Source: Girardia tigrina
Taxonomy: Eukaryota
NCBI GenBank assembly: GCA_001938485.1
Contig: MQRK01186684.1
Location: 35,560 to 98,696, forward strand
Direction: 5' to 3'
Length of the DNA: 63,137 bases
Shown here: piece after piece, positions 1 through 63,137 of the stretch
Position numbering within the stretch: position 1 is the stretch's first letter
How the letters are laid out: the number at the start of each line of letters is the position of its first letter
Program-made: the position numbers and the translations under genes
Notes under the pieces: generated by a model
Seen by the model: the letters and a program-made list of their open reading frames with translations, nothing else
What the model was told of the DNA's origin: nothing
Databases searched by the model: none

Positions 1-62
1 CAGATCGCGAAAAATTAAATACCAAGGCTTCATCTGAGCTTTTAATAAAACGAAGACTGTCG

Positions 63-1238
63 ATGATCAAGGAGCTGTGTCAGGAGTATGAGATCGAGTT
101 GAAGATCGAGTTTGTTAATTGCGAAGATAACAAGACAGATGAGTTGACAAGAATCCCAAAACAATTAAAAAGAAGTAATTGTTTTTTATCGGTTACGGAA
201 GATCTACTCAAGCTGCAGCAACTTCATGATAAGTGTCATTTAGGANNNNNNNNNNNNNNNTATCTATGTGCGAAGCAAGGAATAGGTGTGTCAAACGCGG
301 ATATCAAGGATCTGATTTCAAGATGTCAAGAATGTCAATCCATTGATCCGACACCCGTAAAATGGAAAACCGGTAGGCTAATTGTCAACGAAAACTGGAC
401 AAGACTTGCTGCGGATGTTACAAAGTACAATCAACAAAAAGTTTTAAGTGTAATCGATTGTGGTCCTTCTCGCTTTGCGATATGGAAATTAATAAAGGCT
501 GAATACGTCAAGTCAATTGTCTCAGAATTCTCAAGTTTGTTCTGTGAACTCGGGTCTCCCAAGGAACTAATTATCGATAATTATACTACATTTCATTCGT
601 CAGAATTCAACAAACTGATGGAAAAGTGGAGCGTTCGAGTCATGTATCGTGTCATCAATCGACCTAACTGCAACGGAATAATGGAAAGGAATCATAGAAC
701 AATCAAAAGAATTGCGTCCAGATCAAATATCAGCATTTTGGAAGCCTTATGGTGGTATAATAACACGCCATCTGAAGGAAAAGAAATACCAAGCTCGGCG
801 CTATATAGCTATGTGCCCATAGGGTTAGATATAATTGAAAGAAGTGAAAATGAGCCATTCTATGGAAATCCAGATTATGTCGAGAATCAATTAGTGTGGG
901 TAAAACCGGAAAACAGTACACCATGTACACAGCAATGGGCCAAGGGTGTTGTCGTGAAAAGAATAGATCAAAGGAAATATCTAGTAAATTGTAACGGATT
1001 TTGTGGTCCAAGACATATCGCAGACATTCGACCTAGACAGCCTGACTTGGTTGAAAATTCCAAGTCATACTATATGAATATGGAGGAAACTTCATCACTA
1101 CCAAACAATCAAACACAAGAGGAACAATCATTGAACAGTCGGCCTAGTAGAGAAAGACGAAGACTGCCTTATCTAAATGATTACATTGTGGATTCAGATT
1201 CTTCTGTGGACGAATCTGGTGGGAGTGTTGGAAATTAG
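63..1238 (+). mobile_element. Gypsy/Ty3 LTR retrotransposon pol 3' end (RNase H tail + integrase), 5'-truncated by window edge
   Basis: H-x3-H...CxxC zinc-binding motif (LHDKCHLG...CQECQ). rve core with D (LAADV), D (IIDN) and E (NGIMERNHRTIK). Followed by purine-rich tract GGTGGGAG and TG start of an LTR at 1226. Confidence 0.9.
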
Positions 1239-1344
1239 ATATTTTAATTATTTGAAATATTTAATATTTGCTTTTTTGATAAATATTTTGTTTGAATATT
1301 ATCAATTAAACATTGTTTTGAAAATAAACTTTTCGCGTGTTACA
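1226..1344 (+). repeat. Putative short 3' LTR of the upstream Gypsy element
   Basis: Begins TGTTGG directly after the polypurine-like tract, contains AATAAA and ends GTGTTACA. The right boundary is inferred because the 5' LTR is outside the window. Confidence 0.5.
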
Positions 1345-2353
1345 GATAATTTAGAATTAAAGGTCATCAGAAAATACACTAAAAGACTCAATTTTCGTTG
1401 GAATTTGGGGACGCGGTTTGAGGAGCGCGCGTAAATGATTCTTACCCATCCGATCCGTTGATGCAGTAAAACAAATCCGTTCCGGAGCTGAGATATTGAG
1501 GAAATAAAAGATGCTAAAAAACTAAAATTAAAAAAATTAAAATAAACGTACTTTTATAATTGGAAAATCGCTGAATCAGCATGAATCAGATTTTCTAAAA
1601 AATTTTAAAATTGGAAGTCGCTAAATTTGGAAGTGACGTGTTGAAACGAAATTGGACCAGGCATTTTGGAACTCTATGTGGACGAATACAAAACAGCCAC
1701 GAGTAAGAATATGCACCAGAAAACTGGTATATAAGCAGCGAAAAATTTAGACAAAATCAGACAATTTTTGAGAGAAATAAATTTAAGACAATTTTTGAAG
1801 ACAATTTGAATAAATTTGATAAACCTGATAATTTTAGTCAATTAAAGGTTGGTATTGTTAAACTTTCGCGACCGAGAGAAAGAGTAGTGAGTTACTCTCT
1901 CTCTCGGATCCCGAATATTTAAATATTTGTCTCCACGAAACGGTCGGTCACTCGGTTATTTGGTTATTTATTCACCTATTTATGTTAATCATTTCATCTT
2001 GAATATGTATCTGATTTTCATTCCATTATAATCTTTATATATTTAGTTTTATTTCAATTTTCTCTAAACACTAATTATTAGTTAAATATTTTATTGTCAC
2101 TCGAATACCCTTGGGTAGGGTCAGGCTTAAAATCAAAAACAAACATAAATTCTTGAAGGCTGGTTCCGGTATGCGTATTAGCGCGGCCAAAATATGTCCC
2201 CGGTATATGAGGTCTATGAGTGACAACAAAGCTCAAGAATTCATACCGAAAGGCAGTTTCGGAATCCGACTGCTATCTTTCATGACCGTTTTCGCAGAAT
2301 AGAGACGAATCACGATCAACGACTCATATTTTTCTCTTGTTAATCTTTTGTAG

Positions 2354-2782
2354 ATGTTTCAACAAATTGAGTTAGACCAAGCCAAGCTTACCATCGAGCG
2401 GCTTCAAGCCGAAAATAAGTTATTGAAGAGAAGCAAAGCGACAGATCGTAAAGAGATATCGAATCTTCGTGATAGCGTAGAGCGATTGTCTGCGAAGTTA
2501 AAGATAGTCAATGAAGCTTCCATCGAGCCTGAGGAGTACGCCCGTGTGGTTAGACGGGGTGTTGCAATGGAGAGCCAAATAAGAGAGCTCGAGCGTCTTT
2601 ATTCCGAGCAGTTACAACTCCAGCTGAGGCAGAAACTAAGGGCCGACGAAGGGAAAGAGTCGCGCACCTTAGGAACGCAATGGCAGATCGCGGATTATTG
2701 AGGTGATGATTACGTGAACCGACGAAAGCGGCAGAGAATCCGCAAAAGCATCAATAACGTTGTTAAATGTTTTCAAAAATAA
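2354..2782 (+). CDS. Small coiled-coil protein of unknown function, probably TE-borne, with in-frame TGA at 2699-2701
   Basis: ATG lies directly after a strong acceptor (tttttctcttgttaatcttttgtag). Heptad-like L/E/K/R pattern. The frame continues past the TGA as GDDYVNRRKRQRIRKSINNVVKCFQK* and ends in AATAAA (2778-2783). Confidence 0.45.
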
Positions 2783-4383
2783 ATTTATCTCTTTGGGTTT
2801 ATATGAGTTGTTGATTCATCGTTCTTAAATTATAGTCAAGCATAGAGCAGCTAAAATTTATTCAGCATTTCTTTCTTCATCATAACACAACGTCTTGACA
2901 CTAAAATCATACACATAAATAGAGGATTTGCGTTAGGGTATTCGAGCCTACACTTTTGTAAACTGATTCATAATTATTAAAATAATAAATGATGGAATGT
3001 TGTCATAGCTATCATACCTGCTAAAGGGGTTTAACATAACAAGATGTAACATACAGTATTTGGGGTCATCACAGCAGTATTCGAATATAACAACACATCG
3101 TGGGGTTAATACATTAATTCAAATCGTTTTGATCTAACATCACATCATACCCACTAGGGCTGATCTGGTCTATCAGGTCTTAAACCTGTGTAGATCTGGA
3201 ACCTGGAAGGTCCTCATCACTTATCACTGCGTGCAGATGATATGCTGGGTAAGAGGCAAGTCGTGGTCATAGACATCGAGAGATTAGGATGTTACATGCA
3301 GAGGTTACATTATTATGAGAGTACTTTATGGTTGGTTACCGATAACCAGGGGGCCCTAAGCCAAACGACTCAGTTTTCCAAGATATGTTCACATGTTTTG
3401 CAAACCACGAACACCACAACAAATACACGGTTGAAGATGTTGTACTTAGTACTGAAGATAGTCAGGTCGATGACAGTTAAAACATAAGTCCAAGATTTTT
3501 ATCCATACAATTGAAATTTTCATCAGAACAAGTTCTTTTTCAAACAGCTTTTCTAAAAAAATATTCAATGATATAATAAAAAATTTAAATGAATTCCAAT
3601 ATAATTAACAAAAATTCAATCGAAAGAAAACCCTACAAAAATTTTTTAAATAAAAATTGTCTTTTTCTTCATAATCTAATCTGGCGTTCATATAGATTTT
3701 GAATTCTTTCATTATCCAAATTAATTTATAATCCGAAAGGAAATCGATTTCTAATTTTCCGAAATAATAAGGGCTGACTATATTTAAAAAAATAGTCCCC
3801 ATAATAAATGATTGTAAGTTTCAAAGTACATGAGGATACAATACAAAATACAACTACTCTCAAGAGATTTTTGGTATCAAAAATTTACAAATTTACATTA
3901 TATTTTACTAGGTTATTATTAATTTTATTCATTTACTACTCCATTCATGAATAAAAAATTATAAATTCTTCAAACCATCTTCATTTTATACTAAAAGTAT
4001 TTTTACTAGAAATTTTTTTAATTTCACATTTATGAAATTTCTAAGAATTTACTGTTTACATAATCAAAATTTTTTTTCTTTTTAAAAAAAACCCAAAACT
4101 TTGAAATCAAACACCGATTTACTTACCGACAATATTAATTCTCCATAAAAAAAATCACTCCAATAAATTAAACAAAAATTAATATTTACGTATTAGACAA
4201 TTGTTTATGTTAAGTGAATTTTCAAATTCGTTAGACATATTTCTCAATTGTCATAAATATCGCAATATTTCTTTTCTTAATTACAATTTTTCATCAGCAA
4301 ATTATTAAGGAAAAACGATTTTCGGAGTGTTTTTTTTAAAACCAACCAAAATCCAATTTTAATTGAACGAAAAAAAAACCAAA

Positions 4384-4584
4384 ATGATATTATTGAAAAA
4401 GAAAGACGGTTTACCGAATCAGCGATTCTACGACAATCCGGAAATAATCGCTCTTTTCGACACGGTGCGAACGTGGTTGACAAGAAACTGCAAGAAGTAC
4501 TGGCAGAACGACCCGATGACGAACAAGAGCCTCGCTACTCTCTGCTACCAGCTGCTCCAGTACCAGGAGGAGACGTTCGGCAAG
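4384..4584 (+). CDS. SMARCC2: SMARCC exon 1 (MILLKKKDGLPN...EETFGK)
   Basis: Matches the SMARCC N-terminus (KKDG.PN, WL..N.KKY, TNKSL, QLLQ.QEE.FGK). Donor GT at 4585. Confidence 0.93.
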
Positions 4585-4637
4585 GTGATCAATAGATTTC
4601 GCGTCGATTGGACTCAATTAAGATTGTCTGGGTTCAG

Positions 4638-4886
4638 AATGTAGACGTCACAACGGTCAAGCTGCCCATCCACTGCTTCTTCGACTTCAAGCCGGGTGGC
4701 AGTCTCAGCCACATCTTCTCGGCCTGCCTCAAGTACAAATCGGACCAGGGCATCCGCCGATTCGACTTCCAGTCGCCATCGCGCATGGAGAGGAACATCG
4801 ACATGTTCATGCAGATCAAGCACGAGCTCCAGACGCACAAGTGCTGGGAGCAGCCGGTCGTGTGGCTGTCGCCGACGATTCCCGCG
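4638..4886 (+). CDS. SMARCC2: SMARCC exon 2 (NVDVTTVKLPIHCFFDFKPGGSL...PTIPA)
   Basis: KLP..CF.DFK.GGSL.HI, KSDQG.RRFDFQ.PSRM motifs. Acceptor ttcag at 4637, donor GTGAGT at 4887. Confidence 0.95.
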
Positions 4887-5554
4887 GTGAGTTGATCGTT
4901 TAATTTTCGCTTTAGCCAGTCGCTAGGATCGATGTTTTGTTTGTTTCTTGTTTTTTTTAACTAAAAGACCATTTGAAAGAAAACTATCAATCGGGGTTTT
5001 CCATTTTCTATTGTGACTTTCGATTTATATTATCAATTTAAAACGAATAAATCGAAATTTTACACGAAAAAGTCTCAATTTAGTGCTTATTTGGTGAAGA
5101 GTCTCGTCCGGTTTAAGAGTGTAAATCTAAGGAAACAATCTAACTGCAACTGCGTCTTGGACAATCATACTCGTGCATTACCTCCATTTGAGCTGCTCCA
5201 GTGTCTCTAATGCTTCGGTTTTATAAGAAATTTGTTTCTGCTATTTTTCTTAAATTTAAATCGGGTTTTAATTTGGAATTTCGATTTATATTATCAATTT
5301 AAAATGAATGCTTTGAATGAAATGTATTGATTTTAGACAGTCTCGATGCCTATACGGCATTTTGAAAAACCATATACGTGTCAAAATGACATATTTAATC
5401 AATCACATAGTCATGCAGGCATTTTGCATCTACCACAAAACGTCGCGAACAAAAACGGCATTTGTTTAAAAACCGGTGACAAAAACGCAGTATTTAATGA
5501 TTTAATTAATATTATTTAAATTATTAAATTTGGTAAAATTTTATTTATTTAATG

Positions 5555-6202
5555 CACCTGTTCCCGATTAGATGTGTCATGTAGGCATTTCATTAGATTC
5601 CTGGATAAAAATATGTGTAAATTAACCGGAAATAAAGTAATCTAACCAATTGAAATGGATCTGAGGGTCATTCTGATGGATATTAAGAGCTATGAGAAAT
5701 TTCAGGTTATATAGAAATGGTAGACAAATCCGAACAAACCTCACATACTCACAAGATACACTCACAACTTCAATACATACACAGATACATACGTAATTTA
5801 GAAACATTTGTAAGAACCGTAAGTATTTATATATGGCACTTGATATAAAAAAAATAATTAATACTCCTAAATTATTAAATATTAATAAATTTATTAATAA
5901 ATATTCATATATTATCAAAAATTAATTCATAAATATTCACAAATTAATTCATAAATAATCACAAATTAATTCATAAATAATCACAAATTAATTCATAAAT
6001 AATCAAAAATTAATTAATAAATATTCACAAATTAATTAATAAATATTCACAAATTAATTCATAAATAATCAAAAATTAATTAATAAATATTCATAAATTA
6101 ATTCACAAAAAATAATTTAATAAGTGTTAAACGACATGAAAGTCATTAAATCATATGAATGATGCCAATTGTAAATGCCACATTTCTAATCGGGAATAGG
6201 TG
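5555..6202. mobile_element. MITE with ~18-bp TIRs and an internal ~22-bp AT-rich tandem array
   Basis: CACCTGTTCCCGATTAGA ... TCTAATCGGGAATAGGTG. Repeats of aaattaattcataaataatcac at about 5880-6110. Confidence 0.7.
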
Positions 6203-6211
6203 TATTATTAT

Positions 6212-6639
6212 TGTGAGGAATATTTGGTGTGTGCATGTTTTTGTGTAGTTTTTGCATGTTTAAATGTTGTATGTTGATTTGGGATTGTGCCTCTCCTAAC
6301 CAGATGGATTATCAATATTTAATTTCTTATAATCTGAAACTAATTTATTTAAATTTAGATTTAATATTCAAATTTTTAATTTTTATTTTTCTAAATTTTT
6401 AAATAATTAAAATCAAATTAATGTTTAAAAATGACTATAAAAATATTTTATTTCAGCCAATAAAATTTTAATTAAATATTTTAAAATAAAATAATCTTCT
6501 CAAGTATAGTTCAGATTATAATGGGAGATATTGAAAATTGATTGATGGATCTAAGTGACAGCAATAATATTGATCATCATAAAGACGATAAGAAATGTGA
6601 ATTTAATAAATGTTCTGTCAAATGTGAGTTCTCTTAACA
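6212..6639 (+). mobile_element. Solo LTR (TGTGAGGAA family), TSD ATTAT
   Basis: TGTGAGGAA...CTCTTAACA flanked by ATTAT. Closely similar to the 5' LTR at 60076-60539. Confidence 0.9.
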
Positions 6640-8289
6640 ATTATTATTAAAATAAATATTAATAATTGAAAATTTTTCAAAAAACGGCTTAAATTAACCC
6701 ATAAATAAGCTGAAAATGTCTGGAAGTCGCAAAACAATTTTTTTGTTTTTTAAGAAACTATTTTACTAGTCAAAATATTTTTAAATAATTAAAAATCAAA
6801 TAAAAATATTACTTTATTCTAAGTTTTGGAATTATTTTTATCATAATATTGAAAAATATTTTTACTATTTATTCACTTTAATAATTTTTTTACAAGTTTT
6901 ATTAATTATTTATTGAACATCAAAAAAATTAAAAATAAAGACAATGTTTTTGTAGTCACAAGATAAACACACACGTATGCATACATAATTTATAAGCCTT
7001 TATATGACACTTGACACATTAAAAAAATAATTAATTAATAATCATAAATTAGTAAATATTCATAAATAATTACAAATTAATTAATAAAAAATATAATTTC
7101 TTAATTTTAATTTATTTTTTTCCTAATTACTTAAAAATATTTAATAAGTTAAATAGAAAAAAATCAGTTAATATTTGATAATTTTCCACAATTTCTTTAA
7201 TTTATTAAAATTTCTGTTTATTTTTTCCATTTATTTCGATTATTTATTTTATTAATAATTTAAATCTGTTTTCCCTTTAATATAGGTGTTAGGGGTTCTT
7301 TGTGGTGAACTGTAAATTTTTGATTTTTTTAAATTAAAAATCATATTTATATTTGAGATAAATTAAAAATAATGTTCGACTAATTAAAATGAAATAACTT
7401 CTTATAAAAAATTTAAATTTATAGATTATATTTTTACTAATTAAATTGAAATAACTTTTATAAAAATTATAGTTCACAGATAGTATTTTACTAATTAAAA
7501 TGAAATGTTTTTTTTACAAATTTTACTAATTAAATTAGAACAACTTTTTATAAAAATTAGGTTTAAAAAATCACAATTAAAATAACAACTTCGGAGTTAA
7601 AGAAGATTTTGATATCTTGTAACACTATTTAAAATAAAAATCATAATGTTTTATTGAGGTTAATTGTCCACGGAAAGTCTTATTAAAAATAATTTATGAT
7701 TGAATGATTTAAAATTAAAGAAAAAAATATTTAGGAATTGAATTTTTACAGGACATGTCCATTAAAATATTTTTAAAGATCTAAATTTATATTGCAGTTA
7801 ATAAACATTGTAAAAATTAATAAAACAAAAACAAAATATGATTTATGCAAAATTGAATAAATTAACACACATATATATTGGGTTGTTGCATAAGTTCCCG
7901 TCGTTTTTTACCACGTTTTTATTAGCTTGCTTTCTTGTCTGTTTGTCTGGAACAAATCTTGCGATTGATTTTTCGACCACTTTCAGTCATCCAATTGAGC
8001 TGAATATTTTTATACAGGCTTGCTTCCGATGACAATACAATATTTTAAAACATTTACGGCTCTANNNNNNNNNNNNNNNNNNNNNNNNNNNNNNNNNNNN
8101 NNNNNNNGGGAAAATAATCCGTGTTAATGATGTACGGAAAAAATTAATAAATTGAACAAATATTGTGAAAATCAAGTGATAATTAAGTGTAGAAGTATTA
8201 AAATTAGGTTTAAAAAGTTTTATTATCATTTCTGTTATTCGAAATCAATCGAACGTTTTGAATTCCTAAATGATAACTAAAAATAATTA

Positions 8290-8629
8290 AATAATATTAT
8301 TAATAAAAAAAATTTTATAAAAACAACCACGTTTTTCAAGCATTACCAATGCACTAAAAAGAGGAAAATAATTTTTTTTCTAGACATGTGCAAAATTTTA
8401 TACCTAACCAAAAACGTGGGGCATAGAAATGATCGATTGTTACTAAAAAGAAGTAAAGAGGAAATAGCAGTTACTAATAGCAGTAATTCAGAAATCCGCC
8501 CCACGTTTTTGGTTAGGTATAAAATTTCTCACATGTCTAGAATAAAATTATTTTCCTCTTTTTAGTGCATTGGTAATGCTTGAAAAACGTGGTTGTTTTT
8601 ATAAAATTTTTTTTATTAATAATATTATT
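8290..8629. repeat. Long inverted repeat (about 133-bp arms, 75-bp spacer), foldback/MITE-like
   Basis: 8290-8422 is a near-perfect reverse complement of 8498-8629. Confidence 0.9.
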
Positions 8630-8681
8630 AAACATTTATTTTCAAAGAAATAAAATTTTAACAGTAAAAATAATAACACTT

Positions 8682-8955
8682 CAATCAATTATGTACTCTC
8701 CTTCATTGTTCACTACTTCTTCCCATCTTTCCACCAGTTTGTTGATTCCATTTCGCCAGAAATCCTTAGGTCGAGTCTCGAAGAAGTTGTTGAGTCAATT
8801 CTCAAGATGGTCCTGATTTTCGAAGCTAAGACCCATCATTTCATTTGAAAGGCAGCAGAAGAGATGATAATCCGTCGGGCCGAGGTCTGGGGAATAGGGA
8901 GGATGTTGAAGGACCTCCCAACCGAGCTCTTTGAGTGCCATCTTGACAATTTTTG
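8682..8955 (-). pseudogene. Mariner transposase C-terminal fragment
   Basis: Minus strand reads HPPYSPDLGPTDYHLF and WRNGINKLVERWEEVVNNEGEYI. Confidence 0.8.
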
Positions 8956-9510
8956 CAAATAATTATTTAAAATAATTTACAAATAATTACTGAAAAATAA
9001 AAATTCTAATAAAAGAATTTTTAACAATGAAATTAAAATTATTTATTTATAAATTATTAAATATTTTATGAAAAAATAAACGAATATTTTTAGAAGTAAA
9101 TTAAAATAATTGAGTATTTTTAAGTAGGGGGATGTGGTGGATTTAAGTTTTTGAAATCCGACTGGAGCCAGATTTGTAACGAGTTTAAGTAAGTAGCGAC
9201 TTAGTTGACTAAATTTAGGAAATATATATGTAGATATGCCTTATGACTAAAAAATTGAAGTAAAATTTAGAGAAAATTAAAAATTCCAGTAAATCTCAAT
9301 AAAAAACTGAAAATTTTCTAAAATTGACTTCATTTTTATTAAATTTTAATTGAATTTTTCATTTTTTCTAAAATTTGTTTTCTTTTGCGTATTTGTACAT
9401 CTGTATAAATTAATAAATTAAACAAATTATTACATGATAACGGATATTCAAAATCGATAGTGGAGAAATTAACAAAGGAAACTATTGATAAATTAATTGA
9501 AAAAAATAAT

Positions 9511-10010
9511 TATTAAGAACATTTAAACAAGTCTCGTTTGAATCTTTATTACAATTACATTTAGAGTCATTAAAACTCTCAGAAGGTCTTTCATCGTTTG
9601 CCATCGTTCTAATTGGTTTTCTTATTTCTCTTTTTAATCATGATTATTCGAACAATTTTTCTAAATTATTTTTTAAAATATTTAACCTCTAAAAATATTA
9701 ATTAAAAATAATAATTTTTACCATTTTTCAATAAATCACAAAATAATAAAAATGACATCAAATTATTAAAAATGCATTTAATTTAAATTTTACTAAAATT
9801 AATAAACTTAATTTTAATTCTGAAATTAAAGATATCAACTTATAAAATGATTATTTTAATTATGTTCGAATAGTCAATCACTTTAAATTTAATAAAAAAA
9901 TACCAATTTCCATCTGTGTGGGAGAATCACCATTCTAAATTCAATATACTTAAATCAACATATAGCATCCATACATTTACACATTCAAACAATTTAAAAT
10001 ATTCCTCACA
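9511..10010 (-). mobile_element. Solo LTR (TGTGAGGAA family), TSD ATAAT
   Basis: Reverse complement of the LTRs at 34058 and 46837. Flanked by ATAAT on both sides. Confidence 0.88.
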
Positions 10011-10126
10011 ATAATAATTAAATTTTAGATGTTCAAGATCAAAAGCAATCTTGCAACACTAATGATAAAAGTTTAGAAAAAAATAAATTTAAAAAAATTC
10101 TCCTTTAGTGTCTAAAAAATCTTCAA

Positions 10127-10226
10127 TGTTTCGTTAATCAGAAATTAATTTACTGTTCTTTTTAGAAAGGGGCTCTTTTATCACTTTCTGAAAAGAACAG
10201 TGAATTGGTTTCTGATTAACGAAACA
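10127..10226 (+). repeat. 100-nt hairpin (43-bp stem, 14-nt loop)
   Basis: 10127-10169 pairs with 10184-10226. The four non-Watson-Crick positions are all U-G on the + strand. Confidence 0.85.
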
Positions 10227-10689
10227 ATAATTAGATTAAGTATTTTTTTCTGTCATTGTCATCATAAGATCGATGATTATGTGCTATTTTGAATTAGAGA
10301 TAACAAAATAATTGAGCGAGAACGTAAATAAATATTCAGTTTAATGCAGTGGTACTCCCAAGAAAAACACAAGTAATTTTTCTGGGAGTATATCGGTACA
10401 AGATAAAAAACGCTGCAATTTACTATATTTGTTCTAGTGCAAGTGACACAAGCCATATTTTACAATGTATGCTTTTCGCAATAGAAAGAACTGGCCTAGA
10501 AAGTAAATGGATGCCTAAAATTTGGACAATGAACTTAATAAATAATTTTTTTCTCAAAATTACTTTTCATATGTTCCTCTTTGCTCGCGCTTCTTTATTT
10601 TAATCGATTACATGTGCTAATTTTTTCACATTTTTACCATTTTTTCATTTAAAATTCATTTTACCAACGTGGTTGACTCAATTAATCGC

Positions 10690-11845
10690 TGCCAAATAAC
10701 AATTAACCTCATCATCGTATATTTATCGTCAATGAATATTATTTAATCAAGAAGAATGTAAACAAGACCACCACAGCTTTTAAAGAGAAGTTTGGATCGT
10801 CTCACTACATTTACTATTCAACGGTATCACGATTAATTGAAAAATTTCGAATAACAGACAGTATTGTTTATGAAACAGAAAACCGAGGGAGAAAAAAAGT
10901 ACGAGAATTGACGAAAATATCGAAAGAGTCGAAACCTATTTTCAAGAAAACCAAAGTGCTTGTCAAAGAATCTCTTTGTAAGAATTAGGAATTAGAAGAT
11001 CTTTGAACGCATCACAAAATTCGACCTGAACCTCTTCTCATACAAGCTTCAAATGACGTAACCCATTTCTCCCAAATGCCGCAAAACAGCGATTTGAGTT
11101 TCCTAACAGCTTGGTTACGACGATGGATGAGAAGTCTATCAATATCTAGCAAAATCTAATTTAGTAACGAAGCTAATTTTCACTTAGACGGTCATATCCA
11201 CATGCGATACTGGGATGAGAGAATTTACACGTAATGATTATAAAACCGTTATATCTAAGAAGGCTAACAGGGCTAACTGTGTGTGCCATTTCATCAAAAA
11301 CTATTTTTTTATCCATATTCATCGAATTTACTGTTACTGGAGTGATTTATCACCAAATATTGAACAAAAAAGCACTTACAAAGATAAGAGACTTTGGCAT
11401 GATGAAAGAATTTTGGTGAATGCAGGATTCAGCACGTCCACATCAAACCCAAGGTTTCACGCTTTTGATCAATGAATTTTGATCAAGACTGATCTGTCTC
11501 GACGCTTTAAAGAAGTCTGAATGAAGAATAAAATGGTCATCTTACTCGCCGGACCTCAATTCTTGTGATTAGTTTCTTTGGGGTTATCTCAAAAATGATA
11601 TCTATCGCGTTTGGCCGGACACTCTTGACAAATTGCTGAGCGCTATTCCTTCAAAGATTGAGCAGATTCAACCTGAAATGCTGGTAAAACGGGTTTGAAC
11701 AACCAATTCAAAACGTCGCTGCATCAGAAGGAATTCACTTCGAGAAGCTTTTTTAAATGCACGTTTTCTTTTAAAATAGTTTTCGATAAATTCATTTTAG
11801 TGCTTATGTTTTGTGCCTCCCCCTATAATTTTGTAAAATACCCTA
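10690..11845 (+). mobile_element. Degraded Tc1/mariner-superfamily element (rosa/DD41D-like)
   Basis: Fragments FSNEANFHLDGHI and SPDLNSCD*FLWGYLKNDIY with multiple stops and frameshifts. Boundaries are approximate. Confidence 0.7.
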
Positions 11846-13903
11846 TATTTTTTTATCATTTGTGTTCTTAAAAATTTCTGGAGACATAGGAGTTATGTTT
11901 GTGCCATAAATAATTATTTATTTGAATTATCTTATAATTAAATGGAAAGAAACAACTTTACAGAACTAAAAGTGCTGGAAGCAGTATTTAATCCAGTCCA
12001 CTTTGCTATGGCAATTTAATACATCAGATCTTTTAGACACTAATGGAGAATTTTTTTAATTAAAAGGATCAAATTCAAATATAAATATCTTATTCCAATG
12101 AACTTAAACAATCAACCGTAGAAAAAATTTTTTGTGGTTAAAATAAATGCTTATTATATTTTTATAATTTTTTAATAGAAATAATTTTACTTGGAATAAT
12201 TTATTTGAAAGTCAAAGTGAATGAAACAGTAATTTATGCATAATAATTTTTAAAATATACTGAAAATGTTGTCGATGCAAACATTATCATGTCTACACAT
12301 ATTTCAGAAAACATACCAGCAGTCATAAGTTTTATAGCATCCGTAGTGTATCGATCATTTTATTGTTACAGGAATCTTATGAAATTTATTTCCGTAATGA
12401 AATAATAATAATAATAAAGTAATCCAATGACATATGATTAGGAGATCATGACAGTCAAATGTCTTTGAAAATGAGCCAGTCTTCAAATACTTTGTTTATC
12501 GATTAGTACGAAAAATATCAAAATCTTGACGGAATGAACAATGGCGACGTTGAACATCGCGTGAGTTTGCTAACGAAACAAGTAATAATACCACAATATC
12601 GGTCAGAGTTTGAAGTTTTGTCAATGATAAAATCAATTAATGATCTCTATAACTTATTGGAAGTAGAATTCCTGCTTTGATAGAACGTAGTGAGATTGAA
12701 TGAACTGATGAGGATTCAAAGCACTCCAAAAGATGAATCCATGATTCATAAGATAAAAAATTAGCCGTCATATCGCTTTGAAATCATTGATAGTAATGTA
12801 TCCATCTTTGAGAATTAGAAGAATTTTTGAACTTTTGTCATCTTGTACGGATAAAATTTATCACCTTTCCATATAACTTTGTGACAAAATGTTTTTTCGA
12901 CGATGGACGCTTTAATTCAAAAACAACATTGAAACATTGTTGATTTCGATAGCATTTTACTGTTAAGAAAAGAAAGACGAGATAGTTTAATAGTCTGCAG
13001 AAGAATACATTCATTAAGTATCGGTAGTCATCCGGTTACGTCCTTAAAATACATTCAATTAGCCTGTTCCTCTGTTAGTATCAACTGAATTGATAAGACG
13101 AGAGACATGTTAATGAATGATTATTAACTATTTAAAGTCAATATTTAGAAATATATATAAATGCATGAACAAACATATTCTTTGATCACACATCGAACAT
13201 AAACAATGAATAAGAAAGAGGAAATATTAAGTAATGAAATATCATTCGAAGACCGATACATTTTGTAAATTATTATGCGCGTACTTTTTCGAATCAAATT
13301 ACTTTAAAATAATTGTATTCTAAAATGTAATACCTTATAACGTAGTTAGGTTTTCAAATTTACAATGGAGTAGACTAAATTTACAATTTAACCTTTACTG
13401 ATGATTGTTTTACTAACCAACCGTTTCTTATTTTTCTTGATTTTCCAGTCTTGTCACTAAATCTCTTTAGACTATCGATGATGTACTATTCAATTTCAAT
13501 CCATTTATCAGTCACAAAGTATTTTAGATTCTGAACTCTTTGTGACATTCATTACATCATTTTTTTCCAAATTAAATCAAGCCTATTTTAGGAGATTAAA
13601 CTCCCTTGATGTGATATGAGTATATTAAACTCTGACTGGGGTTGTCCCAAAGCGGTGTTTTACTACACCTTTATTATTACTATTAACTGTATTAAGTTAT
13701 TTTTTGATTTTGTATATATATATATATATATATAGTATTATATTTTCTTGATAATCACCCTATTAGAATAAAAGATGAGGTTGTGTGTATACATGAGAAG
13801 AGGGGATATCAAATAAAGTAAAATAGTGGTGGACTGAATAACTTAAGATGCACTTTATCTCTTGCTGAGATTTAAATGATCGAGTTGACTTAAATTATTC
13901 CAG

Positions 13904-14108
13904 GATATCGTGGAAAAATTACGTATAATGGGCAGGAAAATACATTTACAAATCGTTGAAAACTCGAATGAGGCAACACATTTATTGTTCCCAAAGAATC
14001 CCAAAGTGTTAGTGACTGATGACGCGGCACGCGTGGTGATGCGAGAAGGCAGGGGGATAATGCTCCACTGGCTCGGCACACCTGAATCTCATGATAACTG
14101 GATATCTG
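13904..14108 (+). CDS. SMARCC2: SMARCC exon 3 (BRCT/chromo-like region)
   Basis: ATHLLFP...RVVMREGRGIMLHWLGTPESHDNWI aligns with SMARCC LLHWG..PDSYDTWI. Acceptor ccag at 13903, donor GTAAGT at 14109. Confidence 0.92.
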
Positions 14109-14151
14109 GTAAGTGTAAACGATTAATTTATCCATTTCTAACGAGCTGAAG

Positions 14152-14364
14152 GCATTCCGAGTGATTGCAACTTATCTCCGGAGCCGTCAATAAGACCCAT
14201 CATCGGTTCCAATCAGCAATGGGAACTCGATTGTCGATGGTTAATGTTGACGATTGAAAATAACGAATGGATGTGTGAAGAAGATTTTCTCTTGCCGAGT
14301 AATCAACAGGAAATGGCAAAGCAGGCGAACAGAAAGCCCATTTCCCCAAGAAAAACATATAATG
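14152..14364 (+). CDS. SMARCC2: SMARCC exon 4
   Basis: W...NEWMCEEDF motif. Phase-1 acceptor (an alternative in-frame AG at 14145 is possible), donor GTAATT at 14365. Confidence 0.88.
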
Positions 14365-14829
14365 GTAATTTATTGATAACAGAGAAATTATTAAAATCTC
14401 GAATCTTGAACGTGATAAAATACCTTTAATTAATTCNNNNNNNNNNNNNNNNNNNNNNNNNNNNNNNNNNNNNNNNNNNNNNNNNNNNNNNNNNNNNNNN
14501 NNNNNNNNNNNNNNNNNNNNNNNNNNNNNNNNNNNNNNNNNNNNNNNNNNNNNNNNNNNNNNNNNNNNNNNNNNNNNNNNNNNNNNNNNNNNNNNNNNNN
14601 NNNNNNNNNNNNNNNNNNNATATATATATATATATACTTCATATCATGATTTTAATATACAATTTTAAGGTCATTTCACATTGAATGTCTGATGTTATCA
14701 CAAAACCAGAGTAAAAATTCCACGACAATGAAGCACATTCAATCAATATCATATTTCCAATATTTATATCATATTTCTATGACACCTTCCCACTTAGAAA
14801 CGAGATTTATTATGTCTTGCTTATAAAAA

Positions 14830-15700
14830 TTCAAATCTTTAGAATGAAAAAAACTCTTGTATACTGTTTTTTACACCATCCAGTGAACAAAATATTTCCC
14901 ACTTAGATGTATCGATCTGAATAAATGAAAATCAGATGGTGCAATATTCGGACTATAGGGTGGATGGGGTAGAATTTTCCGCTCATACTCCTGGATTTTG
15001 CTACGAGTGTTCTTTGCAACGTGCGGCCTTGCATTGTCGTGCTGCATAATCACACCTTACATATTTTCTATTGCCGGAAGTTTAATAGAGATTTGTTCTC
15101 TCAAGCGTGCCAATTGAGCGCAATAAATATCCGAGGTAACTGTTTCGCAAGGTTTCAGCAGTTCAAAGTGAATAATCCCATTCATTCCACACCACACACA
15201 TAACAGAACTTTTTGACCATGAATGTTGGAGTAGACGATGAAGCTTGAGCAGGTGATAACTATTCCCTGTGTCTGAGGATTTTCATGCATCACTTTTCGT
15301 CTCCAGTGACTATTCTTTCAAGAAACGGGTCATTACTCTATCTGGAAAGTAATGAAGAGCAGATTACTAACCGCTGAACTTTATGTTGTTCAGTAAGTTT
15401 GTGTGGTACCCACACACCAGCTCTGCTGACTTTAATATGATGGAAAACTGTCACACGGTATATCCCTGTTTTATCCGCTATCTCATCTAACGTCGGATTC
15501 GGATATTCTTCGACTACAATGTGAAGAGCTTCATCATCCATAGCTGATCTACGGCCTGGCCCGCGTTCATTTTTTAAGTTGAAATTATCGCTTCTAAATT
15601 TCGAGAAATATGTTTGGCACTTCCTCTCTGTGAGAAGTGGTTGCAACCTCAATATCAGGATTCATTTTTTTAACACCAAAATTTATTACTATAACAAAAA
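14830..15700 (-). mobile_element. Degraded mariner transposon
   Basis: WVPHKL, TGDE, KVLLCVW, HDNARPH, HPPYSPNIAPSDFHLF motifs across broken ORFs. Confidence 0.88.
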
Positions 15701-16319
15701 TTCACACATTTAAACAATTTTTTCTGTTAATTTAATTTTCCCGCCACGAATTAATCTATTAAATTTTTCGATTCAATTTCTAAAATTTTGAAAATTTATT
15801 AAATAATCTTCACATTTTAACTAAAAATTTATTTCAAAATTTACTTAAAATTGTTTCATAATTTCTATTAAAATATATAAATTGTTATGACTGTAAAAAT
15901 ATTTTTATTTATAAAACAAATATTTAATATTTAATGGTTTTCTTATCATTTTTAATTTTAAGTACGTATTTGATTTTTTAATAGTTGTTTTATTATATCC
16001 TTTTTTTAATTTTTTAAAATATTGAATACGCATATTGACATTAAAATATTTTATCTTTAAATTAAAAAAAATAATAAATTATTCTGGCGAGATAAAAATT
16101 TAAATTAACCCCTCATACTCTCATTCAACGCTCCAGAATAAATCTTATTGGTTATTCTTGCTGCATTCGAAGCATTTTTTTCCTTTTCGATATTCATAGG
16201 GCATTCAATGTCGCAAATGCTCTTACTCCAGAAATTTTTATTCTTAGTTATTTAAACTTCTTCCTTGGTGGCAAGCTTAATTTCAAAAGTGTATTTTTAT
16301 AACATTTTTTTCATATTAA

Positions 16320-17220
16320 CCCTTTGACTACTGAATTTTTTTTGGAGATATGTTAATTTTATTGAAGTTTTAGACGTAACAAAGGTAATTCTGCATGAAA
16401 AAATTTAAGACTTAGAGATATTTATTACGTAAGTGTTACAAAAATGAGTTTTTTGAGCTACAAACAAGAGTTTTCAATGAATATTGCAGTATTATTATAT
16501 TTTACTGATTAGAATTGGTTTTTATCACTCATCTACATCAAAATGAAGCTTAGTGTGGTAAATTCGGAAACAATTTGGTACGCATAATGGCACATTACAG
16601 TCAAGGCACATGAAATAACTTCGTTGTCGAATTTGTTTCGCACTACAAACAATACAATTTCTTCTACTTCGTTCTCTACTCTTTGGATCTTGTGGAACAT
16701 TGTCGGGAAAGTGACGAGCAACTAATCTCATAGGTGTGTAGGAGCATTAGAAGGTCTACCAACTCTATTTCTCTCTGAAGGACCATATCTCTGAAGTATT
16801 TCTCTAACCAAAAGCAATTTGAACTGAGTAAGCTCTAAGTCTTTAGCATTGTGCTTCATTCTGTGTGCTATATACGAATTGAATATCGCCATATCCATCA
16901 TATGAAAGAATAACTTTTTATACCACTTCAAAGTTTTCCCAATTGAAGCAGAGAATGATATCTGCATCTCAGTTTCATCAACAGCTCCCATTTTTTGTGA
17001 ATAATCCATGACTTCATAATTTCTGTTCCGTTTGATCTATCAATTTTTCCACTGTTCAAGAAATTTGTACTATTTACAGTAGATAACATGTAGACATCTC
17101 GTTTGTCTTTCCATTTCATTTCTAGAAGAGCTGAAGACGAAAACCATTGAACATCTCCTTTTCCAATTTTTAAATCATATGTACTACTATTTATCACAAA
17201 AGTTCGAATTCTAAACAAAA
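16320..17220 (-). mobile_element. piggyBac transposon 3' portion
   Basis: WKDKRDVYMLST, MGAVD, KWYKKLFF and C-terminal CxxC..CxxC..LC..CF..YH domain. Terminus TTAA|CCC at 16316-16322. Confidence 0.9.
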
Positions 17221-17565
17221 CGTTTCTTCAAATCACTTTATTCAAATTCGGTAATGTAATTGTCGAAAGTTTAAAAAATAACACAAATAAATTCGCTTTT
17301 CCACAAATCAATAAAGAGAATCAATCAAACATCGATAAAGGGTTGCCCCCAGGATGGACCGAACACATCCCTTTTTATCAATAAGTTGGTCTTTTAATTT
17401 GATAATGGCCCCACAAATTGCAGGCTTTCTTTCAATTAATTATGGTGTCATTTTGGTAGCCCTCATTGCTAAGCCTCAGCAGACATTCCCACAAGTGAAA
17501 TTTGCTAGTTGGATGTAGTTTCTGGATTTGCATCCGGCGATTGTGGTGGATATTCCATGGATTTA

Positions 17566-18775
17566 CAGGGTGCGGCAGCTATTTGAGAACACGTAATATA
17601 GACACAATATCTTTTTGTGTGTTATAATTACATAATTTAATTTTTGCTGGTAGACATGACAGAAGCTACTCTTACGAATGAAATGAAAAGCCATGCAGTT
17701 ATTATGTCATTAGCTGCAGGACACACCGATTCAGAAATTGCTACATTTTTGAAAGTCGCCCGGTCGTTTGTTTTTAAAGTTCGTACAGAATTAGGAGCTG
17801 CGAAGGGTGANNNNNNNNNNNNNNNNNNNNNNNNNNNNNNNNNNNNNNNNNNNNNNNNNNNNNNNNNNNNNNNNNNNNNNNNNNNNNNNNNNNNNNNNNN
17901 NNNNNNNNNNNNNNNNNNNNNNNNNNNNNNNNNNNNNNNNNNNNNNNNNNNNNNNNNNNNNNNNNNNNNNNNNNNNNNNNNNNNNNNNNNNNNNNNNNNN
18001 NNNNNNNNNNNNNNNNNNNNNNNNNNNNNNNNNNNNNNNNNNNNNNNNNNNNNNNNNNNNNNNNNNNNNNNNNNNNNNNNNNNNNNNNNNNNNNNNNNNN
18101 NNNNNNNNNNNNNNNNNNNNNNNNNNNNNNNNNNNNNNNNNNNNNNNNNNNNNNNNNNNNNNNNNNNNNNNNNNNNNNNNNNNNNNNNNNNNNNNNNNNN
18201 NNNNNNNNNNNNNNNNNNNNNNNNNNNNNNNNNNNNNNNNNNNNNNNNNNNNNNNNNNNNNNNNNNNNNNNNNNNNNNNNNNNNNNNNNNNNNNNNNNNN
18301 NNNNNNNNNNNNNNNNNNNNNNNNNNNNNNNNNNNNNNNNNNNNNNNNNNNNNNNNNNNNNNNNNNNNNNNNNNNNNNNNNNNNNNNNNNNNNNNNNNNN
18401 NNNNNNNNNNNNNNNNNNNNNNNNNNNNNNNNNNNNNNNNNNNNNNNNNNNNNNNNNNNNNNNNNNNNNNNNNNNNNNNNNNNNNNNNNNNNNNNNNNNN
18501 NNNNNNNNNNNNNNNNNNNNNNNNNNNNNNNNNNNNNNNNNNNNNNNNNNNNNNNNNNNNNNNNNNNNNNNNNNNNNNNNNNNNNNNNNNNNNNNNNNNN
18601 NNNNNNNNNNNNNNNNNNNNNNNNNNNNNNNNNNNNNNNNNNNNNNNNTGATGTAGTCCTTTATGTACGTGTTAATATATGTAAAATTTTAAATTGTAAT
18701 AAATGTTATTTTTCTGTTGTATATTCATTTTTCGAACTTTATGTCATTTTGTTCTCAAATAGCTGCCTCACCCTG
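17566..18775 (+). mobile_element. Tc1/mariner-superfamily element (maT/DD37D-like), interior lost in assembly gap
   Basis: 25-bp TIRs CAGGGTG(C/A)GGCAGCTATTTGAGAAC with TA TSD. HTH-like ORF start (GHTDSEIATFLKVARSFVFKVR). Confidence 0.85.
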
Positions 18776-19481
18776 TATAAGTACCTGTATTTTCTTTTGA
18801 TCCTAAATAATTTATACAAGGTTTCTATCTATGGTTTGGGTCGTTGTCTTGCTGAAATACAAACCCTTCCGCAATCAAATCAGTGTCAGATGATTGCGAT
18901 GATAGCACCATACCATTACACTGCTACCCCAAAACTTAACTATTTGCTTTATAGATTGAGGCTTACAGTATATTTGTCGCTTGGTACCCAAAATTTTGAA
19001 TTTGGATGATTATCAAAAAAAGCTCGATCGATCAATTTTTGTATTCTTTTGTCCATTCGAGTCGTTTACAAACTTTTACAGAACGCAAAAAAAATGGATT
19101 AGGCAGTGTGAACCATTGTATCGAAGATCGGCTTCGATAGCGTTTGATTGATCTCGGCTGTAATATCTGGTATTGTGTTGAGCCCCTATTGCTTACTTAA
19201 CACTTGTATGCATCTATCATCACTTTCTCTTGAAATTAATTTTTCTCTGTATTATCGCAATTAATGTTTATAAGCCTAATTTTTTTATTTGTACAATCCA
19301 AACTTTTTAATTAAAATAACAAATATTTTTCAAAAACCATGTTTATATTTGATGAGTTTGTATTTTAACACGAATCATTATCATATATCGACTTATTATT
19401 TTCACTTAGTATTTTTTGCTAATTGTCGATTTTTTTTGTTTTGTTTGTTTTTCAATCATTTTGATTACTTCACCCATTTAA

Positions 19482-19791
19482 CCCTTTCCAGCCCATTGTT
19501 GCCATATGGCAAAATATTTGAAAAATTAAATTACAGTTATCTCTTTTACACAATTTAAATTTTACACAGTAATTGTTTCTAAAAATTCTAATAGATACAC
19601 TATATATATTAGAATGCAAAAAAGGATTTATATTCTAAAAAATAAATTCATTAAAATTTTAATTATTTGAATAGATACACTACATATATTAGAATGCAAA
19701 AAAGCGCGATTCTCACTTGTTTCTTAGCAATTTAAATCAACATTGTAACGGTTATTCAATGCTCCAATATAATAATTTGGGCTGGAAAGGG
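19482..19791. mobile_element. piggyBac-type MITE
   Basis: Perfect 14-bp TIRs CCCTTTCCAGCCCA/TGGGCTGGAAAGGG flanked by TTAA. Confidence 0.92.
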
Positions 19792-20654
19792 TTAACTGGT
19801 AAATGTTTTGATAAATTATTTAAATTTAACAGTTTTGCAAAATCTCAGTTCTATCCGATAATGAAAAGAAGGGTAAAAATAGCTAAAGTAGTTGTATCCA
19901 ATAGAAAAAAGAGATGAACAAATTGAGCGAATGAATATAAAACGTGGTAAAAATGATTTTCAATCTATTTCAGTGTATAATTTCATATATTTTATTGTTG
20001 AAACAGTGAAATAAATGTAGAAATAAGTGTAAAAGAATAGTGCCACAACTATGAAAACCGAAATAATCCAAATTAACAACCTATTGTTTGTATTTTATTT
20101 TGTTAATAATTAGAATTAATATTGGTATAGAAATTTTGTTTTCAATATTAAGTCGAAATAAGGTTGTTTCAAAATAGGCTATTTATCGATCAAAATTAAA
20201 TTTACTATTTTTCATTTCGTCTTTAGTAATTTTACTTATTTATTTTATCATAGTTTCATTAGATTTTTATCAATGATTATTATGTGACATTAAAATTGTT
20301 CTCAAAATAAACTTATATTACTTAAAAAAATACATTTATAACTTTTACTAATTTATTTTGTCATAGTTTCATTAGATGTATTTTAATTATTATTTCGATT
20401 TATATTCTAAAAAATAACTTCAAAAAATAAATTCATTAAAATTTTAATTATTTGAAATTAAATATCGAATCCTAAATTAATATTTTGAGAGGAATTTTGT
20501 GATAATTTAATTATCGATAATTTTTCTCGTTTAAACGAATTCGATTACATCACTATTTAATTTAAATTAATCGATTTAAAGTAAAAGAGGGCAAATGTCT
20601 CGAAGGAGTTTGTTTGATCGGTCAATATAAATAAGATTAATGATCGATCATTAG

Positions 20655-20869
20655 GGGATGATTTGAATGTTATGCTGAACGTCAACTCGCAGCCATCGAG
20701 TGTCGGAGATCAGCAACAATCCTCCAATCAATCAGTGAAGAAGGAAAAGAAAAAACGAAAACTTTCTCCGTCTCCATCAAATAAAGATGAAAACTCAAAT
20801 AAAAGGCGAAAACAAAGTGTCGGTCGTGCAAATAGTCTCGCGAATCTCAGGAAATCAAAAGCAAAAGAA
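20655..20869 (+). CDS. SMARCC2: SMARCC exon 5 (basic KKRKLSPSP region)
   Basis: KKRKLSPSP motif typical of SMARCC. Phase-1 acceptor ttag at 20654, donor GT at 20870. Confidence 0.88.
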
Positions 20870-20915
20870 GTATTGAAGTTGTGCGAAATAAGCAGTTTGA
20901 TTTAAGCGTGTTTAG

Positions 20916-21102
20916 GATGAGGATTATGAAGATGAGGACGTCACGAAGGATTTAGATGACCCTGAATGTCCGAATCGGGTTGAAGAAGTCCCGGCCAATA
21001 GTTTAGGTAGGAATACGCCTTCTAGAGGAGCATCAGCAGCCGGGAATATCGACAACAGGAATAACGTCTTGTATGATCTCGATGAAGAGACTCAAGGCTC
21101 CG
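20916..21102 (+). CDS. SMARCC2: SMARCC exon 6 (EDVTKDLDDP..VEEV)
   Basis: Matches SMARCC EDLTKDMDEP...VEEV and DLDE motifs. Not in the ORF track because it has no start codon. Confidence 0.9.
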
Positions 21103-21151
21103 GTTTGATAATTCGATTTATTTAGTGAAAATAAATTATGTATACATTAAG

Positions 21152-21516
21152 GGGTAAATAATAACTCCACAGCAACTGGACCGAATGGGAATAACGTCGA
21201 TGAATCGTTCCATGCGGACATGAGTGTCACAGAACAGGCACACTGCATCATCATCCCCAGTTATTCCGCCTGGTTCGATTACAATTCCATTCACGTCATC
21301 GAGAGGAGAGCTCTCCCAGAATTTTTTATTGGCAAAAATAAGAGCAAAACAGCTGAAGTTTACATGGCTTATCGAAATTTTATGATCGACACTTATCGAT
21401 TGAATCCACAAGAATATTTGACATTTACAGCATGCAGACGGAATCTAACTGGAGATGTGTGTTCGATTTTGCGAGTTCACGCTTTTCTAGAACAATGGGG
21501 GCTTATTAATTATCAA
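21152..21516 (+). CDS. SMARCC2: SMARCC exon 7 (SWIRM domain)
   Basis: [27 protein letters not shown]...[28 protein letters not shown]...[15 protein letters not shown]. Confidence 0.97.
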
Positions 21517-21570
21517 GTATCGATTGGTTTTTGGATTAGACAAATCATTGACTGATCAATGTTAATCCAG

Positions 21571-21789
21571 GTTGATCAAGAAGGAAAAATAACTGCTGGT
21601 AGTCTTGGTCCACCTAATACCTCACATTTCCATGTATTGACGGACTCGGCGACCGGATTACAGTCACTCGGTAGTCAATCCACCGGTGTCAAAGCTCAAG
21701 GCAACAACAATTCGATCGATAAATTAACTATCCAATCAGCTCAAGGTAAAGATATTCAAGGACCGGATGGAGCAAATATCCAAACAAAG
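21571..21789 (+). CDS. SMARCC2: SMARCC exon 8 (GPPNTSHFHVLTD)
   Basis: GPP.TSHFHVL.D motif after SWIRM. Phase 0 at both ends. Confidence 0.9.
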
Positions 21790-22003
21790 GTGATTCTTAT
21801 TTTCGGACAAATATTATTACTTTTCTATTATATTTTATGATATAAATATTTTAAAACACAAGAAAAATCCATCATAATTTATTGCTATTAATTTCGATGG
21901 ATCAACCATGATCGTCACACTAAAGTAACAATGATATATTCGCACTTATATACCGAAGGGGTTTGCGTCAAATGACTGAGATTATTATTACAAATTTTAT
22001 TTA

Positions 22004-23691
22004 CCGCCAACTCCGCATATCTCGAAATCGCTTATATCAAAGTCCCCATTTTTTCTCCATAAGTTTCAATACATTTTGATACTGTTTATCTCAAAGTCGT
22101 TAAACTCAAATTGTTGCCTATCTCAAACACAAATAATTCGTTTATCTCAAATTGATATTTTTTACAATTGAGTCTTTTTATAAAAAATGTTATCAAATGT
22201 TCATAAAAATGTTATTGAATTTTAAATATCGTTATTTAAATATTGTTTTTTTAATACTATTTAATTACTGGTAAATATTTCAAATTTCTGATTTGGTTGT
22301 CGAAAATACCATATTTATGGACTACGATGATGTTGATAAAAATTTTGTTTCTGTTGCAACTTTATCTGAAAATGACATCGCCAACAGTATTCCAGAAGAC
22401 ACGAAGAAAAATGCTACTGAAACAAGTGACAAAGAGTCAGGTTCCGATCGTCCAATGGTGTCATTGTCGATCGCAGTGAAAGCAATTCATGATGTGGAAC
22501 TTTTTGCATTGAAATAGACCAGTGGTTCCTAACCTTTTTATGTTGCTACCCATGTAACCTGTTAGGAAAACGGATTTTACCCCAACTTAAAAATGATATA
22601 AAATACACTGAGGTTTTTCCACATTCCTATCTAGAATATTCGTGAATCCCCATTGTAAAAATGCTTATTTATATGAGCGCTTCTTTGAGGTATTAGAACT
22701 CATGACCCTTAAAATATTCGTAAAAAAAGTTATCTAAGGAAAAAATAAAAATGTTAATTTTTACTTTTAAGAATATCGAGAAAAAACTAATTATAATTAA
22801 TTATCATTGTTTGTCAAAAAAGTAAATAATATTATTGTAATTATTTCAAAACTGGTAGTAATGAGACAATTGAAGTAATGGTAGTAATGAGAGACAATTG
22901 AACTTGACTTGTTTAAATATGACTTTATATATGACTTGTTTAAATCTCAAACTACCAATACGGCCCGGTAGACTGAGTACTGAGTCACGGCGCATCGCGT
23001 GTGCGCATTGTGGAGCTCAAACACGATAATGCATCGGAATACATGCTCAACCACTCTCAGTTCAAACTGGTTTATACACGTAGTTTCGATAGCAATAAAG
23101 AGTATATGTCACATGAACCACATGCGTTACTGTACTGTATTTTTTATTAACAAAGAAGGCATCACTAAAATTTAGTGGATGCCTTTTTACCCATAAAGAA
23201 TTGCGTTTTTACCCCATGGGGGTAATTACCCCCAGGTTAGGAACCACTGAAATAGACCGAATAAAACCAAATTCTTCATCATATCAGTGTCGTTCAAGTC
23301 CTTAGTCAAAAGTCCAAAGAAGGGTATCAACGATTGATAACTGACTTTTTTCACAATTACTAATTTTAGAACATAATTGTTCTACGGTATCTTGTTTTTC
23401 TATTAATTTTTGTCATATTTAAAATGTTTAACTCTCGTGTTACAAAGAAAAAAATATTTGTGGACAATTTTTTCAAATCTTGGTAATGGTAGGGTTAATA
23501 GTTAAACGTCATTATTTAGATTTTTTAATCTGAATATAAATGTAACTGAAATTTGAAATATAAATTAAAAATAGAAATGGATATTAATAAATACTTGTAA
23601 TAATAAACTTTAAAATATGTGATTTTGTTCTAAATCGTTTGTCTCAAGTTTTTTATGGTTCCCAAGAATTTGAGATATGTGGAGTTGACTG
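22004..23691 (+). mobile_element. Non-autonomous pogo/Tigger element, interrupted by a hAT MITE
   Basis: Imperfect TIRs (CCGCCAACTCCGCATATCTC / GAGATATGTGGAGTTGACTG), TA TSD, Tigger-like acidic C-terminal remnant ending ..ITDFF. Confidence 0.8.
22520..23249. mobile_element. hAT (Buster/Charlie-type) MITE
   Basis: TIRs CAGTGGTTCCTAACCT/AGGTTAGGAACCACTG with perfect 8-bp TSD AAATAGAC (nnnTAnnn). Confidence 0.95.
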
Positions 23692-25723
23692 TATTTGAAA
23701 ATACAATAAATTTAAATTTAACTGTTTTGAGGAATATTTTAAATGTTATGTATGTCGTTTTATTTTGTATTCAGGCGCGTACATAGAAAAATATTTCGAA
23801 GGATATGATATTCTAAAATACAATTTTTTGGATTTATTAAAATTATATATATTAAAAATTTTGAAACTAATAAAACCATTGAAATACCGCATTACAAAAC
23901 TTTTATTAGAAATAAAAGTACATACATTTATAGAATAATTATAAAATCATACAAATCAAATAATTTCAGAATAAAAATTTCCGAATTTATATCAAAAGTT
24001 TCAATTCTAAATAAAAAAATACAAATCGCAATCGAAAATCTCTAATTTAAATCAAAAATCTCTAGTATAAATCAAAAAGAATAATAACCTAAAAAAATAA
24101 AAACGAGACAATTTCAAAAAAAACCCAAAGATAAAAATTTTTATTTAAAGAGACTAATTATGTGCTATTCCACGTAAATAATCTAGTAACAGCTTGTTTC
24201 CGCAGTTGCTAACTACTGTAATTATTCTTTTTTCTCTATTAATTAAAATTTTCTTTGTTGAGGATTTTGGTTCCCCACGTCGAAAAATCTCACTTTAAAA
24301 TGAAAAATAACAAAATAGAATACAACATAAAACGACATACTTAACATTTAAAGCATTCCTCAAAACATCTAAATTTAAATTTATTGTACTTTAATAAATC
24401 TCGTAATAATTAATTTTGGTCATTTGGGAATTCTGTTTTTTAGGATTCGGTTATTTGACAGGATTCCATACCAAAGCAATGTTTATGTTATCAAATTGTA
24501 ATTTCTAAATGATAAAATTACTTTCAATAAAGTTAAAAATGTTAGTGTTTGTACATTGATTTATCATTTATTTATTAATTTATTGTATCAAAGGGTTTGA
24601 TACTCAAAGCTTCCTGCATCGCTCTCTCCCATTAATTATTAAATTGTTAACACAAAATCTTTAAATTGCTTAAATGAACATTTAATATTCAAACAGTTCT
24701 TTCTATGTTGAGCGATATTATTATATGGAAAGTGATAGTAATATTGGAAAAAATAGAAATCGCCGAATAATAGAAATAAACTGAAACGTTCATGTGCACT
24801 GGAAGTTCGAACTTTTGCATCTAAAGAGAATTAGAAGCTCTTGTATGTCTTGAGGTTTCCATCCGATATATGGTCTGTGATTCTCTACCCTGTACACCAA
24901 TGGTAAGTATCGTAGTTTACTGTGTATACACAATTATCCGTCATAATCGGGAAGGCTTAAGACACAAACCGAGAGCATAACTTACTCTTATGTACTCTTT
25001 CATAGATTATGTCTAAGGCACTTGTAACTTATTCCTTCGTAGCTTTCCGCTTATTTCGCATGATATTCTTCATTTTCTACCAATTTCTTATAGTCTCCCG
25101 CTCCTTTCCCAAATGCTCATATTCATTCTACCGCACCTAAATTCTTTAAAGCAATTGTAAGTTGTTGATTGAGAGGAGGCTTCTTCATCATAGTCCTCTC
25201 TTAGTTATCGCATTATTTTATAAGACTCAATTTTCCTTAGAAGTAGAAACTTAAAAACACTAGACTTTTTAAATATCAGATTTGATGTCATTAAATTTTT
25301 AAAACTTTATAATATTTTAGAAAATTTTTTTTACTACTATGATAATCGAAGAAGTTATGCATCATTGTGTATTCAGCTACAAAGTGGAATTGTGTTTCAA
25401 TTCAAAATTTCACGGACTACATAATAAACAATAAGGTTGAGATGAACGTTTTAGATTTTCTTGTTGATGTCTCACCTAAACTTCTTTGTTGTAATAAAAA
25501 CATAAGCAATACAGGATATAGGATGTATAAAGTCGCAGTTTTAAATAATAAATGATTCAGTAATTTTGTATGCTTTTAAACTCTTATAAAGCTGCTTGCT
25601 TGTAATCTAGAATAAAGGTTTATGTTATCTTCTGTTTCTTAAATATATTTTTAAACGATAGTGTTTTGTCATAGTTTTAATATTATTTTCTTAAGGAATT
25701 TTTCGCATAATTTTATTTAAATA

Positions 25724-26915
25724 TTAATATGACAAAAAAGTTTTTTCCGTTACTCCTCTGTATTTCCAAATAAAACAAATATAAAACAACAAATATTGTG
25801 TATTTCTACACAACAGTATATTCACCATTACAACAAATAACATTTTCAGCATGTGTAAAAAGTTTATCAAATTCATGTGAAAGTTTTTCTCGTGAGAGAT
25901 TCCTCATAATATCACTGACCGCTTGTAAGACCTCTTCGTCACTTGTAAATGATGTTGTTCTTAGTGATCCTTTTAAAAATTTGAATAGCCATTTGTTCCA
26001 CTGATTTAAATCAGGCGAATATGGAGCTTGTTTGATCAATTCAACATGTTTTTTTGAAAAAACTCCGTGGTAAACTTGGATGAACGTGGTCGAGCATTAT
26101 CATTCTGCTAAAGAATTTCTCGCATATTCACTCGTCATCTGTCTTTACTAAACTTCGTAAGATTATTTTGAATGAATTCTGTATATCTTTCAGAATTGAT
26201 AGCCTCTCCAGATTTTGTTACATCGATGTGAAACTTACCATCAGCTGTGAATGCCAAAATAAGCATTGTTCTTCGTCCAAATTTTTTGTTTTGAACAGCA
26301 CGTGGTCGAGAATCATCTCCACTTGCCCATACTCGTAAGTCGGATCTCCATAATGTAGGGGAAAATGATATCCACATTTCATCAACTGTTATCCATCGTT
26401 TCATCAAGTATTCTTTCCCATTTTGTTGCACAAGTTGCAAAAAAATTCTTGAGGATTCAATACGTTGTCGTTTGTGATCATCAGTTAGTTGATAAGGCAC
26501 CCAGATGCTCAAAATCTTTTTCCTGTTCAAATTTTCATGGAGGATTGTCCTTATTGATTCTTTGTTGACATCAAGCATTTCACTTATGTGTTTTAAAGAC
26601 ACTCTTTCATCCTGCTCAATTATGTTCCTAACTTTTTCAATCAAATCATCAGTTGTTGCTGAAGGACGTCCACTTTGTGGGTGATCGTCCAACGATAGCC
26701 GCTTGCCTGAGGTAAAATCAGAGAACCAGTTTCTTATTGTGCGTTCCGTTGGGCAATCATCAGGGAAGGCATTGAACAACTTTATATAGGTTTCATCTGC
26801 AGTCGTTCCATTTTTCCACTCAACGTATGCATATAATCGATTGTTAGATTTTCAAAACTCCATTTTTACCGACAACCTTTTAAATCCAATATAAAAAGTG
26901 ATCATATGACACACA

Positions 26916-26950
<35 letters not shown>

Positions 26951-27072
26951 ATTGATTTTTTTGCCAAAAAATATTTATAAACATGAATTAACAAAAAAAC
27001 AGCATTAGAATGGTAATTTTCTTTCTTATTGAGAAGTGGAGAGTAACGAAAAAAACATTCTTGTCATGTTAA
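25724..27072 (-). mobile_element. Near full-length mariner transposon (inactivated)
   Basis: ~33-bp imperfect TIRs with TA TSD. ORFs 26135-26779 and 25806-26039 carry WVPY, TVDE, DNARP and YSPDL motifs, with stops/frameshifts. Confidence 0.92.
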
Positions 27073-27385
27073 TATATCAAATTTTCATAAAGTATTCTAT
27101 TTTTGATTTTCATTTAGTTTGAGGTATTTTAAACATGTTCTGTTTTTCGTGGTACTTTTTTAGTATTTTAAAATCTTCTGACATCCACTTATTAACTTGG
27201 GCTTGTTACGTAATTTAAAATTAACTCTGCATATTATCCTTTATATGGGATACAAAGGAAACTTAAAAAACGATAGAATTTATAAGTTTAATTTTTCTCC
27301 ACCTTTTTCACGAACGAAATAGATTTTTATGAAACTGTTCATTTATTTTTTATGAAACATATATAATCTATTTCTGTTTCGTTAG

Positions 27386-27808
27386 AATTTGGAAATCAAT
27401 AATGAAAGCTGTATGCCAAATTCGATCTCTGATTATTCTCTTCAAACTGATCAATACGTGAACGTGGCATCGAACCGATCAGATGCAAATGAAAACAGTT
27501 GCAGTAATATAGAACCACCTGTTGGATTGATGAGTCGATCTAAAGAATGGTCGGATCAGGAAACTTTATTGCTTCTGGAAGGTTTAGAAATGTACAAGGA
27601 TGATTGGAATAAAGTAGCCGAACATGTCGGCTCAAGAACACAAGAAGAATGTATCTTGTACTTCCTACGATTACCGATTGAAGATCCTTATTTGGAGGGT
27701 GATGCAGCCTTAATGGAAACTCTCTGTTATCAACCGATCCCATTCTCCAAATCAGGAAATCCAATTATGTCCACCGTTGCATTCCTGGCGTCTTGTGTCG
27801 ATCCAAGG
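27386..27808 (+). CDS. SMARCC2: SMARCC exon 9 (SANT/Myb domain)
   Basis: [50 protein letters not shown]...[23 protein letters not shown]. Confidence 0.97.
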
Positions 27809-27856
27809 GTGAAGCATTACATTATAAAACAATAGTTAATTATGTCTACATAACAG

Positions 27857-28039
27857 ATTGCTAGTGAGGCTGCCAAAGCAGCGTTAAATGAATTTAGCCG
27901 ATTAAAGGAAGAGGTTCCCGAGTATATGATTAAGGAGCACAAAGCAAAGATCACCACTGCAGTTGAGTCGGGTAAAAATATCGATCCAGATAAATTTGGT
28001 CTGGAAGATGTTGCTGGCCAAGAGGGGCAAGAGAAAATG
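27857..28039 (+). CDS. SMARCC2: SMARCC exon 10 (IASEAAKAALNEFSRLKEEVP)
   Basis: Continues the SWIRM-associated region. Acceptor acag at 27856, donor GT at 28040. Confidence 0.92.
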
Positions 28040-28085
28040 GTACTCGTTTAACAATAAGTACGCGTTTGTTATTTGAGTCATTCAG

Positions 28086-28191
28086 ACAAAAACAGTCGAC
28101 AATGATGAATCGAAAGAAGAATTAAAAACAACCGTGAAAGAAAATATCGATTCTTCTGCTTCAGTAAAATCAGAAACGGATAATAATAAAG
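28086..28191 (+). CDS. SMARCC2: SMARCC exon 11 (acidic linker)
   Basis: Phase-compatible ttcag acceptor and GTGAGC donor. Low-complexity E/K/D-rich linker. Confidence 0.78.
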
Positions 28192-28252
28192 GTGAGCGAT
28201 TTCTTAGCACCGTATATTATGTATGTAAAATATCCAAATCCAACAAAATCAG

Positions 28253-28584
28253 TCGAGACCGAATCTCACACAGAATCGGAAGGCACGGAAAGAATGGACT
28301 CAACCGAGAATCAGCAACCGATCACGGAAGAAAATGAAGTTAAAATCGAAAGCAAAGACGAAGAAATGTCCGAAAAACCGATAGTAAATGACGATGAATC
28401 GAAAGGATTCGATAAAGATTCCAATTCTAAGCGACTGGCGGAAGCGGCCAGTGTGGCACTCGCTGCCTCTGCGACTAAAGCTCGATATTTGGCTCAATCT
28501 GAAGAGAAGAAAATCAAAGGACTCGTAGCTCAATTGGTCGAGGCTCAATTAAAGAAAATGGAAGTGAAATTGAAACAGTTTCAA
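28253..28584 (+). CDS. SMARCC2: SMARCC exon 12 (coiled coil)
   Basis: [46 protein letters not shown] matches the SMARCC leucine-zipper region. Donor GTAAGA at 28585. Confidence 0.94.
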
Positions 28585-28819
28585 GTAAGATTTGTAAATT
28601 TATTTATTCACATTCATTATTGATTATTACAATTTTTTGAGTGAAAATCCTGTTAAGAAAAGCAATAATATACTCCGTATTTTTGATACTTAATTTCTTT
28701 CAGTCTTTTGAATAATATATAATTTATCTGAGTTATTCTGATTCAAATATAAAGTTTTAGGATCGATTATTTTGGTCCCGTAAAATCATTAGAATAAAAA
28801 AATCGATTTTTGAGTATAT

Positions 28820-30052
28820 TATACCGTAATGAAAGTAATTTAATTTTTTTCCTGATAGAGGATTTTATTGTATTTTTTAATCCCAACTTCACACTTAAGC
28901 CGCATAATCATTATATGTTTTGAGAGGTGATAAAGCAGGACTTGTGAGTGAAAAAGTTCAATTATTGCGTCGTGCCCTTTTAAATACGCAGAGCATTAAA
29001 CAGCATTTTCGTCATATTTTTACTTTTTTACTATAGAAAAGTTCAAATCAGAAAGAAATTAACCGATGTGAATGGAGAAGATTTGCTGACAATACGCCAA
29101 TGACAGAACTGGTTTGCAAAATTTCGATCCGGTAATTTTTATGTCGAAGATGCACCACGTTCTGGAAGGCCGTTTGAAGTTGATAAAAACACGATAAAGA
29201 CATTAGTTGATGCCAACGGGCGAAAAACAACACGTGAGATCTCTGAGAGGTTAAATTTATCGAATTCATCTATTTATGACCACCTGAAAGGCCTGGTTGA
29301 AACTCGAAGCTCGATATATGGGTTCCCCATGTCCTCACGGAGAGAAATTTGTGTTGTCGCTTTGAGGTCTGTGATTCACCCCTCAAACGTCACAAAAATG
29401 ATCCATTTTTAAAGTGCATCAATACTGGAGACGAAAAATGGGTCGTATTAAACTGTCAAACATAAGAGATCATGGAGCAGAAAAGATGAACCGACTCAAA
29501 GCATTTCGAACGCCAATATCCATCAAATAAAGGTGATGCTGTCTGTTTGATGGTATTTTGAAGGAGTCGTTTTTTGAGCTCGCAGGGAATAACGCAACGA
29601 TTAATTCGGAAGTGTACTGTCATTACCTGGACAAACTGAATGATACACTTAAGCTGAAAAGGCCAGAATTAATCAACAGAAAAAGTGTATTGTTCCACCA
29701 AGATAATGCGTGACTTCATACAAGTTTGGTCACTCGCCAAAAGACACTGCCACACACTCCATATTCTCCAGATCTGGCACATTCGGATTATTATTTGTTC
29801 CGGTCGTTGTAAAATTGTTTGGACGGTAAAACCTTTACTTCAAATTAAAGACGTCAAAAATCACCTGGATCAGTTTTTAGCAGCAAAGACTAAACATTTT
29901 ATGAGCGCGGAATCATGCTGCTACCAGAAAGATTTTGGCTAAATGCGTTGGATCACAATGGCCGATATATAATTTAATAAAATATTTATTCATTTTACGA
30001 AGATCGTCTTTCATTTTCACCAAAAAACGAAATTACTTTCCGAGCAACTCAA
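28820..30052 (+). mobile_element. Degraded mariner transposon
   Basis: WVPH, TGDEKW, HQDNA, PYSPDLAHSDY remnants. Right TIR ...GAAATTACTTTCCGAGCAACTCAA|TA. Left end degenerate. Confidence 0.85.
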
Positions 30053-30308
30053 TATTTATATATTTATTGTGGTTCTCGAACATTTTTGCGCTTTAAAATT
30101 GTCATAACGGCAGAATTTCTACATATTAGGCCTAAGAAAAGTAAAATCCAAATATTTATTTTGTCAAAATGAAAAAAATTAGTTCACTTTTTACTTTTGA
30201 AGTCGATATTGGACAGCCATTTTGCAAGGACTGCAGCCCGACGGGTGGTCTAAATAGATAATGTTTACAAAAACAAAAATAGTCATTGTACATAACATTT
30301 TTATTTTC

Positions 30309-31165
30309 GGTACCCCGACAAAAGCGCCCACCAACATAAGCACGAAATCACTTACTTTTTGAAATTTTTGTTTAAATTCTTAACATGACTAATTCTTAAA
30401 TAAATTAATAATTCATTTGTGTCGTAAAATTCAATCATTTAATTTTACTGAACTTTATCAAAATAAGATTATTGAGGAACGTATACAAAAATGTTATTGG
30501 CGTTTACATTTGTTCTTATTGATGAAGTTATTGTAGCTTTTGAAATGTTGACAGATATATGTCCAAATGAAATGGCTGAATTAATAAATTATTGGGAGGA
30601 TAATTATATTGGAAGAATGAGACGCAACTGTAAAGTAGTACCAATGTTTACATTAAACGTTAATGGTGATTTGCCGCGTACGAATAATTCAATTGAAGGT
30701 TGGCATAGATCATTTCAAAAAACCATAGAATGCCACTATAGTTCAATTTTAAAATAGTGGAACATTTTAAAAAAGAATAAAATCAAATGGAAATAGAATA
30801 TGAACGTCTTCAAGCCGGATTTCGACGACCGGAAGCTTCAAAAAACACATATTATAAGCCTATAAACGTATAAAAATATTAACAGAAAATTATAATCAAA
30901 ATGATATTATAAATTATCTAAAACGATTGTCATATAATCAGGAAATATAATCAAATGTGTTTTGTCGGGGCGCTCTTATTTATACATTCATTATATTGTT
31001 TAAATCCCAAAAATATGTCTTACAATTTTTTTTATAAAAATTAAAAAATTCCTATAATATTTATTAATAAAATATTTCCTTTAATTTTTAAATTCTTACA
31101 AAAATTTCAAAAAGTTAACGCTTTTGTCGTTAGCCGATTTTATCGGGGTGCTTTTGTCGGTCACC
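30309..31165 (+). mobile_element. Mutator-like (MULE) deletion derivative
   Basis: TIRs GGT..CCGACAAAAGC/GCTTTTGTCGGTCACC, 9-bp TSD (t/c)TTATTTTC, ORF with YWEDNYIG and RTNNSIEGWH. Confidence 0.88.
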
Positions 31166-31309
31166 CTTATTTTCACAGTAAGATCGGGTCATCTACAAAA
31201 AATTACTTATAAAAAATGACTCTGTTAATACTGTACCTCTCAAAAGTTTTAGAACGATGGTCAAATTTCGCATATTTGTATACAGAAAGGTTAATTGTAT
31301 TCAAAAATG

Positions 31310-32190
31310 AGCCATATATTGAAATAGCACCCCACAAAAACCGTGTAACAATGAAGAAATGATTTTCCAACATAATCCATGTAATTATTAGCGTGTATTG
31401 AATCCCTTAGCTTAAATAACAGAACTCGCTCTACGAGACATAGAATCGACATATCGTCGTATAAATGCAGGGGATAATAGGACCCACAGTCGATTTAACT
31501 CCTACCATATGCATCCTATCAAAGTGTTTCCATAGATAGAACTATTCAAGTATGTTCATATCTGCTCGATGGAATTTAAATCAGTTCTGCAGCTGCGCCT
31601 AGGAATGGTCCTGTGCCAAGATGCCAAAGGTCCAAACAAAGCTCCATTTATGCAAGACAATAAATGTTTTTAATTAGGACGATGATGAACGAACTAAGGA
31701 TTAAGAGTTGAAAGAAGTGAAAAATTACTCTCATCCGCAAGTATCGCCACTGATTTAATGTCCAATTTTTACGAGCTCTGCACCACAGAAGATGCTGTTT
31801 CCAGTTAAGGGATGTTATAGCAGGTTCCTTCATTGAGACACATCCCAAGAGGTTATGTTTAATTGACAAGGCGACGTTTGATGGTTGTTGTTGAAGCTGG
31901 AACACTCTACGAATGTCGTAGATCCCCTGCTGACTAGAATCTGGGACGTAATGAAAGACGAATCAAGGTGCGGTCATCTCATGTTGTGGTAATTCGTGGA
32001 CGCCCTCATCTGGGCCGATCTGCAACTGTCCCCGTCTCTTTTTCTTGACACTGTTATGAATTACACATTTGGACACATTGCACTGCTTTGAAAATTCTCC
32101 CATACTCTTTTATGGCAGCAATATCGGCTCTTACCTCTATTGATAAACGTGTGATTGGCATCGTAAGATAAGAAATAATGGTTAAATACA
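31310..32190 (-). mobile_element. Degraded Tc1-like transposon
   Basis: Minus strand ETGTVADRPR*GRPRITT and WCRARKNWTLNQW motifs. Confidence 0.75.
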
Positions 32191-32285
32191 CTCTATTGTG
32201 TAATTCCAAGAAAATCAACTAAAAGTAGTATGATAACGCCATTGGTAAAGTAAAACACTTTTAATAATCAGTCGGACTAAAATTG

Positions 32286-32408
32286 CCCGACTCCGACTTA
32301 CGACACCTTTTTAGGTTAATTTATAATATTTGTTATTATTTTGGTCGGAGTCCAGTTACACAACTCCGACTTACCGAAAAATCCTTAAACTCCGACTCCG
32401 CAGCCCTG
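32286..32408. mobile_element. hAT-type terminal fragment
   Basis: Repeated ACTCCGACT subterminal motifs ending CTCCGCAGCCCTG. Confidence 0.55.
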
Positions 32409-32718
32409 ATAATAATACATACTTACAGTATGATTTGCTGCACTACTTTATGTTTCAGACAGAAGAACTCAAATAAGATTTATGTTCAAATATAAGACAT
32501 TTTACCACCGTTTTAAAACCTTTGAGCGTTACCTGTAGGAATTTCGAAAGACTTTATTTGAATTTTCCGATAGTAAATTGTATTTCAAATAATTATATAA
32601 ATGAATTGACACAGCGACTTTTAAACCAAAGAATTACGAGCGGTTCTCATCGGAATTGCGGCTAATGATTCACTCAGCAGTCATGTGGAATCATTTGTGT
32701 GTTTGTATCCATTTAATT

Positions 32719-32839
32719 TAGTGGAACCTCTATAATGAAGTGGAAGGGACCAAAAATACTTCGTTATAAAGAGGTAAAATTGAGGCTAAAATTCTATGTT
32801 GGTACAAGAAAAATCCTTTGTTAAATAGAGGTTTGACTG
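32719..32839. mobile_element. Small Tigger-like MITE
   Basis: Imperfect TIRs TAGTGGAACCTCTAT / ATAGAGGTTTGACTG|TA. Confidence 0.55.
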
Positions 32840-32962
32840 TATATCTTTTTTATTTTGTGAAATGTTAATTCGGTGAATTATGTTAAACTAAATCACAATT
32901 GTTTCTGTCAATAATTTACATGTATTTGATAGACATTTTATCACGTTCCTTTTACTCTGTAG

Positions 32963-33850
32963 GAACTGGAAGCCATTATTGAAAGAGAATATGAAGTTCT
33001 TGAACAACAAAGACAACAATTACTATTAGACAGACAGGCCTTTCATATGGAATTATTGAAAACAGTTGAGTCTCGTGCTCGAGTTGTTGGTCACAATCAG
33101 TTTCACCCTATGACAAACAATAATAATAATCATCAAGCATCTTATCATAATATACCTCAACAGCATTTGCAAAGTCCATCTATTCAACAACAGCCGCAAC
33201 AACAAACCGGTGGCCCCATACCACAACAATACCCACAGAACCAAGTTATTCCGCCACAGCACCATCAGCAACAGCTACAACACCCGCCACATTTGCAACA
33301 ACAACAGCAACCACAACAACATACACAGCAACAACCACAACAACATACACAGCAACAACAACAGCTTCCACAGCACCAATCACAACATCAGCCTCAACAT
33401 CAACATCAAAGCTCTGCACCAATGCAATACGCACCGAACCCAATTCCTCAGCAGCACATGCCGAATTCGGTGCCGCCACATAATCAACAAGCAATGCCGC
33501 TACAACAGCAACATAACCCCCAAAATATCCCAATTCAGCACCAGGCGAACATAATGCCTCCTCAACAACAATCGAATATGCATCAACCGAATTTGTCTCA
33601 ACAGCATTCATCTCAACATGTCAATCAGCAATATCCCCAGGCCCAACAATTATATCAAAACGCTGCCATGGCGACGTCAAGAAAACCGACTGACAACATG
33701 TCTAATATGAGTTACACCGATCAACAGCAACAACAACAGCAGCAACATCAACAGGTTTCGAATGCTTCGATCCCGAATAATCCCCAGATGAATCCCATCC
33801 ATCATCTCTCGTCTCAACCGGAATCTGATGGAAACAGTGCCAGTGGTTGA
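32963..33850 (+). CDS. SMARCC2: SMARCC exon 13 (end of coiled coil + Q/H/P-rich tail)
   Basis: [37 protein letters not shown], then a Q-rich tail to TGA at 33848-33850. Confidence 0.94.
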
Positions 33851-33909
33851 CGACTGACTATAGTTAATTTTACGTAATTTTTTAGTGCACTAAAGTTAAT
33901 GTTTTAATT

Positions 33910-33915
33910 AATAAA
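33910..33915 (+). terminator. Probable polyadenylation signal of SMARCC
   Basis: AATAAA 60 nt after the stop, followed by GT/T-rich sequence. Confidence 0.55.
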
Positions 33916-34057
33916 AGTACTGTCGCGCTGTATATTTTTGATGTCATTAATACATTTATTTGGAATATAATTGCTGATTTTTGTTTTGCATTTATAGTTA
34001 CTTTTTATTGTATTGACTTTGAAATTTTCGCTTTGATCCGAGTTTTTATTTGATATC

Positions 34058-35781
34058 TGTGAGGAATATTTTAAATTGTTTGAATGTGTAAATGTAGTGA
34101 TGCTGTATGTAGTGATGATTTGAGTATGTTGAATTTAGAATGGTGATTCTCCCACCCAGATGGAAATTGGTATTTTTTTTATTTAAATTTCAAGTGATTC
34201 GAACACAATTAAAATTAAGTTTAATATTTTTAGTAAAATTTAAATTACCCTAATTTCTTGTGTATAACCCGCGGGTTATACGAAAAAAAGTAAGTTTTCC
34301 CGAAAATTCGAGGATGCGGGTTATACATGAAATTTTTACTTTAATACATGATACTTTTATTCTAAAAATTATGCTTGAAAAACCGTGAAATACATGAAAT
34401 TTATTCAAAGCCATCAAAATCTTCGTCAGACTCAAAATTAAATGCTTCTAGAATATCGCTATACGGCGTAAGAATTGAAACTAATTCTTTATCATCACAA
34501 TTGTCGGAATCTGTATCGTCATAATCATTGTCACTATTATCTTCATTTGTTTGACTAGCATTATTAATGCTATAAACATGAAGCTTTGATCTCTTGAAGC
34601 CATTTTTTACACACTCAGGTGTGACTACATTTAGCTCCATCAGCAGGACAACATAAAACTACTGTAAAATTGGTTTTTTCTGATCCAGTTGTAGTTAATA
34701 TGATATCCTCTTTTCCTCTTACATCAACTATTTTCTTGTCAGGGATGTCCAAACTAACAGGTACTTCATCCATATTCCCAAATTGAGATAAGTCAACATT
34801 TTCTTTACGTTTAGAGACATAGTCTCGAAATAAAGTGACTTTTTCTTCCCAAACAGTGGGTAGTGGCTGACCAACAGACGTAACTGCACGCACAGACAAT
34901 TGATTTCTTTTCATAAAACGATAGCACCAATTGATTCCGCCTCTAAAGCCGTCAATACCTCTTTCGTTTGCTATTTTGCGTGCCATCAATCGAATATCAA
35001 CTGTTGAAACTTTCCTTTTCTCTTCGCGTGTGGTTATAACCAATTGTTTTAATTCTGACTCTAATTCTGGCCAATATGGAAGACTTCCTCCACGGGCACT
35101 TTTTCCTCGCGGCATTACATTTAAGACATTCTTATTTTTTCTCCAATCGCGGACAATACTTTCATCCACAGAATATTCACGACTCGCACTTCTGTTGCCA
35201 TTTTCTTCAGCATATTTGACTACTTTTAATTTAAATTCGGTGGTATAAGACTTACGTTTCGGTGGCATTTTNNNNNNNNNNNAAATCCATAATATTTATA
35301 ATATTAAAACAACATTTTCAAAACTATTAGATTTTATTTAAATTATTATTACAATGTAATTATATTAAAAGTACATTAATAGGTAGAAATTAAACTGACT
35401 TTATTTAAGTGGGGGTTATACAATGGGTGCGGGTTATACGTAAAAAATTATACTTTTCATAGAAATTTTTGATATTTTTAATATGCGGGTTATATGCAAG
35501 AAATTAGGGTAAATGCATTTTTAATAATTTGATGACATTTTTATTATTTTAAGATTTATTGGAAAATGGTAAAAATTATTATTTTTTTAATTAATATTTT
35601 TAGAGGCTAAATATTTAAAAAAATGAATTAGAAAAATTGTTCGAATAATCATGATTAAAAACAGAAATAAGAAAATCAATTAGAAGGATGACAAACGATG
35701 ACAGACTTTCTGAGAGTTGTAATGATTCTAAATGTGATTGTAATAAACATTCAAACGAGACTTGTTTAAATGTTCTTAATA
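34058..35781 (+). mobile_element. Solo LTR (TGTGAGGAA family), TSD ATATC, split by a pogo insertion
   Basis: Both halves align to the 9511-10010 LTR. Flanked by ATATC. Confidence 0.88.
34248..35509 (-). mobile_element. pogo-family transposon (Brinker-type DBD + CENP-B HTH), internally deleted
   Basis: TIRs CCCTAATTTCTTG/CAAGAAATTAGGG with TA TSD. ORF 34615-35268 (SYTTEFKLKVVKYAEENGNRSA; GWC.RFMKR-like; NMDEVP) jumps to an acidic C-terminus. Confidence 0.92.
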
Positions 35782-36234
35782 ATATCGATGAAGAATGACA
35801 CACGAGAAAGACCTTTGTTTATCAATTGTTCAATTAAATTTATTGCATACTTTTTTGATTGCCTAAACAATTTTGCGGATTTATTCAGTAATTTTTTTTT
35901 ATTTATTTATATTTTTTATTGCTAAAATATCATTTTTTGAAGTCTTGCTTCCACATAATCTTGAATTTTGCACTCAGTCTCTCCAAAATTGAGATCTGTA
36001 AGCATTCTTAACGCTGCCTCAATTGTGTATTGACTAGCTTCCATTTCAATTGATTAACTTTAAAATAACTAATGGGAAAATACATTACTCAAAAATTCTA
36101 AATACTTGTTATATTTGATTTAAGAACCTACAAAATCAATTATAATTTGACTTCATCATAAAATTTTGATTTTTTTGACTTTATTGACCTAAAGAATTTC
36201 GTTTATCCATTTCATTTCAAAGCAGTCCTATTTA

Positions 36235-36545
36235 ACACTCAACGGGGCAGGGTTTTTAATATTGCGTCCGTGTTTATAAAGATAAATATCCTTTATTTAA
36301 GAAATATGAATTCATGATATTATAATTAACACAGTAAAGGAAATAAAAACTATATATATTCAACGAAAGTTCATTATAGTTAATTCAATTTTACAGTGCA
36401 ATAATGACAATGAAAATATTTCACCAAAATACGATGTTCATTACAGATATGCTTTGTACACACATTGCATTGAATTCTCATGTGCTTTTCACATTGAAAA
36501 CATCTACGTATTGTATTTTGTGATGGCACTGGAGACTCATTTATT
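36235..36545 (-). mobile_element. piggyBac-like 3' fragment
   Basis: Cys-rich tail RRCFQC...CNVCTKHICNEH...CHYC. TTAA|CAC terminus near 36232. Confidence 0.65.
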
Positions 36546-36547
36546 TT

Positions 36548-37700
36548 TTGTTGAACATCAAACAATATTTCGATTTCCAACCGATTTTCATGCTACAAAA
36601 ACTCCGAGAAAACCCACCATCCGCCAACGATTTATCGAAATTCATACAAATATCCACAATCGAGGGAATAAATTTCGATCTTTCACTTTCAGGCACCCTA
36701 AGACCAATAATTAACGAGACCTTGCGAAAAACAGCCTTCGACCATATCCACAACCTCATCATCCCGGGAATACCAACACATACAAACTGTTACACACACG
36801 CGTGATTTGGCCAGTGATGCGGACTGATGTCCATAATTGGGTCGAAAAATGTCTACCGTGCCAAAAATACAAGATAAACCGGAAGTTAAAACCACCACTT
36901 TACCACTATCCCTCATCAACCCGATTCGACACAGTCCACATCGACATCATCGGACCTCTACCATCAAATCACGGTTACCAATACCTTTTAACGATGATCG
37001 ATAGAGCCACCAAATGGTCCGAAGCCGTGCCACTCCGCAATATCGACGCTGATATGATCAGCAAAAAGTACATATCCACGTGGGTCTGTCCTTTTGGCTC
37101 CCCAAAACATCTAATCTCCGACCAAGGGAGACAATTTGAGGTAGGTTTATTCAAAGACATAATCAAACGTTTTGGCACCACTCATATCCAAAGCTCAGCA
37201 TACCATCCCCAAGCCAACGGTGCAATCGAAAGTTTCCATCGCACTCTCAAAACATCAATGCGAATCCTCGCCGAAAAGACCAACAGTTGGATCGATGTGT
37301 TACCATTTGTACTTTTAGCTTGGTGCAACACACCTTGTTCTTACACCAACACTTCACCCACCCAGGCTGTATTTGGTCATTCCACACGTTTCATCACCGA
37401 ACTCATCGATCAAAACGCCCCACCGTCAGAGTCAGACATTCAAAAGCAAGACTCTATTTCGAATCCATAGACGACGATTATTATTGCAAGGCGCATAAAA
37501 ATTTCAAGCCGCACCAGCGAAATCACTATACATCGCAAATATCTTTGGTTAAATAACCAAAACACTTCCGGTCTAGCTCCATCATTTACAGGCCCTTTCA
37601 AAATCGTCCAACTTTTTTCCCATAACACCAAAATTCTAAAAGACAAATAGCTTTTCACCTGTCCAACACCAAACCAGCATTTTTCATAGATGATAACGGA
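36548..37700 (+). mobile_element. Gypsy integrase pseudogene
   Basis: CLPCQKYK, HIDIIGPLP, LISDQGRQF, AYHPQANGAIESFHRTLK and GPF motifs with frameshifts. A possible LTR starts at TG 37959. Confidence 0.9.
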
Positions 37701-38011
37701 TCCATCGAAAAATCAAGCACAAACACTCCATCATCACAAAACGACAACTTGAGCATTCTAACAGACATTCTGGCCACACCGATAAAAACACCTGCCAAAA
37801 TAACCTACACTTTCCCAACACAACCAAACAACACCGACACACACCACACAACAATCAAACAACGAAAACACAGAACACATAAACCCCACAATCAACGATA
37901 CCACAACATTTGAACAAACACAACACAGTAAATACACCAGGATACACTACCCAAAAGGTGTAACGCGTTTGTCTTCTCGATAACCCACCTTTACCGCTTT
38001 TCTTTACAGTA

Positions 38012-38063
<52 letters not shown>

Positions 38064-38113
38064 NNNNNNNNNNNNNNNNNNNNNNNNNNNNNNNNNNNNN
38101 NNNNNNNNNNNNN

Positions 38114-38145
<32 letters not shown>

Positions 38146-38149
<4 letters not shown>

Positions 38150-38413
38150 GAATTTACTGTTTTGAAGAAAAATTTTGACACATATCATGAGAGGATAGTC
38201 ACTGAGGCATTATTAATAAAGCATTTAAAACAATGCTTAAATGTTCAAATTGAATTATCCAATCATATTAAAATCTTTTAATATTAAAAAGAAAATTGCG
38301 TAATAGTCAATGTGCCATATAAATGACTTGTAATTTGAAATTTACTTCACAACTGATGATGGCGAAACATGTTTTGGGAAATAAAAAACTTTTAAAATGG
38401 CGTTTGTTATTTT
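38146..38413 (+). mobile_element. Penelope-like element 3' remnant inserted in (TA)n
   Basis: GIY-YIG C-terminus ERIVTEALLIKHLKQCLNVQ, then a hammerhead core and AATAAA. (TA)n on both sides, with gaps. Confidence 0.8.
38348..38378 (+). ncRNA. Minimal type I hammerhead ribozyme core (Penelope-type), stem II collapsed
   Basis: caa-CTGATGA-tggc-GAAA-CATG-T-T-ttg: conserved boxes, palindromic stem III (ACATGT), GUU triplet and short stem I. Confidence 0.72.
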
Positions 38414-40029
38414 NNNNNNNNNNNNNNNNNNNNNNNNNNNNNNNNNNNNNNNNNNNNNNNNNNATATATATATATATATATATATTTGCACCACCATCAA
38501 ACAACCGGTACAATCTTCAACACGAAACACTAAACAAGTTTAACGAACATCACTCAATCACACACATATGTAACTATTGTCTTCGAGAGCGGTGGGTTAT
38601 GTTCTGTATCACAACATTTTACTACAAAACTACAAACATTAAAAAATACGGATATCTTTTGTGGTGACAGTTAGATCGAAGAAGTAAGAATTGAAAGAGT
38701 AAAAAAAGAAACACAGTCTGTCAATAATCAAATTATTTATGTTGATAAAAACGATAATTATTAATTGAGTAGGCGCAGAGATTAAAAAATTTAATTTAAC
38801 TTGTTAACAATCATATTGTGTCAAACCTCAGCAGCATGGAAAAAATCAGATGAACTCCCAAAAGAATCAAATCAGACGGAAGTACCTCTGACAAATTCAA
38901 TTAACACCACAATCCAGTGACACTATTCAAAGCAAAGTGGGATACTTATGTGTTCTTTGTTTGCAATGCTGGTGTTGGTAAAATTGATTTCAGGGGGATA
39001 AGTTCTATATATAGGTTTTCTGGACCAATGTTTGCTGCAATATAAGAGTTTTTCTTCGCATTGCAAAGATTTGCGGGGAGCGTTTGGAGAGCAGAAATAT
39101 TGCAAGATAGACACTCTGGAAGGAATCAGAGACAGGGAGTTTTTAGGTATTTTAAGGTTTAAGAGATTTTAAGAACAACTTGCGCACATCACAGATTTAT
39201 GAATTTGCTATTCTTTCGGATGGCATTTTTCCTGATTTTAGTTTCTTGGACAGGTAAGAGACAGTAATATTGAAGATTTGATCATTAGTGGTTGCTCAAT
39301 CCTTTCAGGATTTTTTCAGCTTCTTTAGAATAAAGGAGGAGAGGAAGTCCTTATCTAAAAGTTAATGGGTGATATTTTTTAGACTTGGTAGAAGTATACG
39401 ATTAGTTTGACTGAGCGATATATAATCATCATCAGTACCGGACACAAGAGAGTCATCAATTTGTGATTGAGAGAAGGAGCCACATAATTCGAGGGAGACT
39501 TGAGACAGTTGAGATCTAATCACTATTAATTCACTGTTGTCAATCACATTTTCGACCGTGGCGACAGGGAGGGATTTATTCCAACGATATATAGCAGACT
39601 TGAATTGTGATTTTCACGAATAAAGTCATCCAAAAAAACTCTTCGATTATAAATATAACATGATGTTCGTTTGTCATGATGAGCAACAAACAGTATGCAT
39701 GCTTTTTTTATTTGATTAATTATGTTTAAGCAAGAATTGCATTTCTTGAAACAGTTCATTCCAACAGAGTCGATAACAACTGAGCAAGAAGGACAAGTTG
39801 CTTGTGAGGTATTAATGTAGTATTAATTAAAAGTTTAAATGAACGACACATCGATTTCTTAGGAATCTTTTTAAGTGAATTTAAAAGAAACCATAAGGTT
39901 GATATTATCATGGTTTTTATCCCTACTAGTCCGGATTTTTCGGTCAATCACTAATTTCGGCTCTAACGGTGGGCGGCTTTCTGATAATCGCAATGATGAA
40001 TGAGCGTTAAGTCGTCCTGTATCCGTAAA

Positions 40030-40583
40030 GGATACTGTAAAGGCAGTTGAAGCCGATTTATCGGCCCTGCGGTAGCCGCCGTTTCTTTCAAGGGTTCACA
40101 TCCTGCCTTAACGTGAACTCTAGCCAGCCGGACCAGTGTGTCGAGGTCTATTGCTTTCCAAAGTGTTTCGGCCTCCACGTTCCTCATTGCAGTTTCGGGT
40201 AGCCCATTTACGAATGCTTGGGCTATGAAGGCCTTTCGGTCTTGCCAATTGCTGCAGATCACGGCTGCCGATCGCTTCAATTCGGCCATAAAAACGTCGA
40301 CGCTTTCACCGGGAACCAACCGCCGGGATGCAAACGTCACCCATGACATTCTCGAGCTCGGGACAAAGGCTTCTGTGAGTGCGGCTGCGCTTTTTTCGAA
40401 GTCCCTCCGCGTCTCCTCGTTGAAACCTCGGAACACCACTGAGGCCTCGCCAGTCAGTGCCAGCGTTAGCATCACTGACTCATTTTCATTGAGCGTATCA
40501 GCGCACTCACGGAATCGCTCGATCCAGATTGCGGCGTCTTCACGGCCATCGTACGCGGGAACGATCTTCAGTGTTTTCATCAA
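40030..40583 (-). mobile_element. Gypsy gag fragment
   Basis: IVPAYDG...WIERF...LALTGEA...RRLVPGESVDVFMAELKR...AFVNGLP retrotransposon gag pattern. Confidence 0.8.
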
Positions 40584-41644
40584 GGCCGCGATAGCTTGTA
40601 AAAACTGGAATTAAATAAAACAATTAACAGATAGACAAACTGTATTTTGAATTAATCACAAAACTGGCGAATTACCAATTTAAACAAAAATAATTAAATC
40701 ACACACATATTCAAAAATCAGACAATCGTAATTAATTGTTCACTTCTATTTTTTTGAGTCTTTATCAATTATGTCTGAGTTTATTTAAAAAAAAATTTCT
40801 TATTTCCATTTACATGCTTTTTTTATTATTTTTTTTATTATTAAATTCAGCATCCACAATAACGATCAAAATTTCACTATTCGTTTTCAAACGTAATTTT
40901 CTTTTAAAATTGAGGGGGAAATTATTATTTTTTTAAATAAAAAATCTTAAATATTTGTCGATAAAATTGTAATTTTGAGATATTTATAATTAATTAAAAA
41001 TTTTCATTTATCGATTTTTTTAAAGAAACACTACAACGTATTAGCCCTAATTATTCCATAATGATCCAAGAAAACATTCATGACTTTCAATTTTTATTCT
41101 TGATTTCTATTCCTCCTGATAAACTCTTTATTTCGTAATTTCAATTTTTAAAGATTATCCATGATAATCAATTTTCTTTCAGCTATCTGTAACTCTGCCG
41201 CTGAAAGTTCAGTTGTCTCATATTGATTTTCGTTTCTTGTTTTGCAATTTTCAGACCATTGCATTATCCAAGCCATTACTCTCATCAACTTTCACCAGCT
41301 TCTAAAGGTTCCTGGCTTGAACAGACTTCTACTTCTCTTACAATTACAGTTGTAGTTATCTTTTTCTTTTCTATTTCATCGTTTTCGATGTTATATACCT
41401 TTGGTGTTTTTTTCCATTTTTAATCTCCTGTCTATAAGAATTCTGGTTCTCTCCACTATAGTTCGCAATTTACATAATCTTAACTGGACATCAATCCAGA
41501 TTGCAAATCTGGAAGTGAGCCTACGTAAGGCCAATTCTCAATCATCATTTGCAATTGAATTTCTCCAATGTGATTTGGTTGTAAAATTTGCCCGGCTGTT
41601 TTATCCAGTGAAAGACTATCATACTGTCTGATCTTAGCTAAATA

Positions 41645-44049
41645 TAGGGTGACCATCTGCGAGTATTTATACGGGACAGTCCCGTATTTTCACTAAATGT
41701 CCCGTGTCCCGTATTTGCTCAAGTTTGTCCCGTGTTTCAGTAAAAATATTTATTTTCTCGAAACTAAAAATTTGGGCAAAATAGTAAATATAATGATAGT
41801 AATAGTAACTATACTGTATGATATAAAAATATAACTGCTATTTTTTTTAAAAAAAAATTTCCTATAAAATTCTTTTAATTTGGTTATTCCCGTTCAACAT
41901 AACCTTATTTGAAATCGCTAAATTTTTGCAGGTGCAGCAAAATTTTTATAATATCAGTAATTATAATAACTATACTGTAAGTACTTTTAGGATGATAACT
42001 AATCAATCAATTTTAATTTTAACGATGATATAATCTATATATTTTAGCAAACCACGTCTAAAAAGAAGAGAAAAACTAATTGGAGTGACAAATATTCAAC
42101 AGAATTCACGTTCTTAAAAAAAACCATTCAAGATGACAGTAAATCGTTCTGTAATATATGTTCCTCGGAATTTTCAATTGCTTTTGGAGGTCGCAGCGAC
42201 ATATTGCAACATCTGGAAACAAAAAGACACAAATTATCTATTCAAGCAGGTTCATCATCAAAAAAGTGAGTGATTTTTTCAAAAGTATCTCGAACAATCA
42301 GGACTTCTCTGTCACAGCAAAGGAATCAACCATGGCGTTTCATACAGCAAAATACAATTTATCCTTCCGCTCAAACGATTGCTCGGTAAATCTGATCAAA
42401 AATTTCTTCGATATTAAATTCAGCCTTGGACGTACTAAAACAGGAGCACTTATTACCAACGTAATAGCTCCATTTATTGACAATTGCATGCTAGATGCCA
42501 TCAGCAAGACAAATTTTGTTTCCATAATAACGGATACATCTAATCACAAAATTACAAAAATTCTACCCGTTGTAATCCGTTACTTCGATACATTAAAAGG
42601 CATTTTAAATTGGAAAGTTAATATTTCATCAATATCTAATGATCAGTCTTCTACAATCTACAGTTTAATTATGGATGTCGTTCAGAAAAATAATTTATCG
42701 CAAAAAGTTGTTGGATTCAGTGCTGATAATGCAAGTATAAATTTTGGAGGAGTTAAAAGAAATGGACAAAATAATTTGTGGAGAAAATTACAAAATGGAT
42801 TGGAACGTCACATCATAGGAAATGGCTGCTTTGCACACATTACACACAATGCCTTAAATGCTGGTTGCGAGATTTTAGAGGTTGATTTGGAAGCAGTAAT
42901 AGTTAAATTATACAAACATTTTTCCATCTACACTGTACGCACAGAAGATTTTAAGAGTCTTTGTTATAAAATGAACTTTTTATACAAACATCTATTAAAT
43001 CACTCGAGCACTCGCTTCCTTTCACTTGATCCTGCAGTTCGAAGACTCATCGAACTATTTGATGTTTTAAAAGAATATTTCAACACTTTAGCCAGCTGTC
43101 CGCCATCAATTCGTCAATTTTTCAATAACTCGGCAAGCAAATTTTGGATATTATTCATTTCAAACCAACTTAAGAATTACAATGAAACTATTAAGTCATT
43201 GGAAAAATCAAACATGACCACCTTTGAGATCGCTGATCATTTAAGAATTTTGAAAGAAAAATTAATTAATCGACAAAGGTTCGGATTTTTGCCCCGTGAG
43301 TCACAAGCTGAATTTCAAAATTTGGATACCCAAAGTCAAATAGAAGTGAAGGAAAAAGTTGTTGAATTCTATTCAGTTATGATTGAATATTTGAAGATCT
43401 GGGAAAATTCATTGGATGGAACAGAAGTTTTTATGTGGATGCTAATGCATCCATCATTGGATGAAGTAGACCTGTCAATCGCTTATGCATGTGAAAAATT
43501 TGGACACACTTTTCATGAAAAAATTGATCGTGATTTGCTTTTTGATGAGTACGGCCTATTAAAATCCTATGTTGAAGAAAATGTTGCTACCTGGTTTGAT
43601 ACAAAGATTCGTCCACAAGATATTTGGATAAAAATTTTCAGCAATTTTCGTGAAAACTACGCGTCTTACTAATATGGAAAAACTGGTAGAATTTGCTTTC
43701 TGTCTTGCTGGTACATCCCCTGAAGTGGAAAGAATTTTTTCACTTTTGATAATATATGGGACAATAACAAAAGCCGTTTGCATATAGACACACTCAATGC
43801 AATTCTTACAATACAATATAATTCAAATGAGTTGTCTTGAATTTTTTGAGTGTATTAAAGGAAATACAAAATTTTTATTTTCGGCTTTGTCAGAAGAAAA
43901 ATATAACAAATAAAAAGAAGTTATATTGTTAATAGACTTTACTTTTATTATATTTTATATAGGATTTTCCAGTTTCTTCGGTCTATTTTTTAAAGAATAA
44001 CTGAAATTTTGATGTCCCGTATTTTTGCGAAATTTACCTGGTCACCCTA
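41645..44049 (+). mobile_element. hAT (Blackjack-type) transposon, near full length, frameshifted transposase
   Basis: TIRs TAGGGTGACCA/TGGTCACCCTA and 8-bp TSD (g/a)CTAAATA. BED-like finger (FCNIC...QHLETKRH), DNA..NFGG, C..H, TRFLSL and dimerisation motif GTSPEVERIFS, split over three frames. Confidence 0.93.
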
Positions 44050-44674
44050 ACTAAATACTTATCTTTTGAATCCGCAAAGCATCCTCCCCCTTTCCGCCAG
44101 TTTAGCTCCTTCTATTGCGTCATTAACACAAGTCGAGTAATGAATATCACCTTTGTAGGTAAGACATTTCCTTTCACCATTATATATTTAATATGATATT
44201 CGTTTTCAAATTTTATATCCATACAACTACTATATATCCATCGATTGATGCATCTACGAGTATATGCACTTCTACAGTAGCATTATCTTTACTCAAAAGA
44301 TTTCGTTGTATTTTAAATTCAATTAACTTGAGCAAAAACCATATTTAAGCGTTATTTTGATATGATAAATCAAAAACTTATTCTCAAAAAAATAGAAAAT
44401 TTCTTGTAATCCTTGATAATTGCAAATCTCATATGATTGAAAAATATTAAATTAAAAAAGAAACAACTTCAATTTTGGTTAAAAAGTCCAAAAATATCAA
44501 CATGATTTATATGAATTTTTATGTTCTTCGAATCGTAAATCATTTAATTAATAATCAAAACTGAAAAGAATTTTTCTATAATCACGAAAGATAGAAACAC
44601 AAAGCAATAAATGGTAAAAGCAAATAATAAAAAACATGAATTTAATTTCAAAAGTAAAACAAATAGTTGAATTA

Positions 44675-44682
44675 TGACGTCA
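44675..44682. promoter_or_regulatory. Perfect CRE palindrome TGACGTCA
   Basis: Exact CREB/ATF consensus about 270 nt upstream of the orphan ORF at 44948. Function is untested. Confidence 0.35.
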
Positions 44683-44947
44683 CATTAGAAAAAAACAGAC
44701 ATACAAACACTCATTACGAGGAATCGTTGCTATTGTTTTCAAAGTTACTTGGTGATATGTCATTAGTATATGCATATACAGATATACGTGTGTGTGTCTG
44801 GTCTTAAAGCACAGTTTCAAGAAGTGTGTTTCCGCGATACACAATGAAATATCTCGTTAATTGACAGACAAATAATGTACTAAACTTTTACTCGTTTATT
44901 ATTTTATTACTATTTCAAGAATTCTTTTAAGTTGCATTGGCAAGCAA

Positions 44948-45399
44948 TGCTCACTTCGAGATACTTTGGCGACCAGTCGAGAAAGAATTGTCAGACATTT
45001 CGAATTTCTAAATTTGAAAATTCAAAATTGTTTCTTTGTCACGCTGATAGCGACAACGACAGTTTTCCATCAATTAAACAACGAAACGTTTTTGAAAGAT
45101 TATACGATCAGAAAACAAAAGCTGTTCTTTCAAAGGAACGAAAAACGTTCAATTCTTTCAGCCAAGACGATCGGTTACCGAAATTAAATCAAAATCACCG
45201 AGAAATAACCGATCGGACATTAAATATCGAGAAATTAACACAACTCAAGCGATATTTCAATCCGGGATTAATATTACAGCAGCAATTGATGAGAGAGCAA
45301 ATGCCGATTAAAACAAACGAAGATGATCCCTTCAATACGCACGATCGGATCGTCAACTGGTTGAACACATCCTATCAGTACGGGATTGAGAATAAATGA
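44948..45399 (+). CDS. Hypothetical protein (about 150 aa), possibly the last exon of a longer gene
   Basis: Open frame 44932-45399 directly after an acceptor-like ttttaag. Contains an NVFERLY motif. No TE signature recognised. Confidence 0.45.
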
Positions 45400-45945
45400 T
45401 CCAGTTTCATTCGAATATTCAAGCAAAATAACACGATCATGACTTGTCGAATTGTACAATCAAAATCAGGTGTTCATTTCGCTATTTTGTTTTTTACCAT
45501 GTATAAATGTCTTTTAGAATTGGTTTGGAATTATTTAATTTATCGTTGAAAAAATTGTGATGGATAAATTTAAGTACCGTCTGAATTATGAATTTAGGAA
45601 CACATATTTTTCTAAGATGAAGTGAAATTCGAAGTGTAAAGAACCGGCCATTCTTGTTTCTACGGGGCAAGGATAACTGACATTCATACACGAGTTCGGA
45701 CATTGATAGATGAATCGCTAAGTACCAGTTACACTCGTACAATTTTGTAGTACTTAATCAAGGAGGCCCGCATTTCTCGACCGCTGATCCGTGAAAAAAT
45801 TTTGTGGTCCATGGAAAGCTATAAATTTGCCAAAGTTTTCACATTTAAAAATTCTTGTAAATTAATAACAATTAATGGATTACAAAACTAGCTTATTTAT
45901 CAGACATATGAACAAAATTCATGATTGATCTAATAAAATCTAGAG

Positions 45946-46110
45946 CAGGGGTAGTCAACCTTTTTATACCCACCGCCCATTTTTTCACCTCGATTGGTAG
46001 TAAAATATTCCTAACTCCCACATGTTCTAAAGTATTGATAATTGACAAAGTAGGAAAGTTTAAATTTTTAGGAATTTATAAAGTAGAGTTACAGACAATT
46101 TAAGCATACA
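45946..46110. mobile_element. hAT-Charlie left-end fragment
   Basis: CAGGGGTAGTCAACCTTTTT preceded by the ATCTAGAG target consensus. Partner end not found. Confidence 0.55.
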
Positions 46111-46836
46111 AATACAATATTTTAGTTCACTAGAAAAATATGTATAACATCTTACTACATCATAACAAAGTACTGGGCCGGCTAAATTAGTGATTCCACA
46201 TATAATATGATGGAGTACAAGTGTTTAAATGTATTATAATTCATGAGAAACAGAAAGGAGTAACATGAGTCATATATTGTATCTCATTACCGTGTGTTGT
46301 ACTTTGTGTACAGTAGAAAAGATTTTGTCACTTGGCATATGGATGAGTTAGTGCGTGTTTTATAGAGCGTGAATGGTTGTAATAATCACATTTGTTGACA
46401 GATGGTCAGCCAAAAATAACTCGCAACTTCCTGGTTCGTGAAGAATCCTGATTCTTAGCATCAAGAAAGACAAGAAAAAATTATATATCGAAATTAATTA
46501 AAACGTATTGCATTAAATTAAAAATTGATGACAGAATTTTAAAAAATGTAAATTGAGCTATGACATCAGCAATCCAACTCAGTAAAGCCTGCGAAGTAGC
46601 TGTCCTATACAACTTGCAGTGATCACCAAAGTGGTGACCGATGATCCTGAAGTCAACATCAGCCAATCCAACACATCAGAAAAAGTCCCGTCTGGGCAAT
46701 CAAAAACTTTTTTTATAATATATTTTATGTACGTTTAAATGTATGATATGTAACACTAGAAATAAATGTACAAACGTTCAAATCTTACTAAGATTTTTGC
46801 AGAGCACGAAAAAATATAGGTATAAAAAAATACAAA

Positions 46837-47394
46837 TATGAGGAATATTTTAAATTGTTTGAATGTGTGAATGTATTGATGATGTATGTTGAACTTAGAA
46901 TGGTGATTCTCCACCCAAATGAAAATTTGTATTTTTTAAATTTACAGTGATTGACTATTCGAACATAATTACAATAATAATTTGATAAGTTTATATTTTT
47001 AAAATTAACAATTAAAATTAAGTTTAATATTTTTTAAAGAAAAGAAAAGCATTTAATTATATATATATATATTAAATATATATATATATATATNNNNNNN
47101 NNNNNNNNNNNNNNNNNNNNNNNNNNNNNNNNNNNNNNNNNNNNNNNNNNNNNNNNNNNNNNNNATATATATATAATTAATAAAATTTAAATTAAATTAT
47201 TATTTTTAATTAATATATTAAGAAATTAAATATTTTAAAAAGATTTAGAAAAATTGTTTGAATAATCACGATTAAAAAGAGCAAAAAACCAATTAGAACG
47301 ATGTCGAACGGTGAACGATCCTCCGAGAGTTATAATGACTCTAAATGTGATAATAATAAAAATTCAAATGAAAATTGTCTCAATGTTCTTAACA
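46837..47394 (+). mobile_element. Solo LTR (TGTGAGGAA family), TSD ACAAA
   Basis: Aligns to the 34058 LTR. Flanked by ACAAA. An empty-site paralogue is visible near 48597. Confidence 0.9.
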
Positions 47395-50109
47395 ACAAAT
47401 ATTTGTATTTTTAATGTTAAATAATTATTTTTTAGTTGTTTTGAACAAAATCGATGTGAATAGTAGAAGAAACTTCTTCTATGTACATATTTTTGAAATG
47501 TGTTGATGTATTCAAAACTCCAATTTTCTTTAGATCAGAATTAAAAAATTGTTATTTGTGTGTGACGAAATAAGTAATATAATACGGCATTCTCATTCCG
47601 TTTTCCTCTCATTTGTTATAATGAAAAGAATATTTTCATGGTAAAATCAATGATAGTTGGAACACACGGCTGTTTAGGTCATATCCATGATACTTTGTGG
47701 TAGACGCTTCGAGTTGCAAAAGGCGCAATTGACCCGGACATGGCTGTCAGTTGATCCTTGCGATATTCCTGCAAACTGCGTTCTATGACCACCGACGACA
47801 CGACTGAGTCCTGAGACTGTTTGATCATCATCAGGCGTATGGGCACAGTGAGGCCACGTGGCAGAGAAAACTGTGAACGAAAGTACCGAGTGGTGTCGAG
47901 CCGTTATACGATCATGTAGTCCGGTGTGTGGATGACGAGCACCGAAGGCCGGAATTCAGGGCTTAATTTAGTTTCTATGTTAATTCGTGCTTCTCTTCTT
48001 TCTCATAAAAAATAACTATCTTTCTTTTTCTTTCTGAAAAAAAATTTAGCTATCTTTATAAATATACCAATATGTAATTTTAGTGGATGTTAATGTATTC
48101 ATTGTTTGCAATACGCCTGTTTTACATTTTTTCAATAGATGTAAAAATTCTATTCTAAAGAAATTATCAAATATTTTACTGACATATTGAAAAGAATACT
48201 TTTTAGTTTTAATTTATGAAGACTTATATAAAAACAACAGTGTTAAAAAATAATATTAAATTTTATAAATATAAATAAGAATTCATTTGTTGGTTGCATA
48301 TATTGTTGTCATAGTGAGGTGTCTTGTTTTGGTAGTTGTAGGAATCTCATTTATTTTAGAAGTAAAGTTAATGGAAATGACTGCTGCATTAAAAAGGATC
48401 TTTACAATTCATCTGCAAAATGCATTTATTTTCTCTGACTTTCCATTCTTTTCAAATAACAGATACATTTATTCTTTTTATTGTCATTAATTGTCCTAAA
48501 TTTAAATGTATGGTATATAATATATTAAATAAATGTTCATTAGTTCTAATCCTAATAAGATTTTTGCAAAACACGAAAAGTATAGATGTAAAAAATACAA
48601 ATATTTGTATTTTTAATGTATAATAATTATTTTTAGTTGTTTTAAACAAAATCGATTTGAATTGTCGGAACACCTTCATTTATGCACATATTTGTGAAAA
48701 TGTGTTGATTTATTCCAAACTCAAATTTTCTTTAGATCAGATTTTATGGGTTTTACCGATGAACCCTTTCTCCATGCTTGTGCATTTATTTTATCTTCTG
48801 TTTACACTATCTGTAAGATGTATCCTACGAGAACCAAAGATAATACAATTTCTTTATTAAATCTGATATAGAAAACATTTCGGTACTGTAATTGACTCCC
48901 CTTTCATGGACTAAATGTGCAGCAATCATTCAACGATAATTTAAAAATTTATTAAAAGAAAAAATAATATCTAACAAATAAATATTCTTTATAAAGAAAA
49001 TAGTAAATCAAAAAAAAATTTATATCCATTCTTTATCCAGACAGAACTCTACTTTATTCTATTCCATAAACATCTACTTCCGATAATAGTCTTTAAGGAC
49101 CGTTACCTTTTGGGGTTTATTTGATATTTCATCTGATCCGAAAGTCATGAAGTCATTATGTCGAATTAAAAATGCACTATGCACAAATTAAAAGATGTAT
49201 AATCCATATTTTAGTGCTTGATCATAAAATCTTTATTTTAATGATCTTATATTTTTAACCAATACAATTTTAATTAATGACTTATTTTTAATTTATAGCT
49301 ATTTTGTGACTGTATAAGAAGCATACGCTTTATATGCACATGGAGCTGGTGATAAAGTAGAATTTTAAAATGCGCCACAAAACATCGGTGTATTTGTAAT
49401 TTGAATTTAATTTTTATGTTAATGCAATTATTTAACTTGATTTAGAAAAAATGATCTAATGTTTACAACTTCATTTATTTTTTAAAATTTGATTTCATTG
49501 ACAAATGTTCAAATCTTTTGGCATCACTAAATAATCAAAATTTCACTTTTTTATTAATTATGTACACATTTTTTAAGATTATTTTGGTTTACAAATATTA
49601 TGAAATACTATTAAATGTAATTAATATAATAAATTAATTAATATAATTAATATAATAATAATATATATAAATTAATATAATATAATTAATATCAAATAAT
49701 TGCAGTTCTCTCGCGCGGTTATGATTGTAGTGACACAAATTTTAATCAGTATTTATAAATATTAAATATATATACATAAAATCCTATATTTCTTATTTAT
49801 AATTACAAATTTTCTCAGGCAAATTCTCAACCAAAATCAAATGATTTTTTTATATATTGGTCTGCGAAAATAAATTCTCAAAAACTTGAAAATAGACTTT
49901 CTTTCAAATTGACAATAACAATATCCATAATTATTCGTTTTGTTAATCCAAACTTGTTTAAATAATATGCATGTACATCACACTTTTAAATTTGTAAATA
50001 AAGATTTTCTTTTGAATTTGTGAATCTAATTTCGTTATATGGTTTCGGCAAATCGATAATCGATTTTCATCGATTAAATTAATACATTAATAATAAACTG
50101 TCGACAATC

Positions 50110-50781
50110 ATGAAAAGCGATGAGACCAATTCGCTAAACAAGTGTCCAACTGATAATAATAAAATTCAAAATCGAATGATTCGATATACATTTTGTTCAT
50201 TTGATAATATTTTGGTAAATCAGTCGAGATTGATCTCCCGAAAGATCGCATCACCGGGATACACGCGATACTCGTTCATCATCATCCCTGAGATCCTCAA
50301 TAAATCGATCGATGAGAATCTCGACACTATTTTATCAGACTCAACATACGATAATTTCATTGAAATATCAAAATACATTAATGAATTCGATTCGGATTTG
50401 AGTTCGATTCTCGACAAAATAATCACCACCAAATTCGATGATTTAACGTTGGATAATTCGATTGAGAGGGCGATTTGCATGATCGATTTGAAAGTGAAAT
50501 ATTTACGATTGAAATATTCGGCTAAAGAGATGCCCAAGTCGATTCGCCCCACGATGTTCGAGGAGCGACCCGTACTGAAGATCGAGTCGATCAAACCGGC
50601 GCGATGCTTCCACCATGAGTCCGACACGATCGAAGAGACGCGCCACTGTCTGCTCAGCCTGCTCGACGAGTACGGGTCACTGGAGTTCGTCGTCAACATT
50701 GTCGACACGCTCACGATCCTCGTTGCACGCGCACAGCCAAATCGACGTGCTCCTCCACCAGAAGACCTTACCCGGTGTTAG
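50110..50781 (+). CDS. Hypothetical intronless protein (223 aa)
   Basis: Intact ATG-TAG ORF in very AT-rich DNA. Strong third-position G/C bias in this frame at 50530-50720 supports coding. Confidence 0.65.
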   Translation: MKSDETNSLNKCPTDNNKIQNRMIRYTFCSFDNILVNQSRLISRKIASPGYTRYSFIIIPEILNKSIDENLDTILSDSTYDNFIEISKYINEFDSDLSSILDKIITTKFDDLTLDNSIERAICMIDLKVKYLRLKYSAKEMPKSIRPTMFEERPVLKIESIKPARCFHHESDTIEETRHCLLSLLDEYGSLEFVVNIVDTLTILVARAQPNRRAPPPEDLTRC

Positions 50782-53179
50782 TCGATCCCGGCAGACGACA
50801 AAAATGATATATGGTTATTAATAAGCAATGAGACAAATAATAGTATCCAATAAGATCAGTAATTAAGTATTTATAAATTTAAATCTGGACTAAGTTAAAC
50901 TTATGCATTTTTAATATTCAAACAAAACGCCTTTTCGCGTAACTGGAATATGCCAATATTGTCCAATAATAAAATGTCAATCAACTAGAAGATGCATATG
51001 TTTTAACATTATAAGAAAATAAAGGTTGAAAATCTAGTCTAACTAAATATTATCAATATAAGTGGATTCAAATCTTAACTCAATGAAACACTTAAAAAAT
51101 TAGAAGACAAATGACGATCCAATCTCAAACACTTATGAATTATCGGTCAAAGGATATACAATGGAATATATAAATAGGTTACTAGGTACCCAGAGCAGTC
51201 AAATTAAAAAGACATTTGAGCGTATTTTAGCAGAAAGCATACAGTCAATAAATATTTATTTTTACAGTTTTCATGTGCAATGAATTGAGAATAGTCTAAT
51301 AATGTTCTACTAAAAACAGCCAGCTCACTTATCATTAACTAGTAAATCTAAAAATTAAATTTTTTATATCCATTCGTTATGCAGACAAAACTCTACTTTG
51401 CCAAGAAAGTTTTTAAAATTTAAAAAATTTTAATTATAAAAACACATTAATAATTAATATAAACTACTTATAATTTTTAAGTAGATATATTGTTATTAAT
51501 ATTGTTCGGGAACTCCGAATTTTCCGTTTTTTCCCATTTTGGGATCTTAAAAAGTTTTTTTACGATCGAATTTTTATATAATCATTTATTGTCATCGAGA
51601 ATGACTAAGTGTGCAAAGTTTGAAGAAAATCGACGTGTAAAAAGCATGCAAAAACAGGTTTCTAAATTCCATGGATATATATATATATATATATAGAAAG
51701 TAAGCTAATATAAAGAATTGAAAAAAGCTTGCAAAAAATGCTGCACAGATTAAAATAGTTAGGTAAAAGATAAAGTGGATCTATCTAATTTTGTATATTT
51801 TGTGGACTGGCTGCTTTCTTCATAACTACGCTCATTTATTTTCTTGTAATTACTTTAACAATTTCCATAATTTATAAAATGATTTTTATTCAAAAAATTT
51901 ATTTTTAGTTACTTCTCAAGGTGTTTTATAAGGGAATACCAAGTTAATATGTAATACTAACATTTCAAATTTTAGAGCCCCTCCCACGTGTATCGAAGTC
52001 TCATAAAAATTTGAACCCCCACCGCCACTAAAGTCCACAAAGAATTTTTTTAAAAATTAAGCAGTTTTTTATTTAAATAAAATTCATAATGAAATTTTTC
52101 CTGCACTTTATTCGACTTCATTCCATGGCAATGAGAAATGTATTTTCGAACTTAAATTCAGGATTGGTGCATCTGTTTTCTCTGAGTGGAGTTATCTTGG
52201 TTGTTCAGTAATTACCCTATCAAATAGCTCTTCCTTGGGTTATACTCTTAGGTTTTAAAACAATTTTTCTTCTTCATTTTGCTGTGTTCCTTAAATAGGA
52301 ACAACCGCACAAAATATAATTTATATTCCTCAAAGCATCTATCTTTATCCCTTATAGTAATACTTTGACAATAAGTGTCATAAGTCAATTTCTCTTTTTT
52401 GAAAGTGTGAGTGTTTAGTCCAAATGTTTAAATCGAAACTTTTCATACACTTGCACATAACTCAAATAGGAAATCAAAGGATTGTATTTCAAAAAAATTA
52501 GTGCTAGCAAGAATTGGTCTAGAAATGTTTCGATAATTTTTTCACGAGGTATTGAGCAGCAATTTCAGTCTTGACTTTTTAAAATTTTTAGAGTTTATTG
52601 TATAACTGAAAATCGCTGCTAGTGCCTCGACAGCAGACGCAAAGTCTTTACCTCTAAATCTTCATCGATTGTTTTCCAATTGAAATCAAGATCTGTTCCT
52701 TTAGCTTTATGGGGAAGCACCAAATTCGTAAGGTGCCTCGATAAGAGGACCATACGTTCCTCCATATGTTAAATGCACTCCTGTGAGAAGCATTTGTAGC
52801 AATCACGAGAGTTTCAAAAGAGTATTCGATAAAATAATGTATGGCTACACCAATTACTTTCTAATATCTCGGATTCTCGTTAGGTTCACAATCAGTGACT
52901 GGTTTCGGAAGATTTTCACGACTTTTCAAACTCATGACATTCATCTAGTACAAAAAATCTCGCGAAGTCTCGAACAAGAGATAGCCCTGTTAATATGGTG
53001 TTTTCTATGAATGAACAGCAGCAAACGTAGACTCCGTTTGAGTCACTACATTTCACTAAATTGATAGCATCAATTAATAGCATCAACACACTCACACATT
53101 CAAACAATGTAAAATATTGCTCACAGTTTAGAAATACACTTTTGAAATATTGTTAAAGTTAATAAATTTTTATTTAATC

Positions 53180-54139
53180 TGTCACGACCCTATCGAGCAT
53201 AAACATTTTTAAAAGCTCTTGAGCCCCCAGTGGCTATTAAGGGTCAGCCACAACCCATCGTTGATTTTGATATTTACTTGTATTCATTTACATACTGGGT
53301 CGGACGTCTCTTCTCGCTCGACATTTGCCTGGCAGTGCCGAGTTTGAAGGACCTTCGGGTTCTGATAAAGACGGGATGGGCTATGGGCCACCTAGCTGAG
53401 CGCCGCTAGGGGATGATTTTAAACTATGCTTATTATCCCTACTATGTTCTCATAAAATACAGAGTTAGTAGGTAGTTCTGGGAATCACTTTAAAACCTCA
53501 AGATGTCGACCTCAATATTGAAATATTTTATAGTTTGGTAGCAAGAATATTACTCAAAGATTTTCACCCCATCTTCATGTAACTTCATATCCCTTTATGG
53601 TAAAATAGATTAGTTCTATTTGGATTAATTCCATATCATGCGCTTTCTGAAGCGATTCTCAAGGAGTTACTAAACCGTAAATCGCTCAGTTACTAAGTGA
53701 TAATCCAATTAAATCCTAAACTACATTTACTTATTTCATATCGATAAATTTCTCTTAAACCTTGATTTCCCCAAATTAATTCCCGCTTACCAAATTGGTG
53801 ATTTAAAAATAAAACGATTTCTTTTAAAATACTAATAAAACTGTTTATGAAAATTAAATTCGGAATTTTTCAGTAAAACCAGTTAAATTCGATTATAAAT
53901 AGTAAACGTATAAAGTTAAGTTAAAAGTAAATAAGCGTATAAAAATAAATATAAAGGAATAAATAAACGTCATAAAAAAGGAAACGTTTGTTTAAATTAT
54001 CGGAATTCGACCTTCAACTATAATTGACTATGTGTAGTGAAGCCGTTATGATAAACTTTTAGCACAAGCCTGAATGTACCATGTATTTGAAATTCAGTTG
54101 ATTGTTGAGCAAAGGTTCTTAGCTCGCAGTGGTTACACA
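53180..54139 (+). mobile_element. Solo LTR (TGTCACGACCC family), TSD TAATC
   Basis: TG...CA termini flanked by TAATC. TATAAATA near 53894 and AATAAA near 53943-53962 orient it on +. Confidence 0.85.
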
Positions 54140-54497
54140 TAATCAGTCTATTATGATATTGAGATCAAAAATCATGGATCAAGATCGACTCATTTTCATT
54201 AGCAACCATTCTTTCAGAAAGACAAACTTCAGCCGAAGTTCTGAAATATATATGTTCTCCATTCGAAAATTCTCTTCGACTGATCTTTCTATAGAATTCT
54301 TGACTGACAGGTTAGCAATATTCGCAGAAAAACTGATTTAAACCAAAATAAAACATTTTAATAATGAATCACATTTTTATAAAGCTAATCAAATCAGTTA
54401 AATTAATTAATTTTAATTAAATCATCAAACGTAACTTTAAAAAGGCTCTTTCAATTTTAGAATGCAAAATGTTTTTTGAAAATAAGAATTATACATA

Positions 54498-56850
<2,353 letters not shown>

Positions 56851-56852
56851 TA

Positions 56853-57137
56853 TTTAAATTAAACTGATCTTCATCAACAGTTAATAGAGCACTTCTCACA
56901 ATATCAGTTGGAGACATTCCTTCGTATTCATGCACTTTAGATTTGATTAAATCTTTTGCAATTAATGATTTAATTTTTCCAGGATTTAGCAAGTAAATAT
57001 TTCCATGATTCGTCGAAACCTTAAATGTATACCCAAAAAGTATACCAATATTTACCCATTCCACTACACAACAGTTTATTTTGACACCAGTATTGCTTAT
57101 TCCGGTGAAAATTATATGCCTTTCCATCATAGCATAC
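56853..57137 (-). pseudogene. MULE-like transposase fragment
   Basis: NH...NPGKIKSLIAKDLIKSK...SPTDIVR resembles the post-FLYWCH region of MULE transposases. Weak evidence. Confidence 0.4.
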
Positions 57138-57420
57138 TGTCACGACCCTCTCGAGCACAAACATTTTTGAAAGCTGTTGAGCCCCCAGTGGCTATTAAGG
57201 GTCAGCCACAACCCAACATCTGTTTTAAATTCGCTTGTATACATCTACATAATGGGTCGGACGTCTCTTCTCGCTCGACATCTCCCTGGCAGTGCCGAGT
57301 TTGAAGGACCTACGGGTTCTGATGAAGACGGGATGGGCTATGGGCCACCCACCTAGCAAAGCGTCGCTCGGGGATGATAAAGTTATTATCTTTACTGCAT
57401 CTCTGTTCAATATGTAATAC
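57138..57420 (+). mobile_element. Second TGTCACGACCC-type LTR start (right end unresolved)
   Basis: First ~240 nt closely match 53180-53417. Downstream sequence diverges and no TSD was found. Confidence 0.75.
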
Positions 57421-57979
57421 AGGGAAACTTGTTGCACTGTTATGTATGAATGCGAACTTACTGCACGGTTCTGTATTGTCTATGTCCCGTGAAACTTATG
57501 GCAATGGGTGTTGTATTTTAGTAACTTGTGGCAATGTATATGTCCATCTGTAGTAATACGGCATGGCTGAAAGAAATTATCCAAAGAGTACCAACTTTAT
57601 TGTATCATGAAAAATTATTTTTTGCATGTTAATTCATCAAATATTATCGCAACATTAGAGAGTCGACAGTCAACAGCAGCTTCGCTTAACTCTATTTTAT
57701 TCGTATTATAACTTTATTCATATCGATTTGATTGGTAATAGTCTACTCGTGTTGATATCCTTTGTATTCACAAGATTAATACATATCAGTGTCAACTTAA
57801 TCTAATTGTCTCGACGGACTTCCTCTAATTTAGTTGTAAATCATTTCTTTAAAATTTGCCTTATAAATTTTACTTTATCTGGTTTATTTTCATATCGAAA
57901 TCAAAATAGTACACATTTAACAAATAATAAAACATTCAGAGACATTCGTTGTAAATATTCATTTTCAATCGATCACTTA

Positions 57980-60539
57980 ATCTATAAAATTATTACCGTC
58001 ATTTTTATTATTATGTCATTTTCTTCGAAATTTTTAATAACATCATCCAATTTGACCTCAAAGTGTTTTGGTTTCCGATAAGGTTTTACTAGTATTGGAT
58101 CCCCGTGTGTTTCTATTCTGTGTTTTGTCAATGATGTTTTCCCAATATCCCACTTATCAGCCATGAATACTGATTTATAATTTGCTAGAATCTTNNNNNN
58201 NNNNNNNNNNNNNNNNNNNNNNNNNNNNNNNNNNNNNNNNNNNNNNNNNNNNNNNNNNNATGGGTTGTCTCTAATCACCAATATTTCTCCACCTCGAGGT
58301 ATCTGTCTTTTCAGTTTTATTCCGAATTTATCCAAGAAATCTATACCTGCGATCATTTCGGGGTCTAGTTCTTTAACCACTTAAAATTCTATTATCTTTT
58401 GTGTTCCCTCAATAGCCACATTTAATTGAACGATTCCATAATTGATCAGTTCTGAATCATTTGCGCAATGGATACGTTTTTTCGTTCATCTTATTTTAAT
58501 ATCTTTCATGTTTTTAATTATCTCCGCTTTAATTGCATTTACTCTTGCTCCAGTGTCCAAAAGGCAATGAACTTTTCTATCTTTCACGTAAAAATCCATA
58601 CATGGACGTCCTTTCAGTTCTTTATAATTTATCTTAAACTTTGATATCTTCAATATTTCCGTTTTACCATTTAGTTTCTTATCCTCTTGAGTTGTCATAC
58701 TATTGCACTGTTCTCGATTTACAATATCTTCGCATTCAAGTTCGCACATCTCTTGAGGAATATTTCCATCCGTAAAATCAAACATACAATCACACACACA
58801 TTCATACATACAATCAAACATATANNNNNNNNNNNNNNNNNNNNNNNNNNNNNNNNNNNNNNNNNNNNNNNNNNAAGCACACTGATCACCTCTCCTTGTG
58901 ATCGTGCGTCCTCGTTTCCCTGTTCGTCTCCGGAACTTCTTTTACCTCTAGAATAATCTCTTGCTGTATTCTCTTCTCTTCTATCAGACATTTACGATCT
59001 TCTGTCCATTTCATCATCCCTGTCGTCTAACTCCGTCAAGTGTTGTTTCTTATTCATATATGCCGGTCGTTATCTATATCTCTGATTAGAATAATCTCTC
59101 CTGTCATTCCAACGATTTCTATTATTGTCCCATTTCCGTTGATCACGTTCTTTAAACCTATTTGGGTTTTCATAACATTGTGTTCGTAGATGTCCTCTTC
59201 TTTGACAGTGACTACACTTAACGTTCGGACATTCTCTTCTAACATGACTTTCCTCATGACATGCCCAACAAATTATTTTTCTGACTTTATAGTTTCGACT
59301 TGTACCGTCTCTCTTTACATCGTCGTTCCGTAGTTTTGGTGTTCTTCTTTTATTCTCCACCGTTTTTCAATGGTTTTCTTTCCTTGTGTTATATGCTGCA
59401 ATCGGTGAATTTCTTTTCTTTTTCCCGTATTCATACATCCTCATTTGTATGTTTTCGATTTCCTCTGCCTTTGTTACACCTCGAATNNNNNNNNNNNNNN
59501 NNNNNNNNNNNNNNNNNNNNNNNNNNNNNNNNNNNNTTTTCTTTTTCCCGTATTCATACATCCTCATTTGTATGTTTTCGATTTCCTCTGCCTTTGTTAC
59601 ACCTCGAATCGCTATCTCTTGATCGATGTTATCATCATCAATCATATTAGCATAGGCCAAGTTTGATAGTTCTTTTTTACCCAACTTTTTCTCTACTAAT
59701 TTTTCGATTATCTCATCTGCTTTGCGGAACGCAAGTGACGGGTCACCGCAACCTACTCTTAACTCTATGAGATCTTTCATCAAATCCAAAATTGANNNNN
59801 NNNNNNNNNNNNNNNNNNNNNNNNNNNNNNNNNNNNNNNNNNNNNAAATGCTGCTCGCATTTTCTCTTCGCAAGTACTCCCTGGGGCCTTCTCGTATCTC
59901 AGAATCGCATCTGGAGTCAAGTAGGGTGTTACCAGTAGGATTTTTCTCTCCTCTGATAATCCCAGAATCTTTGAATATCTGTTAAAACTTATCAGGAATT
60001 CTTCTAACTTGTGCTCGGATCCATCGAATGTTTCTGGACCTTTGATGTTCGGAGTCACGTGATGTGAAGTCGCCATGTTAAGAGAACTCACACATTTGAC
60101 AGAACATTTATTACATTCACAATTTTTATCATCTTTATGATGATTAACAGAAATGCTTTAACTTAGATCCATCAATCAATTTTCAATATCTCCCATTATA
60201 ATCTGAACTATACTTGATAAGATTATTTTATTTAAAAATATTTACTTTAAATTTGATTGGCCGAAATAAAATATTTTTATAGTCATTTTTAAACATTAAT
60301 TTGATTTTAATTATTTAAAAATTTACAAAAATAAAATCATTAAAATTATTTAAAAGCTGCAATAATAAAAACTAAAAATTTGAATATTAAATCTAAATTT
60401 AAATAAATTAGTTTCAGATTATAAAAAATTAGATATTGATAATCCATCTGGTTAGGAGAGGCACAATTCCAAATCAACATACAACATTTGAACATGCAAA
60501 AACTACACAAAAATATCCACAAACCAAATATTCCTCACA
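57980..60539 (-). mobile_element. Gypsy LTR retrotransposon 5' half: LTR (60076-60539), PBS, gag with two CCHC knuckles, protease, start of RT; 3'-truncated
   Basis: LTR ends ..TTAACA then TGGCGAC (PBS). PETFDG gag start, CWACHEESHVRREC and CSHCQRRGHLRTQC, LLDTGA protease, KPYRKP. Confidence 0.92.
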
Positions 60540-61289
60540 ATGACTATAAAAACTTAACCGTCGAAAATAAATCAGAGTTATTAAATTCTAAATATCATTA
60601 AAATCTTTGAAATCATTAAAATTCATTTATGCATCAAAACCATGAAACTCGAAAAATTAAAAGTAAACTAATATTTGTTTTATCACATCAATTTTATTTT
60701 GCCGCGGCGCTGAGAAAACAAACTCTAAGATGTTTTCTTAGGAAAATTATATTCTCCGGTATGGACACACTCGCGGTCCCATTTCCTCAAGCAACGACCC
60801 GACACGGTTGTCGTTTATAAATACTGACATGGGTACCGACCTTATGTCGTTAATTATGGGGACCCTCTGGTCTCTTTCACCTTCTGACGATGCGCTCGAC
60901 GGTAATTCAAGCCTTGGCATTATTAAATGAAGGACGGCGACGGTGACGACGACGGTGCTTATTCTTTTTGTAGTAGCTAAAAGGTTAAAACCTATCTATT
61001 AATTATATCTTTATAGAAAACAGATTATCATTTCATATATTTATTAAATCAATATTAAAACCTTTCACAACTAAAATAATTACATGCAATAATCACCCAG
61101 AAATTGTACGGAGGAAGTTGATTCAAATTGATTTACGGGTAATCAGATGTATTCTTCTCTTCTATCGATACGATTGTCGGTTAGTTTGGGTTGGTCTTGT
61201 TTGACGCGAATGTAGCAGTTATTATGTCAAAATCTCGCAATAATGTTCACTTTAGTTTATAAATTATTGTCTGATTTTTTTGTTCGCCT

Positions 61290-61881
61290 ATGGTTGAATG
61301 GTCGCCAGTTATATAGGGTTGAAGAGACACCCTTCCTTCCTGTTTGTACAAATCGACTTATTCCAGGCAAGTGTGTGGAATCTTCCACGACGCTTGTTGG
61401 TCAATCCGGGTAAGTGTGTCTTGATAAAATTTTTGAAATTTTTAAAATTTTTGTTATATTATAGGTTTCTCGTCTGTGTGCCATGACACACTTTCAAATT
61501 CCGAAGTTCACATGCGGCTCGTTACCGATGACTCGGTCAAAATTGTCGGGTGATTGTTGACTCATGGTAAGTTTTTAATTGGGCTTTGTTTTGGTTAATT
61601 AATTTTCTAATTTTTAAAGGGTAATAACTTCTTTGGGGAGTGTATCCGGATCCCATGGATCTCATCCAAGGATCGGCCTCACAAGAACCTATGCGGGGAG
61701 GGTCGGATGACCTCCTAACTCCAGCGAATAATCCTACAGGTAACTTTATTGATTTAGGGCTCACTTTTAATTGATTTTTTCTTTTTTAAGGGTCCTCAAT
61801 TCTTCTCACGGGCCTCTACATAGTCACAATACTGTTCTACGAGGATTAAACGACTTTTAATGCACTGTGTTTATCAATAAA
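61290..61881 (+). other. Candidate spliced transcript with three 51-55 nt introns and no long ORF
   Basis: Introns 61410-61464, 61567-61619 and 61740-61790, all GTAA..-..AG and AT-rich between more GC-rich exons. AATAAA at 61876. Confidence 0.6.
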
Positions 61882-62040
61882 TGTATTTTTCTGGTCAACG
61901 TCTTTCTTCTTTTTTGTGTCGTTGGTTTTAATTGATCTTTGTCAATATTTCTGGTTTTTGCGAGTGTAACTATGTAATTGGATTGTCGACCGCAACAATA
62001 CTTTTTAACGAGTGCCATGAATCATAGCCCATGATGTCTT

Positions 62041-62490
62041 TGTGAGGGATAATTTGGAATGTTGTAAGTTTGTTGTTTGTATGCTGTTTAGATTTGTGAC
62101 TCTCCTACTCAGATGGGATTGATATGTTTATTGATTGATTATTTGAATCTAATGAAATTAATTTAATGATATTAATTTTAAGTACTAATTAATTAAAGTT
62201 TGATAATTATGAATTTTAATAATATTTTCAGTAAATTATTTTAACTTATTAAATGTAATATATTTTAAAAATTAATGTTTATTTAAAAAATTAAGTAATG
62301 ACTTTTATCCAATAAAAATTATGAGAAATTAAAATTTATTATTAAACTTTCCCATTTATTGTTTTTTTAGATTTGAATATATTAACAAAAAACTATATCA
62401 AGCAAAGAAAGATGACCAATGAAAATTGTTGTGAAGAAACTGTTTGTGTTGTCAATAAATGTTTGCATTCAAATTGTGATGCTGTTAATA
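62041..62490 (+). mobile_element. Diverged solo LTR (TGTGAGG family), TSD GTCTT
   Basis: TGTGAGGGAT start, shared ctctcc..cagatgg motif, AATAAA near the end, flanked by GTCTT. Confidence 0.82.
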
Positions 62491-63137
62491 GTCTTATTTC
62501 TTAAAGCGTACAATGTTTAATTGTACCAAGTTGTCTTATTTATCATAGTGCGCTAAGTTTATCTATGCCAACAAATTGTCTCTGAGACATTTATTCACGT
62601 GTATATTGAGCCTTTAATCCATGTAGACACCTGAAGTGTAACTGATTACCCCCATTAACAAGAGAAGACATATCCTCAATAATATTTAAATCAATTCTCA
62701 TCTTTACCATTCCTTATCGTCAAACAATTTAATTTTCATTTAATTATTCGCATACAAAACTTACAAGGTCTAATAATAATAATTATACATTGTATAATTC
62801 ATTATTATTTGGCTTTGTACAATGTACGTATTTCAATGCAAAATACAAAAAAAATCAAAAAACTATTAAATTTTATAATTTATTTATTAAATAAATTATT
62901 TATAAAATTTTTGTCGCGGTACTATGTCATATTTATTGTAGCAAAAAATAACTTACTGCACGATAATAATTTTCATTGTATATTTATAAAAAATGTCACT
63001 AATCTACTTAAAACCTATTGTTACATGTTAAATTTATTTCTTAAATGAAATATTTAACATGAAAAAATATAGATAATTATTTGTTTAAATAATATCTATT
63101 TTGAAAGTATATGTAGTGAAAAATAAATTTTAATAGA

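Follow-up and report, generated by a model that had tools for sequence, protein, structure and literature searches.

Why do some 240 nt at the head of two repeats in Girardia tigrina stay so similar when the DNA that follows does not? A sequence-only reading of the window (the whole stretch of DNA analysed, 63,137 nt) had described two closely matching stretches at the start of two otherwise diverged LTRs, and had proposed that they encode a selected multibranch RNA. The match itself is confirmed. Copy A (53180–53417) and copy B (57138–57378) of this block are 88.5% identical over 243 alignment columns (blastn, E 2e-84), and blastn found no third copy within the window. The block has a GC content of 49–52%, compared with 31% for the window, and its 3′ terminus is GAT. 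A single AT-rich segment, 53258–53295, holds 11 of the 23 substitutions between A and B together with a 1-nt indel.

53180–53417, + strand: conserved block, copy A (49% GC against 31% in the window; blastn match to copy B)
57138–57378, + strand: conserved block, copy B (UACG loop at 57311–57314; sharp family edges at 57138 and 57378)
53258–53295, + strand: hypervariable AT-rich segment (24% GC) enclosed by ACCCA/TGGGT (A/B differences; matching family loose ends in copy B)

The ends of the longer repeat that begins with copy A were compared with the terminal motifs in Table 3 of PMC3601003 (Sushi/rGmr1). The 5′ end, TGTCACG, fits TGTYANR with 0 mismatches, and GGTTACA at 54131–54137 has one mismatch to CNTNACA. 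Copy A runs to GTGGTTACACA at 54139; the next five bases, TAATC, repeat those just before 53180, and no other CA+TAATC site lies in the 6 kb downstream. The att-like 3′ motif with the best fit ends at 54137, 2 nt inside the target duplication. A CA end with a target duplication is found at 829 of the 4956 TG starts in the window (17%) and is weak evidence by itself; an att-like end in addition occurs at 181 of the 4956. Between its two ends, copy A has a likely TATA box followed by AATAAA hexamers on the same strand.

53175–53179, + strand: target-site duplication TAATC, left copy (from the sequence)
54140–54144, + strand: target-site duplication TAATC, right copy (from the sequence)
53180–54139 (end at 54137 or 54139), + strand: copy A, likely solo LTR, 960 bp, TG...CA (CA+TAATC, att-like ends)
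53894–53902, + strand: TATAAATAG, likely TATA box (offset 715 from the LTR start; putative function)
53944–53967, + strand: three AATAAA hexamers, likely poly(A) signal (offsets 765–783; putative function)
57379–58002, + strand: likely rest of the LTR of copy B, a different U3 variant (repeat cores, TATAAA, AATAAA, bridging contigs)
58003–60076, − strand: Ty3/gypsy remnant with gag including a zinc knuckle, protease and the start of RT (stops 624 bp from the block)
54498–56850, + strand: Tigger/pogo-type DNA transposon between the copies, unrelated (Pfam DDE_1, HTH_Tnp_Tc5 and CENP-B_N; inverted ends with TA flanks)

Copy B has a matching arrangement, with TATAAA at 57862 (offset 725) and AATAAA at 57926 (offset 789); at 2786 random starts such an arrangement turned up 29 times. 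The GC profiles of A and B run in parallel, and both dip to 0.18–0.19 at offset 700–800. When the first 70 nt past the block are aligned with the block as anchor, 4 of 300 random segments score as well as the A/B pair; an unanchored comparison downstream of the block was not significant (111/200 and 83/150 shuffles scored as well). Only the 5′ end of copy B could be located: no target duplication and no 3′ end were found, and the copy is cut off at ~58003, where the gypsy remnant begins. Neither a PPT nor a PBS was found beside either copy. Behind the block, copy B also contains four degenerate repeat cores on the + strand (57426, 57455, 57493 and 57523), 29–38 nt apart, and contigs of three runs skip 66 nt here (57447–57514), which suggests copy-number variation of an enhancer-like unit at 57426–57534.

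Of the features typical of Ty3/gypsy-type solo LTRs, those seen here are att-like TG...CA ends (copy A), TATA followed by AATAAA on the same strand, and a dispersed family with a sharp 5′ edge at which the upstream flanks vary among family contigs. The + strand placement at the start of U3 made by the sequence-only reading is supported by the TG...CA ends, the suggestive target duplication and the order of TATA and AATAAA, and on these sequence features we consider it likely that the block opens the U3 of a + strand LTR.

For a survey of the family, contigs from four of the 12 public runs found were aligned to 56870–58190; the counts below come from 22 of 547 loose-end entries, 40 of 203 variant entries and 26 of 6342 contig entries. 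Summed contig depth, which is not a copy number, is 0.58–1.07 million over the block bins in runs X1 and X2, against 61–1,683 in the upstream bins (56870–57094) and 47–10,766 in the downstream bins (57410–57994). This contrast shows that the block is a very abundant repeat. Run X5 gave no contig cover of the block. Among the loose ends listed, 35 and 38 contigs end at 57138 and 35 and 33 at 57378. Internal loose ends at 57214/57216 and 57252, again among those listed, bracket ACCCA (57211–57215) and TGGGT (57253–57257); 35 of the listed contigs in X2 diverge 5′ of 57179, adjoining the outer stem of the fold discussed below, and depth dips to ~7–13 thousand at 57226–57242. The AT-rich loop and the 5′ hairpin region are therefore variable across the family, while the helix-bearing parts do not break up.

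Past the 3′ edge, the number of listed contigs that differ from copy B is 12–15 at 57380 and 22–23 at 57420, and nine differences listed for X3 within 57380–57404 each occur in one contig of equal depth. One X3 contig (record 23) spans 57305–57506 and so bridges the edge of the block, as does an X1 contig (record 2); some family contigs thus continue from the block into the downstream DNA of copy B with much higher divergence. Truncation of copy B at 57378 is ruled out as the cause of the drop in similarity, since contigs of the family also break there and some of them run on into the DNA behind copy B. The drop occurs where the sequence-only reading had placed it.

Both edges of the block are sharp, and the loose ends there are heterogeneous (agreement 0.42–0.43 upstream and 0.49–0.50 downstream). 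This would also fit a block that is itself a complete non-autonomous element of ~240 bp, either MITE-like or a solo LTR of TRIM size, followed in each copy by unrelated insertion-site DNA or another repeat. An imperfect terminal inverted repeat and a 6/7 flank match around the block of copy A (TTTAATC/TTTAAAC) fit this explanation, as does the frequency of a CA end with a target duplication at random TG starts given above. The block, however, ends in GAT and not CA, many distinct contigs cross its 3′ edge into the DNA downstream of copy B, and TATA/AATAAA offsets and GC profiles agree between A and B. The block also lacks a pair of Pol III A/B boxes and a credible tRNA. The block as a whole element was set aside after the CA end of copy A, the duplication and TATA/AATAAA had been found, and we keep it as a rather unlikely rival to the U3 start of a longer LTR.

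Several other elements lie in the window. Over the protease region, the pol of the gypsy remnant at 58003–60076 is 95% identical to a public protein; it breaks off at residue 269 of 1050. No loci related to it were found in viral contigs. The start of its RT, at 57995–58190 of the window, has a summed depth of 0.3–1.5 million in X1 and X2, as high as that of the block, and both are also covered in X3, a possible RNA run; the gypsy group to which the remnant belongs is therefore very abundant too. We considered the block as the 3′ LTR of this minus-strand remnant and rejected it, given the absence of a PPT or PBS beside the copies, the + strand promoter order and the end of the remnant at residue 269 of 1050. 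In a second gypsy-type remnant at 36715–37990 (+ strand), an integrase (Pfam Integrase_H2C2 and rve) is followed by a purine-rich stretch and TGTAACG, likely the start of a 3′ LTR that is cut by a (TA)n run; this start differs from that of the block. A 460-bp AT-rich repeat forms an inverted pair (60076–60541 and 6210–6639, 87% identical), one copy of which lies just 5′ of where the gypsy gag begins. A SMARCC/SWI3-like gene was recognised by its exons at 20618–33850 (+ strand), the last of which is long and rich in Q/H/P, with several mariner- and pogo-type transposase remnants in or near it (26138–26851, 29104–29409 and 34618–35295). The exons look flatworm-like, which would suit a planarian host. 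A frame of 232 codons at 50083–50778 (+ strand) has a weak match to the N-terminal of Integrator subunit 7 (E 7e-6, below the cut-off); it is highly diverged and had no Atlas match. Joins at repeats call for some caution, as the window contains 13 N runs, and an identical 73-bp duplication that flanks an N run at 59414–59609 is probably an assembly artefact.

Conservation at the start of U3 might reflect coding. In HIV, nef is a reading frame that runs into U3, and copy A has one uninterrupted + strand frame of 68 codons (53203–53406). The A/B substitutions are nevertheless spread 8/7/8 over the codon positions, the frame is broken in copy B, and no homologous protein of near or greater length was found. 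A search among 1.84 billion representatives returned two matches, proteins of ~700 aa with 5–6 matching stretches at 28–37% identity, which we take as chance. We regard a conserved reading frame as highly improbable.

This leads to the predicted RNA fold. The helices named by the sequence-only reading lie within one core:

53222–53382, + strand: predicted multibranch core (seven helix pairs)
53222–53226 and 53378–53382, + strand: predicted outer stem AGCCC/GGGCT (pair probability 0.03 in full copy A)
53230–53235 and 53246–53251, + strand: predicted helix GTGGCT/AGCCAC (pair probability 0.72 in full copy A)
53253–53257 and 53296–53300, + strand: predicted helix ACCCA/TGGGT (pair probability 0.70 in full copy A)
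53305–53309 and 53369–53373, + strand: predicted helix CGTCT/AGACG (pair probability 0.00 in full copy A)
53310–53313 and 53346–53349, + strand: predicted helix CTTC/GAAG (pair probability 0.98 in full copy A)
53316–53320 and 53339–53343, + strand: predicted helix GCTCG/CGAGT (pair probability 0.99 in full copy A)
53350–53361, + strand: predicted hairpin GACC-TTCG-GGTT (pair probability 0.02 in full copy A)

Each of the seven helix pairs occurs identically in A and B, with 0 differences at 69 paired positions; the other 174 columns contain 30 A/B differences, a few of which are edge artefacts. The claim that the differences cluster in loops holds with these helices (Fisher p 4e-5), but the test is circular, as the helices had been picked as identical. 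With structures predicted from one copy alone, the same comparison of paired and unpaired positions gave p 0.38 (A, + strand), 0.21 (B, + strand), 0.21 (B, − strand) and 0.0004 (A, − strand); the one significant result of the four is on the strand opposite to that of the reading, and on the + strand the clustering is not significant. The folding energies are weak as well. Whole-copy z-scores are −0.66 (A) and +1.17 (B) on the + strand and −1.77 (A) and −0.73 (B) on the − strand, and those of the core on the + strand −1.82 (A; 6/150 shuffles) and +0.83 (B). Besides the core of A, the best + strand value is −1.96 for the 5′ part of A (5/150 shuffles), with nothing significant in B, and over all 16 tests the scores span −2.1 to +1.2.

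The proposed fold lies 5.8 and 7.3 kcal/mol above the minimum energy in the two copies, and the two-sequence consensus fold is a different structure. In the copy B ensemble the CTTC/GAAG and GCTCG/CGAGT arm has a probability of ~0.5, GTGGCT/AGCCAC of 0.52 and the UNCG hairpin of 0.48. With the two full sequences aligned there are zero compensatory changes in any helix; no covariation can be counted because there are two full copies only, with 0 changes in the 69 paired positions. A selected multibranch fold is plausible as a model, but it comes with no covariation, weak z-scores and an energy 6–7 kcal/mol above the minimum, and we give selected RNA structure in the block a little less than even credence. 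Within the model, the arm formed by CTTC/GAAG and GCTCG/CGAGT, together with GTGGCT/AGCCAC and ACCCA/TGGGT, are the best-supported helices.

The finer motifs of the sequence-only reading fared less well. The swap between two UNCG tetraloops is there in the letters, with TTCG at 53354 and TACG at 57311, but the hairpin is seldom predicted to form in A, because GTC/GAC lengthens the long arm instead. As CTTC/GAAG and GGACC/GGTTC both use G53349, the stem of the UNCG hairpin would be GACC/GGTT only, if both form. The loop AGGGTC is complementary to GACCCT at the LTR tip as claimed, but the proposed pseudoknot is at chance level, since a complement of at least 6 bp to the loop arises in 20% of 5000 shuffles. 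Hairpin and pseudoknot are the least supported parts of the model and carry little weight. Of the two letters in the CTGAT(G/A)A junction, G stands in copy B and A in copy A, and CUGAUGA is a minority state in the family contigs: at 57324, the G of this junction in copy B, the letter of copy A accounts for 94–99% of summed depth in X1–X3. We also observed that GGGTCGGAC, at 53297–53306 and 57254–57263 (+ strand), is an imperfect inverted copy of the 5′ tip of the LTR, GTCACGACCC. This long-range pairing competes with the proposed fold and is the one picked by the two-copy consensus fold.

The weak folding scores, competing folds and zero covariation would equally be expected if the block marks the same LTR start and is kept by constraint on the DNA or primary sequence (GC-rich factor sites, integration or priming context, with the helices as incidental palindromes), or is shared through swapping of the distal U3 enhancer by template switching. 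AT-rich low-complexity DNA mutates fast in any case, and the distal U3 of copy B with its four degenerate repeat cores resembles an enhancer array. Against this, an att site needs only ~8–15 bp and not 240 (PMC3601003), and the variable segments stop at the edges of predicted helices. Enhancer swapping alone fails to explain why many contigs break at one base. Since no covariation can be counted, we take this alternative to be nearly as likely as an RNA signal, although we would sooner doubt than accept it.

The reading that we favour, tentatively and with slightly less than even confidence, is that the block probably forms the U3 start of gypsy-type LTRs and that its RNA probably folds into a cis-acting signal within the 3′ untranslated part of the transcript. 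Throughout a large family the adjoining U3 is much less conserved than the block, whose variable segments end at helix edges. Transcription would start near offset 745 of the 5′ LTR, just past the TATA box; as such a start lies downstream of the block, RNA of the block would come from the 3′ LTR alone, on the + strand and ~550–750 nt ahead of the poly(A) site. By analogy with known elements, Gag or host factors might bind this RNA and so bring about its export, its packaging or an end-to-end contact at the start of reverse transcription. All subfamilies would need this signal, and the enhancer part of U3 behind it would be free to turn over. A bolder and more doubtful version of this model is an undescribed 240-nt multibranch RNA that combines a tRNA-like four-way junction with a variable insert and became fixed where U3 begins throughout a flatworm gypsy-LTR radiation, as a shared export or packaging signal, while the promoter was repeatedly replaced. 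The family is so abundant that a single genome assembly would yield a deep alignment, which makes the structure directly testable. Should covariation fail there, the locus would be an ordinary repeat, though still a clear example of how LTRs evolve by modules.

A GC-rich multibranch fold in an LTR, with a possible UNCG cap, could also belong to a self-cleaving ribozyme of an undescribed class, in an element like the plant LTR retrozymes, which carry hammerheads in LTRs of ~350 bp (PMC7761336). The sequence-only reading had seen no fit to known ribozymes by eye, and our searches agree. The block matched nothing in Rfam at the thresholds used, up to E 10, and for twister, twister-sister, pistol, hatchet and hairpin there was no Rfam covariance match either in the window at the gathering score or in the block at E 10. 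For a hammerhead, there is no GAAA after stem II and no NUH (a G stands at the would-be cleavage site), and CUGAUGA is found only in copy B. An HDV-like nested double pseudoknot, P1-P2-P3-P1.1-P4 with a J4/2 C, searched with a loose descriptor of our own design, matched once in A and three times in B, with 0 matches common to both and 0 on the − strand. With the putative promoter behind the block, a cut in the block, ahead of R and the poly(A) signal, would presumably remove R and the tail. Self-cleavage is unlikely on these grounds, and a new ribozyme class in a retrozyme-like element is very improbable.

Other small-RNA affinities gave no better result. ARAGORN found no tRNA in the block at 80% score and one poor prediction, in copy B only, at 70%. 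Pol III A/B boxes with proper spacing were not found in the block, and Rfam gave no tRNA or 5S match. Likenesses noted by eye to U3 snoRNA box B, RNase MRP CR-V, pistol P1, 5S rRNA boxes and Helitron/Helentron ends were rejected, as there were no partner motifs and no Rfam match. Scans with exact patterns of the block found nothing in viral contigs or prokaryote genomes, and blastn found nothing in plasmids. One metagenome scan gave 7 pattern matches, all in GC-rich loci without similarity past the pattern. A description of such a block was not found in the open-licence PMC/bioRxiv literature; Repbase or Dfam may catalogue the family.

How does the block compare with known systems? Literature drawn on besides the papers cited in the text comprised the available parts of PMC2664473, PMC11410931 and bioRxiv 10.1101/137141. 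As far as described in the consulted part of PMC3601003, animal Metaviridae (Ty3/gypsy) LTRs share several features with copy A. Those of Sushi/rGmr1 have TG...CA ends, TGTCACG fits their TGTYANR/TGTNANR motif and the 3′ GGTTACA is one mismatch from CNTNACA/CGTNACA. A TATA-like box followed by AATAAA is a further shared feature, and a solo copy with a 5-bp duplication would be another (PMC3601003). Conservation in Metaviridae LTRs lies at the tips, TATA and AATAAA, and U3 is normally the least conserved part of the LTR (PMC3601003), whereas the highest conservation seen here is in the first 240 bp of U3; a long block kept at the U3 start across many subfamilies reverses the usual variability of U3. 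Also unlike these LTRs, the TATA/R region is unalignable between copies A and B (PMC3601003).

The Helenus, Ajax and Cassandra TRIMs likewise have a conserved, structured-looking LTR segment, which in TRIMs is derived from small RNAs, and the four-way junction predicted for the block has a cloverleaf-like spacing by eye (PMC10886601). Unlike the Helenus TRIMs, the block lacks an A/B box pair and a tRNA or 5S match, and its LTR is ~960 bp long compared with 120–320 bp (PMC10886601). None of six block motifs was found in one supplement file of that paper, and identity with Helenus/TRIMp3 was rejected, as the block contains no Pol III boxes and no tRNA/5S segment. Plant LTR retrozymes resemble the block in having structured RNA within a gypsy-like LTR, and differ in their hammerhead core, which the block lacks, in a 4-bp instead of a 5-bp duplication and in a shorter LTR, whereas that of the block is longer with its own TATA/AATAAA (PMC7761336). 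ta-TRIM and lennie of taeniid cestodes are, like copy A, abundant solo LTRs of a flatworm host; they mostly have 4-bp duplications, and the available part of their description, by which they are set apart here, reports no conserved U3 structure (PMC4558846).

The likeliest working model for the block, by analogy, is found in Ty3 and Ty1, whose RNAs carry cis-acting signals at the 3′ end, namely the part of the bipartite PBS in the Ty3 3′-UTR and Ty1 CYC3 (PMC4974528; PMC11381356). These signals are short pairing sites (the 3′ PBS segments of Ty3 are 11–24 nt), whereas the block would be a multibranch structure of 240 nt (PMC4974528; PMC11381356). Export and packaging signals are imprecisely defined even for Ty1 and Ty3 (PMC4974528). 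We therefore treat a Ty3/Ty1-like role in the 3′-UTR as a lead. If the RNA signal proposed here is real, the 240-nt element would be a retrotransposon counterpart of the retroviral CTE/RRE, placed inside the LTR.
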